IMG/VR virus record: IMGVR_UViG_3300022562_001969
Location: 22,115 to 86,114 of that record
Reading direction: 5' to 3' (one strand)
From: a virus
Length of the DNA: 64,000 nt
Shown here: positions 1-64,000 of the stretch, piece by piece
Layout of the letters: the number at the start of each line of letters is the position of its first letter
Position numbering within the stretch: the first letter of the stretch is position 1
Translations under genes and position numbers: made by a program
Notes under the pieces: generated by a model
Told to the model about the DNA's origin: nothing
The model's input: the letters and a program-made list of their open reading frames with translations, nothing else
Database searches by the model: none

Positions 1-129
1 AGAGCGCGCCGGGCGAGCAGCCTCTGGGCCGGCCGGCCGGCGACCTGTGCCCGGAATGTGGCCAGGCGGCTTTTGTGCTTGAGGAGGGGTGTCAGAAATG
101 TTATGGTTGTGGGTTTAGTGAATGTTGAA

Positions 130-612
130 ATGAAAATGATATTTATTAAACCGGACTTAGAAGCGATTACCTTGTGGGAGCCGTGGGCCACTCTGGTGGC
201 CTATGGATACAAACAATATGAAACGCGATCCTGGCAGACACAGCATCGAGGGCCATTGCTGATTCACGCCGCCAGGCGGCCGCCCATGGCAGCGGATTTA
301 TCGCCCGCTCCTATTCGCCAGGCATTGGATGAAATTGGTATCAAGGCTGAAACTGATTTCCATTTAGGTTGCGGGATAGCCATTGTGCAACTAACGGGAG
401 TTTATCGAACTGAAGCGATAGTAGATAGATTGACTGACCAGGATTTAGCTTTTGGTGATTTTGCACTTGATCGTTACACCTGGGTCTTAATCGCTCCCCA
501 ACGCTTAAAAGAACCATTGCCATTGCGTGACCAAGAGGGAATATGGTCAGTAAGCGATGATGTAGCAAGGCGACTGCGGGCTTTTGAATTAGCAGGTGTT
601 AAAAGTATATGA
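130..612 (+). CDS. ASCH domain protein
   Basis: AITLWEPWATLVAYGYKQYETRSW...RGPLLIHA motif; start moved to ATG 130. Confidence 0.9.
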   Translation: MKMIFIKPDLEAITLWEPWATLVAYGYKQYETRSWQTQHRGPLLIHAARRPPMAADLSPAPIRQALDEIGIKAETDFHLGCGIAIVQLTGVYRTEAIVDRLTDQDLAFGDFALDRYTWVLIAPQRLKEPLPLRDQEGIWSVSDDVARRLRAFELAGVKSI

Positions 613-767
613 AGATCATAGTCAGAAGCAGAGCGGGCGGCTATTCTGGCCCGCTGCGTGGTTAAACGGCGGGGTGGCTTTGGCTTATTTCGTAGTTTCA
701 ATGTGCCCCCTAAAGGGCAACGGGATCGCAGAAAATTTATTCAGCAATCACAGGAGGATACAGGCGC

Positions 768-1724
768 GTGAGTTTTGAGATCAGGCGGAGATCGAAGCCG
801 GTGGGCGTTTTCTCGGACAACGGGACGTTGGGGCTGGATGTTTATTTGAGGCACATTGGCGGCCACGGTTATTTGAGCCGGGCCGGGGAATTGGCGCTAT
901 TTAACCAACTGGATGAGGCTTATCCGGAGCGGCTGGCCGCTAAACCGGGGGCCAGTTTCCCGGTCAACTGCCGGCCGATTGTCGCTGAAATCTCCGGCTA
1001 TTATTACAAATTGGTGGTGGCGGTGGCCAACGGCTACAAAGGGGGCCACACCCTCCCTTTCGCCGATCTCATCCAGGCCGGCAATGAGGGCCTGCTGCGG
1101 GCGATCTGGCGCTTTGATCAATCTCGCGGCCATCGCTTTTCCACCTACGCCACCTATTGGATCAGGCAGGCTGTTCTCCGGGCCATCCCGGAGCAGGGTC
1201 GCGCCATCCGGCTGCCGGTTTACCAATATAGCCGCTGGGTGCAGATCTGCCAATTGATAGATAATGGGGATCGGGATCAGGAGCCGGATTGGGCGGAAAT
1301 CGCCCGGAAAGTCAGCACCGCCGAGGCCCCGGTTACACCGGGGGGGGCGGTCCAGACCTTCCACCTGGGGCTGCGGTCGTTGACAGTCTCGCTGGATGAG
1401 CAATGGTACCCGGAGGAGGAGGAGACCGATAAATACGCGACAATTGCCGCCGAAACGCCGGGCGCGGAAGCGCTGATGGAAAAGATGGACGCCGCCGAAG
1501 TCATTAACCGGGCTTTAGATAAGCTGCCGGCCCGGCTGGCCAAAATCATCAGCCTCCGCTTTGGCCTGTCCGGGGACGCCCCGCTGATCCTGGAAGATAT
1601 TGCCAAAAAGTTTGGTCTGACCCGGGAGCGGGTCCGCCAACTGGAAAAGGAGGCGCTGGTGATGCTGCGCCAAAATGGCGACCTGGCCTGTTTGGTCGCG
1701 AAAAGTGAGACTGAAGATGGCTGA
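768..1724 (+). CDS. Sigma-70 family RNA polymerase sigma factor (RpoD/RpoS-like)
   Basis: Region 2 DLIQAGNEGLLRAIWRFD...FSTYATYWIRQA; region 4 LEDIAKKFGLTRERVRQLEKEAL. Confidence 0.95.
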   Translation: MSFEIRRRSKPVGVFSDNGTLGLDVYLRHIGGHGYLSRAGELALFNQLDEAYPERLAAKPGASFPVNCRPIVAEISGYYYKLVVAVANGYKGGHTLPFADLIQAGNEGLLRAIWRFDQSRGHRFSTYATYWIRQAVLRAIPEQGRAIRLPVYQYSRWVQICQLIDNGDRDQEPDWAEIARKVSTAEAPVTPGGAVQTFHLGLRSLTVSLDEQWYPEEEETDKYATIAAETPGAEALMEKMDAAEVINRALDKLPARLAKIISLRFGLSGDAPLILEDIAKKFGLTRERVRQLEKEALVMLRQNGDLACLVAKSETEDG

Positions 1725-1742
1725 CGAAATCGGTTTCAATCG

Positions 1743-1779
1743 GTTTCAATCTCTCATTCGAGATAATCGGCCTTTGAAC
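1743..1779 (-). CRISPR. Solitary 37-nt CRISPR repeat identical to array 1 repeat
   Basis: GTTTCAATCTCTCATTCGAGATAATCGGCCTTTGAAC exact copy; preceded by a duplicated CGGTTTCAAT (1731-1750). Confidence 0.95.
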
Positions 1780-1922
1780 GCGGCGTAGGCCGGGGCCGGC
1801 GCTCGCAAGGGAATGACGCCCGGCCGCTCGGCCGCGCCAGGCGCTAACCCCAACCAGACCAGGAGGCCCAACAAGCCCAGCAGCCCCCATTTGATATATG
1901 ACAAAATATGGCTATAATTCAT
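1746..1922 (-). CDS. 58-aa single-TM peptide (type I toxin-like); not in ORF track
   Basis: GAGGAG RBS; MNYSHILSYIKWGLLGLLGLLVWLGLAPGAAERPGVIPLRAPAPAYAAFKGRLSRMRD*; stop codon lies inside the solitary repeat. Confidence 0.65.
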   Translation of the reverse strand: MNYSHILSYIKWGLLGLLGLLVWLGLAPGAAERPGVIPLRAPAPAYAAFKGRLSRMRD

Positions 1923-2009
1923 CTTAGTCTTTACTCCTCTCTTTATACGTCAGGAGTTTGGATAATGAGTGAAGCCCCCCGCCTATCAGTAAAGCGGGGG
2001 ACTTTTTTT
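1891..2009 (+). ncRNA. Putative cis-antisense RNA (with promoter) over the RBS of the 1746-1922 peptide
   Basis: TTGATA-16-TATAAT (1891-1918), anti-SD TTTACTCCTCTC, terminator CCCCCGC...GCGGGGGACTTTTTTT. Confidence 0.6.
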
Positions 2010-2032
2010 ATGATCTGATTGGTAACCCCCTA

Positions 2033-2317
2033 TTAAGGATTTCTGTATATATCGTGATGCCCAATTTTTCTGAAAACAAAGGTAATTTCGCCAGTTTCGT
2101 CGTCTTCTTCCCGGTGAAATGTAAAGACATACCCAAGTGTTATATGGCCTTCCCAGATATCAGAATGTCCCTTCATTGGCTTAATCCGTAATGAGGGATG
2201 ATAAGGATGGAAAGGCTGTTCTTTGAATAACTTAAAGCTTTTTTTTGCTTGGTCTCGAATGTCAGTCGGCAATTGCTCAAAACACTTGCGAAAATGCCGG
2301 GTTACACGATATTTCAT
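2033..2317 (-). CDS. RelE/ParE-superfamily toxin
   Basis: 94 aa, TRHFRKCFEQLP...HPSLRIKPMKG...IWEGHI...IGHHDIY. Confidence 0.85.
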   Translation of the reverse strand: MKYRVTRHFRKCFEQLPTDIRDQAKKSFKLFKEQPFHPYHPSLRIKPMKGHSDIWEGHITLGYVFTFHREEDDETGEITFVFRKIGHHDIYRNP

Positions 2318-2327
2318 TATTGATAGG

Positions 2328-2651
2328 TTATAATGTCTCCAGGAAACCATCGAGCGAGTCAAAATCTTCGTACTGTCCGGTTTGTAAGTCGCGTTCAACT
2401 TCGCGTTCCCCGGCTTGCCATTCCGGTGTCCAGAACCAGGCCTGGGTTTGATCGGTTTCAACCGTTATCAAGCTGGAGGATGTATATATATTGGCGATCA
2501 ATTGGCCGGTCATTACATTATTTCGCACATCAAATATATAAAAACAGGCCGGCGGTTGTCCCCATTCTTCTTCGCCAGGATGACTATGAATAAAAATAGC
2601 GGCTGATCCTTCTTCACTTGAAGCCAGCGTTTTGGTGTTACTTTCAATCAT
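2328..2651 (-). CDS. Putative antitoxin with N-terminal extension
   Basis: C-terminal QAWFWTPEWQAGEREVERDLQTGQYEDFDSLDGFL resembles antitoxins paired with this toxin group; lies directly upstream of the toxin. Confidence 0.75.
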   Translation of the reverse strand: MIESNTKTLASSEEGSAAIFIHSHPGEEEWGQPPACFYIFDVRNNVMTGQLIANIYTSSSLITVETDQTQAWFWTPEWQAGEREVERDLQTGQYEDFDSLDGFLETL

Positions 2652-3327
2652 GGTTGTTCCCCTGTATAAATGTTTTGACTTGATTTTCAATAAACCTGTC
2701 AACCTCGGTGATCCGGTCTGTTGGCTTAAATTCCCCTGTTTGTACCCACTTAAAAATAGCCTCGATAAAGAATTGTTTTGTATTCCCTAGATATGACTCT
2801 ATTTTGATCTCTATTTGCGGCGAACCATCATCAGTGTGGGGCATAACAAATCTAAGCCCCCCCCCCAGAATTGGCCTGCCAAATATGGATAATGACGCTT
2901 CAGGCTGTCTTAAGCGAGTGACCCATAATTCTTGAAATGCATGGTCACCTGAAGCTTGATAAAGATAACGAATAGATGCGTCACAAGATAAAATCTGACG
3001 CGATCCTGTCCAGGTAGACCGGAAAGCTTGAATAACCATATCGACGATTCTGGAAAATTCATCCGGTATATAGGTCGGATTAGGGTTAGCGATTATGAGT
3101 AACTGGCCGATAGGAGCATCAATATTGGCCCCAATTTTTATTTGAAGCGGCGGCGTCTTTTTGAGAATCAGTATCCCATTATCAGCTGTTAGCTCACCTC
3201 TATCATAATCAACGCCAGCGTTCAATATCGCTTGTTGAAAGGCGATCAATCGTTGTTTATTTATTTCAGGTGGGGGGGATAAAACATAATTAATTCCTAA
3301 ATGTAACAAAACCCCTTCATCATGCAT
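2644..3327 (-). CDS. Hypothetical protein, TIGR04255-like
   Basis: 227-aa alpha/beta protein, AT-rich; its end overlaps the antitoxin start; family call by recollection only. Confidence 0.5.
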   Translation of the reverse strand: MHDEGVLLHLGINYVLSPPPEINKQRLIAFQQAILNAGVDYDRGELTADNGILILKKTPPLQIKIGANIDAPIGQLLIIANPNPTYIPDEFSRIVDMVIQAFRSTWTGSRQILSCDASIRYLYQASGDHAFQELWVTRLRQPEASLSIFGRPILGGGLRFVMPHTDDGSPQIEIKIESYLGNTKQFFIEAIFKWVQTGEFKPTDRITEVDRFIENQVKTFIQGNNHD

Positions 3328-3363
3328 TCCTTAAACCCCTTTCTGTAAAAGTTTTGAAGATGA

Positions 3364-3984
3364 GTTTCAATCTCTCATTCGAGATAATCGGCCTTTGAAC
3401 CTGACGCAAAAAGCGGCGCAAAAAATGGCGCAGATTGAGTTTCAATCTCTCATTCGAGATAATCGGCCTTTGAACAGCATCTAACCACATCTAGCAATAG
3501 GCAAAAAAGAGGTTTCAATCTCTCATTCGAGATAATCGGCCTTTGAACATAAAAATAGTATACCATAAATTTGCCGAGTGTGCAGTTTCAATCTCTCATT
3601 CGAGATAATCGGCCTTTGAACTGATGTTAAGATTGTGGGGACGGTGGCCAGCTTGTTGTTTCAATCTCTCATTCGAGATAATCGGCCTTTGAACCAGATA
3701 ATGGCCAAGGTTGCCAAGTATTACGGTGTGTTTCAATCTCTCATTCGAGATAATCGGCCTTTGAACAGGACAAATGAGCGGAATTGTAGAGGTTGTAAAC
3801 GGGTTTCAATCTCTCATTCGAGATAATCGGCCTTTGAACAGTGACGATCCACTAGCAGGCGCAACTTTTTAAGGAGTTTCAATCTCTCATTCGAGATAAT
3901 CGGCCTTTGAACGCGGGCGCAATTGGATGAGGCCATCAATGAGGCGGGTTTCAATCTCTCATTCGAGATAATCGGCCTTTGAAC
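3364..3984 (-). CRISPR. CRISPR array 1: 9 identical 37-nt repeats, 8 spacers (35-38 nt); subtype uncertain (I-D/I-B/III-like)
   Basis: Repeats start at 3364, 3439, 3512, 3585, 3658, 3730, 3803, 3876, 3948; the minus-strand repeat ends ATTGAAAC; no leader and no cas genes. Confidence 0.97.
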
Positions 3985-4019
3985 AGCGGTCGTCCATCGT
4001 CTATCGTCGCCGGTCGTCG

Positions 4020-4472
4020 TCAGTTCCGCAGGCGCTTAATCCGGTCCATCTTGCGGGTCATGAGGCCGCTCAAGCGATAAATGGCCTTAACCACGATAGC
4101 CTGACGGCTGAGGCCGAGCAGCAGGCCGTCGTGATAGCTGGAAAGGTCGCCGATGTGGGAGGCGATGGCCGGGCTGTGGAAGCCGGGCCGGGGGTAGTCG
4201 TGGGCGAAGCGGTTGCGGATGTGGTTAATGATCGTCAGGTCGTCAAAGTCGGCCTGGTCTATCAGGCCGGTGCAGAGGGCCAGCCGGCGGCGGGTGACCG
4301 CCCGTTCCAGGAGGGCCGTTTTCTGGGTTTTGCTGCCCAGGAGGGCCACGTCCAGGAGTCGGTAGAGGACCTGGTCCAGGTGGGCCGCGCCGCGAATGGC
4401 GATCTCGGAATCGATGACGGTCTTGATTTGGGGATTGGTTTGGGGCTGTGCTAAAATAGATACAGCTTGCAT
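4020..4472 (-). CDS. MtlR-like / HEPN-family protein (copy 1)
   Basis: IRNRFAH (RxxxxH) motif and DSEIAIRGAAHLDQ; start at ATG 4472 after AAGGAG; paralog at 58464. Confidence 0.8.
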   Translation of the reverse strand: MQAVSILAQPQTNPQIKTVIDSEIAIRGAAHLDQVLYRLLDVALLGSKTQKTALLERAVTRRRLALCTGLIDQADFDDLTIINHIRNRFAHDYPRPGFHSPAIASHIGDLSSYHDGLLLGLSRQAIVVKAIYRLSGLMTRKMDRIKRLRN

Positions 4473-4545
4473 GGTAAGTTCACTCCTTACTGTGCTTGTT
4501 AGAGTTCCGTCGGTGGTATCAACACCGGCGGAATTCGTCATTTAA
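4449..4545 (+). ncRNA. Putative cis-antisense RNA over the start of HEPN copy 1
   Basis: Extended -10 TGcTAAAAT 4449-4457; hairpin TTCCGTCGGTG...CACCGGCGGAA 4505-4533. Confidence 0.55.
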
Positions 4546-4554
4546 TTGACCTTC

Positions 4555-4583
4555 ATTATAAATCTGTTTGGGGAAAAGGTCAA
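4555..4583 (-). promoter_or_regulatory. Sigma-70 promoter for HEPN gene and array 1
   Basis: TTGACC-17-TATAAT. Confidence 0.8.
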
Positions 4584-4595
4584 AAAGCGGGGGGG

Positions 4596-4613
4596 ATGTT
4601 CGCACGCGAACAT
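4596..4613. promoter_or_regulatory. Palindrome TGTTCGCnnGCGAACA, copy 1 of 6 (others 7723-7738, 9316-9335, 39130-39145, 48431-48454, 58321-58340)
   Basis: Directly visible; four copies lie next to sigma-70 promoters. Confidence 0.7.
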
Positions 4614-4615
4614 TC

Positions 4616-4687
4616 GACGATAGACGTTGATAATTGACAATTGACAATTGACAATTGACAATGGTCGTCCATCGTCCATCGTCGTCT
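4616..4687. repeat. Heptamer tracts: GACGAT(G/A) inverted pair around (TTGACAA)n
   Basis: Example of the dispersed heptamer families described in findings. Confidence 0.85.
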
Positions 4688-4704
4688 AATTGATTTCATG
4701 CGCG

Positions 4705-4733
4705 TTGACAGGCGGGCATAATATATGTATCAT
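4705..4733 (+). promoter_or_regulatory. Promoter giving a leaderless mRNA for the RHH protein
   Basis: TTGACA-17-TATCAT, ATG 7 nt after the -10, no SD. Confidence 0.7.
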
Positions 4734-4740
4734 ATGTAAT

Positions 4741-4911
4741 ATGACGACAGAACGCGAACCGGAAAAAATGAAACCGTATCCTGTAAATTTTCCGCCCAGC
4801 CTATGGCTGGCTGCCCGCCGTAAAGCGGGGGTGCGTTCGCTGGCCGGGATTATCCGGCGGCTGATAATAATGTGGTTAAGGGAGGAGGTTGTTCTGATGG
4901 ATGATGAATAG
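4741..4911 (+). CDS. Small ribbon-helix-helix (CopG/Arc-like) regulator
   Basis: 56 aa, PYPVNFPPSLWLAARRKAG-SLAGIIRRLI beta-alpha-alpha pattern. Confidence 0.65.
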   Translation: MTTEREPEKMKPYPVNFPPSLWLAARRKAGVRSLAGIIRRLIIMWLREEVVLMDDE

Positions 4912-4954
4912 ATAATAGATAATTGTCAATTGTCAATTATCAATTGTCAATTAT

Positions 4955-5061
4955 AAACAGAGGGCCATCCGGGTGCAACCGGTGGCCCCGCTTACATACT
5001 ATATCAGGGGCACAGCATGCAAGGTACTTTTTATTTTACCAACGATAAAAAAAATAGACAA
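4955..5061 (-). ncRNA. Putative cis-antisense RNA over the start of ORF 5017-5205
   Basis: TTGTCT-17-TAAAAT (5061-5033); terminator GGGCCACCGG...CCGGATGGCCCTCTGTTT. Confidence 0.55.
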
Positions 5062-5205
5062 ATGCCGCCGCCCCCTTTCAATTTTTTGTTAGTTTTCCCC
5101 ACAGGCGTGGGGGTGAACCGGGAGGAGCTATGGCAAAGCGTAGGGTTAAGTGCCCGCAGTGCGGGTATAGACACATCATCAACATTCCCAGTCGGAAAGC
5201 GATGA
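5017..5205 (+). CDS. Small leader ORF reading through a solitary CRISPR repeat
   Basis: 62 aa; has the antisense architecture; overlaps the next gene. Confidence 0.35.
   Translation: MQGTFYFTNDKKNRQMPPPPFNFLLVFPTGVGVNREELWQSVGLSARSAGIDTSSTFPVGKR
5092..5120 (+). CRISPR. Solitary type I-E repeat abutting an RBS
   Basis: GTTTTCCCCACAGGCGTGGGGGTGAACCG immediately followed by GGAGGAGCTATG. Confidence 0.92.
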
Positions 5206-5882
5206 CGGTGGGCGTGCGAGCCAAACGGATCACGGCCAACCAGTTTGAATACACCCTAAACGGTCCCGCCGAAATCTCGGATGACGCCAGATTTAGCACG
5301 GTGGCTGACGACCTGGTCCTGTCCGGCGCGTTTGGCGGCGCGTTGGGAGCCGTGGCGGGGGGCGCGGTGGCTGTCTTCGCGCCGGAGTACGCCCTGCACG
5401 GGGCCGGCGTGGGCATGAGCGCCGGGGTAGCCCTGGCCTGGGGCTGGTTGTGCGCGGAACATAACCAACGGCTGAAACGGGTGTTGCCCTGGTTCGTTGA
5501 GCAGCGGCAAAACTGGAAACGGCCCGAGCTGGGGGACGATGGCGAGATCAGGCTGACGGTAGATCATCTCCATCGGGACAGCTACAGCGAGCAAGGCCGC
5601 TCCATCGCCCTCCTGGGGACCCTACCGGTCGATGTGGAGCGCTTCCGGGCCTGGGCGCAAGGGGCCATCCGGGGCGATAGCCTGGCCATCAAACACTGGA
5701 CGGGAGCCGAACGGCCTTTCAGCCGGGATGAGTATGATCGCCTGCTGCTCAAAATGAGGGCGGCCAATATAGTGACCAATCTGCCGGGGAAGGGCAATAC
5801 CCTGACCAATCCCGGCAAGCACGCTCTGAAACGTATCCTGGCCGAGACCCCCTCCCCTACCCCGGCTGAGGAGCGTGCGTGA
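5130..5882 (+). CDS. Hypothetical membrane protein (Zn knuckle, 2 TM, C-terminal wHTH-like)
   Basis: CPQC motif, Gly/Ala-rich TM hairpin, GKGNTLTNPGK tail; strong RBS. Confidence 0.7.
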   Translation: MAKRRVKCPQCGYRHIINIPSRKAMTVGVRAKRITANQFEYTLNGPAEISDDARFSTVADDLVLSGAFGGALGAVAGGAVAVFAPEYALHGAGVGMSAGVALAWGWLCAEHNQRLKRVLPWFVEQRQNWKRPELGDDGEIRLTVDHLHRDSYSEQGRSIALLGTLPVDVERFRAWAQGAIRGDSLAIKHWTGAERPFSRDEYDRLLLKMRAANIVTNLPGKGNTLTNPGKHALKRILAETPSPTPAEERA

Positions 5883-6088
5883 TGCCAAAAAGCCCGGAAA
5901 ATGCACGCACGCACGTGCCCGCCCGCTCCAGATGGGGCTATAGCGTCTCCTATTGGCCCAGCAAAAGCGAATTCAGGATTGTTAACTATGGCCAGGGGGA
6001 GCTGATCAAGTCGTTGCTGTTTTGGTGGCGTTTGCGCCGCCATCCCTCATTTAAGAATGTACGATGGTCGTTAATCACTGATTGGTAA
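5879..6088 (+). CDS. Hypothetical protein
   Basis: GTGA overlap with the upstream gene. Confidence 0.45.
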   Translation: MMPKSPENARTHVPARSRWGYSVSYWPSKSEFRIVNYGQGELIKSLLFWWRLRRHPSFKNVRWSLITDW

Positions 6089-6094
6089 GGTGCT

Positions 6095-6910
6095 ATGACA
6101 AAACCAGACAATAAACAGAAACCTTTCATCATCCGCTATAGAGAATTTTGGACCAATGTCCAGGCGATGATCTTCTACCCCTTCCAGAATATCGGCCCTT
6201 TCATTGTGGCCGCTATGCCGGCGCTCTTCACCGGCCATAGCGTCTACACCTGGTACGCGGAAACCAGCGCCGCCTGGCTGGCCATGCTCATTAGCTGCGT
6301 GGTGGCTATTGCCATGGAGGCGATCAATATCAACGTGGTCCATACATCCCTCGATCTTTTTGAGCAAAAACAAAATGGCAAGGGTTGGCTGATGGCCCTT
6401 TTCTCCCTCATTGTAATGGCCCTGGTTTCGACCGTTATCGGCTTCAGTGAAGGGGACCTATCCCCCTTGATCAAGGGGTTGGCCGTCTCCAGCCCCTGGC
6501 TCACCGGCATTGTCTACCTGGCGGTCGGGATGGCGCAGGGCATCCACCAGGAGAAACAGCAAGCCGATTTGGACAGAAACGAGCGGCGTCAATCCGAGGC
6601 GGAACAACGTGAGTTCGAGCGACAATTGAAGCTAAAAGAGATAGACAAAAATCACGAATTACGATTAGCCAAAATTGAAGCGGCTAAAAGTGTTCAATCG
6701 AGTGTCAAGCCAACTGTTCAATCGAGTGTCAAGGGGTTGACACCTGAAGATGTCAAAAACGCTGTTTCCCAATCGGAAAAGCCGGTTAACATTACACAAT
6801 TGGCTAAAGATTTACAAGTAAGCCGGACAACACTTTACACTAAACTGAACGGTCTGGTAGATAGTGGGGAAATGATTAAAAATGGGAACGGTTACGAGGT
6901 AATCAAATAA
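6095..6910 (+). CDS. Multi-TM + coiled-coil + C-terminal HTH protein
   Basis: 4 TM segments, QEKQQADLDRNERRQ coil, NITQLAKDLQVSRTTLYTKL HTH. Confidence 0.8.
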   Translation: MTKPDNKQKPFIIRYREFWTNVQAMIFYPFQNIGPFIVAAMPALFTGHSVYTWYAETSAAWLAMLISCVVAIAMEAININVVHTSLDLFEQKQNGKGWLMALFSLIVMALVSTVIGFSEGDLSPLIKGLAVSSPWLTGIVYLAVGMAQGIHQEKQQADLDRNERRQSEAEQREFERQLKLKEIDKNHELRLAKIEAAKSVQSSVKPTVQSSVKGLTPEDVKNAVSQSEKPVNITQLAKDLQVSRTTLYTKLNGLVDSGEMIKNGNGYEVIK

Positions 6911-6924
6911 TTTATGAAGACCGC

Positions 6925-7059
6925 TTGGTCAAACGCTGTTTATGGTGCAATGGTTTAGGTTATGATACCTACCTGGGCCACACTTGCGATATGTGTAACG
7001 GCAAAGGTGGAAAATGGGAACGGGTGAGGGTACTAGTAGGTGAGGAAGTAATAGAATGA
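6925..7059 (+). CDS. Small DnaJ-type zinc-finger peptide (start uncertain); not in ORF track
   Basis: CLWCNGLG...CDMCNGKG; stop overlaps the next ATG (ATGA). Confidence 0.5.
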   Translation: MVKRCLWCNGLGYDTYLGHTCDMCNGKGGKWERVRVLVGEEVIE

Positions 7060-7547
7060 GAAAAATAATGCTCTTGGCATTAACTTTAATTATCTTGACA
7101 GGCTGCAATAGTAGCGTCAAAAACGCTAAAGCCGAAGCCATACGTCACCAGACTGACCGCGCAGACGATTGGCACATTGCCAGATTAGAGGAATCCGAGG
7201 CTTTAATGCCAGTCAGAATTATGGTCAAGGAAGTGCTTTGGTATACCGGTATGGTTAGCGGTATCCTTCTCCTTTTAGGTAGCGGCCTGGCCGGTGGCTG
7301 GTGGATGGTAGGCACATCAGTCAACAGGGTGAAATTTCACCGGGTCAGTCTGGATGTCCAGACAAGGCAGTATCCACTGTTGGTTTATGGCAACGGCCGG
7401 CGGGTCTTCAACCCGAATACCGGCGAACGGCTATTGTTGGCCGAAAACAGTGAAGCGTCTTTGACCCGGATCGAGGCCAGTACAAAGGTACAACTGGCGG
7501 GGATGCTACCGGATCGGATGATAATAGATGATCCTCATCATCACTAA
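7056..7547 (+). CDS. Putative lipoprotein with an extra TM segment
   Basis: MRKIMLLALTLIILTGC lipobox. Confidence 0.75.
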   Translation: MRKIMLLALTLIILTGCNSSVKNAKAEAIRHQTDRADDWHIARLEESEALMPVRIMVKEVLWYTGMVSGILLLLGSGLAGGWWMVGTSVNRVKFHRVSLDVQTRQYPLLVYGNGRRVFNPNTGERLLLAENSEASLTRIEASTKVQLAGMLPDRMIIDDPHHH

Positions 7548-8011
7548 CCCCACCAGGCGCAGCCGGTCATCGAGCGGCAGATTATCATGGTGGTGGGGCC
7601 GGGTCAGTCGCGGGGGGAGATGTGGCGGCAGTTAAGCGCGAGCTATGACGATAGACGACGGTAGACGATAGACGATAGACGGCCGGTGACCGTTTAGCTA
7701 TCGTCCATCGTCCATCGTCGAATGTTCGCGTGCGAACACTTACCTTAGATCTACTCTTCGCCGGTGGCGTAACCCAGTATCTGACCTATCGGCCGCCCGG
7801 TGACAATCTCCAGCAAAGTGTCAGTGTCATCCGGACCAACCTCATCAAATCGCCTCGCCAAATGCGATACAACCTGAAATACGGCTTCCTGGACGGCCAG
7901 GGCCTCGGCCGGGTCTATCTGGTCGGCCGGAGTGTTACCAGCACTCGGGCGGCCTGCCAATCAAATCCTTACCAGGTGGACGCGGATGAGGGGAGTTTTA
8001 TGGTTAGTGAG

Positions 8012-8419
8012 TCAAGGTTGTGAGGTAGGGTCTTGAGGACCTTGGATGATCATTTGTTCACCGCTCTCTGCTTCGGCCAGAGCGCGAAGCAACCGTTCCT
8101 GGAAACGCCGGCTATCTTCCTGGTCTACATCCGACTTTTTGAACATTTTTATATAAAACGCCTTGTAGGAACATTGCCAATGGCTACCAACATAATAAAC
8201 CCGGTGACGGCCAATTCTGATTTTGCGAACATTTTCCAAACCTGGCGGCATCCGCTTCAGCTTTTTATCGGAGGCGTCTAACGACCCCCTCCGCTCAGAG
8301 TTGGCCTCGTCGGCAAAACCAAAGAGCCTTTTTTCGATCATTGTCTTATCTCTGCTATTGGCGCGTTGAAGCTGGTCCAGTTGTTTATCGACCGTCTTAT
8401 TTATCGAGATCGAGCACAC
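8012..8419 (-). CDS. RelE/ParE-like toxin
   Basis: VDKQLDQL...LKRMPPGLENVRKIRIGRHRVYY. Confidence 0.65.
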   Translation of the reverse strand: MCSISINKTVDKQLDQLQRANSRDKTMIEKRLFGFADEANSERRGSLDASDKKLKRMPPGLENVRKIRIGRHRVYYVGSHWQCSYKAFYIKMFKKSDVDQEDSRRFQERLLRALAEAESGEQMIIQGPQDPTSQP

Positions 8420-8903
8420 GATACGTCTCCTGATCTTTAAAGGCTTTTTCTAATTGGATCAGTAAGGTATCATCCCGGATCAGGCGCTCATCTTCTAACG
8501 CATCAAGATCGATCCCCCGGATATTGAATTGAGCCATCTTCCGCAAGAAAGAAATGGCGCTATTGATCTGGGCGAAGGATAGATTAGGGAATTCTCCCTG
8601 TAATTCGTCATAATCTATAAGGCCGTCCAGGGCCTCCACAAATTCGTAGAGGGAGACTGATTGCCCGTCGTTCCCGACCAATACCGGGAGAAATCCAAGG
8701 TCTGGGTTCAGGTGAATATAGCCGCCGGTGGCTTTATTCCACGCCTCAAAAGAACTAAGGACGCTTGTACGGGTAGTTAGTTTCAGGCTGTCCCTTAGAA
8801 ACCGCTCAATCAGGTAATTTGTTTGGCCGGAGGGGCCACTATCCTGAACAATAAAAACAAGTCTGTTCTCAGCCTCGGTTGTTTTGACAATAGGATCATT
8901 CAT
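8397..8903 (-). CDS. DUF433-containing antitoxin-like protein
   Basis: NPDLGFLPVL...DELQGEFPNLSFAQINSAISF. Confidence 0.65.
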   Translation of the reverse strand: MNDPIVKTTEAENRLVFIVQDSGPSGQTNYLIERFLRDSLKLTTRTSVLSSFEAWNKATGGYIHLNPDLGFLPVLVGNDGQSVSLYEFVEALDGLIDYDELQGEFPNLSFAQINSAISFLRKMAQFNIRGIDLDALEDERLIRDDTLLIQLEKAFKDQETYRVLDLDK

Positions 8904-9225
8904 CAGCTGTTTGTCCTTCCAAAGCTTTACGCGCTTCAGGCGTTAATCGATTTTCCGGATTAGCCTCAATCTCTCCAAATAGTTGCTCATAGGCATTGAG
9001 GCTATTTGTTAAAGCATCGGCAACACGTTTGGCATGGGGGACGCTCAGATAAATTTTCGCCACGCCAACCGCCCCATCAGATTCTACATTCTTCTTTAAG
9101 CCAAAGTGCAAGACAATTTCTTCGGCGGTCACTTTTATTTCCATCAGGTCCGAGTAACACACCTTTTGATCAGGCGCATCAAGGATTTTTTCTTTCCTTT
9201 TCGCCACTTTGTCATCATCGGCCAT
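8896..9225 (-). CDS. DUF3467-like protein
   Basis: YSDLMEIKVTAEEIVLHFG...KIYLSVPHAKRVADALTNSLNAYEQLFGEI; GGAGGA RBS before ATG 9225. Confidence 0.75.
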   Translation of the reverse strand: MADDDKVAKRKEKILDAPDQKVCYSDLMEIKVTAEEIVLHFGLKKNVESDGAVGVAKIYLSVPHAKRVADALTNSLNAYEQLFGEIEANPENRLTPEARKALEGQTADE

Positions 9226-9435
9226 TATGGTCCTCCAAACTGGACTGTATTTTGTTCTGTTTATAACTATACTATAGCCGATCATTATCTGGCAAAAACG
9301 ATAAATCTTTCGTCGAATGTTCGCACGCGAACATTGACGATGGACGATTGACGACCGCTGTCTTTTAGTTGTGGCTGGTTTGGTGTCGGGTGGCTCTTTG
9401 GCAGTTTGGACGATGGACGATGGACGACCGCCGGT

Positions 9436-11085
9436 TTATATCTCCAACCGCCCTTGTGTTGGCCCTGCTCTTTCTTCTCTTTGGGCTTGTTTGAAGGTTC
9501 CATAGGCGGGCGGCATTTGTACACTTGCCCCCCCTAACAACGCCTCAATGGTAAGTATCTGAATTTTAGGGTATTTTTGGCCCCAGGCTACAGCCTCATA
9601 AAAACCGGCTGACACCGCCTCCTGGATCATCGGCTGCGTTGGTTCTTCCAGGGTGATAAAAACGCCGATAGCCGCCTTTTCCCGTTCAACCGTCCCAACC
9701 AGATCACGAATATCCCGGCTTGACACCTTGCCGCTCTTGACTTGCGCTAAAACCCGCTTAGGTTTGCCTTTTGCCGTATCAATAAAGGTGATAACCCCAT
9801 CGATCCCTTTATCCGCTCCTTTTTTGCCCTTTTTACTGCCCTGGGTCGCTTTGCCCGGTCTGGCCCTAACTAACGACAAGGCCCACCATTCAAACTGAAA
9901 GCGGTCTTGTTCTGCCAGAAAACGAGCAGAGCCTATTGTTTCAGGCTCGCCCTTGACTTCAAACGTTGTGTCCGGAAAGGCTTCTTGTAGACGATATTTT
10001 TGCAAGGCAATAGATAAATGGGTGATGTCAATACCTATCCACTTTCGGCCTAGTTTTTCAGCGGCTACTATCGCAGTACCACAACCGCAAAATGGATCAA
10101 GGACTACATCACCAGGGTTGCTACTGGCTGAAATGATACGTTCTAGTAAAGGTAAAGGTTTTTGTGTAGGATAACCCAGACGTTCAGCATCAGAACTTTG
10201 CAAAGGATTTATATCAGCCCAAATGTTTGTAATAATTGTTCCTTTTTGTTCGTTCAAAAAACGTTTAAGCGCAGGACGTTTACTAAAATCATAGGAACCA
10301 TCTTTGTGACGTGGATAATAAATGCGCCCTTCATCGTGTAACTTTTGCATGGTTTCAGGTTTATAACGCCAACCTTTAGCAGGATACGGAAAGCCTAGCC
10401 ATTCGTACATCATATTGGGTCTAGGATTTGGACTTGTCATATTATCCAAACGATATAAACCGCGTCCATTATTATCATCAAATCGGTAATTTTTTTGGAT
10501 ATATTCCAAATCATATGGTCCATATTGAACAATAAACAGGTTTTTTTTGGAACGTTTATAAAAAAGAATTATGTCAGCAATATCAGCAAATTTCGTCTTT
10601 GCGTCACTATGGGCTGACTGTCGTTTCCAAATAATTTCATTGCCAAAGTTCTCAGCCCCAAAAATAGTATCAAGGATGACCTTCAAATAATGGCTTGCTG
10701 TTGGGTCACAATGCAGATATAAGCTACCAGTAGGGTTCAATACCCGATGAAGTTCAACCAATCGACTAGCCATCATAACCAAATAAGCCATCATTTGGTT
10801 AGCGCCAATAAAATCACGCATGGCCCCAATCATCTTACTTATATGATCTGGTGATTCTGTTATCAATTCGTGATAGGTTTCCTCAGCGGCCGCGTTCCAG
10901 TGCCAAGTATCATCAAAAGCCGTTATCTGCGCCTGGCTATCTTGCCCACTTTCATCTTTGAATAAGACATTATAGCTGCGCTTTGAGTTAAAGGGGGGGT
11001 CAAGATAGACTAAATCAATACTTTCATCTGCTATGTAATCACGTAGAATTTGAAGGTTATCGCCATAATAAAGGGTATTTTTCAT
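9436..11085 (-). CDS. N4/N6 DNA methyltransferase fused to a C-terminal Mrr-like endonuclease domain
   Basis: DLVYLDPPF, VLDPFCGCGT, GADKGIDG...QVKSG; start MKNTLYYGDNL. Confidence 0.92.
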   Translation of the reverse strand: MKNTLYYGDNLQILRDYIADESIDLVYLDPPFNSKRSYNVLFKDESGQDSQAQITAFDDTWHWNAAAEETYHELITESPDHISKMIGAMRDFIGANQMMAYLVMMASRLVELHRVLNPTGSLYLHCDPTASHYLKVILDTIFGAENFGNEIIWKRQSAHSDAKTKFADIADIILFYKRSKKNLFIVQYGPYDLEYIQKNYRFDDNNGRGLYRLDNMTSPNPRPNMMYEWLGFPYPAKGWRYKPETMQKLHDEGRIYYPRHKDGSYDFSKRPALKRFLNEQKGTIITNIWADINPLQSSDAERLGYPTQKPLPLLERIISASSNPGDVVLDPFCGCGTAIVAAEKLGRKWIGIDITHLSIALQKYRLQEAFPDTTFEVKGEPETIGSARFLAEQDRFQFEWWALSLVRARPGKATQGSKKGKKGADKGIDGVITFIDTAKGKPKRVLAQVKSGKVSSRDIRDLVGTVEREKAAIGVFITLEEPTQPMIQEAVSAGFYEAVAWGQKYPKIQILTIEALLGGASVQMPPAYGTFKQAQREERAGPTQGRLEI

Positions 11086-11461
11086 TGGTTGACCACCTGA
11101 CCAGGCCAGGCTATAACAAATGGCAAGTGAACGGTTCACCATCATGCCCGTGGAGAATACCCTGATTTTATCCGAGTTTGGGATGACAGGCAAAAAAGAC
11201 GGTCGTCCATCGTCCATCGCCCATCGTCGGTTACTTGTTTTCAGGCCAAAAGGGTATATAATTGATTTAGCGACATTTTGGCTTGATAGTCTGATCAAGA
11301 TATAATAGTAAAAGAAGCTCCAACCTCTGACAGGCTATCTGTCCAAAGTGTCGCAACTTGAGAGGTCTGGGGCTTCTTTTTGGTGCTTCAGGATTTTCCG
11401 TGGGAACCACTATATCGCCATACAAGAAAAGTAAGCCAACTTTCAAAGATAGGTTCGCAAG

Positions 11462-13513
11462 ATGACTGAAAGCCGCCAACCTGGTAGGAATTTTAGGGAT
11501 GAATTACTTAAGATTTTGTCAGGGATGACCGCTTTGGATGACCCTGACAACCGATATCGGCTATTGGACAAGTTGCCACTAGAGGCAGTAGCAACCATAC
11601 GACGCAATTCTGCTAAGGGGACCGACCTATACAATATCGTTCAGGCTGCCGAAGGATGGGGACAATTGACCTCTGGAGAGTGGGCCTTGGTCGTTATCGC
11701 CCAAAACGCCCTATCTCTAGTTAAAGGAACCCACCCCGGTCGTCAGCTAGAGGCTCTTTTAGCTGAAAGGGTTATTCATCAGGCCAAGCCAGGCCGGCAG
11801 ATCCCCCTTGATCTGCCAGCGCGAGAGGAGAATTTTATAGACCGTAAGGACGAACTGGTATCTCTACTCACCGAATTACAACCAGGACGAGTAGTCACTT
11901 TGACTGGGCCGGGGGGCATGGGCAAGACTGCCCTGGCCGCGGAAGCCGTTGGCCAACTGGTGGTTGATCATAAGCCCCCTGAGCGTTTCCCGGATGGCAT
12001 CTTCTTTCATAGCTTTTACAACCAACCCCAAGCCGGTTTAGCCCTGGAAAGTCTGGCCCTGGCCTTTGGCGAGGAAGCCAGGCCAACGGCCCAGGTAGCG
12101 GCACAACGGGCGTTGAGCGGCCGGCAGGCCTTATTGGTGTTGGATGGCGCTGAAGATGCGGATGACTTGGCGGCCGTGTTAGCGGTGCGCGGGGGGTGTG
12201 GGGTTTTAATAACCAGCCGTAATCGGGGCGATGCGCCGGCCGTGTTGCAAGACCTGGCGCCCCTCAAACAGCAAGACGCCCTGGACTTATTACAACGCTG
12301 GGCTGAAGCGCAGCTTGATGACCAGGCGGCGGCCATTGCCATCTGCGAACTGGTGGGGAGGCTGCCGCTGGCGGTGCGTCTGGTAGGGCGGTATCTGCGT
12401 GAGACCGGGGAGACGGCCAGCGAGTATCTAGCCTGGTTACAAGAAACCCCGTTAGAGGCCCTGAACCAGGGGCGGCGACGCGAAGAAAGTATACCTGTCT
12501 TACTTGAGCGCAGTCTAAAGCAGGTCAGTGAGGCGGCGCGGCAAGTGTTGGCGGTGGCCGGCCGGCTGGCGCTGGCCCCGCTGCAACAAGAGGTGATGGG
12601 GGCCGCTTTGGCAGCCGAAGCGCGTGAGGTGAGACAGTGGTTAGGAGAATTGGTGCGCTATGGCTTGCTGAGCCGGGACAAAGGGCGTTATGCCATCAGT
12701 CACGCCCTCATTCACACCTACGCCAGTGAGCGGCTCAATGTGGCGGAGGAGATGGTCGAGCGGTTGGTGGCTTTCTATGTCGCTTTGGCTGAACACTTTA
12801 GCCAGCAAGGATTGGCAGGCTACCAGGCGCTTGATGGGGAGCGGCCTCACCTGCTGCGCTTGATTGCAGGCTGCGCGAAAGGAGATGATTGGCTGGGGGT
12901 TCGCAAGCTGGTCTGGGCCATTGATGGTTATTTGTCAATTCAGGGTCACGCCAGCGAACGACAAACTGCCCTAGCGACAGGGCTAACAGCCGCCCAACAA
13001 CTGGGCGACCGCCAAGATGAAGGGGCATTTTTAGGCAGCCTGGGGACCGCCTACTACGACCAGGGGGAGCTGGACAAAGCCATCGCCCATTCTCAGCAAG
13101 CCCTGGTCATCCACCGCGAGATTGGCTACCGCCAGGGGGAGGCTGCTGTTTTAGGCTACCTGGGAACCGCCTACAGCATCCAGGGGGAGCTGGCCAAAGG
13201 CATCGACCATTATCAGCAAGCCCTGGTCATCCACCGCGAGATTGGCTACCGCCAGGGGGAGGCTTATAATTTAGGCATCCTGGGTCTCGCCTACCGCGCC
13301 CAGGGGGAGAGGGCCAAAGCCAGAGAATACTTAGCCCAGGCGCTCACTATTTTTGAGGCGATCAAATCGCCCCAGGCAGACGCAATTCGTGAACAGTTGA
13401 CTATGCTGACTATGTTAGGCCGCCTCCATATACTCTTAGCAATGTGTCAGGCCATCTACGAGAAAGGATTGATGAGGCAGCTTTTGCCGCTTTTCAAAAG
13501 GCTTATTCACTAA
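11462..13513 (+). CDS. EAD-like domain + STAND (NB-ARC) NTPase + TPR protein
   Basis: GPGGMGKT Walker A, LLVLDG Walker B, GRLPLA motif, TPR repeats (HREIGYRQGEA); N-terminal helical EAD8-like segment. Confidence 0.88.
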   Translation: MTESRQPGRNFRDELLKILSGMTALDDPDNRYRLLDKLPLEAVATIRRNSAKGTDLYNIVQAAEGWGQLTSGEWALVVIAQNALSLVKGTHPGRQLEALLAERVIHQAKPGRQIPLDLPAREENFIDRKDELVSLLTELQPGRVVTLTGPGGMGKTALAAEAVGQLVVDHKPPERFPDGIFFHSFYNQPQAGLALESLALAFGEEARPTAQVAAQRALSGRQALLVLDGAEDADDLAAVLAVRGGCGVLITSRNRGDAPAVLQDLAPLKQQDALDLLQRWAEAQLDDQAAAIAICELVGRLPLAVRLVGRYLRETGETASEYLAWLQETPLEALNQGRRREESIPVLLERSLKQVSEAARQVLAVAGRLALAPLQQEVMGAALAAEAREVRQWLGELVRYGLLSRDKGRYAISHALIHTYASERLNVAEEMVERLVAFYVALAEHFSQQGLAGYQALDGERPHLLRLIAGCAKGDDWLGVRKLVWAIDGYLSIQGHASERQTALATGLTAAQQLGDRQDEGAFLGSLGTAYYDQGELDKAIAHSQQALVIHREIGYRQGEAAVLGYLGTAYSIQGELAKGIDHYQQALVIHREIGYRQGEAYNLGILGLAYRAQGERAKAREYLAQALTIFEAIKSPQADAIREQLTMLTMLGRLHILLAMCQAIYEKGLMRQLLPLFKRLIH

Positions 13514-13800
13514 AGACAATGCGTGAGGCAGCAACTCAGTTTCCGGCAATGACTGAGGAGACGTTTCGGGACGCTGTAAAGGCGTTCATAGATGAGCAAG
13601 TGCCAAAGAACTATATATTTTCGTTTAAGCAACGATTGATGTGGTTAGGTCAACTTCTTGATGAGTGGCCAGATGAACCAGTCTCAGGATCGTTAAAAAA
13701 GGAAACTTCCGCTGTGAGATCTATAATCAAGCCAAAATCGCTTAAAGAGCGGAAGAAGATTAAAGCGCAAAGGAAGTGGTGGCAGTTTTGGAAGAAATGA
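13444..13800 (+). CDS. Hypothetical protein with KWWQFWKK tail
   Basis: Amphipathic C-terminal motif; start uncertain. Confidence 0.5.
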   Translation: MSGHLRERIDEAAFAAFQKAYSLKTMREAATQFPAMTEETFRDAVKAFIDEQVPKNYIFSFKQRLMWLGQLLDEWPDEPVSGSLKKETSAVRSIIKPKSLKERKKIKAQRKWWQFWKK

Positions 13801-13852
13801 GGTTGATTTTTAGCTTTGGACGATGGACGACCGGCGGCGACTTAAGACTGCG

Positions 13853-13981
13853 GCCGCCCATCGTCCATCGTCCATCGTCGCCAAGGCGAAGCGACCACCG
13901 ACGACACAACACCGCCGCCCATCGTCCATCGTCCATCGTCGCCAAGGCGAAGCGACCACCGACGACACAACACCGCCGCCC
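13853..13981. repeat. 61-bp tandem repeat (about 2.1 copies) built on TCGTCCA heptamers
   Basis: Period 61 visible; inverted relative of the 15900-16120 units. Confidence 0.9.
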
Positions 13982-13993
13982 GCCGTCCATCGT

Positions 13994-14935
13994 CTATCGT
14001 CCATCGTCCGTCGTCAGCCCCCGGTACGCCCGGGCCCGGGCCTCATCCCGGCCGCGCAGATAGACCGAAGTCGTGGCGATGTCCGCATGGCCCAATTGGT
14101 CGCGCACCTTGTCCAGGGAGACGCCGGCTTCGAGGGCCAGCAAAGCCGAGGTGTGGCGCAGGGCGTGAAAGTAAGCCCGGGGCAAGCCGGCCGCCCTGGC
14201 CCGGCGCTTGAACAGTTGGCTCACCCCGGAGGCGGTCAGGCCGGGCCCCGGGCGGCCCCAGCGCCAGGCCGGGAAGACATGAGCGGGCCGGTGGCCACCC
14301 TCGGCCAGATAACGTTGCCAGGCCCACAAATCCCCTTTGACCGCCAAATTAAAATAGACCACCCGCCCCCGGCGCGTCTTGGCCGTCTCCGCCGCCACCT
14401 CGGCGGCCAGCTCGGCCAGGCGCAGTTGCTCCCAGCGCAGGGCGGCCACTTCCCCGGCCCGGCAGCCGGTGACCAGGGCAAAATGGACCAGGGCCAGGTC
14501 GCGCAGCTCACGCCCCTCGCCGGCGGCGGCCGCCCGGCGCAACTGGGCCAGCAGGCGCTCCACTTCGGCCCGGCTGAGGGCCACCGGCGGCAGGTGGGGC
14601 CGGGGCGGCAAGAGGCGCAATTGGGCAATTTGCCGGGTCGGGTTGCGGTTGGCCTCAATGATCTCTAATTGTTCCAAAAAGTTGAAAAATGCGCGCAGGT
14701 GGGTATAATAGGTGCGCACCGTCACCTCTCCACCGGCGGTGGAGTCTATCCAGCCCATTACCTGACCGGCCGTGACCGGCCAGGCCGGGCCGATGTAGTC
14801 GGCGAAGCGGCTTAAGATATTGGTGTAGTTCTGTAGCGTCTTCGGCCGCCACGAACGTCTCTTGAGAGTGATAAAACCTTTAATGTGCCCTCCCAGAATG
14901 GTATCCGGGAGGGACACAGAAGGCGGCGTAGCCAT
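13994..14935 (-). CDS. Tyrosine recombinase/integrase (XerC/D-like)
   Basis: TGCRAGEV, HALRH, LGHADIATTSVY catalytic motifs. Confidence 0.95.
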   Translation of the reverse strand: MATPPSVSLPDTILGGHIKGFITLKRRSWRPKTLQNYTNILSRFADYIGPAWPVTAGQVMGWIDSTAGGEVTVRTYYTHLRAFFNFLEQLEIIEANRNPTRQIAQLRLLPPRPHLPPVALSRAEVERLLAQLRRAAAAGEGRELRDLALVHFALVTGCRAGEVAALRWEQLRLAELAAEVAAETAKTRRGRVVYFNLAVKGDLWAWQRYLAEGGHRPAHVFPAWRWGRPGPGLTASGVSQLFKRRARAAGLPRAYFHALRHTSALLALEAGVSLDKVRDQLGHADIATTSVYLRGRDEARARAYRGLTTDDGR

Positions 14936-14957
14936 ACGATTGGAGGCTCCGGAGAGA

Positions 14958-15038
14958 CTTCGGAGTCAAAACCTTTAGGTTTTTCTTCGGAGTCGAAACC
15001 TTTAGGTTTTTCTTCGGAGTCAAAACCTTTAGGTTTTT
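14958..15038. repeat. Three tandem 27-bp repeats upstream of the integrase
   Basis: CTTCGGAGTC(A/G)AAACCTTTAGGTTTTT at 14958, 14985 and 15012. Confidence 0.95.
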
Positions 15039-15079
15039 CAAGCCTGAAGGCTTGGACTCCTCTATTCCGGAGTCGAAAC

Positions 15080-15108
15080 CGGTTCACCCCCACGTCTGTG
15101 GGGAATAC
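15080..15108 (-). CRISPR. Solitary type I-E repeat upstream of the integrase
   Basis: GTATTCCCCACAGACGTGGGGGTGAACCG on the minus strand. Confidence 0.92.
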
Positions 15109-15179
15109 GGGCTCCGGTTAATGCCCAAACCTAAAGGCTTGGACTCCTTTGAGCCTTTGAGCCTTTGAGCCTAAAATAA

Positions 15180-15212
15180 AAACCTGACCGGTTTTTGAAA
15201 CCAGTCAGGTTT
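15180..15212. repeat. REP-like hairpin or terminator
   Basis: AAACCTGAC-CGGTTTTTGAAACCA-GTCAGGTTT; (CCTTTGAG)3 adjacent at 15146-15172. Confidence 0.55.
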
Positions 15213-15221
15213 GTTACCTCG

Positions 15222-15614
15222 CTACGCCGCCGTGCGTTGCTGGTATTCCACCAGCATCTCGACCGGATCGCGGCCGGCCACGCGGCCCAGGGCCTCTTCC
15301 CAGTCGCCGCTGTGGAGGATGGCGTTGAGGGATTCGACGGCCTGCACCAGGGCCACCTCAAGGTCCAGCAGGGCGACGATGTCCACCGCCCCACTCGCCT
15401 CTCTGGTAGGGTTGGCGGCGAAGTCAGTCAGGGCCGCAATGGCCTCGACCAGTCTCGCCAGCCCGGGCAACTCAGCGCCGGGGGCTACTTCTGCTTCCGG
15501 CGCCAGCTCGCCCAACGCCAGGCTGGCCGCCAGCAGACCGGTTGCCGCCAGAAATCCGCGACGGTCTATTTGGTTGTTGGTTTGGGGGTGTGCTAAAATA
15601 CGTTCAGTTCTCAT
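15222..15614 (-). CDS. Hypothetical protein with twin-arginine-like signal
   Basis: DRRGFLAATGLLAASLAL; GAGGAG RBS; N-terminus ILAHPQTNNQI resembles HEPN copy 1 ILAQPQTNPQI. Confidence 0.7.
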   Translation of the reverse strand: MRTERILAHPQTNNQIDRRGFLAATGLLAASLALGELAPEAEVAPGAELPGLARLVEAIAALTDFAANPTREASGAVDIVALLDLEVALVQAVESLNAILHSGDWEEALGRVAGRDPVEMLVEYQQRTAA

Positions 15615-15675
15615 GGTAAGCTCCTCTTACTGTGTGAATTAGGGCCGGTTTGATGTTTCAGCATCAGGCCGGCTC
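15591..15675 (+). ncRNA. Putative cis-antisense RNA over the start of 15222-15614
   Basis: TGcTAAAAT 15591-15599; hairpin GCCGGTTTGATG...CATCAGGCCGGC. Confidence 0.55.
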
Positions 15676-15799
15676 GTTCGTTTAAAGTTGACCACATTAT
15701 ATGCCCAAACTCAGCATTAGTCAAATCCGGCTCAGGATTTATTTTTTTACGACGCTTGCGGCTGGCCGCCGGGCGACGTATACTAATAGTAGCTCTCAT
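15611..15799 (-). CDS. Small basic protein
   Basis: AAGGAG RBS, ATGA overlap with the next gene. Confidence 0.5.
   Translation of the reverse strand: MRATISIRRPAASRKRRKKINPEPDLTNAEFGHIMWSTLNERAGLMLKHQTGPNSHSKRSLP
15696..15724 (-). promoter_or_regulatory. Sigma-70 promoter
   Basis: TTGACT-17-TATAAT. Confidence 0.8.
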
Positions 15800-15868
15800 G
15801 GTATCTCCTTACTGTGAGAGTATGGTTTCGCCTCGTTTTTTAGCCCGCGAGGCGAAGCCTGTTTTTTT
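15756..15868 (+). ncRNA. Putative cis-antisense RNA over the start of 15611-15799
   Basis: TTGCGG-17-TATACT; terminator GGTTTCGCCTCG...CGAGGCGAAGCCTGTTTTTTT. Confidence 0.6.
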
Positions 15869-16160
15869 GGACGATAGACGATGGACGATGGACGGCGGGC
15901 GGCGGTTTGACGGGCGGCGGTCGTCCATCGTCGGTCGTCGCTTCGCCTTGACGACGATAGACGATGGACGGCGGTTTGACGGTCGTCGGTCGTCCATCGT
16001 CGGTCGTCACTTTGCCTTGGCGACGCTAGACGATAGACGATAGACCGCGGTTTGACGGTCGTCTATCGTCCATCGTCGGTCGTCACTTCGCCTTGGCGAC
16101 GCTAGACGATAGACGATGGATGGCTGTATGGCATCGTCGGTCGTCGGTCGTCGGTCGTCG
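15869..16160. repeat. About three imperfect ~70-bp units built on GACGAT(G/A)/TCGTCCA heptamers
   Basis: CGGTTTGACGG...CTTCGCCTTG(G)CGACG repeated. Confidence 0.85.
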
Positions 16161-16263
16161 TTCCGCCAGGCGTCAACTTGTTTGGATAGCATACCTCTAC
16201 GTAGGTCTCCCGTTAGGTTTCCGTTTTGCCGGTTTGGTAAAACGGCCTTGCTGGGGGGGGATT

Positions 16264-16293
16264 ATCGTATCATAGGTGGGGGGGATCTGTCAA
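16264..16293 (-). promoter_or_regulatory. Leftward promoter of the integrase-side operon
   Basis: TTGACA-18-TACGAT with extended TG; C7 run in the spacer. Confidence 0.65.
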
Positions 16294-16381
16294 GCGGTTT
16301 TAAGCTTCGCGACGATGGACGATAGACGACCGGCGACTAACGACGACCGTCTCTTTTGTTTATTTGTTTATTTGTTTATTT

Positions 16382-16740
16382 ATTTCAATCCACGCCCCCC
16401 GTGAGGGGAGCGACTTCGGTGAAGGAAAAAATTCCTTAACCGATGGGGTTTCAATCCACGCCCCCCGCGAGGGGAGCGACATAAAAACAGGCTTCGCTTT
16501 GCGGGCTATTTCAATCCACGCCCCCCGCGAGGGGAGCGACTTGGCCGGTCAAGGTGATCCGCCAACCGGTTGCGGTTTCAATCCACGCCCCCCGCGAGGG
16601 GAGCGACTTGCTGAAACGTTCGTGGTAGACTGTTTCAGTTTGTTTCAATCCACGCCCCCCACAAGGGGAGCGACGCGACCAGCTCATCACTATCCAATTC
16701 AAAAAGCGTTTCAATCCACGCCCCCCACAAGGGGAGCGAC
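16382..16740 (-). CRISPR. Type I-C CRISPR array: 6 repeats (33 nt), 5 spacers (33, 27, 34, 34, 33 nt)
   Basis: GTCGCTCCCCT(CGC/TGT/CAC)GGGGGGCGTGGATTGAAA(C/T); repeats start at 16382, 16448, 16508, 16575, 16642, 16708. Confidence 0.96.
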
Positions 16741-16910
16741 GGCAACATCTGGGTATACCCAGATTATACATAATATATATTGTGGCGCCTTTTTTGTCAA
16801 TCGGACAACCGGCTCAATATTGCTCGCTAAATGTTCTTTTTTGGGGTGGTTAAGGTACAAAATAGGCGCGAACCCTCCGGGCAATGGCTGGGCGCTTGGG
16901 GTTCGCAAAC
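16741..16910 (-). promoter_or_regulatory. Type I-C leader with promoter
   Basis: GCGAACCCC...GGGTTCGCGC inverted leader motif 16866-16907; TTGACA-17-TATATT 16800-16772. Confidence 0.85.
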
Positions 16911-16927
16911 CCAGATTAAAGGATGAT

Positions 16928-17010
16928 CGGTTCACCCCCACGCCTGTGGGGAATACTCGTCCATCGTCCATCGTCGCGAAGCGGTTCACCCCCCCGCCTG
17001 TGGGGAATAC
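16928..17010 (-). CRISPR. Type I-E mini-array: 2 repeats, one 25-nt spacer
   Basis: GTATTCCCCACAGGCG(T/G)GGGGGTGAACCG at 16928-16956 and 16982-17010. Confidence 0.95.
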
Positions 17011-17197
17011 GCTCCAAAACGTTATAAAGTTTTAATGTTACAACCGTTCGCTAGCTTAGAACACGGATATGGGGAGGGTAACGGATTTTCGACCTGGCTA
17101 TAAGTAATCCGTTACCTTCTGCCAATCCGCTGTTCTCAAGCTAACCGTGCAATAGCAGCAACGCCCAAACGGTCGTCCATCGTCCATCGTCAGCCGT

Positions 17198-17503
17198 CTA
17201 TCGTCCACCGTCCATCGTCACCCCCGGGCAGCCTTCGACAAGCTCAGGCTGCTGCGGTCGTCCATCGTCGGTCGTCCATCGTCGGTCGTCCATCGTCGCC
17301 CCCCGGGCGGCCAGCGCCGTATTAAGCGCCTTGAGTTCCGCCTCAAGATCACCTATTTTTTTTTGCAAAGCGGTTTCGTTGGCGGCCATCTTGGCCAACC
17401 GCTTCTCCAGGGTAATATTCAGGAGAAGCGCCTGGCTTAATAGTGAGCCCCAGCGTTGGCCGAGGGTATCGACCAGCTCCAAAATTTGCTGTTCGGTCAT
17501 CAT
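17198..17503 (-). CDS. Small coiled-coil protein (C-terminus encoded by repeats)
   Basis: ATGA overlap with the upstream gene. Confidence 0.55.
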   Translation of the reverse strand: MMTEQQILELVDTLGQRWGSLLSQALLLNITLEKRLAKMAANETALQKKIGDLEAELKALNTALAARGATMDDRRWTTDDGRPQQPELVEGCPGVTMDGGR

Positions 17504-17766
17504 GGTCTCTCGAACAGGAATTGGTCAATGTTCGTACCGTGGCCGCCCGCTAACCAGATATTCAGTAGGTCATTGATTGATGAATATGCGTTGTCATACT
17601 GCGTTTTATTAACCGCTCGCCCGTCAAAATCCCCGCTGACCAATGCAATATAATTATTATGAGTATGCCTGCTATACAATCCTTCTAAGTCGGTCAAAAT
17701 CTTTCTAAATTCTTGTAATTTCTGACCGGTTTCTTCGATGTGACTGTTAAACGTATTTATTGCCAT
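17500..17766 (-). CDS. Hypothetical protein
   Basis: Follows the tail fibre in the operon. Confidence 0.65.
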   Translation of the reverse strand: MAINTFNSHIEETGQKLQEFRKILTDLEGLYSRHTHNNYIALVSGDFDGRAVNKTQYDNAYSSINDLLNIWLAGGHGTNIDQFLFERP

Positions 17767-17770
17767 ATTA

Positions 17771-19453
17771 TTATCCTAAAATTCCCGCTGTCTGAAAATC
17801 GTTAATGAGTGTTCCCAGCACGTCGGCTATTTCGGCCAATGTCGTACTATCCGCGTCGAATGACCTGTCCGTGGTGACATTGGTCGGCGTGTAGGTTTGC
17901 AAGCCGCCGTCTTTGGCAATGATAACCGTATTGCCGGAGCTAAAAACTACTTTTTGCTGAGTGGTTCCCCCCCCATCATCCTCAGCGTATAGACGAGTGG
18001 TGTTTGCCCCGCCTGCGCCCGGCGCAGTCATCTCTGTAAATTCAATATCTCCCGCCCCCAGGTCGATTTTGGCTGATGGTGAGGCTACGCCAACGCCAAT
18101 ATTAGCGGCGGCGGTAATGACCAACCTGTTACCACTGCCCCCTACCGTAAACCGCATCTCATCAGCCGAGTGGTTGTAGACAAACTGACCAACATTGGCG
18201 CTACTGGCGTCGCCAAAATCTATAATGGAGTTTGCCGCCGCGCCCCCTATCAGGGTTAGGCGGACATTGTCTGTAGTATTGACGTTGTTTTGGACAAAAA
18301 TCCCGTTACCCGTTGGGATGGAGGGCAACGAGCCGGCTCCGCCAGTAACGTGCAATTTGTATTGCGGGCTGCTTTCACTGATGCCGACATTGCCACCCGG
18401 CAACACCCGTAATCTTTCGACATTGCCGCCGCTATTATTGGGACTGGTTTTAATGAAAAATGACATCGGCACGGTATTGGCGGCCACACTGCCCTCTATC
18501 TCGGCCCCAAACTGGGCGGCCAGATTATAATCGGTGCCGTCGTGGGCCTCAAAATTGAACAGCCCTACAGTGTCTCCAGCCTGAACTGCCGCCCCCCCGG
18601 CTCTGGCTCGCAAAAATGCGGCCTGGCTGCCACGCCCGGCCGTATCCGATTGTCGCGACAACACGATAGCGCGGACGTTGGCCACGTCCGCATCCTGCAC
18701 GGACAGTTGCGCCTGAGTGACCGTACCTTGAAACGTATATTGCGTATCGGCCGACCTGATACTAACAGCCTCATTAGTCACATCGACATTAAACACCGGC
18801 GCGCCGCCATCAGCGTCCAATACCTGGAAAAAGTCCGTACTATCAGTCGTTGGTTGTAGCTTTATCTGGCCGGTAGAGGTAGGTTTAATGGTTAAGTCGT
18901 GGCTGGCGTCTACCGCCAGCGTGGCGTAGACCGAATTATCCGTATGGGTGAGCCGTAGTTGCGGGCCGGCGTTATTGAGGATGTCCACCTGATTGCGAGG
19001 CGTGGCCACGCCAACGCCGAAAAAGCCGTCACTGCCCCGCAAAAACATATCGCCATTGAAATTGATGTCCACATCCCCTGAGCCGGGGCCAAGGGTAATC
19101 AAATCCTGGGTGGTCTCTGTCAATTTCAGCATCGACAGGCCGCCAGCGGTAAACTCTATCTCATCGTCAGCGAAACAAATTTTGGTGTCCGGGTCGCCAG
19201 TGTGAATGATGCAATCGGCCAGGGTCAGATTACCCACCCCACTCAGATCGCCGGTGATAATCAGGTTTCCGGCCAGGGTGACATCGCCGTTATTGTCAAC
19301 GCTCACAGCCGGATCAACCGTCCCATCCGGCGAGACCATGACGCTATGAGGCGGCGCTTCCAGAGTTTTCAATTGGTTCAGATCGGTAATTAGCCGGATC
19401 ATCCCCTGATTGCTTTGCTGGCCAATCACCTCGTTGAAATTTGGATCAGGCAT
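17771..19453 (-). CDS. Tail fibre / receptor-binding protein
   Basis: GNVGISESSPQYKLHV and NIGVGVASPSAKIDL fibre repeats; position. Confidence 0.85.
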   Translation of the reverse strand: MPDPNFNEVIGQQSNQGMIRLITDLNQLKTLEAPPHSVMVSPDGTVDPAVSVDNNGDVTLAGNLIITGDLSGVGNLTLADCIIHTGDPDTKICFADDEIEFTAGGLSMLKLTETTQDLITLGPGSGDVDINFNGDMFLRGSDGFFGVGVATPRNQVDILNNAGPQLRLTHTDNSVYATLAVDASHDLTIKPTSTGQIKLQPTTDSTDFFQVLDADGGAPVFNVDVTNEAVSIRSADTQYTFQGTVTQAQLSVQDADVANVRAIVLSRQSDTAGRGSQAAFLRARAGGAAVQAGDTVGLFNFEAHDGTDYNLAAQFGAEIEGSVAANTVPMSFFIKTSPNNSGGNVERLRVLPGGNVGISESSPQYKLHVTGGAGSLPSIPTGNGIFVQNNVNTTDNVRLTLIGGAAANSIIDFGDASSANVGQFVYNHSADEMRFTVGGSGNRLVITAAANIGVGVASPSAKIDLGAGDIEFTEMTAPGAGGANTTRLYAEDDGGGTTQQKVVFSSGNTVIIAKDGGLQTYTPTNVTTDRSFDADSTTLAEIADVLGTLINDFQTAGILG

Positions 19454-20613
19454 TATATATCCTCAAACTCCATCCGGATTTCATCCACCTCCTCGCCATC
19501 CGGGTTGACGCTGGTGGAGATGCTGCGCAATTGTTTGTTCACCCGCACCCCGGAGCGATTGGACTGCGCAGTCACAAAATCGGCCAGAAAATAATCCCGG
19601 TATAACACCTGCGCCCCCCGGCGCGGGTTGAAGTTGAATTGCTCTTTGGAGACCAGCTCCTTCAGCTTGGCCTTGGCCGACCCTACCAGGTCGGCCGCCG
19701 TGTCACTCTGCACCGAGTTGACCACGCTCTCACGCTGGGCGATACCCGACACCGCCAGGCTGTCCGTGTCGGTGGCCACCTCTACCCGGCGATCAGAGCC
19801 ATAGCCCTGCCCCAGGGCGACCACCACATTGGCTTCGTTGTAGCGGCTGCGGCTGAGGCGCTCCGACTGAATGTTGCCCAATTGCGCGCTGAAAATGAGA
19901 GGGGCGTTGCCGGCGGCGTTTAGACCACCGCTGCCAATGTGCAGCCCCTCGGTGGTCCGGTCAATGCCCAATTGACCGACCTCAAATTGAAACTGAAACC
20001 CACCCAGATAAGTCACCCGGAAATCGACCTTGTCGGTGATGGCGGCGTTATTCTCGCGGGTGAAATCGCTAATCTCGCGGATGGTGGCCATTAAATTCTT
20101 TCTGGCCTTGGAGCCGGACCAGGTTCCCCCCAGGATCGGATCCGCCGCCAGAGTGACCAAATTCTGGGCCGGATAGTCGCGGCTGGCCGTCCCACCGGCC
20201 CCCACGTTTTCATACACGTATGAGAGCATGACGCTGGAAGCGGCCCCGCTTTTGTTGGCCTGGGCGCTGTCGGTCGGATATAAAATCCAGGTTTTTTCTA
20301 ATAGCTCCTCCATCGCCGGGCCGTAGGAAGTGTAAATCTGCTGGCCGTTTGGCGAGAGTGAATCGCTAAAAGTTTTGTGGATACCGTTGAAGATGTTGAG
20401 CCAGTCAATGCCAAAGGTGTTATCCTGAAACCAAATCCGGACAATGGAGTCGTCCTGAATTTCGCCAATGCGACTATCAAACCCGGATAAGGTGAGCTGG
20501 TATTCCCCCTTGGCCGAGATACGTTGGGTGAAAGAGAGCGAGCGGAAATCCTCAAAAATGGCCACAGTGGAGCCGGCCGAGTTTTCAATATCCACCCGAT
20601 AAAGAACCGGCAT
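19453..20613 (-). CDS. Minor tail / hub protein (ReqiPepy6 Gp37-like)
   Basis: NVVVALGQGYG...LYRDYFLADFVT; position after Dit. Confidence 0.8.
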   Translation of the reverse strand: MPVLYRVDIENSAGSTVAIFEDFRSLSFTQRISAKGEYQLTLSGFDSRIGEIQDDSIVRIWFQDNTFGIDWLNIFNGIHKTFSDSLSPNGQQIYTSYGPAMEELLEKTWILYPTDSAQANKSGAASSVMLSYVYENVGAGGTASRDYPAQNLVTLAADPILGGTWSGSKARKNLMATIREISDFTRENNAAITDKVDFRVTYLGGFQFQFEVGQLGIDRTTEGLHIGSGGLNAAGNAPLIFSAQLGNIQSERLSRSRYNEANVVVALGQGYGSDRRVEVATDTDSLAVSGIAQRESVVNSVQSDTAADLVGSAKAKLKELVSKEQFNFNPRRGAQVLYRDYFLADFVTAQSNRSGVRVNKQLRSISTSVNPDGEEVDEIRMEFEDI

Positions 20614-21611
20614 TAGATCAGCCCCATCAATGTTATACTCGACCCATCGGCGAAATTCCCGGCCGCCACTGCAATATCAATTCGAGTAATAGCGCCTGTG
20701 TTCCGCCACCAGGCCGCCCCCTGGGTAATTTCAAAAGCGGCGCCGTCCCCGAAGAAAGTATTTTTGGAAAGGGCGTTTTTATACCCGGTGGTTAATCTGT
20801 AAAACGGTATCAGAATTTCAAAGCTGTCATAATAATCAGTGGTCCCATTGGCCGCAGTTGTTTTCATATTGCCAATGGACGTGTCGGCTGCCGCATCGGT
20901 CTCGCTCAGTGTGCCGGCTGAGTTAGCTGTGTGCGCAATCCAGTCGTAATTAGCCCCCCCGTCACTGTTGAAGGTCATTTGTAGAGCGACAGATGCAGCC
21001 GCAGTGGTGCCTCTGATACGACCTTTCAACAACAGGTGGGAGAAAAGAGGGGCAATACTTGAAAAAGTGGCCGTGGCGGAGCCACCGGCGCTGGTAAATA
21101 CGCCCAGTTTGACCGCCGTCCCTGAAGGGGTGGCCAACACCCGGGCGTCCGAAATGGAAGAGAAATTACCAGCCCCATCCAGGACGACATCTACAATGGG
21201 CACTTCCCAGGTGGCGGCGGTCTGGGTCAAAACAGCCTTAGAGCTGACTGCGCCGCCTATCCGGGCCAGCCTGACTGTCTGAGAGGCCGCCACACGCTGC
21301 AAAACAATGATATCGGTGGCGTTGATGTTGCCGGGGCTGGCGTTAATATCAAAATCGACATTGGCGTCATTGGTATAAACCCAACCCTCGACAATGCCCA
21401 CCCCGCTGGCGATACGGACGGTGGAACCGGCTGGGTTCGTCGGTTCTAACAGACCAGAGTAAGGGGATTGGGTCCAGTAGATCACCCCGGCCGTGTCAGG
21501 GGTGATATTGCTTAAAAATTTGTTTGTGTCCTCCACAATAGCCAGGCTGTAAGAGGAGGCGCCCCCGTCTCCGGCGACTGTGCAACTCCATGGAAATGAA
21601 AATTCTGTCAT
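20613..21611 (-). CDS. Minor tail/baseplate protein, paralog B
   Basis: Start MTEFSFPWSC; shares N-terminal domain with 21611-22585. Confidence 0.8.
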   Translation of the reverse strand: MTEFSFPWSCTVAGDGGASSYSLAIVEDTNKFLSNITPDTAGVIYWTQSPYSGLLEPTNPAGSTVRIASGVGIVEGWVYTNDANVDFDINASPGNINATDIIVLQRVAASQTVRLARIGGAVSSKAVLTQTAATWEVPIVDVVLDGAGNFSSISDARVLATPSGTAVKLGVFTSAGGSATATFSSIAPLFSHLLLKGRIRGTTAAASVALQMTFNSDGGANYDWIAHTANSAGTLSETDAAADTSIGNMKTTAANGTTDYYDSFEILIPFYRLTTGYKNALSKNTFFGDGAAFEITQGAAWWRNTGAITRIDIAVAAGNFADGSSITLMGLI

Positions 21612-22585
21612 TATACTACTCCATATAGCGTCATCGCAGTGCCGGCTCCGCCACCAGCCGCCACAACTACTCTTAAGGAATTTATGGGAGAGGCGGAACG
21701 AAAAAACCAGCATCCACTCCGGCTAATCTTGAAATCTGCCACACTCTGGAAAAATGCGCTGCGGGTCAGAAAACTTTTGGCGGGGGCATTGGTAGCGTAG
21801 TCAGGCATAAGGATTTCAAAAACGCTAAAATAGTTGGCCGTGCTGTTGGTCTCAACCGCTGTATAACTGGCGCCTCCCCCCGTGCCGTTCGTCTCGGACT
21901 GAGTACCGCTTGCGTCGGCCGAATGAATTATTTGAGAGCCAATCGGTACACTGGTGTTAACTTGCAGGCTGATGAATGAGGAAACAGTGGCGTTGCCACG
22001 CCCAATCAGTTTTAATGCAGAGAAAACGGGGGGGATATTATCGAACCGGTTATCCAGCGTGTCGAATATTTCCGCTATTTTTATTATTGTCCCGGACGAT
22101 ACGGCCAAAGCTCTGACATCGGTTATTGAGACTAACTTCCCCGTTCCATCCAGGGACAATTCCACCAGGGGCACTTCCCAGGTGGCGGCGGTTTGGGTCA
22201 GCGTGGCTTTGGCGTTTGCTTCCCCCCGCAGTCGCACTAATCGCACGGTCTGATTAATCAAAGAGCGGCGTAAAACAATGATATCAGTGGCGCTGGCGTT
22301 GCCGGGGTTGCCGTTAATATCAAAATCGACATTGGCGTCATTGGTATACAGCCACCCCTCTACAAAGCCCACCCCACTGGCGATACGGACGGTATTGACA
22401 CCATCTGGCAAACTCGGTCCTAATAAATTTTCGTAGGGTGATGTTGTCCAATAAACGACCCCATTTTCGGTGGGATTGAAATTACACAACAAGCGATTGG
22501 TCGCGGTCACCATACTCAAGCTGAGCGAATTCGGGCCACCGTCGCCGGTGGCCGTACAACTCCAGGGAAAGGAAAATTGGGTCAT
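21611..22585 (-). CDS. Minor tail/baseplate protein, paralog A
   Basis: MTQFSFPWSC...TVRIASGVG.VEGW.YTNDANVDFDIN. Confidence 0.8.
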   Translation of the reverse strand: MTQFSFPWSCTATGDGGPNSLSLSMVTATNRLLCNFNPTENGVVYWTTSPYENLLGPSLPDGVNTVRIASGVGFVEGWLYTNDANVDFDINGNPGNASATDIIVLRRSLINQTVRLVRLRGEANAKATLTQTAATWEVPLVELSLDGTGKLVSITDVRALAVSSGTIIKIAEIFDTLDNRFDNIPPVFSALKLIGRGNATVSSFISLQVNTSVPIGSQIIHSADASGTQSETNGTGGGASYTAVETNSTANYFSVFEILMPDYATNAPAKSFLTRSAFFQSVADFKISRSGCWFFRSASPINSLRVVVAAGGGAGTAMTLYGVV

Positions 22586-22594
22586 CGGTCTACC

Positions 22595-23536
22595 TCAACA
22601 GGGCGCAAAGGCCGAAATATGGCGCACATAATAGGTAAAGGTCACCTGCGAGACGCCCTCCTCTACCGCCGCGCCCACGACGGTGATGGAGTTGTCGCCG
22701 CTGGCGGTCAAATCCCCCACGGTGGCCAGGGCAAAGGTCGCCAGGTCGGAATCGCTGGAAACTGTGCCAATCAGGTTAACCCCCAGGTCGTTGAGGACGG
22801 TGACCGTATTGGGCAGGATGGTGATGGTCACCGTCTCGCCACTGGCCACAATGTAATCCAGTTGAATACTCTGGCCGGTGGTGTTGTTGATGATTTCCGG
22901 CGAGGTCATGGGGCCGGTAATGACGATGGTGATCTGATCACCTTCCCAGGTGCCCGGGTAATTGATGGTCGTGGTGGTGGCGATATAGTCATTGGCCAGG
23001 CAGGTGTCCAGACAGGTGTCCAGACAGGCCCCGGTGATGGTTGAGGTAAACGTTTCGGTCAGGGCCGTGGGCAGCCGCCAAATGGGGTCCTCGCAAAAAA
23101 AGCGCACCGATTCGCGCAAATCGGCCGTGGACAGGCTGCTCTCCCCATCCCAATTGCCGGCCGGCCCTTCCAGGATTCTGGCCCCGATCTCAATCTCGAC
23201 ATTATCGGGCCGGATAAAGAGCAATGTCCCGGCGGCGACCACACTGGACCGGTTGGGCCGTAAGGCGTTAATCATCTCGGCCTCATTGCACCAAAAATCA
23301 TCCCGCAGGCAACCCCGCTCGTAGAGTTGCAGATTGATAATCCGGGCGTCCAGCCGGAAATCGCGCACCGTGACCCCGTTCTGGAAGGGCCCGCGATCTT
23401 GCAGATAGGTAATCGGCGGCATCCCGGCCGCTTGCCAGGACATCAGCGCCCGCCGGCCGCCAAAAAGGGGATATTGCACCCCGTCCGGCGTGATATAGTA
23501 GGCGAATTCAATTAGCTGATAATTTCGATTAAACAT
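22595..23536 (-). CDS. Distal tail protein (Dit-like)
   Basis: Directly after the TMP; FFCEDPIW, IVITGPMTSPEIIN. Confidence 0.85.
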   Translation of the reverse strand: MFNRNYQLIEFAYYITPDGVQYPLFGGRRALMSWQAAGMPPITYLQDRGPFQNGVTVRDFRLDARIINLQLYERGCLRDDFWCNEAEMINALRPNRSSVVAAGTLLFIRPDNVEIEIGARILEGPAGNWDGESSLSTADLRESVRFFCEDPIWRLPTALTETFTSTITGACLDTCLDTCLANDYIATTTTINYPGTWEGDQITIVITGPMTSPEIINNTTGQSIQLDYIVASGETVTITILPNTVTVLNDLGVNLIGTVSSDSDLATFALATVGDLTASGDNSITVVGAAVEEGVSQVTFTYYVRHISAFAPC

Positions 23537-23542
23537 AGCCTT

Positions 23543-26500
23543 TTATGGCGCGCTGGCCAAAATATAGGATAACTGGGATTGATCCGCAATCGGCGTCCCG
23601 CTATTATTGGTATAGTTAACCGTGGTGTTATTGGTGGTGTTATTTTGCGAGAGCGCGCTGTTAGTGATTTGCTGGGCCGACGCCGGTTGCTCATAAACGC
23701 CCGCCTCCACCTGGGCCACAATCTGGTCAAAGGTCAGGCCGCTCGAAAAGGCGGTCGAGGGCACAATCCGGGCCAACTCGCGCACCTGATCCAATATCTG
23801 GCTGAAGGTCATCCCGCTATCCAGCCCGCCCAGGCTTAAAAATCGTTGTTCAGCGACTTTTTGCATATCGCCCGCGGATAAAGGCGGCGGCGGCGCGGGG
23901 GGTGGGGGCGGTGGCGGCGGTGGGGGGGGCGGTGGCGGGGGCGGCAAGGCCGGGGTGGACCGCTGAGACATCATCTGGATGAACCTATCCCATTCGCTCA
24001 TCTCCGGGCCCTGCACATCCAACTTTATCGGAGGCGGCGAGGTGATCACCAAATCCTTATTGATCTGGGAGACCGTATTTTTGAGCGCCCCTCGTTGGCT
24101 CTCAATGCCCCCGACCAGGCCGGTCATGATATCGGTGCCGATGCCGGCAAAGACGGTACTGGGCGATCTGATGCCCAGTACGGCTTTAGCCTGGCTAATG
24201 GCCCGGCTGACCACATCGCCCAGGGCGTTTACGATCTGGGAGGCGTTGGTCACAATGCCCGATAATAGCCCCTGCATCAGGCTGGCCGCAACGGTCACGA
24301 ATTGAGGGACGCTGCTTTGTAGCAGGCCAATGGCCTCCCGGACCAGGGTGGCAATGCCCACCAAGAAATTAGCTACAAACCGTTTCCCGGCCTCGATGAT
24401 GGCCGTAAACATATCCGGGATGATCGAGCCGCCGATCAGGGCGTCGGACAGAGAGGTGAAGTAGTCAATGACGCCGGTGACCAGGCCGCTAATCAGGGAG
24501 TAGATAGTTTGCACGAAGCCGGTCACCAGACCGACGACGCCACTGATTAAGCCCCCGACGATATTTTTTAGCCCCTGGCCCATCTGCGTCCAGGCCGCCT
24601 GCACCTGCTCGCTATTGCCTTGGAATAGGCCGACAACCAACTGCACAAAGCCGGTTATAAATTGCACGACGCCGGTCAAGGCGGTAGTGATCCCGGTGGC
24701 CACCTTTATGAAGGTGTCAATCAGGGGGCCAATGGCCTGCGAGATACCGGTCACCATCCCCACCGCCACCCCGACCGCAGCCAACATTGCCGCCCCGATG
24801 ACCGTCAAGACAACGGTGATGGCCGGCTGTAACGCCTGCCACAATTGGCCCAGTTGAGCCAGGAGTGGCCCAAAACGGCCCAGGGCGGCTGAGGCGTTTT
24901 CAACGAAAGTGGCGATAACCGGCCCAATTAAAGAGATAGCCACCCCAATGACAGTGGAGATCAGAGACCATGCGGTGGCGATGACGCGCTGAACATTTTC
25001 CCAGGTGTCCCGGATTGTCTGGCGAATACCCTCGCTATTTTTCTCCAAAAAGGCCAGCATATTGGCCAGCCCATCCCGGATGGCGACCACTATCCGGCCC
25101 AGGCTGAGGAAGATCGTATCCGAGATATTGCTCATAGAATTACTGGCGTCGCGGTCACTTTTTCCCCAGAATGTGCGCCAGATACCGCCAATCGTCTCCA
25201 ACGCTCCACTAAAAATTTCCTGAATAATCGGGAAGGCAGCCCCTAAAATATCCTGCACCAGGCCAAACGCCTCTTTTACCACCCCCCCATATTCCGCCCA
25301 GAATGAGGCCCAGAAGATTTTTAAGGCGTCAAATGTTTCGGTTATGAAGCCACTGATAAAGCTGATGGCCGTCTGGGTCTTTTCCTGGATGCCGCCCCAA
25401 TTGTTGCTCCAGACCACCCCCAGGGCCACCACCGCGCCGGCCACCAGGCCAATCGGCGAGAGCAACAGCCCAATCGCGCTCACCAGGGCTGTAATGCCAA
25501 GGTAAATAGCGCCGCCGGCCAAAATGCCCCCGATAGCGATCAAAACCCCCTTGAGCGCCTCCGCATGGTCAGAGACAAAGTCGCCAATCGTCATCCCCAG
25601 GTTGATAACGCCGGCGGCAAAGTTTTTGATCCGGGTTAACTCCGGCCCTTCTACCCCAAAGGCGGCCAGCCCGGCGATAAAGGAATCTAGTAGCCCTTGT
25701 CCCCCTAGCAAACTGCCGATGAAGGTAGTCAGACCCTCGCCGGCCCGTTTGAAGAAATCTACAAATGGCTCCGCGTTATTGGCCACAAAATCAGTGATAG
25801 CCCGGACAACGGCCGTCAGAGCGGGCAGCAAGGCCGTCCCCAGTTGGAGCTGGATGTCCTCAACCACCCCGCCCAAAATGTCCATTGCCCCGGCGAAGTT
25901 GTCAACCCGGGTCGCCGCCGCTTCCTGGGCCTGTCCAGAGGCGTTGACCGTGGTGGAAAGGGCCTCAAATTCAGAGCGAGTCAGGCCGGCCAGGGCCAGC
26001 ACTGTCCGGGCAGCGTCCGCTCCCCCCAGGGCGGTGGCGGTCTGAGCTTGCTGGGCCTCTGTCATCCCACTAAAGGCCCCGTGTAATTGGTCCACCACCT
26101 CGGCCATTGACCGCATTTGGCCAGATTCGTCGAAAAGGGTGATACCCAATTCGTCCAATGTCTCCTGCAGCTTGTCGGTCGGAGCGGCCAATCGTTGCAA
26201 AAAAGTCTTGAAACTGGTGCCGGCGTCGGCCCCGCTACTGAATGAAGAGGCTGAAGCGGCCAGGACGGTATTCAGGTCGCCAAAGCTGACCCCCATCCCG
26301 GCGGCGATCCCCCCGGCGTTGGCCAGAGCCAACCCGTAGTCATTAATATCGAATTTAGAGGCCGTGGTCACCCCGGTGATGCCATCAATGGCGGTTGACA
26401 TATCGTTGGCTTCAATGTGAAACAGGGCCATCGCGTCGGTGGCAATATCGGCCGCTCTGGAAAAATCGGCTCCGGTCGCGTTCGACAGAGCCACGGTAGC

Positions 26501-26950
26501 CCGGGCCGCGCCGGAGACAATATCCTCTACCTGTAAACCGTTTTTCGCCAGCATCTCAATAGCCTGGGCCGCCTCCAATGAAGAAACCTTCAGATTGGGA
26601 TCCATCCCCAGGTCAGACACCAGCTTCTTTAGCTGGCTCATCTCATCATCGCTGGCCCCCAGGACGGCGTTAACGCCATCCATCTGGACTTCCAGATCGG
26701 CGGCCATTGAGACGCTATTGGAGAGGAAACCGCCGGCAGCCTGAGTGACCGAGGTGAAACCCCTGGCCAGGAGAGACAGGCCCCCCGTGGCCAGGTTGCC
26801 CAGGACCGTACCGAAGGCGACCGAGCCGGCCCCGGCCCCTTTGACGGTCTTTTCAAACCCATCAACGGAGCCGGAGGCTTTATTCATCCCTTGGATAAAG
26901 CCGCCCTCGTTCTCCAGTATCAACCTTGCCCCAACCGGTTTTAAGGCCAT
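23543..26950 (-). CDS. Tail tape measure protein (TP901 family)
   Basis: 1135 aa; EAAQAIEMLAKNG, AGTSFKTFLQRL, amphipathic repeats. Confidence 0.96.
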   Translation of the reverse strand: MALKPVGARLILENEGGFIQGMNKASGSVDGFEKTVKGAGAGSVAFGTVLGNLATGGLSLLARGFTSVTQAAGGFLSNSVSMAADLEVQMDGVNAVLGASDDEMSQLKKLVSDLGMDPNLKVSSLEAAQAIEMLAKNGLQVEDIVSGAARATVALSNATGADFSRAADIATDAMALFHIEANDMSTAIDGITGVTTASKFDINDYGLALANAGGIAAGMGVSFGDLNTVLAASASSFSSGADAGTSFKTFLQRLAAPTDKLQETLDELGITLFDESGQMRSMAEVVDQLHGAFSGMTEAQQAQTATALGGADAARTVLALAGLTRSEFEALSTTVNASGQAQEAAATRVDNFAGAMDILGGVVEDIQLQLGTALLPALTAVVRAITDFVANNAEPFVDFFKRAGEGLTTFIGSLLGGQGLLDSFIAGLAAFGVEGPELTRIKNFAAGVINLGMTIGDFVSDHAEALKGVLIAIGGILAGGAIYLGITALVSAIGLLLSPIGLVAGAVVALGVVWSNNWGGIQEKTQTAISFISGFITETFDALKIFWASFWAEYGGVVKEAFGLVQDILGAAFPIIQEIFSGALETIGGIWRTFWGKSDRDASNSMSNISDTIFLSLGRIVVAIRDGLANMLAFLEKNSEGIRQTIRDTWENVQRVIATAWSLISTVIGVAISLIGPVIATFVENASAALGRFGPLLAQLGQLWQALQPAITVVLTVIGAAMLAAVGVAVGMVTGISQAIGPLIDTFIKVATGITTALTGVVQFITGFVQLVVGLFQGNSEQVQAAWTQMGQGLKNIVGGLISGVVGLVTGFVQTIYSLISGLVTGVIDYFTSLSDALIGGSIIPDMFTAIIEAGKRFVANFLVGIATLVREAIGLLQSSVPQFVTVAASLMQGLLSGIVTNASQIVNALGDVVSRAISQAKAVLGIRSPSTVFAGIGTDIMTGLVGGIESQRGALKNTVSQINKDLVITSPPPIKLDVQGPEMSEWDRFIQMMSQRSTPALPPPPPPPPPPPPPPPPAPPPPLSAGDMQKVAEQRFLSLGGLDSGMTFSQILDQVRELARIVPSTAFSSGLTFDQIVAQVEAGVYEQPASAQQITNSALSQNNTTNNTTVNYTNNSGTPIADQSQLSYILASAP

Positions 26951-26960
26951 TTAAACAGCG

Positions 26961-27164
26961 TCATCTCCTGCCACGGCGTGGCGGCCGGGGGCGGGGGGGC
27001 TGGGCGCGTTTTCTGGGGCGATTGGCGTGGGCCACCACGGCCTCAATTTGTTGTTTGGTTTCAAAATGGGCGATCAATTTTTCTTGATAATCCACCGGTT
27101 TTTGTCTGAACTCCTCATAACTCAGCTGGTCGGCGTGGGCGGCCTCAATCCAATTCATCTCCAC
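26961..27164 (-). CDS. Tail assembly chaperone, frameshift extension (gpT-like)
   Basis: Frame is open upstream into the end of 27226-27702. Confidence 0.65.
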   Translation of the reverse strand: MEMNWIEAAHADQLSYEEFRQKPVDYQEKLIAHFETKQQIEAVVAHANRPRKRAQPPRPRPPRRGRR

Positions 27165-27225
27165 GCCATGGATCGTAATGCCGGAACGGGGCGCAACGCA
27201 GCGCCAGATGTCGCGGCCCTTATAT

Positions 27226-27702
27226 CTAACGTCGAAAGTTTTGCTTGGCCGCCTCGACGCCCTCCCGGCTCGGGTCCTTTAAGCCGGACACCGCGTTGAG
27301 AATATCCCGTAAATCCTGGTCGTTCCCGATTGCGATTTCGGTCAACCAGACCAATTGGTCCGATTCGGGCAACTGCTCGTCCGAAAGAATTTCGCGCAAT
27401 TCCGCCACCTCTTTTTTCTGGGCCTCAGTCAATTTTTGTTTGGCGGCCAGGCGCTTAATCATGCGATCTGTCACCTCAAGCTGGAGCAAATTCTCCCAGA
27501 CTTTGATCGACTCAATGTAATCCGGGTCGGCGTGATTTCGTTCGACGACCCGTTTGCCCAGCAGCTCCACCTCAACCAGCGGCGGCTTCGGCTGGGGGAT
27601 TTCCCGCCGCACCTTTAAGCCCAGGCTCACCTGGGAAATTGGGAAAATCTGGATCGTTTCACCGGTGCTTTCGCACAGATACGGTGTTAGTTTGACAGTC
27701 AT
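27226..27702 (-). CDS. Tail assembly chaperone (gpG-like)
   Basis: Lies between the tail tube and TMP. Confidence 0.75.
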   Translation of the reverse strand: MTVKLTPYLCESTGETIQIFPISQVSLGLKVRREIPQPKPPLVEVELLGKRVVERNHADPDYIESIKVWENLLQLEVTDRMIKRLAAKQKLTEAQKKEVAELREILSDEQLPESDQLVWLTEIAIGNDQDLRDILNAVSGLKDPSREGVEAAKQNFRR

Positions 27703-27767
27703 TTACAGGTCCCTCCTGTGTGATAAAAAAAAATGTCAATTATCAATTGTCAATTATCAATTACTAA

Positions 27768-29327
27768 TTAGCCGCGCACCGGGGCCGCCCCGATCAGGAT
27801 GATGCCATCTGTACCGTTGCCGGCCAGGCCGCCAAAGACCAGGTTGTTGGCCGCCACGGCCTGGTTACTGACCACCGGATAGGCTAACCGGTTTACCCGG
27901 TCCAGCGTGGGGAAGGTGTTGACCGAAATGTCGGCTTCCCAGGTGCGGCCGCCGTTAATGGTGGCGTAGAAAATCGCGGCTGGGCCACTGGTGGCGGCCA
28001 CAATATAGCCGACTTCGTCGGTGGCAAAAACGATGTCCTGTACCGTAGCCGGCGCGCCGGCGGTAGCGGCCGGCAAGGTGGTCTCATTCCAGGCCGTTTC
28101 CCCCCGGTTGTTGGTCCAGTAAACATCACCCTCACTATCCCCTACCCACCAACGAAACTCATCAATCACTTCCAGGGCGTCCAGGCTGAAAGCGGCCGGG
28201 GCGTTACTGGCCACGGCAAAGGTGCTACCCCGATTGAGCGAGTAAATAATGGCCGCCCCATCGCCTACCGCCACCACCGTATTTTCATAGCCATCAATCC
28301 GGTTAAGATTATCTGTGGCAGTGTTGGCCGGGTCCAGAACGTCTACTCCGCTGGTGATCACTTCCGATTTGTAGATGTAGCCGCCATCACCGCAGAAATA
28401 AATCTCACGCGGGTTAGAGACCCAGATGTCATTGGGGGCGTTGCCGCTGACGAAACCAGTGGTGACCTTGCTCCAGGTTCCGGGAATACCGGTGATACTA
28501 TTCAGGGTAGAGATAAAGTAGCCGCCGGTAGCCCCATCGTTGAAGACGACAATGAGCCGCTGGCCCACCACATCAATCGCCTTGGGGATATCGTTGCTGG
28601 TCGCTCCATTGATGGCCGCCACCGTCCAGGTCAGGCCACCGTCCAGGCTATAAGCCACGCTTGGCCCCACGCCGGGAGAGGCGACGGTATTGTTCAGGAC
28701 GGCGTATACCAACTTTGTGCCATTGTCATTAGGCCCACAGGCCCCACAACGGACCTTGGAGCCATAAACGACATCAATCACTTCGCTGGCGACCTCGGCG
28801 GCGGCTTTTTCACCGACGCTCATGCCGGCGACCACATATACCCCCGACTGGGCGGTGTAATCCTGGTCATCCTGGACCATTGAGTCGCCGTCGAAAGCGC
28901 TGCCGCCCGCAGTGGTAGAGGTTGATTTGGCGTTCGAGTAGATTTTGACGTAATCGGCCGCGTTGCGGGTGAAGACGCCGGGGTCTTTACATTTCCCGGT
29001 GACCTCGTAATAGTCAACCACGCAGTCGCGCAGGTCATACAATTGGCGAGGAATGGCCCCATGATGTTGCAGGAAATTGACGGTAAAGGTGTCAAAATCC
29101 GGGGCTGAAACTTCTGTCCCCACCCGGCGAAACTTTTTAAACTCGCTGGGGTCGCCCACGTTGATTGGGCTAATATCGCCATCGGGCAAGGTCCCGCTTT
29201 CAATGACCATGTACTGGCCATCAACGCCGGCGTAAAAAATGGGATTGTCGGCCCCGGGGCCTTGCGGTTGGTAAAAATACCGCTTATGTTGTTGGGTTAC
29301 GATCTGATCTGCTGTTGGCAGTGGCAT
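27768..29327 (-). CDS. Probable major tail protein with C-terminal BNR/beta-propeller repeats
   Basis: Position, strong RBS; Asp-box motifs YSLDGGLTW, SLNRGSTF, TINGGRTW. Confidence 0.7.
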   Translation of the reverse strand: MPLPTADQIVTQQHKRYFYQPQGPGADNPIFYAGVDGQYMVIESGTLPDGDISPINVGDPSEFKKFRRVGTEVSAPDFDTFTVNFLQHHGAIPRQLYDLRDCVVDYYEVTGKCKDPGVFTRNAADYVKIYSNAKSTSTTAGGSAFDGDSMVQDDQDYTAQSGVYVVAGMSVGEKAAAEVASEVIDVVYGSKVRCGACGPNDNGTKLVYAVLNNTVASPGVGPSVAYSLDGGLTWTVAAINGATSNDIPKAIDVVGQRLIVVFNDGATGGYFISTLNSITGIPGTWSKVTTGFVSGNAPNDIWVSNPREIYFCGDGGYIYKSEVITSGVDVLDPANTATDNLNRIDGYENTVVAVGDGAAIIYSLNRGSTFAVASNAPAAFSLDALEVIDEFRWWVGDSEGDVYWTNNRGETAWNETTLPAATAGAPATVQDIVFATDEVGYIVAATSGPAAIFYATINGGRTWEADISVNTFPTLDRVNRLAYPVVSNQAVAANNLVFGGLAGNGTDGIILIGAAPVRG

Positions 29328-29346
29328 AATATGCTCCTTTAAGAAA

Positions 29347-30696
29347 TTAAACTGATACCCCGCGAGACATCACGAGGTTTTTAACCTGTTTCCAGGCGTA
29401 AATATGACCGGAGAGCGTGCCAAATGGATTATTCAGATCCTCCGGGCTAACACTGTAACGCTCATCATTGGTCCCCCCCACTCTGGCCCGGTCAAACTGC
29501 CACCGCCATAGCCGTTGGTTGGCGTTGTCGCAGCCACAAATCCGGTAGGGGGCTAATTCGGCCATCGCCAGCCGGGCCACAATATGGCGCCACGAGCCGC
29601 CATAGCGGACCGAGCTATTGATTTCGCTTTCGTCCGCTCCGGCCAGATAGCGGATAGTCACCCGGTCTGGCTGGCGGCAAACAGACCAATTGACGGCCAC
29701 ATAGCGCTCATTGGTCGCGTCCCAGACAGCCTCGCCGACCGCAATCTCACCCAGGCGGTTGTCCCGGATGACCGCCCTGGCCAGGGCATAAGCCTGCGCG
29801 GCCGGATCGTTGGCGTAAGGATCAAATTCGGCCGATCCGGCGCAGGAGAGGCACGGGCAACAATTGTAAGGGGGGTCGGTTTCCCAGATTAGCATGGCCT
29901 GGGCCGTCTGAGGCGTGATCCCATTCGGGTCGGTATATACGCGCTGCACCGACAACTGGGTGACAAAATTAGCGGCGTCCGTGGGGTCAAGTTGTTGCGG
30001 ATTCCAGGTCTGATACAAAACCGGCTTGACCAATAACCAACGCCGCCCGGTAATGGTGGCCACTGTGCCGGATACGGTCACCTGCACCGGCTCGATCTGC
30101 CAGCGGGGGCTGATCGGATCGCCAAAGCGGTCGGCTGAAATGAAATAGACCGCTATTTCAGCCGGGTCTGTGCCGGCGGTAACGGCGGCGGTGACGGTAA
30201 ACGTGTCATCCAGGCCGCCGTTAAAAATTTCCGAGTAGGTCACCGGGTTGTCGCCCAGGTCTTCGAACGCCGCTGTGCCAATAGCGCGAATAAATCCCTC
30301 CCCGGCGTCAATCGCCAGATAGCGGCCGGTGGCGTCGGCCGGGCTGCCGAATTCCATACGCCGGTCATAAGGCCGGGGATATTGGAAGGTTTTCTCCACG
30401 TACTGGGGAGCTACCCGAAAATTGAGATATTCAAATAACCGTTGCTGGGCCGTTTCAATACTTTCCCGGATTTGTTCGCGCCCGGCCACGTCCGCATTTT
30501 GCCAGGCGTGTTCATAAACCAGGCCGTTGCAGGCGCTATCTATCTCCAGCCCGGCGATACTGTTGGTAGCCATTTGCCAAAAATGCCAGGGATGATAGCC
30601 CAAAATTTGCCGCCACGCTTCCAGGGAAAGCCCCAAAGCGCCACTGGCGGTGGATAACGTTGACGTTGTGACCGGCGTGCCGATGATACCACCCAT
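29347..30696 (-). CDS. Virion protein, probable head-tail adaptor
   Basis: Position; VTIRYLAG motif. Confidence 0.55.
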   Translation of the reverse strand: MGGIIGTPVTTSTLSTASGALGLSLEAWRQILGYHPWHFWQMATNSIAGLEIDSACNGLVYEHAWQNADVAGREQIRESIETAQQRLFEYLNFRVAPQYVEKTFQYPRPYDRRMEFGSPADATGRYLAIDAGEGFIRAIGTAAFEDLGDNPVTYSEIFNGGLDDTFTVTAAVTAGTDPAEIAVYFISADRFGDPISPRWQIEPVQVTVSGTVATITGRRWLLVKPVLYQTWNPQQLDPTDAANFVTQLSVQRVYTDPNGITPQTAQAMLIWETDPPYNCCPCLSCAGSAEFDPYANDPAAQAYALARAVIRDNRLGEIAVGEAVWDATNERYVAVNWSVCRQPDRVTIRYLAGADESEINSSVRYGGSWRHIVARLAMAELAPYRICGCDNANQRLWRWQFDRARVGGTNDERYSVSPEDLNNPFGTLSGHIYAWKQVKNLVMSRGVSV

Positions 30697-31235
30697 TAGC
30701 TGACCACCTCCGTGTCAGGGTTCGGAAAGGTGTAGCCCGCTTTCTGAACCCAGATGAAATAAGTGCCCGGATCAAGGAACGGCTTTTCGTTGTTTGTGGC
30801 GTCGCGGGCCACGCCAAAGGTGTCTGTAACCCCCCGCCAGACGACATTAGCGCCGGCGTTATCGGTGGCGATGGAGACATTAGCCCCCTCAATCGGGTTA
30901 CCGCTTCCCGCTTCGGTGACCGTATAGGTGTAGTCAACCCCGGCCACATTTCGGGCTTTGACCACATATTCCAGATTTTGCTGGATGGCCCCGGTCCCGG
31001 TTACCCGGATTGATACCGGGCCAACCGTGTCCGCTTCGGCCGCTGTGCTGAGATAGGTGTACCAGCCGTCACTCATCTCGGCTTTGGTTCCTCCGCTGGC
31101 GGCAAACGCGCCGCCGTTTTTGGCGATTTCCAGGGTAAAGCCCGCTCCCAGGCCGCTCACCTCGTTGCCGCTGGCGTCCACCATGACAAAGGTAATCCTA
31201 TTCTGTTGGCTTTGCTCCCACATAAAGCCGGGCAT
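30696..31235 (-). CDS. Ig-like / carboxypeptidase-regulatory-like virion protein
   Basis: GNPIEGANVSI...LDPGTYFIWVQKAGY. Confidence 0.65.
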   Translation of the reverse strand: MPGFMWEQSQQNRITFVMVDASGNEVSGLGAGFTLEIAKNGGAFAASGGTKAEMSDGWYTYLSTAAEADTVGPVSIRVTGTGAIQQNLEYVVKARNVAGVDYTYTVTEAGSGNPIEGANVSIATDNAGANVVWRGVTDTFGVARDATNNEKPFLDPGTYFIWVQKAGYTFPNPDTEVVS

Positions 31236-31240
31236 TACCC

Positions 31241-31501
31241 TTATCCTCCCACCTTATCCCTGGTTTTTATCGTATCCTGCACGCGGACGCCCAGCGTTTT
31301 GGGGTGCCCCTCTGGCGTCAGTTCGACCGGCGCTTCTTGCTTTTGGGGTTGCGGTAATCTGGCAAAAAGATCAACCACATCCTGCCTGAATTTGAGAAAA
31401 CAAAGCAGGGCCTCGATTGCCTTATCCGCGTCCTCTACCGGCGTCTCAAATTTAGCCGCTATCTCCCGGGCGAATTGTTGCCGGGCCGGGGTATTAATCA
31501 C
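31241..31501 (-). CDS. Hypothetical protein
   Basis: GTG start overlapping the upstream stop. Confidence 0.5.
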   Translation of the reverse strand: MINTPARQQFAREIAAKFETPVEDADKAIEALLCFLKFRQDVVDLFARLPQPQKQEAPVELTPEGHPKTLGVRVQDTIKTRDKVGG

Positions 31502-32337
31502 GGGAACACCTCCCCATCGGGGTTGATATGTTGGCAAAATATGGCGGTGTCCACCAGGAACGGGTACGTCATTTCCTGATAGGCGTCCCAGCCGGCTTTT
31601 TTGAAATAGCCCTCTTTCATCACCCGGTTGCACCAATTCAGGTCGGAAGTGCCCCCGAAAATACTCATATTTTGCGGTTCTTCCGGGTCGTACCAGATAT
31701 CGCGGGGGCTTTCGAAGACGCGCCGGGTTTGTTGGCCGCCTACCTGATATGGGTCGCTATCGGCCCACATCTCACGCAGAATGCCCATATGGATTAGCAA
31801 GATGCCCGTGGGCACGCCATCGGCCCAGACCTTATCTCCCAGCTCGAAATCGGTATAAACCGAATTGCCGCGCCCCCGAAAAACGAGCGGGTACGATGGC
31901 CGCCCGCGACAAAAATAAAGCCCGCTGACGACCGGCGTCTCTTCCTTGAGCATATATTCATTAAATCTGATAAAAGCGTCGGGGGGCATAATGACATCAT
32001 GCTCAATTAGTAATAGCCACTCCATCTCTTTTTCGATGGCGTATTTGACAATCAGGTTTTGGGCGTCGGCCACCTGGTAGCGGAGGGGCATATAGGCGCT
32101 AATGAATTGGTTCATATACAAATAAGACCAATTCATCGGAATGACCTGGCCGTAGCGGGCCCCCACCCATTCGATTCTGACCAGGCCGGTGACGGGGGTG
32201 CCGATCATAACCCGGTTAATATAGGAGTTGCCATTTTCATCAATGATGGTCCGGTATTGACGCACCGGGCTATTCGTATTTCGTTTCGGAAATAGCCTCT
32301 CCGGCGTTTCCGTTTTCGTCTGCGTTCCGTTTAACAA
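31498..32337 (-). CDS. Glycosyltransferase (GT-A/GT2-like)
   Basis: WLLLIEHDVIMP, PVVSGLYF, TSDLNWC, VDTAIFCQH. Confidence 0.8.
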   Translation of the reverse strand: MLNGTQTKTETPERLFPKRNTNSPVRQYRTIIDENGNSYINRVMIGTPVTGLVRIEWVGARYGQVIPMNWSYLYMNQFISAYMPLRYQVADAQNLIVKYAIEKEMEWLLLIEHDVIMPPDAFIRFNEYMLKEETPVVSGLYFCRGRPSYPLVFRGRGNSVYTDFELGDKVWADGVPTGILLIHMGILREMWADSDPYQVGGQQTRRVFESPRDIWYDPEEPQNMSIFGGTSDLNWCNRVMKEGYFKKAGWDAYQEMTYPFLVDTAIFCQHINPDGEVFP

Positions 32338-32938
32338 GGATCACCTCAATATTTGCGTCCGGAGACCAGTTCAAAAACTTGATCTCCCAGGGCTTAGGCC
32401 GGTAAATGTTATAAAGGAGGCCGTTAGTTCGATTTTCGTATGGATCAAAATAGGCCCAGGTGGTTTCATTGATTTCGTTGATGTGGGTTGGGTCCTGCAA
32501 AAAACCGTTTGAGCGGCCGTGCGGGCAACAAATGGCGAATTTCGCGCCAGGTTTCAAAATTCGCCACACCTCATTCATAAACCGGATAAAAGTGGGGACC
32601 GGCTCGATATCCCCGATGTAGGCGGCAATTTCGCTCTGGCTGATCAGTTCCCGATCCAGGAGCAACCGGATCAACCCCAACAGGCGTGGGTCAGGCAGAA
32701 AGGGGGGAATATGCTCCACCAGGTGGCTGGAGATAGCGTTGATTACGCTTTCGTCGGGTAGCGGCCAGGGGAATTTTTGAATATCCCAAACAATATCCAC
32801 GCCGGGCAGTGGCCGGATGTCCAGCCCGACAAACCCTGCTTGCTTGTTGCCCCCACACCCGATGTCGAGCATAATGCCTGTCTGCTTTTGCAGGACCGTG
32901 GTTACGGCCTCATCATTAGCCGGTAAAGTCAATGTCAT
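32270..32938 (-). CDS. Class I SAM-dependent methyltransferase
   Basis: LDIGCG, SHLVEH, EVWRILKPG, DPTH. Confidence 0.88.
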   Translation of the reverse strand: MTLTLPANDEAVTTVLQKQTGIMLDIGCGGNKQAGFVGLDIRPLPGVDIVWDIQKFPWPLPDESVINAISSHLVEHIPPFLPDPRLLGLIRLLLDRELISQSEIAAYIGDIEPVPTFIRFMNEVWRILKPGAKFAICCPHGRSNGFLQDPTHINEINETTWAYFDPYENRTNGLLYNIYRPKPWEIKFLNWSPDANIEVILVKRNADENGNAGEAISETKYE

Positions 32939-33401
32939 AAGTCACGTTTACATTTTGGTTGGTGTTCACCTGCGAACTGGCGTAGGTGTTACCGGCGAAA
33001 ATCGTGCCGGTATCGGTATTGGATTGCTGGAAGAGCCCCACATTGGAAATGTTGGCCGTATTGGTCACAAACGATTGGGTGCTATCAAACGTGGCGGTGA
33101 CTCGCAGGCGGCTGCTGGCCGAGGTGGCCAGAGTGGCCGCCGCCCGGCTATTAGCGCCGTGGGTCAATTCCCCCGGTAGCCCGGTCGCGGTATCGTTGAC
33201 GGTTGTGCCGGTGCCCAGGGCGACGTGGGAGACCCGCAGGCTGCCGGCGCCGCCACTCATCAATTGCAAGATGTAGCGGTCCATCCCCTCGTTGGTGACG
33301 TTATTGGGCACATAGCCCGAATCGCCCACGATTTCGCCATCCTGCGTGATCTGGATGCGGTAAAACCCTTTAATCTTGGCTCTATCTTGTTGTCTCATCA
33401 C
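32916..33401 (-). CDS. Virion structural protein (fibre base-like)
   Basis: NNVTNEG, HVALGTG, ISNVGLF pattern. Confidence 0.6.
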   Translation of the reverse strand: MMRQQDRAKIKGFYRIQITQDGEIVGDSGYVPNNVTNEGMDRYILQLMSGGAGSLRVSHVALGTGTTVNDTATGLPGELTHGANSRAAATLATSASSRLRVTATFDSTQSFVTNTANISNVGLFQQSNTDTGTIFAGNTYASSQVNTNQNVNVTYDIDFTG

Positions 33402-33417
33402 ATAACTCCTTTAAGAC

Positions 33418-35088
33418 CTACATATTCTTAAACATTCCCCGGAACATTCCTTTGAAAACGACCTCCCGCAAAAATGCGGCTACAATCAAAAGGGTGACCG
33501 TATCGCTAACGCCAATAGTCTCCGCCGCCTGGATGAATAGTTCCGGTAAAAGCGCTGTGGTTGCCTCGCTGATTGCTACTGTTTCCGAGGCGTTAATAAA
33601 GCTGGTCAATTGGGCAGCCATCAGTTCAGTCATGGTGATCGTCTCGCCTGCCGCTATATTCAGGCTGAATAGGACCTGCGCACTTTCGGCCAGGGTGATG
33701 GCCTCAGCCACAACCACAAAACTGGTCAAGAGCAGACCGGCCGTCTCGCTTAGACTGATGCCGTCTGAAACCAGGATTTGTAACGCCCCCACGGCCTGAA
33801 TGAGAACCGAGATGATTTCCGAAATGGTGATAGTTTCCGAAACGGTGATGAAGTTGGTTAAGAGCAACTTGATCGTTTCATTGATGGTCACTGTCTCGGA
33901 GGCGTTTACCATGCTGGTCAAGAGGAGGGTGATTGTTTCACTCAGGCTGATCCCATCCGAAACACTAATAAAACTGGATAAGAGTAGCTTGACCGCTTCG
34001 CCAATGGTGACGCTATCAGCCACGGCAATCAGATTGATTAAGGCCACATTGACCGCTTCCACTATGCTGATCGGATCGCTAACCTGAATAAAACTGGTCA
34101 GCAGCAACGCGGCGGCTTCGTTAACCGTGATAGTCTCGGAAACATTAACGAAACTGGTCAGGAGTAGTTTGACCGTCTCGCCAATGGTGACGCTATCAGA
34201 AACCATCAACTGCAAAACGCCTTCAATCTGGACAATGACGCTAACCGCCTCGCCAAGACTGATACTATCAGCCGCCCGGATAAAACTGGTCAGGAGTAGT
34301 TTGACTGTCTCGCCAATGGTGACACCATCCGAGACGCTAATCAGATGCGCCAGGGTCAAGGCGACTGTTTCCGGGATGGTTACGCCATCAGAAACCTGGA
34401 TCAAATGAATCAGGGCCAAATTGACCGCTTCAGTTATAGCAATCGGGTCGCTGACCTGAATGAAACCGACCAGCGCCATGCTAACCGTTTCGCTTAAGCT
34501 GATCGTTTCGCTGGCCTGAATGAAACCGGTTAAAAGCGCCTTAACCGTCTCACCTACGGTTACACTATCCGAGACGCTAATCAGATTGATCAGGGTCACG
34601 GCTACCGCTTCGCTGATCGTTACACTGTCCGAGACGTTGACGAAACTGGTCAAAAGCAGCTTAATCGGCGTCGAAATCGTCAGGCTTTCCGAAACGCTAA
34701 TAAAACTCGTCAACAGGGGGCTGGCCGTTTCGTTTAAGCTGATCCCATCGGAAACATTAATGAAACTGGTCAAAAGTAGTTTGACCGCTTCACTGACAAT
34801 CACACTCTCAGTAACCGTCACCATGTGCGTCAAGATCATATTGACCGCTTCAGCCACCGTAATGGTGTCCGAAACACCAACGAAATTGACGACCAGCAAT
34901 TTAACGGCTTCCGAAATCGTCACCCCTTCAGAAGCGCTGATAGCCAGCGGATTAGCTGCTGCATACTCATAAAAATATTCCCGGTCTGTAAGCCACCGGT
35001 CAAAATCGCCACTGCTACCGGCCAGCGGTTTTAATACCTGGAAGGAAGTCTGAGCCGTGATCCAGGTGTTAAAAATGGTTGAGGTCAT
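33418..35088 (-). CDS. Repetitive fibre-like protein (about 23-aa repeats)
   Basis: Roughly 20 repeats of VSDSVTI(S/G)E(T/A)VKLLLTSFI. Confidence 0.75.
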   Translation of the reverse strand: MTSTIFNTWITAQTSFQVLKPLAGSSGDFDRWLTDREYFYEYAAANPLAISASEGVTISEAVKLLVVNFVGVSDTITVAEAVNMILTHMVTVTESVIVSEAVKLLLTSFINVSDGISLNETASPLLTSFISVSESLTISTPIKLLLTSFVNVSDSVTISEAVAVTLINLISVSDSVTVGETVKALLTGFIQASETISLSETVSMALVGFIQVSDPIAITEAVNLALIHLIQVSDGVTIPETVALTLAHLISVSDGVTIGETVKLLLTSFIRAADSISLGEAVSVIVQIEGVLQLMVSDSVTIGETVKLLLTSFVNVSETITVNEAAALLLTSFIQVSDPISIVEAVNVALINLIAVADSVTIGEAVKLLLSSFISVSDGISLSETITLLLTSMVNASETVTINETIKLLLTNFITVSETITISEIISVLIQAVGALQILVSDGISLSETAGLLLTSFVVVAEAITLAESAQVLFSLNIAAGETITMTELMAAQLTSFINASETVAISEATTALLPELFIQAAETIGVSDTVTLLIVAAFLREVVFKGMFRGMFKNM

Positions 35089-35171
35089 TTAGCGCCGCTC
35101 CCTCTTCAAATAGCCCGACTTGGGAGGAAAATCGGAGGCTTTGGGTCGTTTGATATAAACGCGCCAGGGCA

Positions 35172-36557
35172 TCAGCTCACCTCCAGATCATCAAAATAGG
35201 TGGCGTAGCTACCGGAGGTGGCTGTATTGTTGCTGACCAGTTCCACAATGAAATAGTCAGGCGTGGCCGCCGGCGTAAACGTATCGCTCAATTGGTTCCA
35301 GGCGCCACTTGACCCGACATCGGTCGTCGTCCGATCCGCTTGCCCCGGCTGCTTGATAATCATCTGGGGATTTGTGCCGGCGTAATTGGCCTCGCGTCGC
35401 ACGTAGACGCTAACCGTGGTGCTGATCGCCGCGCCGGCTGGCACAATGAATTGGCGACGGTCGGCGTCAGGCATTTGGGCGGCCGCCGTGCCACTGCGCA
35501 CCGTAGTGGTCTCCCGTTGGAAATCATTAAATTGGGTCGTCCCCCACGATTTCTTGGCCGAGGTGGTAGGCCGCGCTATGCCGAAAATATCGTCTGTCGC
35601 TTCACCTGTCCCCGCAATAGCGGCGATGGGTGACCATTCAGAAAGGGCGCTAAAAAACCAGGGGACCAATCTGAATTCAGCCAACAAAATGGGCAACGCG
35701 AAAAGCGGCGGGTAGGTCTGGCTATTCGAGCCGGTGGCTGTGTTGGCGCGGTCGGTGCTGTTGTTGAAAAAGGTATTGTAATCTTCAACGATATCGCCGG
35801 TGACTGTCCCCACGAGCGCCGTGTTATCGGTATTGGTGAAAATCGAATTATTGACGCTGGTGAATTGGCCGGCCCCGGTGCCGGCGGTGACGGTCACATC
35901 TATCCCATTACTCCCGGAAGCGAAAAAGAGACAATTCTTAAAAAGGGTATCGCCGATTCGGTCAATCCTGGCTATAGCGGCGGCAGAGGAGATGAAAAGG
36001 CAGTTTTCAATCAAATGGTTGGTCCCGGTCACCACCGAGGTGTGAGTTAGCCGGATATGATTGCCTGAACAACCAATGAAAACACATCGCCGGCAGGTGA
36101 AGTCACTTTGGCTCGCGCCGTCAACCCGGATGCTGGTGGCGGTGGCGCTGAAGGCGCAATCTTCTACGATCCAGTTGGTGCCATTGGTATTGTTAATGGC
36201 CGAGACCGAGGGCAGATCAAAATGAAACCCCCGGAAAGTGCGGTAGTCGAACGAGGTGCCGCTGATACAATTAGAGCGGGTGGTGGTTTGATCATCGTCT
36301 GATCCGGTTATCCTGACCACGCCCCCCACGCCATCGGTGTTAACCCCGCTGACATCGGCGATGTAAGTGATCGGGGAACCCGAAGAGCCGGAAACGTCAA
36401 CCGTCAACGTTTCCCGGTAGACGCCCGGCCCCACATATACCGTGTCGCCGGCGGTGACCGCAATATCTTCTACGCCGTTGAGTGTTAACTTTCTATTAGC
36501 CCAGCTAGTCCCCGAATTGCCGTTATTGCCTCCGGGTCCCACGAAGTAATCGGTCAC
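35172..36557 (-). CDS. Right-handed beta-helix protein with C-terminal carbohydrate-binding-like domain
   Basis: AGDTVYVGPGVYRE, IENCLF repeats, YFDDLEVS tail. Confidence 0.8.
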   Translation of the reverse strand: MTDYFVGPGGNNGNSGTSWANRKLTLNGVEDIAVTAGDTVYVGPGVYRETLTVDVSGSSGSPITYIADVSGVNTDGVGGVVRITGSDDDQTTTRSNCISGTSFDYRTFRGFHFDLPSVSAINNTNGTNWIVEDCAFSATATSIRVDGASQSDFTCRRCVFIGCSGNHIRLTHTSVVTGTNHLIENCLFISSAAAIARIDRIGDTLFKNCLFFASGSNGIDVTVTAGTGAGQFTSVNNSIFTNTDNTALVGTVTGDIVEDYNTFFNNSTDRANTATGSNSQTYPPLFALPILLAEFRLVPWFFSALSEWSPIAAIAGTGEATDDIFGIARPTTSAKKSWGTTQFNDFQRETTTVRSGTAAAQMPDADRRQFIVPAGAAISTTVSVYVRREANYAGTNPQMIIKQPGQADRTTTDVGSSGAWNQLSDTFTPAATPDYFIVELVSNNTATSGSYATYFDDLEVS

Positions 36558-36805
36558 GGACTATCCACTCCTGCGATTTCACGTAAAGCGGCCAACATCA
36601 GCTCGGTCAGATGTTGTTTAAGCCATTGGTTACTGATGGCCGGGTTGCCCAAAATGTTGGGGAACAAAATTGTCTGGCTGACGCTGCCGGGGGTACCATC
36701 ATTTTTAATCCACTCGATGAATAGATCGACTGAGTATTGATCAACCAGTACCTGGGCGCCGGTGGCCTGATAATTTTCTATGGTTACGTTGACATTGCGG
36801 GCCAT
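36554..36805 (-). CDS. Hypothetical protein
   Basis: Translationally coupled in the operon. Confidence 0.6.
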   Translation of the reverse strand: MARNVNVTIENYQATGAQVLVDQYSVDLFIEWIKNDGTPGSVSQTILFPNILGNPAISNQWLKQHLTELMLAALREIAGVDSP

Positions 36806-37095
36806 TATTTCTCCATCCCATAATCAATTAAGCGTCGCGCCCCTTCGGCCACGGCCAACCATTCTCGCAGCCGGGGCGGGGCAATGATAAAAACCAGCGC
36901 CAGCCAAAATGAAATGCAGTAAGGGCAGCTAAACCCCCGATAAATCCAGTGATCGGGGGGGTAATGGTCATAGATATAATTTCTAAGGCGGCCAAAAATA
37001 TCGGCCGGTCCATCCTCGGTCAAAATCATCCAGGTTAGCCGGTAAGCCGCCAGGACCGCCAAACAGAGGTCAAGCCCGCGTTGCATTACGTACAT
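36805..37095 (-). CDS. DUF1360-like membrane protein
   Basis: LAAYRLTWMILTEDGP...FSCPYCISFWLA. Confidence 0.75.
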   Translation of the reverse strand: MYVMQRGLDLCLAVLAAYRLTWMILTEDGPADIFGRLRNYIYDHYPPDHWIYRGFSCPYCISFWLALVFIIAPPRLREWLAVAEGARRLIDYGMEK

Positions 37096-40024
37096 CTCGC
37101 ACCGTAATCAACCCATCTTTCCCGGTGCCGGTGATGGTGTGCAGATCAATCCCCGCTTCCGTCGCCCGTTCAATGGCGGTCGGGGTGGCGTTAATCGTCC
37201 CATTGGTTTGGCCAATCTCTTCCGGCGGACTGGTGGCCACCGCCTCTTGACTGATAGCCTGATAATTGATGGCCACCGGCGGCGGTAAATTTGAGCTATT
37301 CGTCGCCGTTTGGGGCGTCTCCTCTACCCTCCACTCCCCGGTCGATTTTAACCGCTCAACGTCCGCCGGATCGGCGTCGATGTAGCGACCCACGGCGTTA
37401 TTGCCGCCGCGATAGGTTCGAGTTAATTTCACGCCGCCCACCCGGACATAATCTTTCGAGCCGGGGCGGCTGCCAACAAACTTCATTCTGGTCATGCTGT
37501 TCGTCTCCTGATTAGTTTCTTCTTCCAGCGCAGCCGCAGCCATCTGTCCCCAGATAGTCGCTTTTTTCGCCTTCAGCAATACATTCGCGCCATTACCACG
37601 GCATCCACAACTCATGATCTCATTCGCTCCTGTGTAATAGGCTTGATAGCGTTTTTTTAGGATTGGTAAAAGCTCTTTCATCTGCGAGGCGGCCCGGTCG
37701 CGCCGTTGACCGCTATAGTTGCGATAGACAAACGTTTCTACCGGCAACAAAACGCCACACACGCCATTAATGGCGCATTTAAGGGCAAAGTCCCAATCTT
37801 CCCAGCCGGGCAACGCCTCATCAAAGCCCCCCACCCCGATGGCGTCCTGCCGCCACATCAGCACATTCATGGCGTGCTGTCCGTGCCAATCGGTCTGGAC
37901 GTATGGCTTCAGGCGCTCGTGTTTCATCTTCCCCTGCGGGCTGACAGAGATGTAGTTGCTATAGATGTAGCGGCTCGCGCCGTGTTTGATGAACGCCTGC
38001 AAACTGTCGTGTAGAGCGTTTGAGAGTAGCCAGTCATCGCCATCCAAAAAATAAACCAACTCCCCCTTGGCGGCTTGCAGCCCCAGGTTACGGGCGTGAC
38101 CCGCCCCACGCGGGGCATTCTCTGTTTCCAGGATGGTGGCCCACTGGTGACCCGGCAGAGGTAACGGTCGCCCGGTGTCGTTAATAACGATGGCTTCCCA
38201 GTTGGTGACTGCTTGAGCGTGCAGGCTGTCCAGGGCGTCAAGGACATATTCACTATGCCCCGGGCCGACCGGGATGATAACGCTAATTAACGGGTCTTGT
38301 TGGTGGTCAATATTCCAACTTTTTATATCGGAGGGCGGCTTGGCCTGCGCTCCAAAGGGTACTAAGAGGGGCGGCGGCGTGAGCCGTTTGGCCATCGCTC
38401 GCGTGCCCTCATGATAATTCGAGGCCAGCCGCCAGCCATACCAGGCGCACCAGTCGCCATCACCATCCGCATATTTTTGGCGCTCTGTACTCCCTTTTGA
38501 ATCCGGGCGCAAGCGGTAAAAGATAGTGGGTTGATCAGTGACCTTTTTAGCCCGGAAGCCGAATGAGGTCAGCCGGCACCAGAGCGAGGCGTCTTCTGCT
38601 CGCCAATCACGCCGGCGATAGCCGCCTGAATTTTCAAGCGCTTCCCGGCGCATCAGAGCGCAATAAAAGGGCTGGTTGATGTGGGCCATTTGCGCCAGCC
38701 AGTTGAATTCATTGGCCTGGCTGATCTCGCTATGGAATGATTGGCCATCCTCACTCATCATCAGTAGATTGCCATAGGCGATGTGAATTGAGGGGTCTTT
38801 ATCCAGGGCCTCCATTAAGGGCAATAATCCGGCCGGCGTCAGCATATCATCCGCGTCCAGCGGGAAAACATACTCGCCGCTGCTAAACGAAAAGCCGAAA
38901 TTTCTGGCCCCGGAGAGACCCAGGTTATGCTCCGGCTCCCGGTAAATAAACCGCTCGTCCCTGGCGCAAAAGAGTCTGGCCACGCTGCGGGTGTCATCGC
39001 TTGATTTGTCATCAACGATAACACATTCCCAATTATCAAATGGCAGCCCCAGCACGCTGCTGAGACAGGCTTCCAGATAACGGCCCAGGTTGTAGCAGGT
39101 AACAATGATGGACACCTTGGGGCGGGGGGTGTTCGCGCGCGAACATTGTTCATGGAAAATATTCGCGTACTGTTCGATTTTATTGAGCCAGCCCCAGCGT
39201 TCGCGGACATCGGCCAGACAGTTGGCGCTCAGGCGATCCCTTTCAACCCAGGCGGTGTTGACCGCCTCGATCAGGGCGTCATAATCTTCAAACGGGACCA
39301 GGTAGCCGGTCTGGCCGGGGATGATAATCTCGGAGTTGCCCCCAAAATCCCAGCCGACCACGGGCACGCCACAGGCCATCGCCTCCAAGGTGCCAATGCC
39401 AAACGTCTCCCGGGCGGTTGATAGATATAGCCCGGCTTCCTGGATGTAGGGTTTCATCTGCTGGTAAGGCTGCGGGCCGATCACCTTGATATTGCCGGCT
39501 GTGCGCGGGCCAATCGTGGAGACAAAGGTTTGTTTGGGGAGTCGTTGGGCCAGATTGATCATCTGATTGACATTAGAAACGACATCCGAGCGGGCTTTAT
39601 TCCACAGGATATAGCCGCCATTATTACCGGGCGCCCATTCGTCCGGATCGACGCCATGATGGATGGGCCTGACCGGCCGGTAAATGCCCCGCCGCAACGC
39701 CCTCGCGACCCAATGAGAAGGGGCGGTCACTATTTTCGCCCGAACCATATTTTCGATGACCATCTGATTGGCCAGATAACAATCAGGCGGCCAATCGTAA
39801 TTGGACCAATAGAGGCCGTGACAGGAAGCGACCAGGGGCTTATGGGGCGGGTAATCAACCAGGTCGCCGGCGTGGCAATTGATAACATCGGCCTCGTCTG
39901 GCTTATCAACCACTTCTACCTCGAAAATAGGCAGGTATTTGCGCTGGGCTTCAATTACCCGGCGGATGCCGCCATCAGCCCGATCCGGGTTTTTTAATTG
40001 GGGAGAGATGTATACTTTGGTCAT
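37070..40024 (-). CDS. Multidomain glycosyltransferase (GT4 + GT2 + GT2) with C-terminal E3-binding (PSBD)-like domain
   Basis: ETFGIGTLEAMACGVPVV; VSIIVTCYN...LDADD; ISVIIPV...FLDGDD; ATPTAIERATEAGIDLHTITGTGKDGLITVRDV. Confidence 0.92.
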   Translation of the reverse strand: MTKVYISPQLKNPDRADGGIRRVIEAQRKYLPIFEVEVVDKPDEADVINCHAGDLVDYPPHKPLVASCHGLYWSNYDWPPDCYLANQMVIENMVRAKIVTAPSHWVARALRRGIYRPVRPIHHGVDPDEWAPGNNGGYILWNKARSDVVSNVNQMINLAQRLPKQTFVSTIGPRTAGNIKVIGPQPYQQMKPYIQEAGLYLSTARETFGIGTLEAMACGVPVVGWDFGGNSEIIIPGQTGYLVPFEDYDALIEAVNTAWVERDRLSANCLADVRERWGWLNKIEQYANIFHEQCSRANTPRPKVSIIVTCYNLGRYLEACLSSVLGLPFDNWECVIVDDKSSDDTRSVARLFCARDERFIYREPEHNLGLSGARNFGFSFSSGEYVFPLDADDMLTPAGLLPLMEALDKDPSIHIAYGNLLMMSEDGQSFHSEISQANEFNWLAQMAHINQPFYCALMRREALENSGGYRRRDWRAEDASLWCRLTSFGFRAKKVTDQPTIFYRLRPDSKGSTERQKYADGDGDWCAWYGWRLASNYHEGTRAMAKRLTPPPLLVPFGAQAKPPSDIKSWNIDHQQDPLISVIIPVGPGHSEYVLDALDSLHAQAVTNWEAIVINDTGRPLPLPGHQWATILETENAPRGAGHARNLGLQAAKGELVYFLDGDDWLLSNALHDSLQAFIKHGASRYIYSNYISVSPQGKMKHERLKPYVQTDWHGQHAMNVLMWRQDAIGVGGFDEALPGWEDWDFALKCAINGVCGVLLPVETFVYRNYSGQRRDRAASQMKELLPILKKRYQAYYTGANEIMSCGCRGNGANVLLKAKKATIWGQMAAAALEEETNQETNSMTRMKFVGSRPGSKDYVRVGGVKLTRTYRGGNNAVGRYIDADPADVERLKSTGEWRVEETPQTATNSSNLPPPVAINYQAISQEAVATSPPEEIGQTNGTINATPTAIERATEAGIDLHTITGTGKDGLITVRDVRNATRA

Positions 40025-40025
40025 T

Positions 40026-41264
40026 TTACACCGCCACCAGGTTGTAGTCCCAGGAAGCCGTTATATTCGTGTCTGTATCTGACACGCTAATCACCGCCAG
40101 CCTGATATTAGTTAAGGCGTCAAACACAAGCCCACTTTCCGGCTTGTTTAGGGGGCTGCTGGTAGTAATCTCGAAATTTCGCTTGGTTATCCAGGAGCCG
40201 CCACTGATTCGCGACTGTAATTCAATGTTGGCGCTTCCAGGCAGGCCATTGGCCCGGGCGCAGTAGACGAAAAGTTGTTTGATCTGGTATTTCATCCCGG
40301 CAGGAACGGTATCTGTCGCTTGCTGCGTTTGCCCTTTGCCGGGGGGAATGTAGGCCAGAACGGTAGATAAGTCATTGGGGACGCCACCGGTGTGGGCGTT
40401 TTGGGTATTGAGATAGACGTGCCCCACATTTATATTTTCATTGCTAACGACCAACCGGTTGCTATCCAGTCCTGTTACCCCCAGGCTGACCGCCGTCTGA
40501 CCATTAAGGTTGACTGTTATTGTCTGCCGGTTCCCGTCGCTATCCAGATAATACACATCCACATCCACATCGGTGTCGCTGCCGCTACTGGAGGATAGAT
40601 AAAGCGATTGGGCGCTGGTCGGAAAGGTTTTTCTGTCAACCCGATTAGCCAGGTTATCATCGGCCAATCGCCATGCGTCCACGGTATTGTCCGCCGCGTC
40701 CAGAAATTTCACTCCACCGAATTTCTCATCTTCCAAGATACCACCAATGCGTCCCAGCGCCAGGTCTACTGACGTAGGCACCGAGCGCACAATGATAGCG
40801 TCCGCGTCTGCGGCAATGCTCAGATTCAGGGGGGCGTTCCCTTGCCGAAACATTCCCCAAAATGTACTCAGGGAGAAACTTCCCTGAGCTACGGAACCAT
40901 TGAGAAATCGCACCCGGGTGGGGCGTGGCAGTTTAACCGCCGTGTGGAATTCCGGTGTGTTCGCCGCCACCGAAAAACCATTTGTCGGGAAGGCTCGCCA
41001 GGAGCCTCCCTCATCTTGAAACTCAAAAAACAGCGTGCCATCCTGGTCGGCCACGCAAAAAACGCCAATATCAGGATAGCCATTCTCTTCACCCTCGCCG
41101 GTAAATTCACCATCAGATCCCAAAATAGTCGTACTGCTATTAGCCGTAGATTTGATACCGGTTTGGCCAATCTGGGACAAGTCCAGCGAAACGGGCACTG
41201 ATATATCGGCGGCGGCTGAGGCGATATGAATAGGCGTGGCGGCAGCCCCTATTAGTTTTGCCAT
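40026..41264 (-). CDS. Hypothetical beta-rich virion-associated protein
   Basis: 412 aa, coupled in the operon. Confidence 0.55.
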   Translation of the reverse strand: MAKLIGAAATPIHIASAAADISVPVSLDLSQIGQTGIKSTANSSTTILGSDGEFTGEGEENGYPDIGVFCVADQDGTLFFEFQDEGGSWRAFPTNGFSVAANTPEFHTAVKLPRPTRVRFLNGSVAQGSFSLSTFWGMFRQGNAPLNLSIAADADAIIVRSVPTSVDLALGRIGGILEDEKFGGVKFLDAADNTVDAWRLADDNLANRVDRKTFPTSAQSLYLSSSSGSDTDVDVDVYYLDSDGNRQTITVNLNGQTAVSLGVTGLDSNRLVVSNENINVGHVYLNTQNAHTGGVPNDLSTVLAYIPPGKGQTQQATDTVPAGMKYQIKQLFVYCARANGLPGSANIELQSRISGGSWITKRNFEITTSSPLNKPESGLVFDALTNIRLAVISVSDTDTNITASWDYNLVAV

Positions 41265-41893
41265 CAGTAGCTCCTCTCCGCGCCAATATGGCCGAATAGG
41301 CCCCAGGTGCCTATATCAATCGGAATCAGGATGTCAGGACCTTTTCTTTGCTGCACCCGGGTGTCATAAGCCACCTCGGTGTCGCCCGGTTTTAGGCCGG
41401 TCGGGTAATCGCCATAGGCCTGGTGAAAGCGGTTGTGACGCAGGGAGGGGTTACCGGAGAAATAATAAGCCGGCCCTTTTTGTAGTTTGAGATAGACCTG
41501 CGCGCCGTCGCCAACGATTTGGCCCTGCAACCCGACCGGGATGCGACCCAGCCGGATCATACCCACGTCAGACTGGTTAATGAGCGCCTGCTCATAATGG
41601 CTGGGATTAAAGGGGCGATCTAATACCCAATCATCCTCCAGCCACATGGTCACCGGGTCGTGTTTGGCTGATTCCCGCCAGGCGATATTGGCCAGCGCCC
41701 CGTACCCGATGCGAGACGAATAAAGGCTGATCATATCAAAACCGATTTCTGTTTCCAGCGCCTTGAGGTGATCAATCGGGCTACCATCGTCAACCACCAG
41801 CCAACGGGCCGGATAATCCAGCCGCTCCTTAATGGCCCGGATGGTGGCCAGAGCGTAAGCGGTGCGAGCGTAGGTTTGCAGGATGATGATCAT
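41264..41893 (-). CDS. GT2 glycosyltransferase
   Basis: WLVVDDGS, MWLEDDW. Confidence 0.85.
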   Translation of the reverse strand: MIIILQTYARTAYALATIRAIKERLDYPARWLVVDDGSPIDHLKALETEIGFDMISLYSSRIGYGALANIAWRESAKHDPVTMWLEDDWVLDRPFNPSHYEQALINQSDVGMIRLGRIPVGLQGQIVGDGAQVYLKLQKGPAYYFSGNPSLRHNRFHQAYGDYPTGLKPGDTEVAYDTRVQQRKGPDILIPIDIGTWGLFGHIGAERSY

Positions 41894-42795
41894 TGCTCCA
41901 CCTCTGCCAGCAGTGAACTGAATTCCGCCGCAGTTAGCCGGGGCGCTTCCAGGGAGGTGTAGGAGTGGCCGATTTCGCCCTGCCGGCCCCGATGAATGAT
42001 AAAACAATGGTTGTATTCAGTAGCCGCTTCATCCGGTGATAGCAGCCATTCGTGCAACCGTTCCATCGAACGCAGGCCAATCTCGGTGATAGGGGGATCT
42101 TCATCGCCGCCGGTTACCAGGCGAATCATATCCAATAGCGGCAAAGCCTTGACCTTTGGGATCAGGATGGACCCATTGTCGCTGTTAAAAGCCCGCATTA
42201 CCACCTCAACGGCCTGGGCCGGTGACATCCAAAAACGGGTCATCCGCCGATCGGTCACGGTGAGCGGATAGCCCTGCGCGTGTTGTTGCCGCCAGAGGGG
42301 GATGACCGACCCCCGGCTCTCCAAAACGTTGCCATAACGGACCAGTTTGAATTGGCAGCCACTGTCCAACGTCTGGCTCTGGAAAATTCGTTCCATCATT
42401 AGCTTGCTGGCCCCGTAGACAGTGACCGGCTGGCAGGCTTTGTCCGTACTGATGCCGATGCACTGTTCCACGCCATACATCGCGCAGGCCCGGGCTACAT
42501 ATTCAGAGCCGATTACATTGACCTCATGGCACATGCCCGGTTGGGCTTCACATTCAGGGATACGTTTCATCGCCGCCGCATGAATGACGATGTCGTGCCC
42601 GGCTACCGTGGCCGCGATCAGATCCCGGTCGCGCACATCTCCCAGGACGTAACGGCACTGGGGATATTGCTGGCGCATCCGGGCTTGCAGTGATTCTGAC
42701 CGGCTAAAAATAGTGAGCTGGTAGGACTCATACAGCCGTTTGACCAAAGCTTGGCCCAGGGTGCCGGAGCCGCCGGTAATTAGTATCTTTTTCAT
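41890..42795 (-). CDS. NDP-sugar 4,6-dehydratase (PseB/CapD-like)
   Basis: ITGGSGTLG, HAAAMK, ISTDKA, YGASK, VRYGNV, MTRFW. Confidence 0.92.
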   Translation of the reverse strand: MKKILITGGSGTLGQALVKRLYESYQLTIFSRSESLQARMRQQYPQCRYVLGDVRDRDLIAATVAGHDIVIHAAAMKRIPECEAQPGMCHEVNVIGSEYVARACAMYGVEQCIGISTDKACQPVTVYGASKLMMERIFQSQTLDSGCQFKLVRYGNVLESRGSVIPLWRQQHAQGYPLTVTDRRMTRFWMSPAQAVEVVMRAFNSDNGSILIPKVKALPLLDMIRLVTGGDEDPPITEIGLRSMERLHEWLLSPDEAATEYNHCFIIHRGRQGEIGHSYTSLEAPRLTAAEFSSLLAEVEQ

Positions 42796-43388
42796 GCGGA
42801 CGGCTCTCCTCTGACAAAGACCTGTAAATTGGCCGGCAGATGGTGCATCGGGCCGGTTGTCATTGTCCACAAGGCGGCCAATCTGATGGTCGCGTCACTA
42901 TGATAGGTCATCCCCAGTTCACTAAATTTTTCTCGCCATTTGAAGGGAGGCGTCAGGTTGACGTGATTGTCACCTTGTTGCCCGGGCAACGCGGCGGTGA
43001 AAATCAGCCAGCCGCCGTTATCAATGATATGATCGACGATGGACCGGCAAAAAATGTCCGCCGCCGCTTCGGGTAAATGTTCGGCCACCTCGATAGAGGT
43101 GACCAATTGAAACTTCCGCTCCAACTTCAAGGGGCGACGCAAGTCGTGAATGATGTCGGGGGGGGTGGCGATTACATCGACCCCGACCGCATCCACGCCG
43201 CAAGCGCGGGCCAGGCGGACCATTGCCCCGGAGCCGCAACCGAAGTCGATATAAGTTTCCGGTCGCCCCAGTAACGCCCAGATGGTTAGTAGCGCCCGCC
43301 GGTTCCAAAGGTCGAACTCGGTCAAGGCCTGGCGGCGCGTGGCCGCGCTCTGCGCGTCTGGCTCATAATAATCTTTGACTTTATTCAC
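42792..43388 (-). CDS. SAM-dependent methyltransferase
   Basis: IDFGCGSG, SIEVAEHL, FTAALPGQQGDNHVN. Confidence 0.88.
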   Translation of the reverse strand: MNKVKDYYEPDAQSAATRRQALTEFDLWNRRALLTIWALLGRPETYIDFGCGSGAMVRLARACGVDAVGVDVIATPPDIIHDLRRPLKLERKFQLVTSIEVAEHLPEAAADIFCRSIVDHIIDNGGWLIFTAALPGQQGDNHVNLTPPFKWREKFSELGMTYHSDATIRLAALWTMTTGPMHHLPANLQVFVRGEPSA

Positions 43389-43503
43389 AATCCTGTCTCC
43401 TGTGTGGTTTATCAAATGATTAATCCCCCCTTTGGTCGAACTGTGTAGGGGGGACGGGAGCCACCCCGTCCCCCACCACACAGGAGGGATCTAACCATAA
43501 TGG

Positions 43504-45024
43504 TTAGCTAACGGGCGGGAAATAGCTGGGCCCGAAACCGATATAGTCAGTCCGGCCGCCGTCAACAAAGTAGGCGGCGTCAGTGAACGGCTCACGCTCG
43601 TGGATCAGCGGCTGGTAGGCCACGTTTTGCAACCGGGCCGCCAGATACGGCGTCTCCAACATCAGGCGCGGTTGCACCCAGCCCGCGATTTGGATACACA
43701 TATTTTGCGGGAAATACCGATGGAAGAGATACCGGCCATTCACCGTAGTTTCGTAGACGCCGGGAGGGGCCAGGAGGCGAGCGCCCTGCATCGGGCCGTT
43801 TGGCCGGTCGAAATTGGCGTACTCCATATAGGTGGCCAAATTCCCGTCTTCGGAAATCGGGGCGTTATTGCCGCCGCCGCGCACGGTGAAGGGCACAAAA
43901 TAGATGTCGCTGGAAAACACGCCCGGTGTCACTTCAGTTTCAGTGGGACAGTCGTCAATGATGACCGGCACCCGTTGCCCGTCAATGAGCAGATATTGGC
44001 CGGTCCGGCTCAGTTGGTCGCCCCGCATTTCGTCAGTCATTCTGTTCAGCTCTTCCCGGCTGGAATTAGCCCGATTGGTGCTTTGGCCACCGGAGATCAG
44101 GTCGCAGCGATATGTCTGATACCCGCAAGGCCAGACAGCGGTCAGTTCGTAGAAGAGCCCCCAGCGCATCGCCAGGCGGATATCGGCCGGCGCCAGCCCG
44201 GCCCGGCCGGCGATATATTGCAGGTTGCGGTAGATGTAGGTGATCTCGACGACAATGTCTTCCGCGCTCTGGGCATTGATCGAGATATTGCCGTTGTTGA
44301 AATCGCGCACAATACTGTCGGCCGCCGGACAGGCTTGGCCGGTGACTGCGTCCTGATAACCGGTGTTAATCAACAGGTCCAAACCGCGATAATATTCGCG
44401 GCCACTGGCGCCGGTCACGCCGCTATTGTTGGCCGGATCGCCGGTGTAGACATCACAGGCGAAATCGCGGAGCATGGCCACAGCCAGCTCGAACATCAGC
44501 TTGCCAAATTCGGTATTGATTAATTGGGCGAAATCGCTGGAGCCAGGGGTAACCGGGGCGGGCACATCGGCCGCCGAGAAGGGGTCTCCCACCAGCATCA
44601 TATCAGTGAATTCCCCCCGGTTGGTCACCAAACCAAACCGGTCCAGCCGTATCTCGCGTGACTTCCGGCCGCCCCAGCCAAACGTCCGCACTTGGGTGCA
44701 GATTTTGGACGCGCCGGCCACGGGGGGATCATCGCAGCGAGTCGCCGGTTCGTCGCCGGTGGTGGCGGTTACCCCGGTGAAAATGCCGGTCAAGGGATCG
44801 GTCTCGTTGGAGTTGCGGGCCGGCAGATGGGCCATTAAGCCCAGGCCGGGCAAGATCATGGCGTTGGCCAGGCCGGGCCGTAACCCCAGCGGGCTCAACA
44901 GCCCGCCAGGACCGTGCGCGTAAATGTTGGAGGGAGTGCCTGACGGTCCTTTGTAAGTCATCCCTCCGGCCAGTTTTAAGGCCAGTTGTTCGGCCAGACG
45001 GGCGTAATCAATTTGCGTAATCAT
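43504..45024 (-). CDS. Major capsid protein
   Basis: Directly after the protease/scaffold, AAGGAG RBS, downstream GC hairpin. Confidence 0.8.
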   Translation of the reverse strand: MITQIDYARLAEQLALKLAGGMTYKGPSGTPSNIYAHGPGGLLSPLGLRPGLANAMILPGLGLMAHLPARNSNETDPLTGIFTGVTATTGDEPATRCDDPPVAGASKICTQVRTFGWGGRKSREIRLDRFGLVTNRGEFTDMMLVGDPFSAADVPAPVTPGSSDFAQLINTEFGKLMFELAVAMLRDFACDVYTGDPANNSGVTGASGREYYRGLDLLINTGYQDAVTGQACPAADSIVRDFNNGNISINAQSAEDIVVEITYIYRNLQYIAGRAGLAPADIRLAMRWGLFYELTAVWPCGYQTYRCDLISGGQSTNRANSSREELNRMTDEMRGDQLSRTGQYLLIDGQRVPVIIDDCPTETEVTPGVFSSDIYFVPFTVRGGGNNAPISEDGNLATYMEYANFDRPNGPMQGARLLAPPGVYETTVNGRYLFHRYFPQNMCIQIAGWVQPRLMLETPYLAARLQNVAYQPLIHEREPFTDAAYFVDGGRTDYIGFGPSYFPPVS

Positions 45025-45069
45025 AGTGTTCTTTACTCCTTAAAATCTGATTAGATCACAGAAATTTGT

Positions 45070-47355
45070 TTATTTATTTAGCCCATCGGTCGGCGCGACT
45101 CCCCAATAGGGGTGGCTGGGCAGGCTCTTGGCAAATGCGTTAGCCGCCTGAGCAAATGGCGCTACTTCAGGCCGGGCGGACTTGACCGCTTCGACAATCG
45201 CGGTTTCCGGGTCGGTGGTTTCGGTCTCTTTGGTGTCCGTAATGGTCGGCGCTTGTTGGCTGGCCCGGTAGCCGTTTTGGCTGGCCCTGGGTTGGGTTCC
45301 TTCTAAGGACCGCAGCCGCTGGTCCAAAGTTTCAGTTGATTGGCGGGCGTTTTTTTGGCTGGCCTCAATCATCCCGGTCAGGGCGGCGATAGCCTGGTCG
45401 TGCTTTTCCAGCATGCCCATAATGCGCTTGAGCAATTCGGCCACATCCCCTTCCTCGACCATCGTCTGGCCTTCCTCGGCCAGTGCCTCTCCCTCGGCCA
45501 TCATCGCCTCTCCTTCACCAGCCGCTTTTTCAGTCGCGCCTTTCTGGGCGACGGGTGGTGAGGACGCGGGAGGGGTGGTTGCCGTTAGTGATTTGATGGC
45601 TTGATCGTGCGCTTCCATCATGGTCATCATCCGCTCCAATAGCGCTCTGCTCTCGCTGCCGGTCTGGGCGGCCTTTGTGGCTTCGGCCTCGGCTTCAGCC
45701 TGAGCGGCTTCGTGTTCCTTCAGTAACAGGGAATATTCCAACAGTTCGTCGCCGGTCATATTCTCTAAATCGCGTTGGCTTTTGTACACAAAGCCGGCCT
45801 GTTGGGCGCTTTTATCGGTGGCGCTAATGTCCCCCAACAGTTTGGCCGCCTCTGCCGGACCAACCAGGTTGATAAATTCCTTAATTTTATCGGTGTTCAT
45901 AACAGTCTCCTTTACCGTAAATAACGAGGTAAAAATATTTGCCGCTTTTTCTACGGGTAATAAACTTCGTTCAAAGATCGAAATAATATTGAATGTCCCA
46001 TCTGGCCCCGGTTCGTAAGCCGGATGTTTAAACCCAATCGAGCCCCCCAGTTTGGCCGCTTTTTGAGCGGCAATTTCTCCCACCCGCTCGTTAATAAAAT
46101 TGCCTGATTCCACGAGCATCCGCCCGTAAACCATCCCGAAATCGGTCTGGCCGATTTTGATCGGCGTATGCCACCACAAAAGAGGCCCGTGTTCTCCGCT
46201 GGCGTCCAGTTGGGCCACCGCCTGCTTCAGCGCCTGGGTGGAGACGATTTCACCGTCTCGATCCCGGTAGGCGGACGACGAAACCATCACCCATCTGTAC
46301 CGGCCGTTACTGTCCTTAAAAACGATCAAGCCGGGCCTTAATGACTTGGCGGCCAGCAAACTGTCCAGATCGTTTTTCGGGATGATCAGCGCCCTGGCCA
46401 GGGCCAATAAGAGCCGGTCGCTCGGGGTCGTTATTTCGCCCCGTTCGATTTGGCCCAGGGCGCTGGGGGAACAACCCACCACGTTGGCCAGCCGGGGCAA
46501 TGACCAGCCTTTGGCCTGTCGTCGTTGGCGCAGATAGTTCCCCAGGGGGCTGCCGGGCCCGGTCGCTTTTTTCTTTTTGCCCAGGCCGGCGACGCTGAAT
46601 AGACCACCGGGGCCGTGAGCATAGCCGCCCCCATCAACCCCGCTAGTTCCTTTTTCATCCACTTGCCAGGCGGCCGGCAGTTTTTCCATGAAGCTCGGCC
46701 CTTTGCGCCTGGCAATTCGGGTCAGGCGACGTTGGAAATCCTCAAAGGTAAACCCGCTATCCCTGACCGCCGAGGCCCGGCCCCAGGCTCTGACCGCCGC
46801 TTCTACATCCGCCGGCTGGCGGATGGGAAAGGAGCGCGTTTCCGGGAAAACGAAGTCGCTGTTAGCCAGCTCATCCCGGACAGCGCTTGATATTTCCCGT
46901 TTCAGACGAGTATTGTTATTCATAGGCGTCTCTTTTCCGGTTTTCAGACCGAGGCGTTTTCTGGCCGCCGCAACCCATTCGTCCCGGGCGGCCAGGCGGC
47001 TCTTATTGGCGGCGGCTAAACTGGCCAACCGTTCCCGCGAGGCGGCGATATCGGGCAGCCATTGGTCGCAGGTATATTCCGGGTCATAGGTGAAATCGAA
47101 CTTTTGACAGTGGTTGGTTGGGTTGGCCCCAAAACGACAGTCACCACAAATCTGGGTGGAGGCCGGCCCGGCCGGCCGGTAGTTGGCCTGGTCGATAGCC
47201 GTCTCGTCACTGGCTCGCAGGGTTTCCTTGACAATGGCGCTGCGGCAGATAGCGATGGCGGCGCTTTTATCGCGCCCGGTGGCCATCACCGCCGTCACGC
47301 AACGGTCGATTTTCTTTTCCTGTTCGCTCCCGGCCGGGATGCCCGGATACGGCAT
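45070..47355 (-). CDS. Capsid maturation protease/scaffold with inserted XRE-HTH
   Basis: SSAYRDRDGEIV...LLWWH...GSIGF protease core; C-terminal coils; HTH LRQRRQAKGWSLPRLA...IERGE. Confidence 0.8.
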   Translation of the reverse strand: MPYPGIPAGSEQEKKIDRCVTAVMATGRDKSAAIAICRSAIVKETLRASDETAIDQANYRPAGPASTQICGDCRFGANPTNHCQKFDFTYDPEYTCDQWLPDIAASRERLASLAAANKSRLAARDEWVAAARKRLGLKTGKETPMNNNTRLKREISSAVRDELANSDFVFPETRSFPIRQPADVEAAVRAWGRASAVRDSGFTFEDFQRRLTRIARRKGPSFMEKLPAAWQVDEKGTSGVDGGGYAHGPGGLFSVAGLGKKKKATGPGSPLGNYLRQRRQAKGWSLPRLANVVGCSPSALGQIERGEITTPSDRLLLALARALIIPKNDLDSLLAAKSLRPGLIVFKDSNGRYRWVMVSSSAYRDRDGEIVSTQALKQAVAQLDASGEHGPLLWWHTPIKIGQTDFGMVYGRMLVESGNFINERVGEIAAQKAAKLGGSIGFKHPAYEPGPDGTFNIISIFERSLLPVEKAANIFTSLFTVKETVMNTDKIKEFINLVGPAEAAKLLGDISATDKSAQQAGFVYKSQRDLENMTGDELLEYSLLLKEHEAAQAEAEAEATKAAQTGSESRALLERMMTMMEAHDQAIKSLTATTPPASSPPVAQKGATEKAAGEGEAMMAEGEALAEEGQTMVEEGDVAELLKRIMGMLEKHDQAIAALTGMIEASQKNARQSTETLDQRLRSLEGTQPRASQNGYRASQQAPTITDTKETETTDPETAIVEAVKSARPEVAPFAQAANAFAKSLPSHPYWGVAPTDGLNK

Positions 47356-48326
47356 TAAAAGGCCTCCTTGCGCCAGCGCCATGCGCTCCCAATGATGGCG
47401 TTTAAATCGTGGCGCGGTCGCCAACTCAGCCAGCGCCGGGTTATTTCGTAATCAGCCACCAGCCGGTCAGGATCGCCGGGGCGACGCGCCCCTACCCGGC
47501 AGGGAATATGCCGGCCGGTCACGCTACTGGCGGCGGCAATAATCTCCCGGACGCTATAGCCCTGTCCACTGCCCAAATTAAAAACCGGGGATAATGGCTT
47601 TTTATCACGTAGGACGTTCAACGCCAGCAAATGGGCTTCGGCCAGGTCGCTGACGTGAATGTAGTCGCGAATACAGGTTCCATCCGGGGTGGCGTAATTG
47701 TCGCCGTAGATGATTAGCTCCGGCCGCCGGCCCAGGGCCACATCCAATACCAGGGGCAGCAGGTGGGTTTCCTGAGCCCGGTTCTCGCCTCGCTGGCTGG
47801 TGGCGCCGGCGGCGTTGAAATAGCGCAGGCTAACGCTGGGTAACCCTTTGTGTTGGCGCAGCCAGCGCAGCATACGCTCGATATAATATTTGCTTTCGCC
47901 GTAAGGGGAGCCGGGGTCAATCCGGTCAGTAATGGTGATCGGTTTTTCCTGGGGGGCGTAGACATTAGCGCTGGAAGAGAAAATGAAGGGGAGCCGTTTT
48001 TCCTGGGCAAATTCAAGCAGGCTGGCCGCCATCATGACATTTTCCCGGAGATAGGCCAACGGTTGCCGGGCCGCCTCGCAGATCAGCGTCCGCGAGGCCA
48101 GGTGAATGATGGCTTCGACTTCGTGGGGATCAATGAAATGTTGTAGCGCTTCCTTAGCGCCGGTCGCAGCCAGGTCTATTTTGATGAATGTAGCCTGCGG
48201 GTTGATGGCGTTGAGATTGCCGGTAGAGAGGTTGTCCACGACGATCACTGTTTCGCCCGTCTCTACCAACCGGTCCACGATCACGCTACCTATATAGCCG
48301 GCTCCGCCGGTCACCAAAATGGTCAT
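47355..48326 (-). CDS. galE: UDP-glucose 4-epimerase
   Basis: VTGGAGYIGS, YGESK, LRYFNAAGA, DGTCIRDYIHV, RRPGDP. Confidence 0.93.
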   Translation of the reverse strand: MTILVTGGAGYIGSVIVDRLVETGETVIVVDNLSTGNLNAINPQATFIKIDLAATGAKEALQHFIDPHEVEAIIHLASRTLICEAARQPLAYLRENVMMAASLLEFAQEKRLPFIFSSSANVYAPQEKPITITDRIDPGSPYGESKYYIERMLRWLRQHKGLPSVSLRYFNAAGATSQRGENRAQETHLLPLVLDVALGRRPELIIYGDNYATPDGTCIRDYIHVSDLAEAHLLALNVLRDKKPLSPVFNLGSGQGYSVREIIAAASSVTGRHIPCRVGARRPGDPDRLVADYEITRRWLSWRPRHDLNAIIGSAWRWRKEAF

Positions 48327-48338
48327 AAATTTAAAACC

Positions 48339-48380
48339 AAAAAAGCGGCCTGCCATCTCATTGGATGACAAGCCGCTTTG
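48339..48380 (-). terminator. Intrinsic terminator in the 5' leader of galE/head genes
   Basis: AAAGCGGCTTGTCATC...GATGGCAGGCCGCTTTTTT. Confidence 0.65.
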
Positions 48381-48471
48381 GGCTATTCTCGTATTTATTT
48401 AGGCGGGTGGGTCGGTTCACCACCCTGAGCCGGATGTTCGCGCGCGAACATCCGATCTATATTATGATAAA

Positions 48472-48500
48472 ATCATAACAGGATTTCACATTCGAGTCAA
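48472..48500 (-). promoter_or_regulatory. Sigma-70 promoter upstream of galE/protease/capsid
   Basis: TTGACT-17-TATGAT with extended TG. Confidence 0.7.
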
Positions 48501-48649
48501 ATGTAGCGAGTTAAAAAACGGTTTCCCGCATATTCATCCTCTGGCGAATTCACTGATCACCCCCGGCGTAGCGGTGTCAAAACCGACTACATCTAGCATT
48601 CCCGGATCAGCCGGATCAGCCACGGTTGTCAATTATCAATTGTCAATTA

Positions 48650-48880
48650 CTAAACTTCCCCCCCGCTCCCCGGTCCCTCCCCCTCCAACAGGCGGGCGAA
48701 AATGTCTTTTGGATATAGCTTCACCACCTGCAGCTCTTCCCGGCCCACGCAATTCCCATGCGCGTCAAAATAGGCGACCAGGGTCACCTTTTTGCAAGCG
48801 CCGCCCCCTACGGCCGCTTGCAGCGCGTTCACTAAATGCCAGATGCTATTTTGCCGTGATGGTAATTTTGCGATGGCCAT
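48650..48880 (-). CDS. Hypothetical protein
   Basis: ORF in the operon direction. Confidence 0.5.
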   Translation of the reverse strand: MAIAKLPSRQNSIWHLVNALQAAVGGGACKKVTLVAYFDAHGNCVGREELQVVKLYPKDIFARLLEGEGPGSGGEV

Positions 48881-48890
48881 TGATTATTGC

Positions 48891-49370
48891 TCACCCCAAT
48901 TCGGCCAGGATAGCCCGGTCAATAATGCCCGGCAGCAGGGCGTTCCATTTGTCGGCGATCAACTGGTCGAATTTCCGGGCTTTGGTCCCCGGATGTTGCA
49001 CGCCCAACGAATAGACAGTGGGACCGTATTTCCCCCCGGCCTGCGAGCCAATGGTCCCGACGACCGTCTTGGCTCTGTAGTTAGCCTGGAAGACCAGGCG
49101 CGAGGCTACCCGGGGTAAAATAGGATGGGGGCGGGTGCCGTCATTGACAAATGTATACCGGTCATCAGTGATAAAAATCTCGGCCTCGGCGTCGCCTATC
49201 AGTTTGATTTGTACCTCTGGCCGCTTATTCCAGGTCTGGGTAGTGGTGTCAAAATCAACCTTAATATCTTTTGCCCTGGCGGTGCGCACGTTTGAGAGCA
49301 TGCGCCGGAAGGACGCCTCGTTAAATAGTCCGCCCGGTATCTGGATCGCCTCTATCCCAATCTTAGTCAT
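48891..49370 (-). CDS. Neck / tail-completion protein (HK97 gp10-like)
   Basis: YTFVNDGTRPHPI...VQHPGTKAR. Confidence 0.8.
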   Translation of the reverse strand: MTKIGIEAIQIPGGLFNEASFRRMLSNVRTARAKDIKVDFDTTTQTWNKRPEVQIKLIGDAEAEIFITDDRYTFVNDGTRPHPILPRVASRLVFQANYRAKTVVGTIGSQAGGKYGPTVYSLGVQHPGTKARKFDQLIADKWNALLPGIIDRAILAELG

Positions 49371-49589
49371 TATCCTGTGTTCCTATCCGGGAGGGGATGC
49401 CGCCCCGGTTTCTGTGAGTATGCCAATAAGCCGCCCAGCGCTGCCGTTGGCGGCCACAGACACGCACACAAATACAGTCCCGCCGGCAAATATGCGCCGT
49501 GCCACTGACAAACTGGAGCGTGTTTCCGATTTTTGACTGTTTGCTCATCTTTAGTCATTGACAATTGACAATTGATAATTGACAATTCC

Positions 49590-50195
49590 TTATAGTAATG
49601 CGCCGCCCCGGATTCTGACCGGATACCATTGCGCGCCCCGCTCGATGCAGGTCTGGCAACTATCCCGGGCGTGGCGTTCCCAATAGGCGTCATAGTCTCC
49701 CTGTTCGGCGTCCAGGGTTTCCACTCGCCAGCCACATAGACAATTCGACAAACATTGCGTTCCCTCGGCCGGCATGGCCGGCAAGGGCAACACCCGGCCC
49801 ACCTGGCGAATGATATCGCCGTGCCAATAGGCCGCCTTGATGGCGCTGCCGTACATCCGGGCCCGGGCGGCGTAACCTTCTAGCCAATCCGTCCCCCGGA
49901 TGTCGGCGGCGAAATTTTCCAGGAAGGCCAGTTGGATCGCGACCAGGCGTTGGACAGTCGCGCTCAACTCGGCCAAATCGGCCCCGTCTGCGCCTACCTC
50001 GGCCGCCTCCTGGTGGAATTTATCAATGATACCCGTCATTTCCCGTTGCCACTCGTCCGGCGTCAGTAACTCCAACGAGATCAGGGTGGAAACGTTGTCA
50101 ATCTGGGCAATTGCCCGCTCAATCACCGCTCGCAGATCGGCCGGCAAGGCGCTTAAATCAAGCATTTTTAACCGCCTTCTGGCGTTGGTGGTCAT
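49590..50195 (-). CDS. Minor head morphogenesis protein (gpF-like)
   Basis: ARARMYG, PAEGTQCLSNCLC, SCQTC. Confidence 0.7.
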   Translation of the reverse strand: MTTNARRRLKMLDLSALPADLRAVIERAIAQIDNVSTLISLELLTPDEWQREMTGIIDKFHQEAAEVGADGADLAELSATVQRLVAIQLAFLENFAADIRGTDWLEGYAARARMYGSAIKAAYWHGDIIRQVGRVLPLPAMPAEGTQCLSNCLCGWRVETLDAEQGDYDAYWERHARDSCQTCIERGAQWYPVRIRGGALL

Positions 50196-50856
50196 TATAT
50201 CCTCTCAAATCGCTGGCGTTGGTCAAATGAAAATAATCGTCACAGGCCACTACCGATACCGTGGTCCCGTCCGCGATCATGGCGTTAATGGCCGACTGGA
50301 TCTCTAATTCCCCCCGGGCTGATTTTTCCACCCCGGCCAGATAGTCAAAGATGAAAGGGGGGAGTTTGTAGAGCATGAGACTGGTCATTGATGAGGTGGG
50401 GTAGGCGGGTTTTTCGGCGATCCCCGCAATTTTGCGCCCCTGATAACTGATAGTACTCTGGTGGCGGCCTGGCCACCGTTCCCGCTTACCGCTCAAAACA
50501 ATTTGGGCCGGGCACGCCATCACCGCCCGGATGTGGTCAGCCGGGAAGAGGCTGTCACAGCCCAATAGCAAGAAGGGGCTGGCCATCCCCCCCACCTGGG
50601 CCAGGGCGTCCGCCGTCCCCAGGGGAGTTTCCTGGACGGCCGCCTGCACCCTCGCGCCGCTGGGGGCGTAAATATGAGCGGCCAATGAATAGCCGTTGGT
50701 GACGGCAATAATATCGCTGACGCCTGCCTGAAGCAGGCTGTCCACGACGCGCCAGAAGATAGGCCGCCCCGCCACCATAACCATCGCCTTGGGGCGATCA
50801 TCGGTTAAGGGGGCCAGACGGCTCCCCCGGCCGGCGGCTAATATAATTGCTTGCAT
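50158..50856 (-). CDS. Sugar-phosphate nucleotidyltransferase
   Basis: AIILAAGRGSRLAPLTDDRPK, PLGTADA, KSARGELEI. Confidence 0.92.
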   Translation of the reverse strand: MQAIILAAGRGSRLAPLTDDRPKAMVMVAGRPIFWRVVDSLLQAGVSDIIAVTNGYSLAAHIYAPSGARVQAAVQETPLGTADALAQVGGMASPFLLLGCDSLFPADHIRAVMACPAQIVLSGKRERWPGRHQSTISYQGRKIAGIAEKPAYPTSSMTSLMLYKLPPFIFDYLAGVEKSARGELEIQSAINAMIADGTTVSVVACDDYFHLTNASDLRGYNDHQRQKAVKNA

Positions 50857-51845
50857 ACGCTACCCTCCATTTCAAAGCGGAAAGGCAATTCCGGCCCATA
50901 GGGCCGCATCGCCTCAGCCACGGCCGGATAGGTTTCCCCCGGACAGTATAGGAGGAGATAGCCGCCGCCACCGGCCCCGCAGACCTTTCCCCCGGTCGCT
51001 CCGGCGGCCAGCCCGGCTTCATACATCTCATCAATCACGGGGTTCGTAATCCGGTCGGCCAATGTCCGCTTGAGCCGCCACGATTCATTGAGGAGCGGCC
51101 CCAGCTCATCAAACCGCCGCCGGATCAAGCAATCCATAGCCCGTTCCGCCAGTGCCTTCAACGTCCCCAGGGCGACCAGGTTGGCGCCGTTGCGTTGCGC
51201 CTGGCGCTGTAGTAAGCGCTGGCTATCCCGTCTGGCCCCGGCGATGGCGAATAGTTTCAGCTTGTCTTGCCAGCGCCCAACCGGGCAGCCAAAGTCGTAC
51301 AGCAGTGAGCGCACCGTAATTTCGTCGCGCTCAAAGCTGATCAGATTGAGACCGCCATAGGCGACCGCGATCTGGTCCTGGCGGCCGGGCGTTTTTTGCA
51401 GGATGTCCACCTCAATTTGAGCCGCCAGCCGTTGCAGTTCAAATGACAGCCGCCCCGGTTCTGTCTGCCAGTCCTGTACTACGCCGGCGTAATGAGCCAG
51501 GGCGTGCAACGCGCCCACGGTGACGGCGCTGGATGAGGCCAGGCCGGAGCCGTGGCCGGGCACGTCGGCCAGGGTGATAATTTCGACGCCCTGGGTTACG
51601 CCCAGCAGCTTTAACGCCTCCCGGATCAGGTCGTGTTGTAGTTCGTCCGGGCTGGTGACATTTTCTGTCTGGGTATAGCTCACCCGGATGGTCCGGTCGT
51701 GGCGTTCCTTGACCATCACGTAGACATATTTGTCAATTGAGGCGCTCAGGCAGCGGCCGCCGTGATCGTTGTAGTACGAGGGGAAGTCGGTCCCGCCCCC
51801 CAGCAGGCTGACCCGCAGGGGGGTGCGTGATAAATACATCCTCAT
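50838..51845 (-). CDS. GHMP sugar kinase (HddA-like heptose-phosphate kinase family)
   Basis: PLRVSLLGGGTD, GSGLASSS, GRQDQ, GGKVCGAGGGG. Confidence 0.92.
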   Translation of the reverse strand: MRMYLSRTPLRVSLLGGGTDFPSYYNDHGGRCLSASIDKYVYVMVKERHDRTIRVSYTQTENVTSPDELQHDLIREALKLLGVTQGVEIITLADVPGHGSGLASSSAVTVGALHALAHYAGVVQDWQTEPGRLSFELQRLAAQIEVDILQKTPGRQDQIAVAYGGLNLISFERDEITVRSLLYDFGCPVGRWQDKLKLFAIAGARRDSQRLLQRQAQRNGANLVALGTLKALAERAMDCLIRRRFDELGPLLNESWRLKRTLADRITNPVIDEMYEAGLAAGATGGKVCGAGGGGYLLLYCPGETYPAVAEAMRPYGPELPFRFEMEGSVCKQLY

Positions 51846-52044
51846 CAGTTCTCCAGGTAAATTGTCAATTATCAATTGTCAATTATCAATTACTAATATC
51901 CAATTACCACAAGTTATAAAATCCTTATTCCTAAGCTCTTTCTCAATTGCCCTTCCCCCTGAGCGACCGGGCCACCAATCGGCGACCCGGCCGCCCGAAG
52001 AAAGGAGGATCGAGCGCCCCGCCCGGGCTGACAGGCGAGGCGAG

Positions 52045-52116
52045 TAGCGGGAGGCGGACTCGAACCGCCACTCTCCAGGGTATGAACCTGGCGCCTTTCC
52101 TTTTGGCTATCCCGCA
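52045..52116 (-). tRNA. tRNA-Met (CAT), possibly initiator type
   Basis: GCGGGA/TCCCGC acceptor stem with 1:72 mismatch, CCAGG-TTCATAC-CCTGG anticodon arm, GGTTCGAGTCC T-arm; CCA not encoded. Confidence 0.9.
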
Positions 52117-52149
52117 ATAAAGACCGGCTGCCCGGTCGGCCTATCCGCT

Positions 52150-53628
52150 TCAATTGGTCTCTGCCTTACGCGCTAAAAATTGGCCGATGTCGGCCAGCAA
52201 GGTTTCCATTTCAGGCGAGCGACTGCCGGTTCCCGTCGCCTCCCCCGGCGCTTCCGGGCCGGCCGCGGCCGCTTCCAGCTCATCCGGCGGCATACTTTCC
52301 GCCAGTAATTTGTCATCATCGCGAACCACATCCCCCCCGGTCTCATCATGCTCAAGGAATTCGCGGGGCAGATCGCCCTGGTCTACCGCCAGGTTGCGGG
52401 CCTGCTCCGGGGTGATCTCGCCACTCTCAATTTGGGTTTGGCGCGTTTCGGCCCGGGTCTTCTGAATCCCGGCCTCAGTTTCTTGCTCTTCGGGGCTCGG
52501 ATCGGAGAAGGTGAAGAGAACGTTGGCGCTCAGGGCCAGTTCGTTCAGGGCGTGGCCGAATTGGGCCATCCAGGCCGATAAACCGCGCCCCCTTTGCTTA
52601 CGCGCCAGGACCACGCTCTGATTGCCGGTCGAGCCCAATCCTTGCCGCCCGACCAGAGCCGGATTCAGGTCCTGGGGATCGAGGCCAATGGCGTTGGCGT
52701 AATTCAGGTCGGCCCGCTCGCGCTCCTGAGTGGCGTCAAACCCGTCCGGCAATTCCGCCAGGGGGATGGTTACCAGGTTCAGGGGCACGTCCCCAAGCAC
52801 CGGCTGAATGGTTGCGCCCATAAAGGAACTGACCCCGCGCCGGTCGGCGTCCAGTTGGCTCCCCTGAATGGCGTCGCGGATTGATTTGCTGGTTGCGCCC
52901 CCCAAAAAATAGATTGCCTGGGGCCGCCGCCCCGAAACCTTTTCGTAGACATAGCTCTCAATGGCCGCCATTAAGGCGATTTTCTTGTAAGCGCGTTCAG
53001 CGGCCCCCATTGAAATACCCAGTTCCCCCTCGGTCGGGTCGGGCATATCAATGATGGGAATTACCTGGTGCCAACTAAGCCGCCGCACACCATCGCCGCC
53101 CTGGTAGTTGACCGGATATTGAGGGTCGCCCGTCAGCCGGCAGCGTAGCGGGTTCAGATGGTGGATGTTGATCACCTTGGAGCCGTTGGCCGGAGAGGCC
53201 CGTTCGATCTCAATGAAGGCCCGCCCCAGGGCCAGATAGGCCCCCAGGTGCATCGACAGGAACGGGACCCAGCCAAAGATGCCCATCCCGGCCCCGGCGT
53301 TCAACAGCCAGCTTTGCGTCCATTTGATCACCATTGGCCTGTTTCCTTCCAAGGCCCAGTTGAGAGAGGCCATTTTGGCGATGGCGATCCCAATGGCGTT
53401 GGCCCATTGGCCCTCATGGCGCGGCGCGGATAACAACAGCCGGTCCCGGCCGGTGTTGTAGCCATACAGGTCGTTATAGTCGGGCAATTCGGGGGGAAGC
53501 GCGCCGTGGCTGTAATAGGGGATGATAAATTGCACATAGCCCCCCCCGCTATCATCCTTTTTGACGCTATATTCAAGTTGTCTTTTTTGATCCAAATTGT
53601 CTTCAACGACCAACTTTGTGTTTGGCAT
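52150..53628 (-). CDS. Portal protein
   Basis: Follows the terminase; GRAFIEIER, HLNPLRC, GEITPEQAR. Confidence 0.88.
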   Translation of the reverse strand: MPNTKLVVEDNLDQKRQLEYSVKKDDSGGGYVQFIIPYYSHGALPPELPDYNDLYGYNTGRDRLLLSAPRHEGQWANAIGIAIAKMASLNWALEGNRPMVIKWTQSWLLNAGAGMGIFGWVPFLSMHLGAYLALGRAFIEIERASPANGSKVINIHHLNPLRCRLTGDPQYPVNYQGGDGVRRLSWHQVIPIIDMPDPTEGELGISMGAAERAYKKIALMAAIESYVYEKVSGRRPQAIYFLGGATSKSIRDAIQGSQLDADRRGVSSFMGATIQPVLGDVPLNLVTIPLAELPDGFDATQERERADLNYANAIGLDPQDLNPALVGRQGLGSTGNQSVVLARKQRGRGLSAWMAQFGHALNELALSANVLFTFSDPSPEEQETEAGIQKTRAETRQTQIESGEITPEQARNLAVDQGDLPREFLEHDETGGDVVRDDDKLLAESMPPDELEAAAAGPEAPGEATGTGSRSPEMETLLADIGQFLARKAETN

Positions 53629-53863
53629 TTCGCTCCTCTTTTTCGGCCAGCAGATCTCTAATGAAAATGATCAGCTTGCCCAGGGCTTCTTTATTTTCGT
53701 CTGTGGCCCGTTTATGCTCTGCCGCCAGCATTTTGGCGATGATCACCAACTCAGCCGGCTTTTTCTGGCGCAGCGTGGCGACGGTGTAGGCCGGTTTGCC
53801 CGGCCGGATGGCCACCGGGCGCGGTTTCGGTTTTAATAAGCGCGGTTTGATTTTTCTTTTCAT
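53603..53863 (-). CDS. Hypothetical basic protein
   Basis: Between terminase and portal. Confidence 0.5.
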   Translation of the reverse strand: MKRKIKPRLLKPKPRPVAIRPGKPAYTVATLRQKKPAELVIIAKMLAAEHKRATDENKEALGKLIIFIRDLLAEKEERNAKHKVGR

Positions 53864-53866
53864 TGC

Positions 53867-55198
53867 TTAATCATAAGCCTCATAGCGCAAACACCAGGCC
53901 AAATAACGGGCCTCATCCGGGCCGTGGTCAAATTGTTTCAGGGGGGTTTCGTTGGGGCCGTAGCTGTAGGCGCTCATCTCGGCCCGGAAATGGCGGCAGC
54001 GGGGATGGACCCGCAATCGCCGCCAACCGTTTTTGTCTGGCGCGATCCAACTGCGTAAATTTTTGATCCCCTCGTCCACCGCATGCGTCGCTTTGCGGCT
54101 GGCAATGCCGGCCCCCTGCAAGCGGCCCCGCAGTTGGGCGGCGCTGCTGTCAATGGCGGCGAATTCAGGCAGGGGATAGCCCAGGTCTACCACTTCATCA
54201 ATTTGCGCTTCTTCCAGCATCTTGACCGCGTAATGTTCGTCGAAGCGGCAGAGTTGGCCGTCCGGCCGCAATTGGTAGAGGCCAAAGACACGCGGGTGGG
54301 CGTCGGCGGCGTAGGTGTTGGTGGTCGGGTCAATACCATTACTGAAGCGCGATCCGGCGCTATAGCCATCGTCCACCCCCCAATAAACCGGCCCCCCACC
54401 GGCTATATAGTCGGCCGCCTCGGTCACGTTCCCCTCCGCGTCGCCATCCAGCCAGACTTCATAGATTAGTCCCTCCGCTTTGACCCACAGCCCCACGGCC
54501 AGCCGTTGCCTATCGACGCCGGTCAGCATTGCCAGTGTGTCCAGATAGTCGGCCGGATTGTATTTGTTATCGGCCGCCCCGGAATAGTAGACGTTGGCCT
54601 CGCCGTTCAGGATCAGCCGGGTATTGATCCAGTGCAGGGGGCTGTCCGGGTTGCAGGCCAGGATGATCTGCCGCCAATCGGCCGCCCGGCCGCGCATCCT
54701 GGCCAGGACGGCGTTAAAGTCGGCCTCGGTGAATTCGGTCGCCTCTTCCATAAAGGCGATATCGACCCCCCCCCGCCGGCCAATCGAGCGTAGCCGTTGC
54801 AGATGTTTGCTATTTTCCAGGCCGATATAGGCCACAATGGAGCCGTTGCCATATTCAAAGCGCGATTTGCTGGGGAAATGCCGCGCCCCGGTTAGAAAGC
54901 TCTGGGTCTGGTCCAGGGCTACCTCGTCCTCGAAAAAGAGGCTGGTGCCACTGGTCATTGAGTCTTTGACTTTTCTGATGAGCAAAGCAAAAGCGCCCGG
55001 ATATTTCAGACAATAGCCGTTGATTTTTTCCATGGCCAGATGGGATTTGCCGCCGCCGGCGCTGCCGGTCAGCAGCAGCAGCGGGCTTTTATCTCGCCAG
55101 GGGGCGACCTGCCAGGGTAATGGCTCAAACACCTTGATCGGTTTGGGGCGCCCGCTGACGACCCCGTTAAGAATTGTCTGTGTCGTCGTCCCAATCAT
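53867..55198 (-). CDS. terL: Terminase large subunit (PBSX-like)
   Basis: GSAGGGKS, FMEEATE, ACNP, DHGPDEARY. Confidence 0.95.
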   Translation of the reverse strand: MIGTTTQTILNGVVSGRPKPIKVFEPLPWQVAPWRDKSPLLLLTGSAGGGKSHLAMEKINGYCLKYPGAFALLIRKVKDSMTSGTSLFFEDEVALDQTQSFLTGARHFPSKSRFEYGNGSIVAYIGLENSKHLQRLRSIGRRGGVDIAFMEEATEFTEADFNAVLARMRGRAADWRQIILACNPDSPLHWINTRLILNGEANVYYSGAADNKYNPADYLDTLAMLTGVDRQRLAVGLWVKAEGLIYEVWLDGDAEGNVTEAADYIAGGGPVYWGVDDGYSAGSRFSNGIDPTTNTYAADAHPRVFGLYQLRPDGQLCRFDEHYAVKMLEEAQIDEVVDLGYPLPEFAAIDSSAAQLRGRLQGAGIASRKATHAVDEGIKNLRSWIAPDKNGWRRLRVHPRCRHFRAEMSAYSYGPNETPLKQFDHGPDEARYLAWCLRYEAYD

Positions 55199-55784
55199 CC
55201 GGGTTAACCGTCGTGTATCCTTTCACATCCATACTTCCCTGCACATTCAGATTGTCGGTGAAGAGGCCGTGATGTTTGCCTAATAACTCCAGGGCTTTTT
55301 GGGCGTCGTGGAGTTCGATGATAACCCGCCCCGCCACTTTGCCATCCTTGCCTTGCTTATAATGGGCCGTGACCTTTTTGACCAGCGGTGAATTTTCCAT
55401 CCCGGCCAGATCGGCCGGCGTTAATACGTTGGCGAATTTGGCCATATCCGCCCGGGCCTGGTCCGATAGCCGGGCGAGAACTTCGCCGGGCGACATATGG
55501 CGTTCCCGGAAAGCCGCCAGGGCGATGGCGTCATCAAGCTCCTTTTGGCGGCCGATACGGGCCTGCCAGTGATGGTTATAACTCCACTTGGTTAAAGTGT
55601 TTATTTTCAAAGTGGGCGGCTTTTTTGCTAACCCCCCGCTTTCCGCCCGCTGACTGTATAGTTTACCTAATGATACCAATGACCGGCCCGGCCCCATCGT
55701 CCAATAGTCCACCAGAGCCGCGTGGGCCTTGGCGCTTTCATTGGCTATTCGATTAAGGGGCGCTTCCGGGTCAAAGTTGGTCAT
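55167..55784 (-). CDS. terS: Terminase small subunit
   Basis: IELHDAQKALELLGKHHGLF; position. Confidence 0.85.
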   Translation of the reverse strand: MTNFDPEAPLNRIANESAKAHAALVDYWTMGPGRSLVSLGKLYSQRAESGGLAKKPPTLKINTLTKWSYNHHWQARIGRQKELDDAIALAAFRERHMSPGEVLARLSDQARADMAKFANVLTPADLAGMENSPLVKKVTAHYKQGKDGKVAGRVIIELHDAQKALELLGKHHGLFTDNLNVQGSMDVKGYTTVNPDDWDDDTDNS

Positions 55785-57009
55785 TGTTCTTTAGGGGTGA
55801 GCTGATTAGTTGCGGAGTTTCGCCGGTTAGATCGGACCAGCGCTGCAGGGTGACGGCCGCATAACCGGGGTCTATCTCGATGGCCCGGCATTGGCGGCCC
55901 AAGTTTTCACAGGCGATGAGAGTAGTGCCACTGCCGAGGAAGGGGTCATAGATAATTTCGTTGGTTTGGGTGGAGTTATTTATTAAAGAAGATATTAAAT
56001 CTAAGGGCTTTGTGGTTGGGTGCAAATCACTTTGAATAGGTTTATCAAACTCCAGTGTTGATGTTTGAAAACCCCCGTAAAATTTATGTGTTCCGTCTTG
56101 TCGCCAGCCGTATAATATAGGTTCGTGTTTGTATTGGTAATCACTCCTACCAAGAACGTGATTATTTTTAACCCATATTAATTCGTGTCTTACTTTCCAC
56201 CCTGCGTCGCCAATCATCATCATCATCATCATTTGGTCGCCACCTTGACAAGCAAACCAATAATATGAAGCGGTATCGTTGCTTGCCTCTAAAGCGTTCT
56301 TTGCCGCAAGATACCATAATGTTTTCATATCATCCATAGACTGATGATCGTTCTCAATGCGTTTTTGAATACGCTTGCCAAGGGCAACGCGGTTCAAAAA
56401 CGCATTTTTATCGGCATAGCTTACGCCATACGGGGGATCCGTTAAAAATAGACTCGCCCTATCTCCCCCCATCACCCTCTCCACCACCGCCCTATCCGTA
56501 CAATCCCCCACTATCAGCCGGTGGACGCCCAACTGCCACAATTGGCCCAACACTGTCCCCCATTCCTTTTGCAACTCAGTCGCCTTATCAATCGGTGGCG
56601 GCGTATCCTTTGGCGGCTCCGTCTTGAGCGCCCCCACGCTCCGCAAAAAATCCTCATCAAAGCCCGGAATATCTAGCGGCGCTTCTACCCGGCGCAGCGC
56701 TTCCACCAATTGGGCCTCATCTATCCCGGCCATATCAGGCAAGCGAATGTCGGCCAGCATAAACGAAACCGCTTTCGCCTCGTCCCAGTCCGAAACATCA
56801 ATCGCCCGCAATGTCTTGACGCCCGCCTGTTGGGCGCCCTTTCGTAGCCCATGCCCGGCCAGGATGTACCCCCGCCAGACGACAATATTTTTCACCTGCT
56901 CAAAGGTAATCAAACTCTGAGCCAGGCCCTTTATCTGGCTCTCCGGGTGCGTATGCGGGTTTTCAGGATGATCTAGCAGCTCATCGACATTAACCGTTAT
57001 CGCTTGCAC
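55771..57009 (-). CDS. ParB-N + DNA methyltransferase
   Basis: HPENPHTH...ILAGHG; TDPPY; HPTTKP; DPFLGSGTT. Confidence 0.93.
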   Translation of the reverse strand: MQAITVNVDELLDHPENPHTHPESQIKGLAQSLITFEQVKNIVVWRGYILAGHGLRKGAQQAGVKTLRAIDVSDWDEAKAVSFMLADIRLPDMAGIDEAQLVEALRRVEAPLDIPGFDEDFLRSVGALKTEPPKDTPPPIDKATELQKEWGTVLGQLWQLGVHRLIVGDCTDRAVVERVMGGDRASLFLTDPPYGVSYADKNAFLNRVALGKRIQKRIENDHQSMDDMKTLWYLAAKNALEASNDTASYYWFACQGGDQMMMMMMIGDAGWKVRHELIWVKNNHVLGRSDYQYKHEPILYGWRQDGTHKFYGGFQTSTLEFDKPIQSDLHPTTKPLDLISSLINNSTQTNEIIYDPFLGSGTTLIACENLGRQCRAIEIDPGYAAVTLQRWSDLTGETPQLISSPLKNNDQL

Positions 57010-57081
57010 TCAACCGTCCTCGTTTTGACAATTGACAATTGACAATTGACAATTAACAATTGACAATTGATCTCCAATCTC

Positions 57082-57294
57082 TCATTGATGACACCCCATC
57101 ACCCCTACCGGCGCATTAAGAATTTTGACCAACTCCTCGCCTTCGACCCGGTAAACCGCCCCGTTGACGATCCCCACCTTCACCTGACCATAGCTGGTCG
57201 ATACCCAGACCTCATCGGTGATAAATAGCTTGTCCGGGATGTCACTCAGCTTTAGGTGATGTTGGCCGGTGTTGTTTTTAATCTCGATTTTCAT
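57082..57294 (-). CDS. Hypothetical protein flanked by TTGACAA tracts
   Basis: 70-aa ORF. Confidence 0.5.
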   Translation of the reverse strand: MKIEIKNNTGQHHLKLSDIPDKLFITDEVWVSTSYGQVKVGIVNGAVYRVEGEELVKILNAPVGVMGCHQ

Positions 57295-57378
57295 CTTTCG
57301 TCATCAACTCGGATTGATAATTGATAATTAACAATTGACAATTGACAATTATTAACAATTGACAATTGACAGATGTGG

Positions 57379-57618
57379 TCAAACATCGTCGTCCTCATCC
57401 CGCTTCTGGCCGTGCCCGTTCCCATTCCGGCCCAGCCAATTGAATAAATGCAGCGTCCACAATAACATCTTTTTCCAGACGGTCACATTGCTCCGATCCA
57501 GCCAACCGGCAAAGTGGTCAACCCAAATGTGCAGCCGGGACATAATATGAATGTCCGCCCCCACTATCGGTTTAATAATCATCCGTTTTATCGGTCGCCA
57601 TAGTTTTTTCAGCATCAC
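57379..57618 (-). CDS. Hypothetical protein
   Basis: 79-aa ORF. Confidence 0.45.
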   Translation of the reverse strand: MMLKKLWRPIKRMIIKPIVGADIHIMSRLHIWVDHFAGWLDRSNVTVWKKMLLWTLHLFNWLGRNGNGHGQKRDEDDDV

Positions 57619-58144
57619 GCCCCCCGCTGGAGTTATTGGCCCTGATCTCCTTCAGGATAAAGGCCTGTATTTCCTTAACCTGGTGGATTACCTCTTTTAA
57701 CGCCGCCATCCGCTCAATGATCATATCGAGCTTGGTGCTAACGATCTCGCGAGCAAACGTGTTGGCGTCTTTTAGCTGTGTCTGCGTCTCGGCGGTCATC
57801 ATGGTTAATTGCTCCTCGGTGAAAGAGAGCGAGCTTAACTGACTCAACTGCTTCAGTTTAGTCAGGTTCATCTCCTCCATGCGGACGGCCTGATCGTGTT
57901 CCTGTTGGTCTTCCTTCAATTTGGCGTGATTTTTGAACGTGTCTTTAATGGTCTGGGGGATGATTGAAGCCAACTGAGATTGAAATAACTTGGCCAGGAT
58001 GACGGCCAGTAGCGAGTACTCCGGCCAATTTTCCTGCACGCGCGTCAAAATCTCGTCGATGGTATCCTCCGCCGTTGCGTCGGGGGCGGCGCTTGCCAGG
58101 ATCGCCCCCAACGCAACAAAAAAGCGCTTACAACCGGGGATCAA
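57572..58144 (-). CDS. Membrane-anchored coiled-coil protein (start uncertain)
   Basis: YSLLAVILAKLF hydrophobic segment followed by coils. Confidence 0.55.
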   Translation of the reverse strand: MIPGCKRFFVALGAILASAAPDATAEDTIDEILTRVQENWPEYSLLAVILAKLFQSQLASIIPQTIKDTFKNHAKLKEDQQEHDQAVRMEEMNLTKLKQLSQLSSLSFTEEQLTMMTAETQTQLKDANTFAREIVSTKLDMIIERMAALKEVIHQVKEIQAFILKEIRANNSSGGRDAEKTMATDKTDDY

Positions 58145-58207
58145 TCCGGTTTTGGCAAGCGCTTTTATTATTATTTGGATTATAGCACAGAAGTTCTACT
58201 AATTCAA
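58118..58207 (-). promoter_or_regulatory. Late-operon promoter followed by a terminator
   Basis: TTGAAT-17-TATAAT with TG (58207-58179); hairpin AAAAGCGCTTG...TAAGCGCTTTTTT (58166-58118). Confidence 0.7.
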
Positions 58208-58351
58208 TAGGCTGGCTGATTTATCGGATAGACCGGCTGATTTCGACGATAGACGATAGACGATGGACGACCATTGACAATTGTCAATTATCAATTATCA
58301 ATTATCAACGTCTATCGTCCAATGTTCGCGCGCGAACATTCCCCCCACTTC

Positions 58352-58380
58352 TTGACCTTTTCCCCAAACCGATTTATAAT
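58352..58380 (+). promoter_or_regulatory. Promoter of HEPN copy 2
   Basis: TTGACC-17-TATAAT, nearly identical to 4555-4583. Confidence 0.8.
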
Positions 58381-58391
58381 GGAGGCCAACT

Positions 58392-58488
58392 AAAAAGCGT
58401 CGAGGCCTGGCAGTGTCGCAAGCACCACCAGACCTCTAACAAGCACAGTAAGGGAGACTTACCATGCAAGCTGACCATAATTGTAACA
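58392..58488 (-). ncRNA. Putative cis-antisense RNA over the start of HEPN copy 2
   Basis: TGtTACAAT 58488-58480; hairpin GAGGTCTGGTGGTG...CACTGCCAGGCCTC followed by GACGCTTTTT. Confidence 0.55.
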
Positions 58489-58943
58489 CCCCCCTATCAT
58501 TTGACCAATTTATAAAGCAACTCATTATCAGTTGTCCCGATTCCGATTCCGAGATCGCCATCGGCGGCGCGGCGCTGCTGGATGAGCAGCTCTACCAACT
58601 CCTGGCGGCCAGCCTGCTGGGGAGCCAGACCCAGATCGACAGCCTGCTAAACCTGGCCGGCCGCCGCAAACAGTTGGCCTACTGCATCGGCCTGATCAGC
58701 CCGGCCGAATTTGAGGAGCTGGGCGCAATAGGCAAAATCCGCAATCGCTTCGCCCACGACTTCCCCCGGCCCACCTTCCAGAGTAACGCCATCCGCCACC
58801 TGGTCAGCCTGTTGGCCAACTATCACGCCGGGCTGGTGGACGGCCTCGACCGGCGCGACATTTATCTGGGCGCCGTCCGCCACATGAGCAACCGGTTGGC
58901 GGCTCGCCTGGAAAGGGTCCGTCGTATCCGGGGCGTCGGCTAA
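58464..58943 (+). CDS. MtlR-like / HEPN-family protein (copy 2)
   Basis: DSEIAIGGAALLDE...KIRNRFAHDFPRP. Confidence 0.8.
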   Translation: MQADHNCNTPLSFDQFIKQLIISCPDSDSEIAIGGAALLDEQLYQLLAASLLGSQTQIDSLLNLAGRRKQLAYCIGLISPAEFEELGAIGKIRNRFAHDFPRPTFQSNAIRHLVSLLANYHAGLVDGLDRRDIYLGAVRHMSNRLAARLERVRRIRGVG

Positions 58944-58968
58944 AAAGCGGGCCGAGTCTGGATAAGGG

Positions 58969-59517
58969 CTAACGAGCGCTAACGTCGAAAATAGCATCAA
59001 ACAAATTCCCGGCTCTACGCAGAGCTCTTCGGTCAAAAATAGCCTCGCGCAGATCGGTCTGGTACAAATCAGCCCCCCCCAGCTGGGCCTCGCGCAAAAT
59101 AGCCCCACGCAGATCGGCTTTGCTTAGGTCAGCCTGATACAAATTAGCCTCGCGCAGATAGGCCTCGCGCAAATTAGCCCCACGCAGATCGGCTTTGCTT
59201 AGGTCGGCCTGATACAAATTAGCCTCGCGCAGATTGGCCCCACGCAGATCAGCGCCATGCAAGTCGGTCCTCCGCAGATCGACCCCCCGCAAGTCGGCCC
59301 CCCGCAAGTCGGCCCCACTCATCGACCACAGCGGGAGCAATCTTTTTCGAACCGCCCAGCCCAGCCACTGCCGCCACAGCGGATCAGCCAACAGCCACCC
59401 CTGAGCGGCCGCCGTCCACTCAACATCCGCTGTCGCCTCCCCCACGGCGGCGGCAAAGGCTGCCAACGCTTCCGGGCACGCGCCTACCGCTTCTAATTGT
59501 GATAAAGTGATAATCAT
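58969..59517 (-). CDS. Pentapeptide repeat protein
   Basis: A(D/N)LxG/E repeats. Confidence 0.92.
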   Translation of the reverse strand: MIITLSQLEAVGACPEALAAFAAAVGEATADVEWTAAAQGWLLADPLWRQWLGWAVRKRLLPLWSMSGADLRGADLRGVDLRRTDLHGADLRGANLREANLYQADLSKADLRGANLREAYLREANLYQADLSKADLRGAILREAQLGGADLYQTDLREAIFDRRALRRAGNLFDAIFDVSAR

Positions 59518-59567
59518 TAAAATACCTCCTGTGCTTAAAAAATATCCGGTCGTCTATCGTCCATCGT

Positions 59568-60086
59568 CTATCGTCCATCGTCGGCCACCCCAATTATTTT
59601 TGAGGCTAATTTTTGGGCATAGGCAAAGGGGATGACAATCCCATGCGTATTGTAGCCCTTGCTCTGACTTTTGCTTGTAGCTCGTTCAGGAAACTTAGTT
59701 TTCAATTCAGCGATCTTTTGGCGCAGATGTTCCGGTCTGAAAACTAATATCATTTTATTTAACAAGGCGGCGTACAAAATCCAATCGGCCTGGCAAGTAT
59801 ATACCCAGCCCGGAGTGCAGGGGCCATCAACTGAAACAGTCTCTAAAAAAATATTCCCGGTGTAATAGGTCTGTATCCCCGACTTGTACTCGACGAAATA
59901 AATATCCTCTCCTTTGCTGAATATTCTATCGCCCAGACACAACACCCTTTCTTGATATTTGGAGGTTTGAACGATATCGAATTCGTCGCCAAAAAAGTCG
60001 TCCAAAAAACGCTCGACATCTTTCCCATTTTTAAATTGGTCGCTTTGCACAAACCAATCATCGCCCATTTTTAGCCAGTTCCCCAA
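59568..60086 (-). CDS. PD-(D/E)XK-like phage protein
   Basis: GDRIF...VEYKS...TGNIFLE. Confidence 0.6.
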   Translation of the reverse strand: MGNWLKMGDDWFVQSDQFKNGKDVERFLDDFFGDEFDIVQTSKYQERVLCLGDRIFSKGEDIYFVEYKSGIQTYYTGNIFLETVSVDGPCTPGWVYTCQADWILYAALLNKMILVFRPEHLRQKIAELKTKFPERATSKSQSKGYNTHGIVIPFAYAQKLASKIIGVADDGR

Positions 60087-61182
60087 ACATAATCCGTTCA
60101 GGTAGCAAGCGCCAACACAACCAGAAGACCGGAAACTGGGCGCTAGAGTTCCAGCCCTTGCGAGGCATTTTGAAATCGACCCTTTTATCTAACAGCATCA
60201 TTTCAAATCCATATTGCTGCAAAAGTTGTTGGGCCGTTTTTGTGCCCAACATTTCAACAGGGACCAAAAGGGCGAACGGTTTACCTAATTGGTAACATCT
60301 CTCCAGCCATTGAAATTTGATACTGAAGGGGGGATTGGTGATCAGGCAATGCCAGTGGACAGGTTCGTACTCGAAAAAGTTCTGGCCGGTTTGAATGTCA
60401 GAGGCAATAACTTGTTCCGATTCAAAACCGCCATCATATAGGGCCTCAACCAGACTAAGCTCGCCAGCCGCCGGTTCCCATATCGTCCAGCCCGGATCAA
60501 GGCGCGAAATAAGCGGGTCAAGCGCATAAGCAGGGGTTTGACAGCCGTCATACCCTTGAGGGGTGTATATATCAACCGGGCGGCTGGCCCGCTCATCTCG
60601 TTTGTAGTTATAGGCTCTCTCAGGCTGAGCCACTATTTTTTTTGCTTCCGGGATACTAATTTCACCAGATTTTACTTGCTCAAAAACCTGGGGGGCCTCG
60701 CGCTTGAGGCGCTTGGCGTCTGAAACGTAGCGGCCATTTGCGCCTACGGCGGCGGCGGCCTGGTCGCGGGCTTGACCCTTTTCGGTTAAGGAATTTTTTC
60801 CTTCACCGAAGACAGGTTCGCCATCTTTTGACTTCCCTTGTAACTGTGTGGCAACCTGTCTCTCTTTCGCCTCAGCCGCAAAAAACGGCTCGAGTTCTAC
60901 CGCCAGGGCCGCCTTTTGCCCGCTGGTCAAATGCCGTCTATGCAAATTAAGGGACACGACAAAGCTAACCAGACTGCCTTGCCCGTCCCAGGTTTTATAT
61001 CTTGGCGCAACCCCTACTTTTTGACAGGCGTTATACCGATTCCGCCCATCAATAATCTTCCCGTTGGGATGCAGCCAAATAGGTTCCAATAAGCCATTTT
61101 CTAAAATATCTTGACAAAAATCGTCAAATTCATCCCCTTGCAATAAAGGAAATAAATTCGCTACCTCGTGAAATTCTCTCAT
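60058..61182 (-). CDS. ParB-N + adenine methyltransferase-like fusion
   Basis: FHEVANLFP...IIDGRNRY...NLHRRHL; WEPAAG; ITNPPFS. Confidence 0.88.
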   Translation of the reverse strand: MREFHEVANLFPLLQGDEFDDFCQDILENGLLEPIWLHPNGKIIDGRNRYNACQKVGVAPRYKTWDGQGSLVSFVVSLNLHRRHLTSGQKAALAVELEPFFAAEAKERQVATQLQGKSKDGEPVFGEGKNSLTEKGQARDQAAAAVGANGRYVSDAKRLKREAPQVFEQVKSGEISIPEAKKIVAQPERAYNYKRDERASRPVDIYTPQGYDGCQTPAYALDPLISRLDPGWTIWEPAAGELSLVEALYDGGFESEQVIASDIQTGQNFFEYEPVHWHCLITNPPFSIKFQWLERCYQLGKPFALLVPVEMLGTKTAQQLLQQYGFEMMLLDKRVDFKMPRKGWNSSAQFPVFWLCWRLLPERIMFGELAKNGR

Positions 61183-61233
61183 AATTACCTCGCCATCGTC
61201 CATCGTCCATCGTCCATCGTCCATCGTCGGCTG

Positions 61234-62226
61234 TCAATCGTCCGTCGCCGTCCCCAGCCCCTCAACAAAAGCCCACGCCACCGCCGGCCGGATAGCGTAC
61301 CGCAGCCGGCTGTGCGCCCGGCGACAAACCGCCTCGAGCTGGCCCTGGTCGATCAGCTCATAGAGGCGCCGGGTGGTCAGGCCGGTGTGGCTGGCCACCT
61401 GGGCCACCGTAAAACAGCCGGGATGGGAGACGCTTTTCGGCCTGGTCAATGGATCACGCCGCCCCAATCGGCCCGCCCGGCGCAGCGCCCCGATCTGGGC
61501 TGTTAGCCGCTTTTGCCGGGCCTGATAGCGGGGAAACCGCTGCAGATAGTCGTTCAAGCGCCCCTCGCGCTTAACCCGCATATATTGGGCCACCGATTCG
61601 CGCTCCACCAGCCAGATCCCCTGTTTTGAGCCCAGGCAAGTGGGCAGCTTCCAGGCCCGGATCACCCCGGTTTGCAAATAGCGACTGAAGTGCGTCTCTG
61701 ACAGGCCGGTCAGGGCCATCCCCTCTTTTTTGCTGATCACCTCAGTCTGATCGAGGGCCTCCAAGATGCCCTCCTGATCGAGCAATCGCTCCCGATAATC
61801 GACCAGAAAGCGGGCCAACTCCGCCAGGCTAACATAGCGCTGTTTGCCCGCCCGGCGCGTCCGCAATAGCCCCAAATGGTAGGCCTCATCAAGGGTGTGG
61901 TGTTCGGCCAGCTCGCCCGCCAGCCGGGCCGCCTCATAAAGGCTGACCTCGCCGGCTTCCCCTTGATAGGCCCGGATGGCGAGCTGGCCGGCCCTGACAT
62001 TGACCGAGGCTTTAGTCCGTAACGCCTCCGTCACCCCGGTCTCCCGTCGTAACACCCGGCTGACCCGCTCAACCACCTCAGCCAGCGGCAGCCGGCCGTA
62101 CCACTGCCGCAACACCGCCTCCTGCGCCGGCGACCAGGCCCAGCGTTCCCGCGCCGCTCCCTCCGCCTCAAACTCGGCCAACAACGCAGCCAGATCAGTC
62201 GTCAGTCGTCCATCGTCCATCGTCAT
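61234..62226 (-). CDS. Multi-HTH (excisionase-type) DNA-binding protein
   Basis: Three HTH_17-like units, e.g. FTVAQVASHTGLTTRRLYELIDQGQL. Confidence 0.7.
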   Translation of the reverse strand: MTMDDGRLTTDLAALLAEFEAEGAARERWAWSPAQEAVLRQWYGRLPLAEVVERVSRVLRRETGVTEALRTKASVNVRAGQLAIRAYQGEAGEVSLYEAARLAGELAEHHTLDEAYHLGLLRTRRAGKQRYVSLAELARFLVDYRERLLDQEGILEALDQTEVISKKEGMALTGLSETHFSRYLQTGVIRAWKLPTCLGSKQGIWLVERESVAQYMRVKREGRLNDYLQRFPRYQARQKRLTAQIGALRRAGRLGRRDPLTRPKSVSHPGCFTVAQVASHTGLTTRRLYELIDQGQLEAVCRRAHSRLRYAIRPAVAWAFVEGLGTATDD

Positions 62227-63077
62227 TTCCGCGCCACCACCTTCCGCACAATCGCCCGATTCTCAAAAGCCGAGTTAAAGGCCTCCTCAGCCAGCTCTAC
62301 ATCAAACGCGGCCAGGCTATCGGCGCAGCGCTCAAACAGGTCGCCATTTTGCTGGATGACACCCACCAGCAAGGAAAGTAATTTAGTCACCACCGTCGCC
62401 TCTGGTTTCTGCGGCGGCGCTTTGGCCGTCCCATTTCGATAGTGGCCATTTTGGCCCCCCTGCGCGGCCGCTATCTTATCCACCAGCCCCTCGATAGCTT
62501 TCGTTTTCTTCCCCTGCAACCGGGGCGCCAGCTGTTCCTGTATCCCGGCCGGCAACTTTTGCAAATAGCGGGCCGCATTAATAGCCATAGCCCCACTGGC
62601 CACCTGTGTTTGAATAGCCGGCGGCCAGGTCAGAAACTCCAGCCGGGCCCGCAGTCGTTCTTTATAGATCCCCAGCCGGCGGATAACCTCCGCCTCACTC
62701 AGGCCTCGATCCAGGAGAGCCTGATAATACTTGGCCTCCTCAATCGGGTTGAGATTCTGGCGCTGGATATTTTCCACCCCCATCAGGACCAGGCGTTCCG
62801 TTTCATCCCCTTCAATTTCGATCACCCGGCAGGGGAGCAACGGGGCCTCAGCCCCCAGGCTGGCCGCCGCCCGCCACCGGCACTCGCCCATCACAATCTC
62901 ATAAGGCGTCGCCCCCCCCGGCGTCGCCCGCACCGTCAGCGCCTGCAACACCCCATTGGCCTTAATCGAGGCCGCCAACCGCTCAATCTCCGCCTGATCA
63001 ATTCCCCCACTCCGCACCACCTGATTGAGGGGAGAGGGGCTTAAAGCCGAATAATGCAAATTGATTGTATCAGTCAT
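62223..63077 (-). CDS. ParB/RepB/Spo0J family protein
   Basis: LAASIKANGVLQAL, YEIVMGECRWRA, ENIQRQNLNPIEEA. Confidence 0.93.
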   Translation of the reverse strand: MTDTINLHYSALSPSPLNQVVRSGGIDQAEIERLAASIKANGVLQALTVRATPGGATPYEIVMGECRWRAAASLGAEAPLLPCRVIEIEGDETERLVLMGVENIQRQNLNPIEEAKYYQALLDRGLSEAEVIRRLGIYKERLRARLEFLTWPPAIQTQVASGAMAINAARYLQKLPAGIQEQLAPRLQGKKTKAIEGLVDKIAAAQGGQNGHYRNGTAKAPPQKPEATVVTKLLSLLVGVIQQNGDLFERCADSLAAFDVELAEEAFNSAFENRAIVRKVVARK

Positions 63078-63110
63078 ACAGTCTAACCCTCTTATTATCA
63101 AAAGACTTTT

Positions 63111-63395
63111 TCAATCGTCCATCGTCCATCGTCCATCGTCGTTCCCCCGGTCGGACAAACAGCCCCAGCCTACCCCCTCCGCCTGCCAGCCCAGGGTCTG
63201 CTTATTTTTTGCGGCTTCAGCCAGAGCGTCAAACTCCGGCGCTCTGGTCGCTCTGAAACCGGTGTAAGCCACCTTATAGCCACACTCCTGAGCGGCTATA
63301 GCCAAATCGCTGATAGCCTGGCCGCGTGTCTCGGCGGCTACAATTGTTCTATCGCCCTCTCCCCAGCTGGGGATAACCACACTAAAGGCTTTCAT
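63111..63395 (-). CDS. Hypothetical protein
   Basis: AGGAG RBS; IVAAETRGQA. Confidence 0.6.
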   Translation of the reverse strand: MKAFSVVIPSWGEGDRTIVAAETRGQAISDLAIAAQECGYKVAYTGFRATRAPEFDALAEAAKNKQTLGWQAEGVGWGCLSDRGNDDGRWTMDD

Positions 63396-63472
63396 TGATT
63401 ACTCTCCTGGTCAAAAGGTTCTTCCCATCGTCCATCGTCTATCGTCCACCGTCTATCGTCCATCGTCTATCG

Positions 63473-63973
63473 TCAATCGTCCATCGTCGTCCTTACCCCA
63501 AGCCCCTCAAACACCGCCAACTCCTGCCAATCACAATAGGGGCAGAAGACAATATCTTCCATCTCCCCCTCAATCACATCCCGGCCGGCAATTAGACCGG
63601 CCCGACCGCAATCCGGACATACTCGCTCAAGGTCGGCCGGGGCCGGGGCGTCCTCTCCACCCTCCGGCCGGTAATCCTCAGCCTTGAGCCGGCCTTCGAC
63701 CACCTGGCCGCCCGTAATCGCCTGGCTCTGGGCCACGCCCAGGCGCTGGTTGATCGTCGTCCGCATTATATCCAGATCGTGGCTAACCAAGAGCCGCTCC
63801 AGATAGACATCCAGCCAGGCGGCCATCTGGTAATTGATCGTCCGCGCCTGCGTCCCCAGGGCGACCAGGTCGGCGCAACTCAAAGCGGCCTCATCCGGGA
63901 CGGGTCGGACCAGCGGGGCCACCAATTGAGGCTCCTGCACGCTGGGCAGCGGCAGCCCGATGCAATCCCCCAT
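63473..63973 (-). CDS. Hypothetical protein with C-terminal Zn ribbon (may extend beyond the window)
   Basis: CPDC...CPYC. Confidence 0.6.
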   Translation of the reverse strand: MGDCIGLPLPSVQEPQLVAPLVRPVPDEAALSCADLVALGTQARTINYQMAAWLDVYLERLLVSHDLDIMRTTINQRLGVAQSQAITGGQVVEGRLKAEDYRPEGGEDAPAPADLERVCPDCGRAGLIAGRDVIEGEMEDIVFCPYCDWQELAVFEGLGVRTTMDD

Positions 63974-64000
63974 TTTCGACAGGAGCGGGCTGGGGTTGAG

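Follow-up and report, generated by a model that had tools for sequence, protein, structure and literature searches.

The mini-arrays of the Saccharolobus portogloboviruses SPV1 and SPV2 (PMC11656645) are carried by viruses that lack cas genes, their repeats are identical to those of cellular arrays, and their spacers nearly match viruses of the same kind, while the carriers' own copies differ from the spacers. According to reviews, viral mini-arrays have spacers that are mostly aimed at related viruses (PMC11656645). A type I-C array that we studied in a sediment siphophage shares these features with SPV1 and SPV2. It differs from them in having five spacers rather than one or two, in the presence of two further repeat types in the same genome, in that no target virus was found, and in that one spacer, S2, is 6-7 nt short and has a self match in a leader.

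In Neisseria, the I-C Nezha, Gabija and 'CRISIS' regulators (bioRxiv 10.1101/2024.12.27.630466) consist, like S2, of a short spacer between two repeat-like units, with a partial match ahead of the regulated gene and a flank other than TTC (TTA there, TTT here). The I-C crRNA-like RNAs (crlRNAs) that regulate Gabija and other defence genes are 57 nt long (11 + 25 + 21) and have TTC or TTA flanks (10.1101/2024.12.27.630466). These units lie, however, inside cellular cas operons and target the promoters of host defence genes, whereas S2 belongs to a normal-looking phage array, its match precedes an orphan ORF with no recognisable promoter, and its seed is broken at position 8.

Phage-encoded short-spacer units that are stacked in array-like fashion, as S2 is, have been described as viral Cracr (bioRxiv 10.1101/2024.10.29.618823). 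Cracr arrays direct the Cas proteins of the host to its cas or toxin promoters, and nine I-C two-spacer arrays are among those found in phages (10.1101/2024.10.29.618823). Host Cas proteins load these units and bind DNA with them but do not cut it, and there are documented Cascades that have fewer backbone subunits. Viral Cracr copy the host CreR/CreA guides and silence the host cas/creT promoters, whereas S2 matches phage DNA and no host site was found for it. Viral regulators of type I-E have spacers of 24 and 21 nt, and the validated 24-nt unit has a discontinuous 20-bp match. The solitary repeat units known as Racr (PMC10651486) are viral copies of host repeats without cas genes, much like the lone I-E repeats in our phage, but a Racr needs neither spacer nor target, whereas S2 has a specific 24/27 self match. 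RNA anti-CRISPRs are known for types I-C, I-E and I-F (PMC10651486). A literature search found no paper on a guide by which a phage controls genes of its own.

The phage is a complete 86-kb siphophage (IMG/VR record of 86,114 bp, rated complete, with 144-bp direct terminal repeats). We analysed a window of 64,000 nt that corresponds to positions 22115-86114 of this record; coordinates are those of the window, and coordinates marked "genome" are counted separately. From about 17.2 kb onwards the minus strand carries tail genes (tail fibre, Sipho_Gp37, Dit, tape measure). The genome has CRISPR repeats of three kinds, I-C, I-E and a 37-nt repeat. Profile searches for Cas1 and DevR-type Cas7 gave no match in the complete 86-kb genome; the Cas8c profile gave no match in the phage either, but its control was also silent. 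A canonical I-C array adjoins cas3-cas5c-cas8c-cas7 and adaptation genes; that of the phage is an orphan. It is made up of the following elements.

16382-16740, minus strand: type I-C-type array of 6 repeats of 33 nt and 5 spacers.
S1 16415-47, S2 16481-16507, S3 16541-74, S4 16608-41, S5 16675-707, all minus strand: the five spacers.
16508-16540, minus strand: repeat R3, which supplies the 11-nt 5′ handle for S2; it ends in ...ATTGAAAT, the T form, and has the loop TCGC.
16448-16480, minus strand: repeat R2, intact, which supplies the 3′ hairpin for S2.
16772-16800, minus strand: promoter-like TTGACA-17-TATATT, 11/12 to consensus, directly upstream of the array.

The repeat takes the I-C form GTCGCTCCCCTCGCGGGGGGCGTGGATTGAAAC/T when read on the minus strand, which indicates that the array is transcribed on that strand and that each guide carries the plus-strand sequence of its site. 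In all six copies we found the marks of the I-C type, namely a length of 32-33 nt, a GC-rich hairpin and a 3′ tail ...GGATTGAAAC/T that gives an 11-nt 5′ handle. Genomes of Chloroflexota and Bacillota have the same repeat in 31 cellular loci, in some of them in as many as 68 copies. The phage units are a mosaic, with C or T as the last base and GTG, GCG or ACA in the loops; the T form makes up 112 of the 295 cellular repeats, the C form is common there too, and the ACA loop was not seen in the cellular loci checked. This mosaic of natural variants suggests exchange with cellular arrays. We considered that the final T of R3 might be a base derived from a PAM, and rejected this, the T form being widespread as a natural variant. 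Other viral contigs have lone copies of this I-C repeat: in the AT-rich contig IMGVR_UViG_3300050335_000039 (L013; 4825-4923) a single repeat has the same 33-nt sequence on both sides and a terminator hairpin afterwards, and lone copies are likewise found in contigs L011 and L012.

The five spacers measure 33, 27, 34, 34 and 33 nt. Four of them thus have the 33-34 nt expected of type I-C (about 33-35 nt), and the fifth, S2, falls below the whole range of the cellular spacers that accompany the same repeat (n = 270, 30-42 nt, mode 34, 0/270 shorter than 30 nt). That S2 is shorter than its 33-34-nt sister spacers had been pointed out from the sequence alone, and this we confirmed; the accompanying statement that it lacks one Cas7 unit (6 nt) is right against a 33-nt spacer, where the deficit is 6 nt, but against the cellular mode of 34 nt the deficit is 7. 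An impression that the spacers are unusually rich in hairpins was dropped, as only S1 lies in the tail of the cellular distribution.

16481-16507, minus strand: spacer S2, 27 nt, in crRNA sense AGCCCGCAAAGCGAAGCCTGTTTTTAT.
15842-15868, plus strand: protospacer-like self site, 24/27 identical to S2, with a TTT flank at 15839-15841.

The central observation of the sequence-only reading, that the S2 crRNA (reverse complement of 16481-16507) agrees with 15842-15868 at 24/27 positions, with guide positions 1-7 perfect and TTT directly upstream, is reproduced in every part. The three mismatches fall at guide positions 8 (A/G), 10 (A/G) and 26 (A/T), so that positions 11-25 are perfect as well. A search of the window allowing 3 mismatches returned only the spacer and the self site, 100 shuffles returned none, and a scan of the whole genome at up to 6 mismatches found no further copy of S2. 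The 24/27 self match is not attributable to chance. A gapped alignment to 15842-15875 reaches 25/27 with a 7-nt gap; by our estimate its one extra match has a chance expectation of about 1 in 5, and the gap may at most be one possible arrangement. The distance from spacer to self site is 613 nt, and the site lies in a 5′ leader.

Like known regulatory RNAs of this kind, S2 is a sub-canonical spacer (27 nt against a mode of 34) between repeat units, here two intact ones. The PAM-flanked, unbroken seed that marks such RNAs is another matter: TTT is acceptable as a flank, but pairing stops before position 8, and S2 has 7 contiguous PAM-proximal pairs where the filter of the Cracr collection asks for at least 9. 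In the I-C system of Legionella, TTT is the second-best PAM for both interference and acquisition, and a single seed mismatch weakens interference, no more (PMC5602111). In the I-E system of E. coli, interference persists with guides of more than 20 nt (PMC5159557). For I-B (at 24 bp) and I-F1, repression without cutting is described with shortened guides, and in I-F1 truncated R-loops bind but leave cleavage untriggered (PMC10989794, PMC7296934).

The surroundings of the self site include a terminator-like hairpin, a short ORF and the gene of a 130-aa protein.

15824-15868, plus strand: hairpin (15824-15859) followed by the T-run CUGUUUUUUU, resembling an intrinsic terminator.
15614-15799, minus strand: ORF 15799, 62 codons, with a strong Shine-Dalgarno sequence.
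15222-15614, minus strand: 130-aa protein whose N-terminus weakly resembles a TAT signal (Pfam E 0.005, short of the curated cut-off).
15696-15724, minus strand: promoter-like site of the 130-aa gene.
13994-14935, minus strand: tyrosine integrase.
16264-16293, minus strand: promoter-like TTGACA-18-TACGAT with TG before it, from which transcripts could run across the S2 site and into ORF 15799.
15868-16170, no strand assigned: three to four long GACGATG/CATCGTC heptamer hairpins between the promoter-like site at 16264-16293 and the S2 site.
4472 (minus), 15614 (minus) and 58464 (plus), and genome 9048 (minus): starts of four genes with a common leader.

The S2 site covers the loop end, the 3′ arm and the T-run of the hairpin at 15824-15859. 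Its earlier description as the 3′ arm of a plus-strand terminator, 43 nt upstream of an ATG (15797-15799, minus strand), therefore agrees with our mapping, to which the T-run is to be added, as does the statement that the guide has the plus-strand sequence and is antisense to the minus-strand transcript, the array being read on the minus strand. Folding of the plus-strand RNA of 15786-15875 gave two hairpins with −40.8 kcal/mol (z −5.9), against −21.5 kcal/mol (z −2.6) for the minus-strand RNA of the same segment; the minus-strand fold is weaker because one G-U pair turns into a C-A mismatch. On the minus strand, the hairpin segment 15824-15868 falls in the 5′ leader of ORF 15799.

Whether ORF 15799 is a gene bears directly on any regulatory role of this site. 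A comparison with 1.8 billion representative proteins gave no homologue of it, and over its 3′ half it overlaps the promoter and leader, both conserved, that belong to the 130-aa gene, so that it may be no real gene. For the 130-aa protein itself no homologues were found outside the phage's own genome, where a 66% identical paralogue lies at genome 8671-9048 (minus strand), with promoter and leader sequences conserved between the two. Four genes of the phage have a leader of common design, in which TTGACY-17-TATAAT is followed by a hairpin, CACAGTAAGGAG and ACCATG. In front of ORF 15799 the hairpin, CACAGTAAGGAG and ACCATG are present and TTGACY-17-TATAAT is absent, with heptamer repeats in the promoter's place. 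No consensus promoter is found at the S2 site, and the closest promoter-like site, at 16264-16293, lies some 400 nt upstream. Hairpin elements of the GACGATG/CATCGTC type are also scattered between genes at many places (3990-17303 and 58239-63494).

The same array contains a second near-self match, which serves as a control.

60778-60810, plus strand: self match of S1 (33 nt) at 30/33, inside the ParB-like/methyltransferase ORF 60058-61224 (minus strand).

All S1 mismatches are at guide positions 2-4, in the seed, and the flank is ACC, which is not a PAM. S1 would encode ...SLTDG where the phage copy has ...SLTEKG, and since the differences alter the encoded peptide (TEKG vs TDG), a diverged homologue explains them better than escape by point mutation. 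Since the S1 site is coding sequence, is flanked by ACC and is mismatched at seed positions 2-4, this match cannot be regulatory and has to stem from the phage's lineage. S1 shows that the I-C array holds spacers from the phage's own lineage and that the phage's own copy differs in PAM and seed. S3-S5 have no self match in the phage at up to 25% mismatches. Near-self matches, with 3 mismatches each, thus involve 2/5 I-C spacers, against 0/8 spacers of the 37-nt-repeat array, which gave no self match in the phage at up to 25% mismatches.

3364-3984: array of 9 repeats and 8 spacers, with the 37-nt repeat GTTTCAATCTCTCATTCGAGATAATCGGCCTTTGAAC.

A lone tenth copy of this repeat lies at 1743-1779, 1.6 kb from the array, and all ten copies are identical.

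A perfect protospacer in another phage was part of what the sequence-only reading had named as speaking against it. We carried out this check and found no perfect S2 protospacer elsewhere, in collections in which three proteins of the phage found no relatives. With positions 8-10 unconstrained, the S2 core has no match in IMG/VR; the exact core has none in JGI metagenomes, and S2 with R at positions 8 and 10 has none in five candidate hosts and 401 Chloroflexota genomes. The cores of S1, S3 and S5 have no match in IMG/VR. Comparison of the whole array with cultured phages gave matches to the repeat only, and the target region was blank there too. Of the two marks of viral mini-arrays, repeats identical to those of a host CRISPR-Cas system were found (the 31 cellular loci), and PAM-flanked protospacers in related viruses were not found in the collections searched. 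In the other direction, none of the spacers of the 31 cellular arrays with the same I-C repeat matches the phage. One groundwater Chloroflexi genome has the I-C repeat together with an I-E repeat that is 3 mismatches off that of the phage.

Relatives of the phage proved equally hard to find by its proteins. A search with the integrase gave only distant matches, and the best match of the ParB/methylase was at 67% identity, with the S1 variant in none of the matches. Because the integrase, the 130-aa protein and the ParB/methylase all failed to find relatives, the blank protospacer searches weigh little. The stretch is present in one marine-sediment run, which is probably the sample of origin. 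In two runs of another sediment study there are short contigs (150-400 nt) with 92-96% likeness to parts of 15192-15898 and of 16162-16314; one of these, 158 nt long, covers the S2 site and differs from the phage at 6 of 151 nt. On this sequence likeness, related phage populations exist in other sediment samples. Host-type I-E repeats are abundant in the runs with these contigs.

S2 is not the only short guide in this part of the genome.

16928-17010, minus strand: I-E-type mini-array of two 29-nt repeats and one 25-nt spacer, the spacer being a heptamer element.
14958-15108, minus strand: lone I-E repeat (15080-15108), then the 12-mer GTTTCGACTCCG.

The phage has two lone I-E repeats in addition to the mini-array. 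The 25-nt I-E spacer compares with a spacing of 32 nt in a related cellular array; with S2 at 27 against a mode of 34, each of the two thus falls short of the mode by 7 nt rather than 6. The I-E spacer is one arm of a generic heptamer hairpin and matches at 24/25 in three places, while its heptamer element recurs many times in the genome. Its best PAM-flanked match (16305-16329, 24/25, AAG flank) adjoins the promoter-like site at 16264-16293. The 12-mer GTTTCGACTCCG stands behind AAG in three tandem 27-nt units that end 22 nt before the integrase start codon. Judged from the sequence, the matches of the 25-nt I-E spacer and of the lone-repeat 12-mer look more regulator-like than that of S2.

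We favour the reading that S2 is a spacer derived from the phage's lineage and has no present function at the self site, whether it was aimed at relatives, was acquired from the phage itself and then attenuated, or was captured with a host array; we regard this reading as about evenly poised between right and wrong. S2 would then stem from the ORF-15799 leader hairpin of a relative, from the phage itself, or from a piece of a host array raised against the lineage. The cas-less phage would transcribe the array from its own strong promoter, and the Cas5c and Cascade of a host I-C system would process and load the guides. The likely payoff would be the exclusion of related phages with matching sites, together with some draining of host Cas proteins. 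The phage's own sites would be tolerated because they differ where it matters: the S1 site by its non-PAM flank and three seed mismatches, the S2 site by the mismatches at 8 and 10, the second-choice PAM and a guide short by 6-7 nt. Since TTT can work as an I-C PAM, tolerance of the S2 site would rest only on the mismatches and the short length. The shortness of S2 would not be by design but reflect damage or attenuation, and its mismatches at positions 8 and 10 look like a pattern of escape or divergence, unlike the perfect seed of the known regulators. The two near-self matches among the five I-C spacers, the related contigs of the second sediment study and the mosaic of repeat units also speak for this reading. 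Several observations run against it: no perfect protospacer was found for S1, S2, S3 or S5 in IMG/VR, nor for S2 in the other collections searched, a length of 27 nt is outside the range of the 270 cellular spacers and has to be treated as an accident, and neither the location in a leader nor the two other short, PAM-flanked guides in the same locus would be predicted.

The length and the location lend themselves to a regulatory explanation, in which S2 is a phage-encoded crlRNA that parks the host I-C Cascade on the phage's own leader. Cas5c would cut out an RNA of about 59 nt (11 + 27 + 21), and a Cascade with one Cas7 fewer would bind the TTT site; the R-loop would be too short or too mismatched for Cas3, and the complex would block transcription from 16264-16293, or read-through from the array, into ORF 15799. 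With I-C crlRNAs known to have short spacers and TTT being the second-best PAM, such a roadblock guide is mechanistically possible. The other mechanism that had been suggested, an antisense mimic in which the crRNA acts on the mRNA, has nothing in type I biology to support it, and we set it aside because the effectors of type I systems have DNA as their target. In favour of the roadblock, the length of S2, rare in real arrays (0/270), is typical of regulators (25 nt in the 57-nt Gabija crlRNA of type I-C, 24 and 21 nt in the viral I-E regulators), guides of reduced length repress without cutting in I-B and I-F1, and TTT is a usable PAM. The site is in a leader, 43 nt from the start codon, where the guide pairs with the non-template strand of minus-strand genes; both flanking repeats are intact, the array promoter is 11/12, and two neighbouring short guides have cleaner, AAG-flanked matches. 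The pairing itself argues the other way, with only 7 contiguous PAM-proximal pairs. Flipped-out guide positions are 6, 12 and 18, and the mismatches at 8 and 10 are not among them. Moreover, I-E guides longer than 20 nt interfere, so that a short guide does not by itself make a binder-only complex (we found no I-C data on this point); ORF 15799 is without homologues, may be no gene and lacks the TTGACY-17-TATAAT of the four sibling leaders; and S1 is a near-self match in the same array that makes no regulatory sense. The regulatory interpretation of the sequence-only reading thus finds partial support, in its geometry and in the short length, and no less likely than a regulator is the alternative that it had offered, a spacer of a relative's making that has since degraded. 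We consider the parked Cascade possible but on the doubtful side. A broader form of this idea, which we put forward only tentatively, would have the three short guides (S2, the I-E 25-mer, and the 12-nt seed that follows the lone I-E repeat) park working host Cascades on leader and promoter sites of the ORF62-ORF130-integrase region and make its expression depend on them, such that genes of a temperate phage are switched by host CRISPR activity, for example in response to the anti-CRISPR of a superinfecting phage.

Two further explanations take S2 out of the leader altogether. The array could be a decoy whose repeats soak up host Cas5c, Cas7 and Cas8c, with no role for the content of the spacers, S2 included. 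The lone I-E repeats in the phage, the absence of Cas1 and DevR-type Cas7, the lone copies of the same I-C repeat in other viral contigs and the described RNA anti-CRISPRs of I-C, I-E and I-F (PMC10651486) are all consistent with a decoy, and mixed repeat variants could serve several host variants; a decoy, however, needs no five different spacers of near-canonical length, and it leaves two non-random self matches unexplained, which makes it improbable. Alternatively, S2 could be a Cracr whose real target is the promoter of a host I-C cas or toxin gene, the phage site being a look-alike. Short-spacer Cracr arrays, including the nine I-C two-spacer ones, have precedent in phages, but the 24/27 self match is beyond chance and neither the five candidate hosts nor the 401 Chloroflexota genomes contain an S2-like site, and we regard this explanation as very improbable. 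In pursuing it, we looked for the S2 seed beside a PAM in loci that flank arrays and for a repeat-like unit upstream of cas5c in three candidate hosts; neither was found.

Should S2 be merely derived from the lineage, as we favour, the locus would be one more, though rich, case of host-type arrays used in competition with relatives, and its value would lie in a whole genome with three repeat types, lone repeats and no cas genes. Should S2 and its two neighbours instead guide the control of the phage's own genes, this would be the first case of a virus that controls its own genes by way of the CRISPR surveillance complex of its host. Regulation by crlRNA and Cracr would then extend from host targets to viral self-regulation, and the locus would provide a natural example of type I guides that are tuned by length and mismatch to bind without cutting.

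Elsewhere in the window, the phage encodes its own sigma-70-type factor (768-1724, plus strand), a protein with EAD8, NB-ARC/NACHT and TPR parts (11462-13513, plus strand) and a DNA methylase fused to an Mrr-like nuclease domain (9436-11298, minus strand).

Follow-up and report, generated by a model that had tools for sequence, protein, structure and literature searches.

A short-spacer type I-E CRISPR mini-array in a phage genome and its AAG-flanked match beside a predicted promoter of the same phage

The mini-array and its matching site

The phage record (86,114 bp) is complete, with terminal repeats, and the window analysed here is a stretch of 64,000 nucleotides of that record, to which all positions refer. 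It includes a type I-E mini-array composed of two copies of the 29-nt repeat CGGTTCACCCCCNCGCCTGTGGGGAATAC (16928-16956 and 16982-17010), whose canonical orientation is that of the minus strand, and a single 25-nt spacer, or guide, CTTCGCGACGATGGACGATGGACGA (16957-16981, minus strand), in which 6 unique nucleotides are followed by a heptamer tract. The leader-distal repeat R2 (16928-16956, minus strand) contains the canonical 7-bp stem, a tetraloop and the 8-nt GTGAACCG handle. In the leader-proximal repeat R1 (16982-17010, minus strand) a T>G substitution in the 3' stem arm shifts the register of the hairpin. The hairpin mutated in this way is required for making the 5' handle, which counts against the self-directed reading, in which the mini-array supplies a guide for the phage's own DNA. 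Read along the minus strand, the mini-array is followed by a 187-nt type I-C leader (16741-16927) with a promoter-like TTGACA-17-TATATT at 16800-16772, then by a type I-C array, by 53 nt and by the target of the guide. The predicted coordinates of the mini-array, the spacer, the matching site and the AAG flank all held on recheck.

The same repeat family forms arrays with a period of 61 nt directly downstream of Cse1 operons in two MAGs (G414:C241 and G415:C237), and it was assigned to type I-E because its arrays adjoin these Cse1-containing cas operons. The mini-array repeat has the features of the type, namely a stem-loop, an 8-nt 3' handle and membership of a family linked to I-E cas genes. 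The spacer departs from the 32-33 nt usual for a type I-E array: among 1375 spacers found between repeats of this family in the arrays of MAGs (Chloroflexota and others), 1033 were 32 nt and 248 were 33 nt long, three did not exceed 28 nt and none measured 25 nt. The spacer had been described as unusually short, and this rarity of its length, which the survey bears out, speaks for a self-directed guide. Type I-E arrays also have cas genes adjacent or in the same genome; the phage record (86,114 bp) gave no match to Cas6e and the roughly 35 phage ORFs scanned gave none to cas families, an absence that applies to the cas genes looked for.

No sigma-70-like promoter was found within 320 bp upstream of the mini-array, even with a relaxed threshold, and this weighs against the self-directed reading; transcription by read-through or by means of a phage sigma factor (ORF 768-1724) is possible. 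The upstream region showed no similarity to host leaders in the host loci compared. The mini-array had been said to lie where cas2 is normally located, which holds as a positional analogy and no further; no homology of the block to host CRISPR loci was found. On the same ground the idea of a captured fragment of a host CRISPR locus, carrying a CreR together with its target promoter, was rejected.

The matching site (16305-16329, plus strand, which is the non-target strand) is identical to the guide at 24 of 25 positions. The sole mismatch, at position 20, sets a G of the guide against a T of the target strand, as a wobble pair, and AAG occupies the type I-E PAM position (16302-16304, plus strand). 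Realignment thus confirmed the match as originally given, and 100 shuffles yielded no match with one mismatch or fewer. The 6-nt prefix of the guide recurs exactly at no other tract site and, among about 45 tract sites, the AAG flank is unique to 16305-16329; both facts favour a guide directed at this position. Two further 24/25 matches (13861-13885 and 13922-13946, minus strand) carry the seed mismatch C4G and a CGC flank in place of AAG. The claim of a unique seed is therefore sustained only when seed and PAM are taken jointly.

A promoter scan placed a predicted promoter-like element, TTGACA-18-(TG)TACGAT, at 16264-16293 on the minus strand, directed leftwards, away from the arrays. Its predicted -35 hexamer, TTGACA at 16293-16288 (minus strand), is 8 bp from the PAM, in agreement with the distance originally reported. 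The matching site extends from about -45 to -72 relative to the predicted start; it thus lies upstream of the -35 and leaves the core promoter uncovered, a geometry that counts against the self-directed reading. Downstream of the promoter-like element are two small ORFs (15222-15799, minus strand), encoding a basic protein of 62 aa and a TAT-signal-like protein of 130 aa, neither of which had a family match, and further downstream on the same strand lies a tyrosine integrase (13994-14935, minus strand).

The guide was also compared with candidate host DNA. Searches of 0.9 Mb of host-like I-E loci, of the regions upstream of Cse1 in G414 and G415, of five tract-rich genomes and of 28 family genomes found nothing that matched the guide, and in four hosts with near-identical repeats (loop and stem identical) its matches were at chance level. 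A host target is therefore not supported. An attempt to infer the PAM of the repeat family from host spacers found none of the 1375 convincingly matching the phage, which is a point against the self-directed reading.

Other guide-like elements and the heptamer tracts

The type I-C array (16382-16740, minus strand) lies between the mini-array and the target and has six repeats, of a family that shares a contig with Cas8c in one genome (G102), and spacers of 33, 27, 34, 34 and 33 nt. The 27-nt spacer (16481-16507, minus strand), the only short one in the array, matches 15842-15868 (plus strand) at 24 of 27 positions; the matched site, which is flanked by TTT, is 43-69 bp upstream of the ATG at 15799. 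The full-length spacer 1 of the I-C array matches the phage only with seed mismatches and without a PAM, and none of the eight spacers of an array with 37-nt repeats matches the phage. The matches to the phage that have a PAM-like flank and an intact seed are thus those of the two shortened spacers, which supports a self-directed function.

Two solitary type I-E repeats are present, at 5092-5120 and at 15080-15108 (minus strand), and the 3' flank of the latter begins with GTTTCGACTCCG. Three tandem 27-bp units (14961-15026, minus strand), located upstream of the integrase start, each contain AAG and, directly after it, a 12-nt match to this flank with no or one mismatch, so that three AAG-flanked seed matches sit 26-94 bp upstream of the integrase. 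The type of PAM follows the type of repeat in three separate elements, being AAG for the I-E mini-array and for the solitary I-E repeat at 15080, and TTT, which is near TTC, for the 27-nt I-C spacer; this agreement again argues for guides aimed at the phage itself. The same is true of orientation, both short guides being predicted to pair with the non-template strand of the leftward unit. In type I-E CRISPRi, pairing with the non-template strand is the orientation best at blocking elongation.

Far from being a speciality of the phage, the heptamer tracts belong to a repeat that is dispersed in Anaerolineae genomes. In the window, tract elements border every array and many cassettes, in both orientations, and three to four hairpin units of 70-76 bp made of heptamer tracts (15868-16167) lie between the promoter-like site and the 62-aa ORF. 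The tract arm 16310-16332 has a perfect 23-nt inverted partner at 16056-16078, and the pair brackets the promoter-like site. The guide is largely sequence of this repeat family and may conceivably have arisen by local recombination, a further point against the self-directed reading.

Two mechanistic ideas suggested by this architecture were rejected. An invertible promoter between 16056-16078 and 16310-16332 found no support in the contigs examined, which contained no strand-changing joints, and the arms are ordinary tract ends. Homing of the kind known from CRISPR-associated transposons, suggested by an array block that starts 53 bp beyond the end of the target remote from the PAM, was rejected because transposition genes were not found: such elements carry Tn7-like genes (TnsB-type, TniQ), and the phage gave no match to rve (DDE transposase), for which control genomes did match, nor to TniQ, for which the control was uninformative.

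A Logan contig of one public run, which may be the source sample, spans 16928-19500 with zero differences, and the mini-array is therefore not the artefact of one assembler. Logan contigs break at repeats, and in the contigs of run X1 examined 15821-16905 was mostly uncovered; 16162-16314 was covered by one fragment from run X2. Among runs on record as RNA, none was listed as containing the stretch. A second sediment sample yielded fragments of a relative, about 90-97% identical. Apart from these, the search for relatives in IMG/VR, JGI metagenomes, GenBank phages and Anaerolineae genomes returned none, which counts against the self-directed reading. Viral contigs searched with the minor tail protein and with the 130-aa protein gave no relative. 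The composite I-C/I-E architecture was absent from the IMG/VR viral contigs searched, and in JGI metagenome contigs it produced chance matches inside ordinary arrays only. GenBank phages contained no match to the phage, a DNA search of 28 genomes of the family of G340 recovered I-E repeats only, and 16170-16381 had no homologue in 151 genomes of the family of G420. Rfam gave no match within positions 1-20000 of the window. With no relatives found, there is no evidence on conservation or on covariation of guide and target, and the case is that of a single genome.

A proposed self-directed guide and the rival explanations

It is proposed, with a probability that we put at roughly 0.38, that the mini-array supplies a crRNA-like regulatory RNA comparable to Cracr and CreR, which is carried by the virus, has the phage's own control region as its target and acts by binding with weakened cutting. 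To judge from the sequence, the phage may borrow the CRISPR complex of its host for self-control. We infer a course of events that would begin with transcription of the mini-array from the minus strand, whereupon host Cas6e would cleave the transcript into a guide consisting of the 8-nt handle, the 25-nt spacer and a hairpin. This guide would load into host type I-E Cascade, which would be one Cas7 unit short, and the shortened Cascade would recognise AAG and the 25-nt site at 16302-16329. Because the R-loop would be short, cutting by Cas3 is expected to be weak or absent and the complex would mainly remain bound. Expression would be affected in so far as the bound complex occluded the -35 and upstream region of the leftward promoter (16293-16264), stopped read-through from the I-C array that would otherwise enter the small-ORF/integrase side, or did both.

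Engineered type I CRISPRi with truncated spacers offers a parallel, as a shorter guide there removes or weakens cutting and keeps specific binding and repression (PMC10989794, PMC5159557). Shortened I-B guides turn into pure repressors (PMC10989794), and removal of 6 nt from E. coli I-E guides abolishes interference with phage and transformation and leaves binding and priming in place (PMC5159557). These are, however, laboratory constructs, and the 26-nt E. coli guide still gave slow loss of the plasmid or target (PMC5159557). Such slow loss, together with priming, would harm the phage and counts against the self-directed reading. The mini-array had been called a deliberate CRISPRi-like guide; its anatomy fits a CRISPRi-like guide in the I-E repeats, the AAG, the intact seed and a spacer shorter by about one Cas7 step, but the word deliberate goes further than the data, given that relatives and a mini-array promoter were not found, that R1 is damaged and that the target lies upstream of the -35.

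It is tempting to go further and to regard the truncated guides for two different host Cascades (25 nt for I-E and 27 nt for I-C) and the seed-only guide of the solitary repeat as a means of using host effectors as phage transcription factors. This extension is somewhat more doubtful than a regulatory role of the mini-array alone, and equally tentative is its corollary that the elements have a common target in the leftward control region, comprising the promoter at 16293, the 5' region of the small ORFs and the repeats upstream of the integrase. Were it correct, expression of the integrase-side module would depend on active Cascade in the infected cell, and the hijacked CRISPR parts would constitute a sensor of host state or a switch linked to lysogeny.

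Two other explanations account for much of the same data, and each is considered unlikely. According to one, the mini-array is a Cas decoy which, together with the two solitary I-E repeats, titrates Cas6e and Cascade subunits in the manner of a Racr, or these elements act as host-directed Cracrs and repress a cas or creT promoter in an unsampled host; the match in the phage would then be a by-product, the spacer being a copy of a ubiquitous phage tract. It is established that solitary repeats and mini-arrays with short spacers serve viruses as anti-CRISPR RNAs (PMC10651486; 10.1101/2024.10.29.618823), the phage itself has the two additional solitary repeats, other viral contigs have solitary I-C repeats and another short-spacer I-E mini-array, and the tract family is common to phage and host genomes. 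It would be surprising, however, for a by-product match to combine the unique 6-nt prefix with an AAG flank, a pure decoy leaves the AAG-flanked seed matches of the solitary repeat unexplained, and the guide was unmatched in tract-rich genomes, in I-E-bearing relatives and in hosts with near-identical repeats. According to the other, which we rate at much the same level, host Cas1-Cas2 inserted phage-derived spacers into the phage arrays and the only lineages to survive were those whose guides had been disabled, by the 7-nt truncation or by changes of seed or PAM, so that the mini-array is a relic of autoimmunity with no present function. DNA adjoining an active array is reportedly a hotspot of naive acquisition, and the clustering of the targets near the arrays would follow from this, the spacers having come from the DNA beside them. 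Selection of PAMs at acquisition would explain the AAG and TTT flanks, and the identity, if taken over 26 nt, extends to the terminal G of the repeat, a base that in I-E systems is copied from the PAM. The length of 25 nt is 32 less 7, a difference of exactly one heptamer that could stem from slippage within a tandem repeat or from a deletion at the 3' end; spacer 1 of the I-C array, with its seed mismatches and no PAM, has the classical pattern of escape, and the damaged R1 and the missing promoter are consistent with decay. Yet the PAM and the seed of the I-E guide are intact, although these are what would go most readily were binding harmful, and derivation of the 25-nt spacer from the present target requires an exact 3' deletion that spared R2. 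Reduction to the same size class in two systems would be an unusual route of escape, and the relic reading does not account for the seed matches that the solitary repeat has upstream of the integrase.

The remaining alternatives are improbable. The spacer and 16304-16329 might be no guide and target at all but a pair of tract elements that make up a 26-nt inverted repeat around the I-C array, able to form a long-range RNA stem in a read-through transcript or to serve as DNA recombination sites, with the I-E repeats incidental. The tract elements beside every array and many cassettes in either orientation, the perfect inverted partner of the tract arm and a contig of run X2 in which an I-E repeat is fused directly to a different tract are in keeping with such an arrangement; against it, the tract is placed precisely between two repeats with correct boundaries, the unique prefix is common to one site only, and that site bears the cognate PAM, and the contigs examined contained no inversion or deletion joints at the arms. 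Slightly less probable still is exclusion of other phages, in which the guide would send host Cascade-Cas3 against related phages whose tract site matches it perfectly. Among the known roles of viral mini-arrays this one is the most frequent (PMC11656645), fragments of a relative occur in the second sediment sample, and the same repeat occurs with an ordinary 32-nt spacer in another viral contig. The carrier, however, has its own PAM-flanked, seed-perfect match and would be unprotected from its own guide, the shortened spacer would be poor at interference, and no target phage was found.

Relation to known CRISPR-derived RNAs

The known uses of viral mini-arrays and crRNA-like RNAs are to attack other viruses and to silence host cas genes. 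If the mini-array does serve as a self-directed regulator, this would be a third use, namely viral gene regulation by a borrowed host effector at the virus's own promoter, and phage gene control would take the cell's CRISPR-Cas activity as one of its inputs; a natural truncation of guides would separate binding from cutting in I-E and I-C simultaneously. If it is instead a crippled self-acquired spacer, it would still document that arrays borne by a phage take up spacers from that phage, and would show how the resulting autoimmunity is defused.

The interviral mini-arrays borne by viruses (Medvedeva et al. 2019, as described in PMC11656645) likewise have one spacer between host-type repeats, carried by a virus in which no cas gene was found. 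In that description their spacers are full-length and directed against related viruses, whereas here the spacer is 7 nt short, the carrier retains a seed-perfect, AAG-flanked copy of the target, and no related virus was found. In another complete phage (G419) the short-spacer I-E mini-array matches nothing in the genome that carries it, which counts against the self-directed reading. The Racrs (Camara-Wilpert et al. 2023, PMC10651486) are single repeats and require neither spacer nor target; the two solitary I-E repeats of the phage resemble them, and the mini-array, with its two repeats around a spacer, could add to Cas sequestration, but PAM-flanked matches in the phage lie outside the Racr mechanism.

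The viral I-E guides termed Cracrs have spacers of 24 and 21 nt (Liu et al., 10.1101/2024.10.29.618823). What defines them is their likeness to CreR/CreA of the host together with a PAM-proximal match to a host cas or creT promoter (10.1101/2024.10.29.618823). The mini-array resembles them in being phage-borne, in having I-E repeat-like units around a shortened spacer of 25 nt with no cas genes found, in the degenerate repeat that is sometimes present, and in the proposed loading into host Cascade to give a repressor. It is unlike them in that no host match was found and that the near-full-length match is to the phage itself, at a distance of 630 bp. The CreR/CreA RNAs (Shmakov et al., 10.1101/2023.03.03.530964; CreTA), which come from a mini-array or a single repeat, pair through their spacer with a PAM-flanked promoter site in cis and repress without cleavage, and the mini-array shares with them a PAM-flanked match near a promoter, here a predicted one, on the same replicon. 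CreR/CreA are, however, located inside cas loci and regulate the cas or toxin genes of that locus by a partial match, whereas no cas genes were found in the phage and the ORFs downstream of the promoter-like site have no family match; the mini-array would need a host effector and matches its site at 24 of 25 positions. The solitary repeat at 15080 with its 12-nt seed is close to the CreR/CreA design.

The mini-array and its match in the phage genome

The 86,114-bp IMG/VR virus record, of which bases 22115-86114 form the window, has 144-bp direct terminal repeats and is rated complete. The phage is siphovirus-like and temperate, with a tyrosine integrase at 13994-14935 on the minus strand, and with tail fibre, minor tail and head genes running leftward from 17771 onward. 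Matches to the Cas6e family were absent from the entire record, and no Cas protein was found among the approximately 35 ORFs compared with Pfam.

A 29-nt repeat whose canonical orientation is on the minus strand occurs twice, at 16928-16956 and 16982-17010, with 25 nt between the copies. Its minus-strand reading is GTATTCCCCACAGGCGTGGGGGTGAACCG, and the predicted stem-loop with an 8-nt handle behind it corresponds to the type I-E layout. The guide is composed of six unique nucleotides, CTTCGC, followed by (GACGATG)2 GACGA, and its minus-strand sequence is identical at 24 of 25 positions to 16305-16329 (+), with AAG at 16302-16304; at the mismatched position 20 a guide G faces a T of the target strand, which is a wobble. 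Such a match did not occur in any of 100 shuffles, and the two-repeat I-E mini-array with a 25-nt spacer and an AAG-flanked match, put forward in the original prediction, is thus real and non-random. The seed had also been thought to select this tract uniquely; 16305-16329 is the only seed-perfect, PAM-flanked match, but two more 24/25 sites are present on the minus strand (13861-13885 and 13922-13946), with seed position 4 mismatched and a CGC flank. A Logan contig from a marine-sediment run, which may be the source sample, spans 16928-19500 with no differences, so the mini-array was seen by a second assembler. The leader-proximal repeat (R1) has a T>G change and its minimum-energy fold shifts register, unlike the three other I-E repeat copies of the phage, for which the canonical 7-bp stem is predicted.

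The I-E repeat family was recovered by an exact-pattern scan in at least 120 genome-contig stretches, usually as arrays of 61-nt period, and Chloroflexota/Anaerolineae MAGs were the commonest source among the matches listed. In two MAGs (G414:C241 and G415:C237) a family array lies downstream of a Cse1-containing operon in the same orientation, which fixes the I-E subtype and the reading direction. Among 1375 spacers of family arrays, 1033 were of 32 nt and 248 of 33 nt, three had 28 nt or fewer and none had 25 nt, which bears out the claimed unusual shortness of the phage spacer. There are MAG arrays sharing the loop and stem of the phage repeat; the repeats of one of them (L090, in G420) are identical to a solitary repeat of the phage at 5092-5120. 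Arrays with the phage's repeat were found in both sediment samples containing the phage or its relative.

The minus-strand promoter scan recovered the -35 element that had been placed 8 bp from the putative PAM (TTGACA at 16293-16288, followed after 18 nt by TACGAT, itself preceded by TG); genome-wide, this site was among 25 strong ones, the majority lying in the accessory region. The I-C array (16382-16740) is likewise canonical on the minus strand (GTCGC...ATTGAAAC), and its 187-nt leader contains a strong promoter-like site (16800-16772). Both arrays being read from the minus strand, transcription would proceed from the mini-array through the I-C leader, the I-C array and 53 nt to the target. 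No sigma-70-like promoter was found within 320 bp upstream of the mini-array with the threshold relaxed to 8/12 matches, and its expression would need a non-standard promoter or read-through from the upstream late-gene side. The phage encodes a sigma-70 family protein with regions 2 and 4 (768-1724), and therefore some of its promoters may depart from the host consensus. The promoter-like site 16293-16264 lies between the arms of a perfect 23-nt inverted repeat (16056-16078 and 16310-16332, 231 bp apart); the promoter could conceivably be invertible, but joints supporting inversion between these arms were not seen.

Heptamer tracts and the genomes searched for a target

About 30 heptamer tracts (GACGATR)n occur in the phage, mainly intergenic and often as inverted pairs that give hairpins. 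Of 401 Anaerolineae genomes sampled, 38 contained the 19-nt tract, and three (G253, G335 and G340) had over 100 copies each, where the reversed-pattern control gave none. Rather than being phage-specific, the tract is thus a repeat dispersed in genomes of the host lineage, and its distribution, together with the repeat matches, points to a host in Chloroflexota (Anaerolineae). It is reminiscent of the cyanobacterial STRR repeats, which are also heptamers. Another heptamer family of the phage, (AATTGAC)n, forms tandem TTGACA motifs at 4630-4660, 4915-4955, 49558-49586 and 57025-57067, and in places directly abuts a GACGATR tract.

The tract-rich genomes contained no good match to the guide, the best having three mismatches, mostly in the seed; no match was found near the cas promoters of G414 and G415 or in 28 genomes of the tract-rich family, and four genomes with near-identical repeats (loop and stem shared) gave control-level matches only, one within a coding region. 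Thus the phage's own site is alone, among the matches found, in combining a perfect seed with a PAM flank. In a contig of run X2, from a second sediment sample, the 29-nt I-E repeat runs straight into the tract at 17257 (joint 16956 to 17257); this may reflect an alternative arrangement in a relative, or a spacer of the host that consists of tract sequence.

Other guide-like elements and the accessory region

The second spacer of the I-C array, of 27 nt, is its only short one, the others having 33-34 nt; in host arrays of this repeat family the start-to-start distance is about 65-72 nt, implying a spacer length of about 32-39 nt. At 24 of its 27 positions spacer 2 is identical to 15842-15868, a TTT-flanked site that lies 43-69 bp ahead of the ATG at 15799. 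Spacer 1 (33 nt, 16415-16447) matches 60778-60810 at 30/33, with positions 2-4 mismatched, an ACC flank and no PAM; the latter site is itself a hairpin. Spacer 3 (16541-16574) matches 58887-58920 partially (24/34).

Immediately 3' of the solitary I-E repeat 15108-15080 (minus strand) comes GTTTCGACTCCG, which recurs after AAG in all three tandem 27-bp units at 14961-15026, 26-94 bp upstream of the integrase start, as a 12-nt seed match. Flank type thus tracks repeat type: the two I-E elements have AAG and the I-C element has a TTC-like flank. The shortened guides are those with intact seeds. This repeat and its flanks lie between 23-nt direct repeats (15039-15061 and 15126-15148). The solitary repeat 5092-5120 is oppositely oriented, and a single nucleotide separates its end from the GGAGGAGCT-ATG of an ORF without family match (5131-5882); Cas6e cleavage or binding would therefore fall on the ribosome-binding site. 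A third array at 3364-3984, with nine 37-nt repeats and spacers of 35-38 nt, also ends in ...ATTGAAAC when read on the minus strand; none of its eight spacers matches the phage, and one more identical repeat is found 1.6 kb away (1743-1779).

The first 20 kb of the record contain genes for ParB-like, replication and exonuclease proteins and a second tyrosine integrase (genome 10531-11538), near which (genome 8632-9190) lies a 75% identical paralogue of a 130-aa ORF cassette with an internal promoter-like site (15198-15760). Adjoining the first integrase are defence-type genes, one for a fusion of a DNA methyltransferase with an Mrr-like endonuclease domain and, beside it, one for an NB-ARC/NACHT-TPR (STAND NTPase) protein that contains an effector-associated domain (9436-11298 and 11462-13513). 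Inverted tract-hairpin blocks of about 200 bp (13817-14016 and 15869-16167, 67-74% identity) flank the integrase and small-ORF segment and, from their sequence, resemble the inverted repeats found at the ends of a cassette.

Readings of the guide and viral parallels

Guides of the E. coli I-E system shortened by 6 nt are processed and form Cascade with fewer Cas7 subunits; protection against phage and transformation is lost, while slow plasmid loss and priming remain (PMC5159557). In a I-B system most interference disappeared when the guide was cut from 36 to 28 nt, and 24 nt gave pure repression (PMC10989794). Regulatory mini-arrays of cas loci repress cas promoters without cleavage, and a few phage mimics were reported (10.1101/2023.03.03.530964); viral Cracr RNAs and arrays, defined in a 2024-2026 preprint, include I-E examples with 24- and 21-nt spacers that send Cascade to the host casA promoter (10.1101/2024.10.29.618823).

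The reading ranked first, with a probability of roughly 0.38, is that of a Cracr-like RNA aimed at the phage's own control region. Host Cascade lacking one Cas7 unit would bind at AAG and the 25 nt of 16302-16329, where Cas3 cutting would be weak or absent, and would hinder the leftward promoter, stop read-through of the I-C array, or both. The PAM-flanked, seed-perfect match, the rare length, and the apparently parallel I-C spacer 2 and solitary-repeat cases speak for it, as does the failure to find a host target in the genomes searched. Against it, the reading rests on a single genome and on an AAG that is a putative PAM for this repeat family, the mini-array has a damaged first repeat and no visible promoter, the target lies upstream of the -35 and not on it, and -6 guides retain residual interference in E. 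coli. The CRISPRi-like interpretation originally proposed is plausible, with precedents in principle, but confined to one genome with a damaged R1 and no promoter found.

A decoy or host-directed Cracr is unlikely; it agrees with the two solitary I-E repeats and with the literature, in which solitary repeats serve as decoys (PMC10651486), and leaves the unique 6-nt prefix together with AAG unexplained. Equally doubtful is a crippled self-acquired spacer, which would account for the PAM, the nearness to the arrays and a length of 32 less one heptamer, yet predicts loss of PAM or seed, whereas both are retained. That the element is purely a structural inverted repeat seems improbable: tracts bracket every array and the X2 contig gives a hint of it, but the exact repeat boundaries and the PAM are not accounted for. 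Slightly less probable still is inter-phage exclusion, a reviewed use of viral mini-arrays (PMC11656645), since the carrier has no protection against the guide that it encodes. CAST-like homing was rejected, since no transposase was found in the phage. The limited literature searched held no description of a phage guide directed at the phage's own promoter; the element is plausibly a virus-borne crRNA-like regulatory mini-array whose target lies in cis.

Related elements were observed elsewhere. A I-E mini-array of two repeats around a spacer of normal length (32 nt) is present in another viral contig (IMGVR_UViG_3300048059_000001, 3422-3511), and three viral contigs (L126-L128) have solitary I-C repeats of the phage's family. 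A complete 66.9-kb phage (IMGVR_UViG_3300035704_000007, G419, L175/L177) has, at about 32130-32210, a I-E repeat of the family, a spacer of about 19-22 nt and a second repeat that is degenerate; nothing within that phage matches the spacer, so this mini-array looks Cracr-like. In a tract-rich Anaerolineae MAG (L157, G340:C358:7696-10206) a solitary I-E repeat stands just past the end of an array whose 37-nt repeat is a different one, a composite layout resembling that of the phage.
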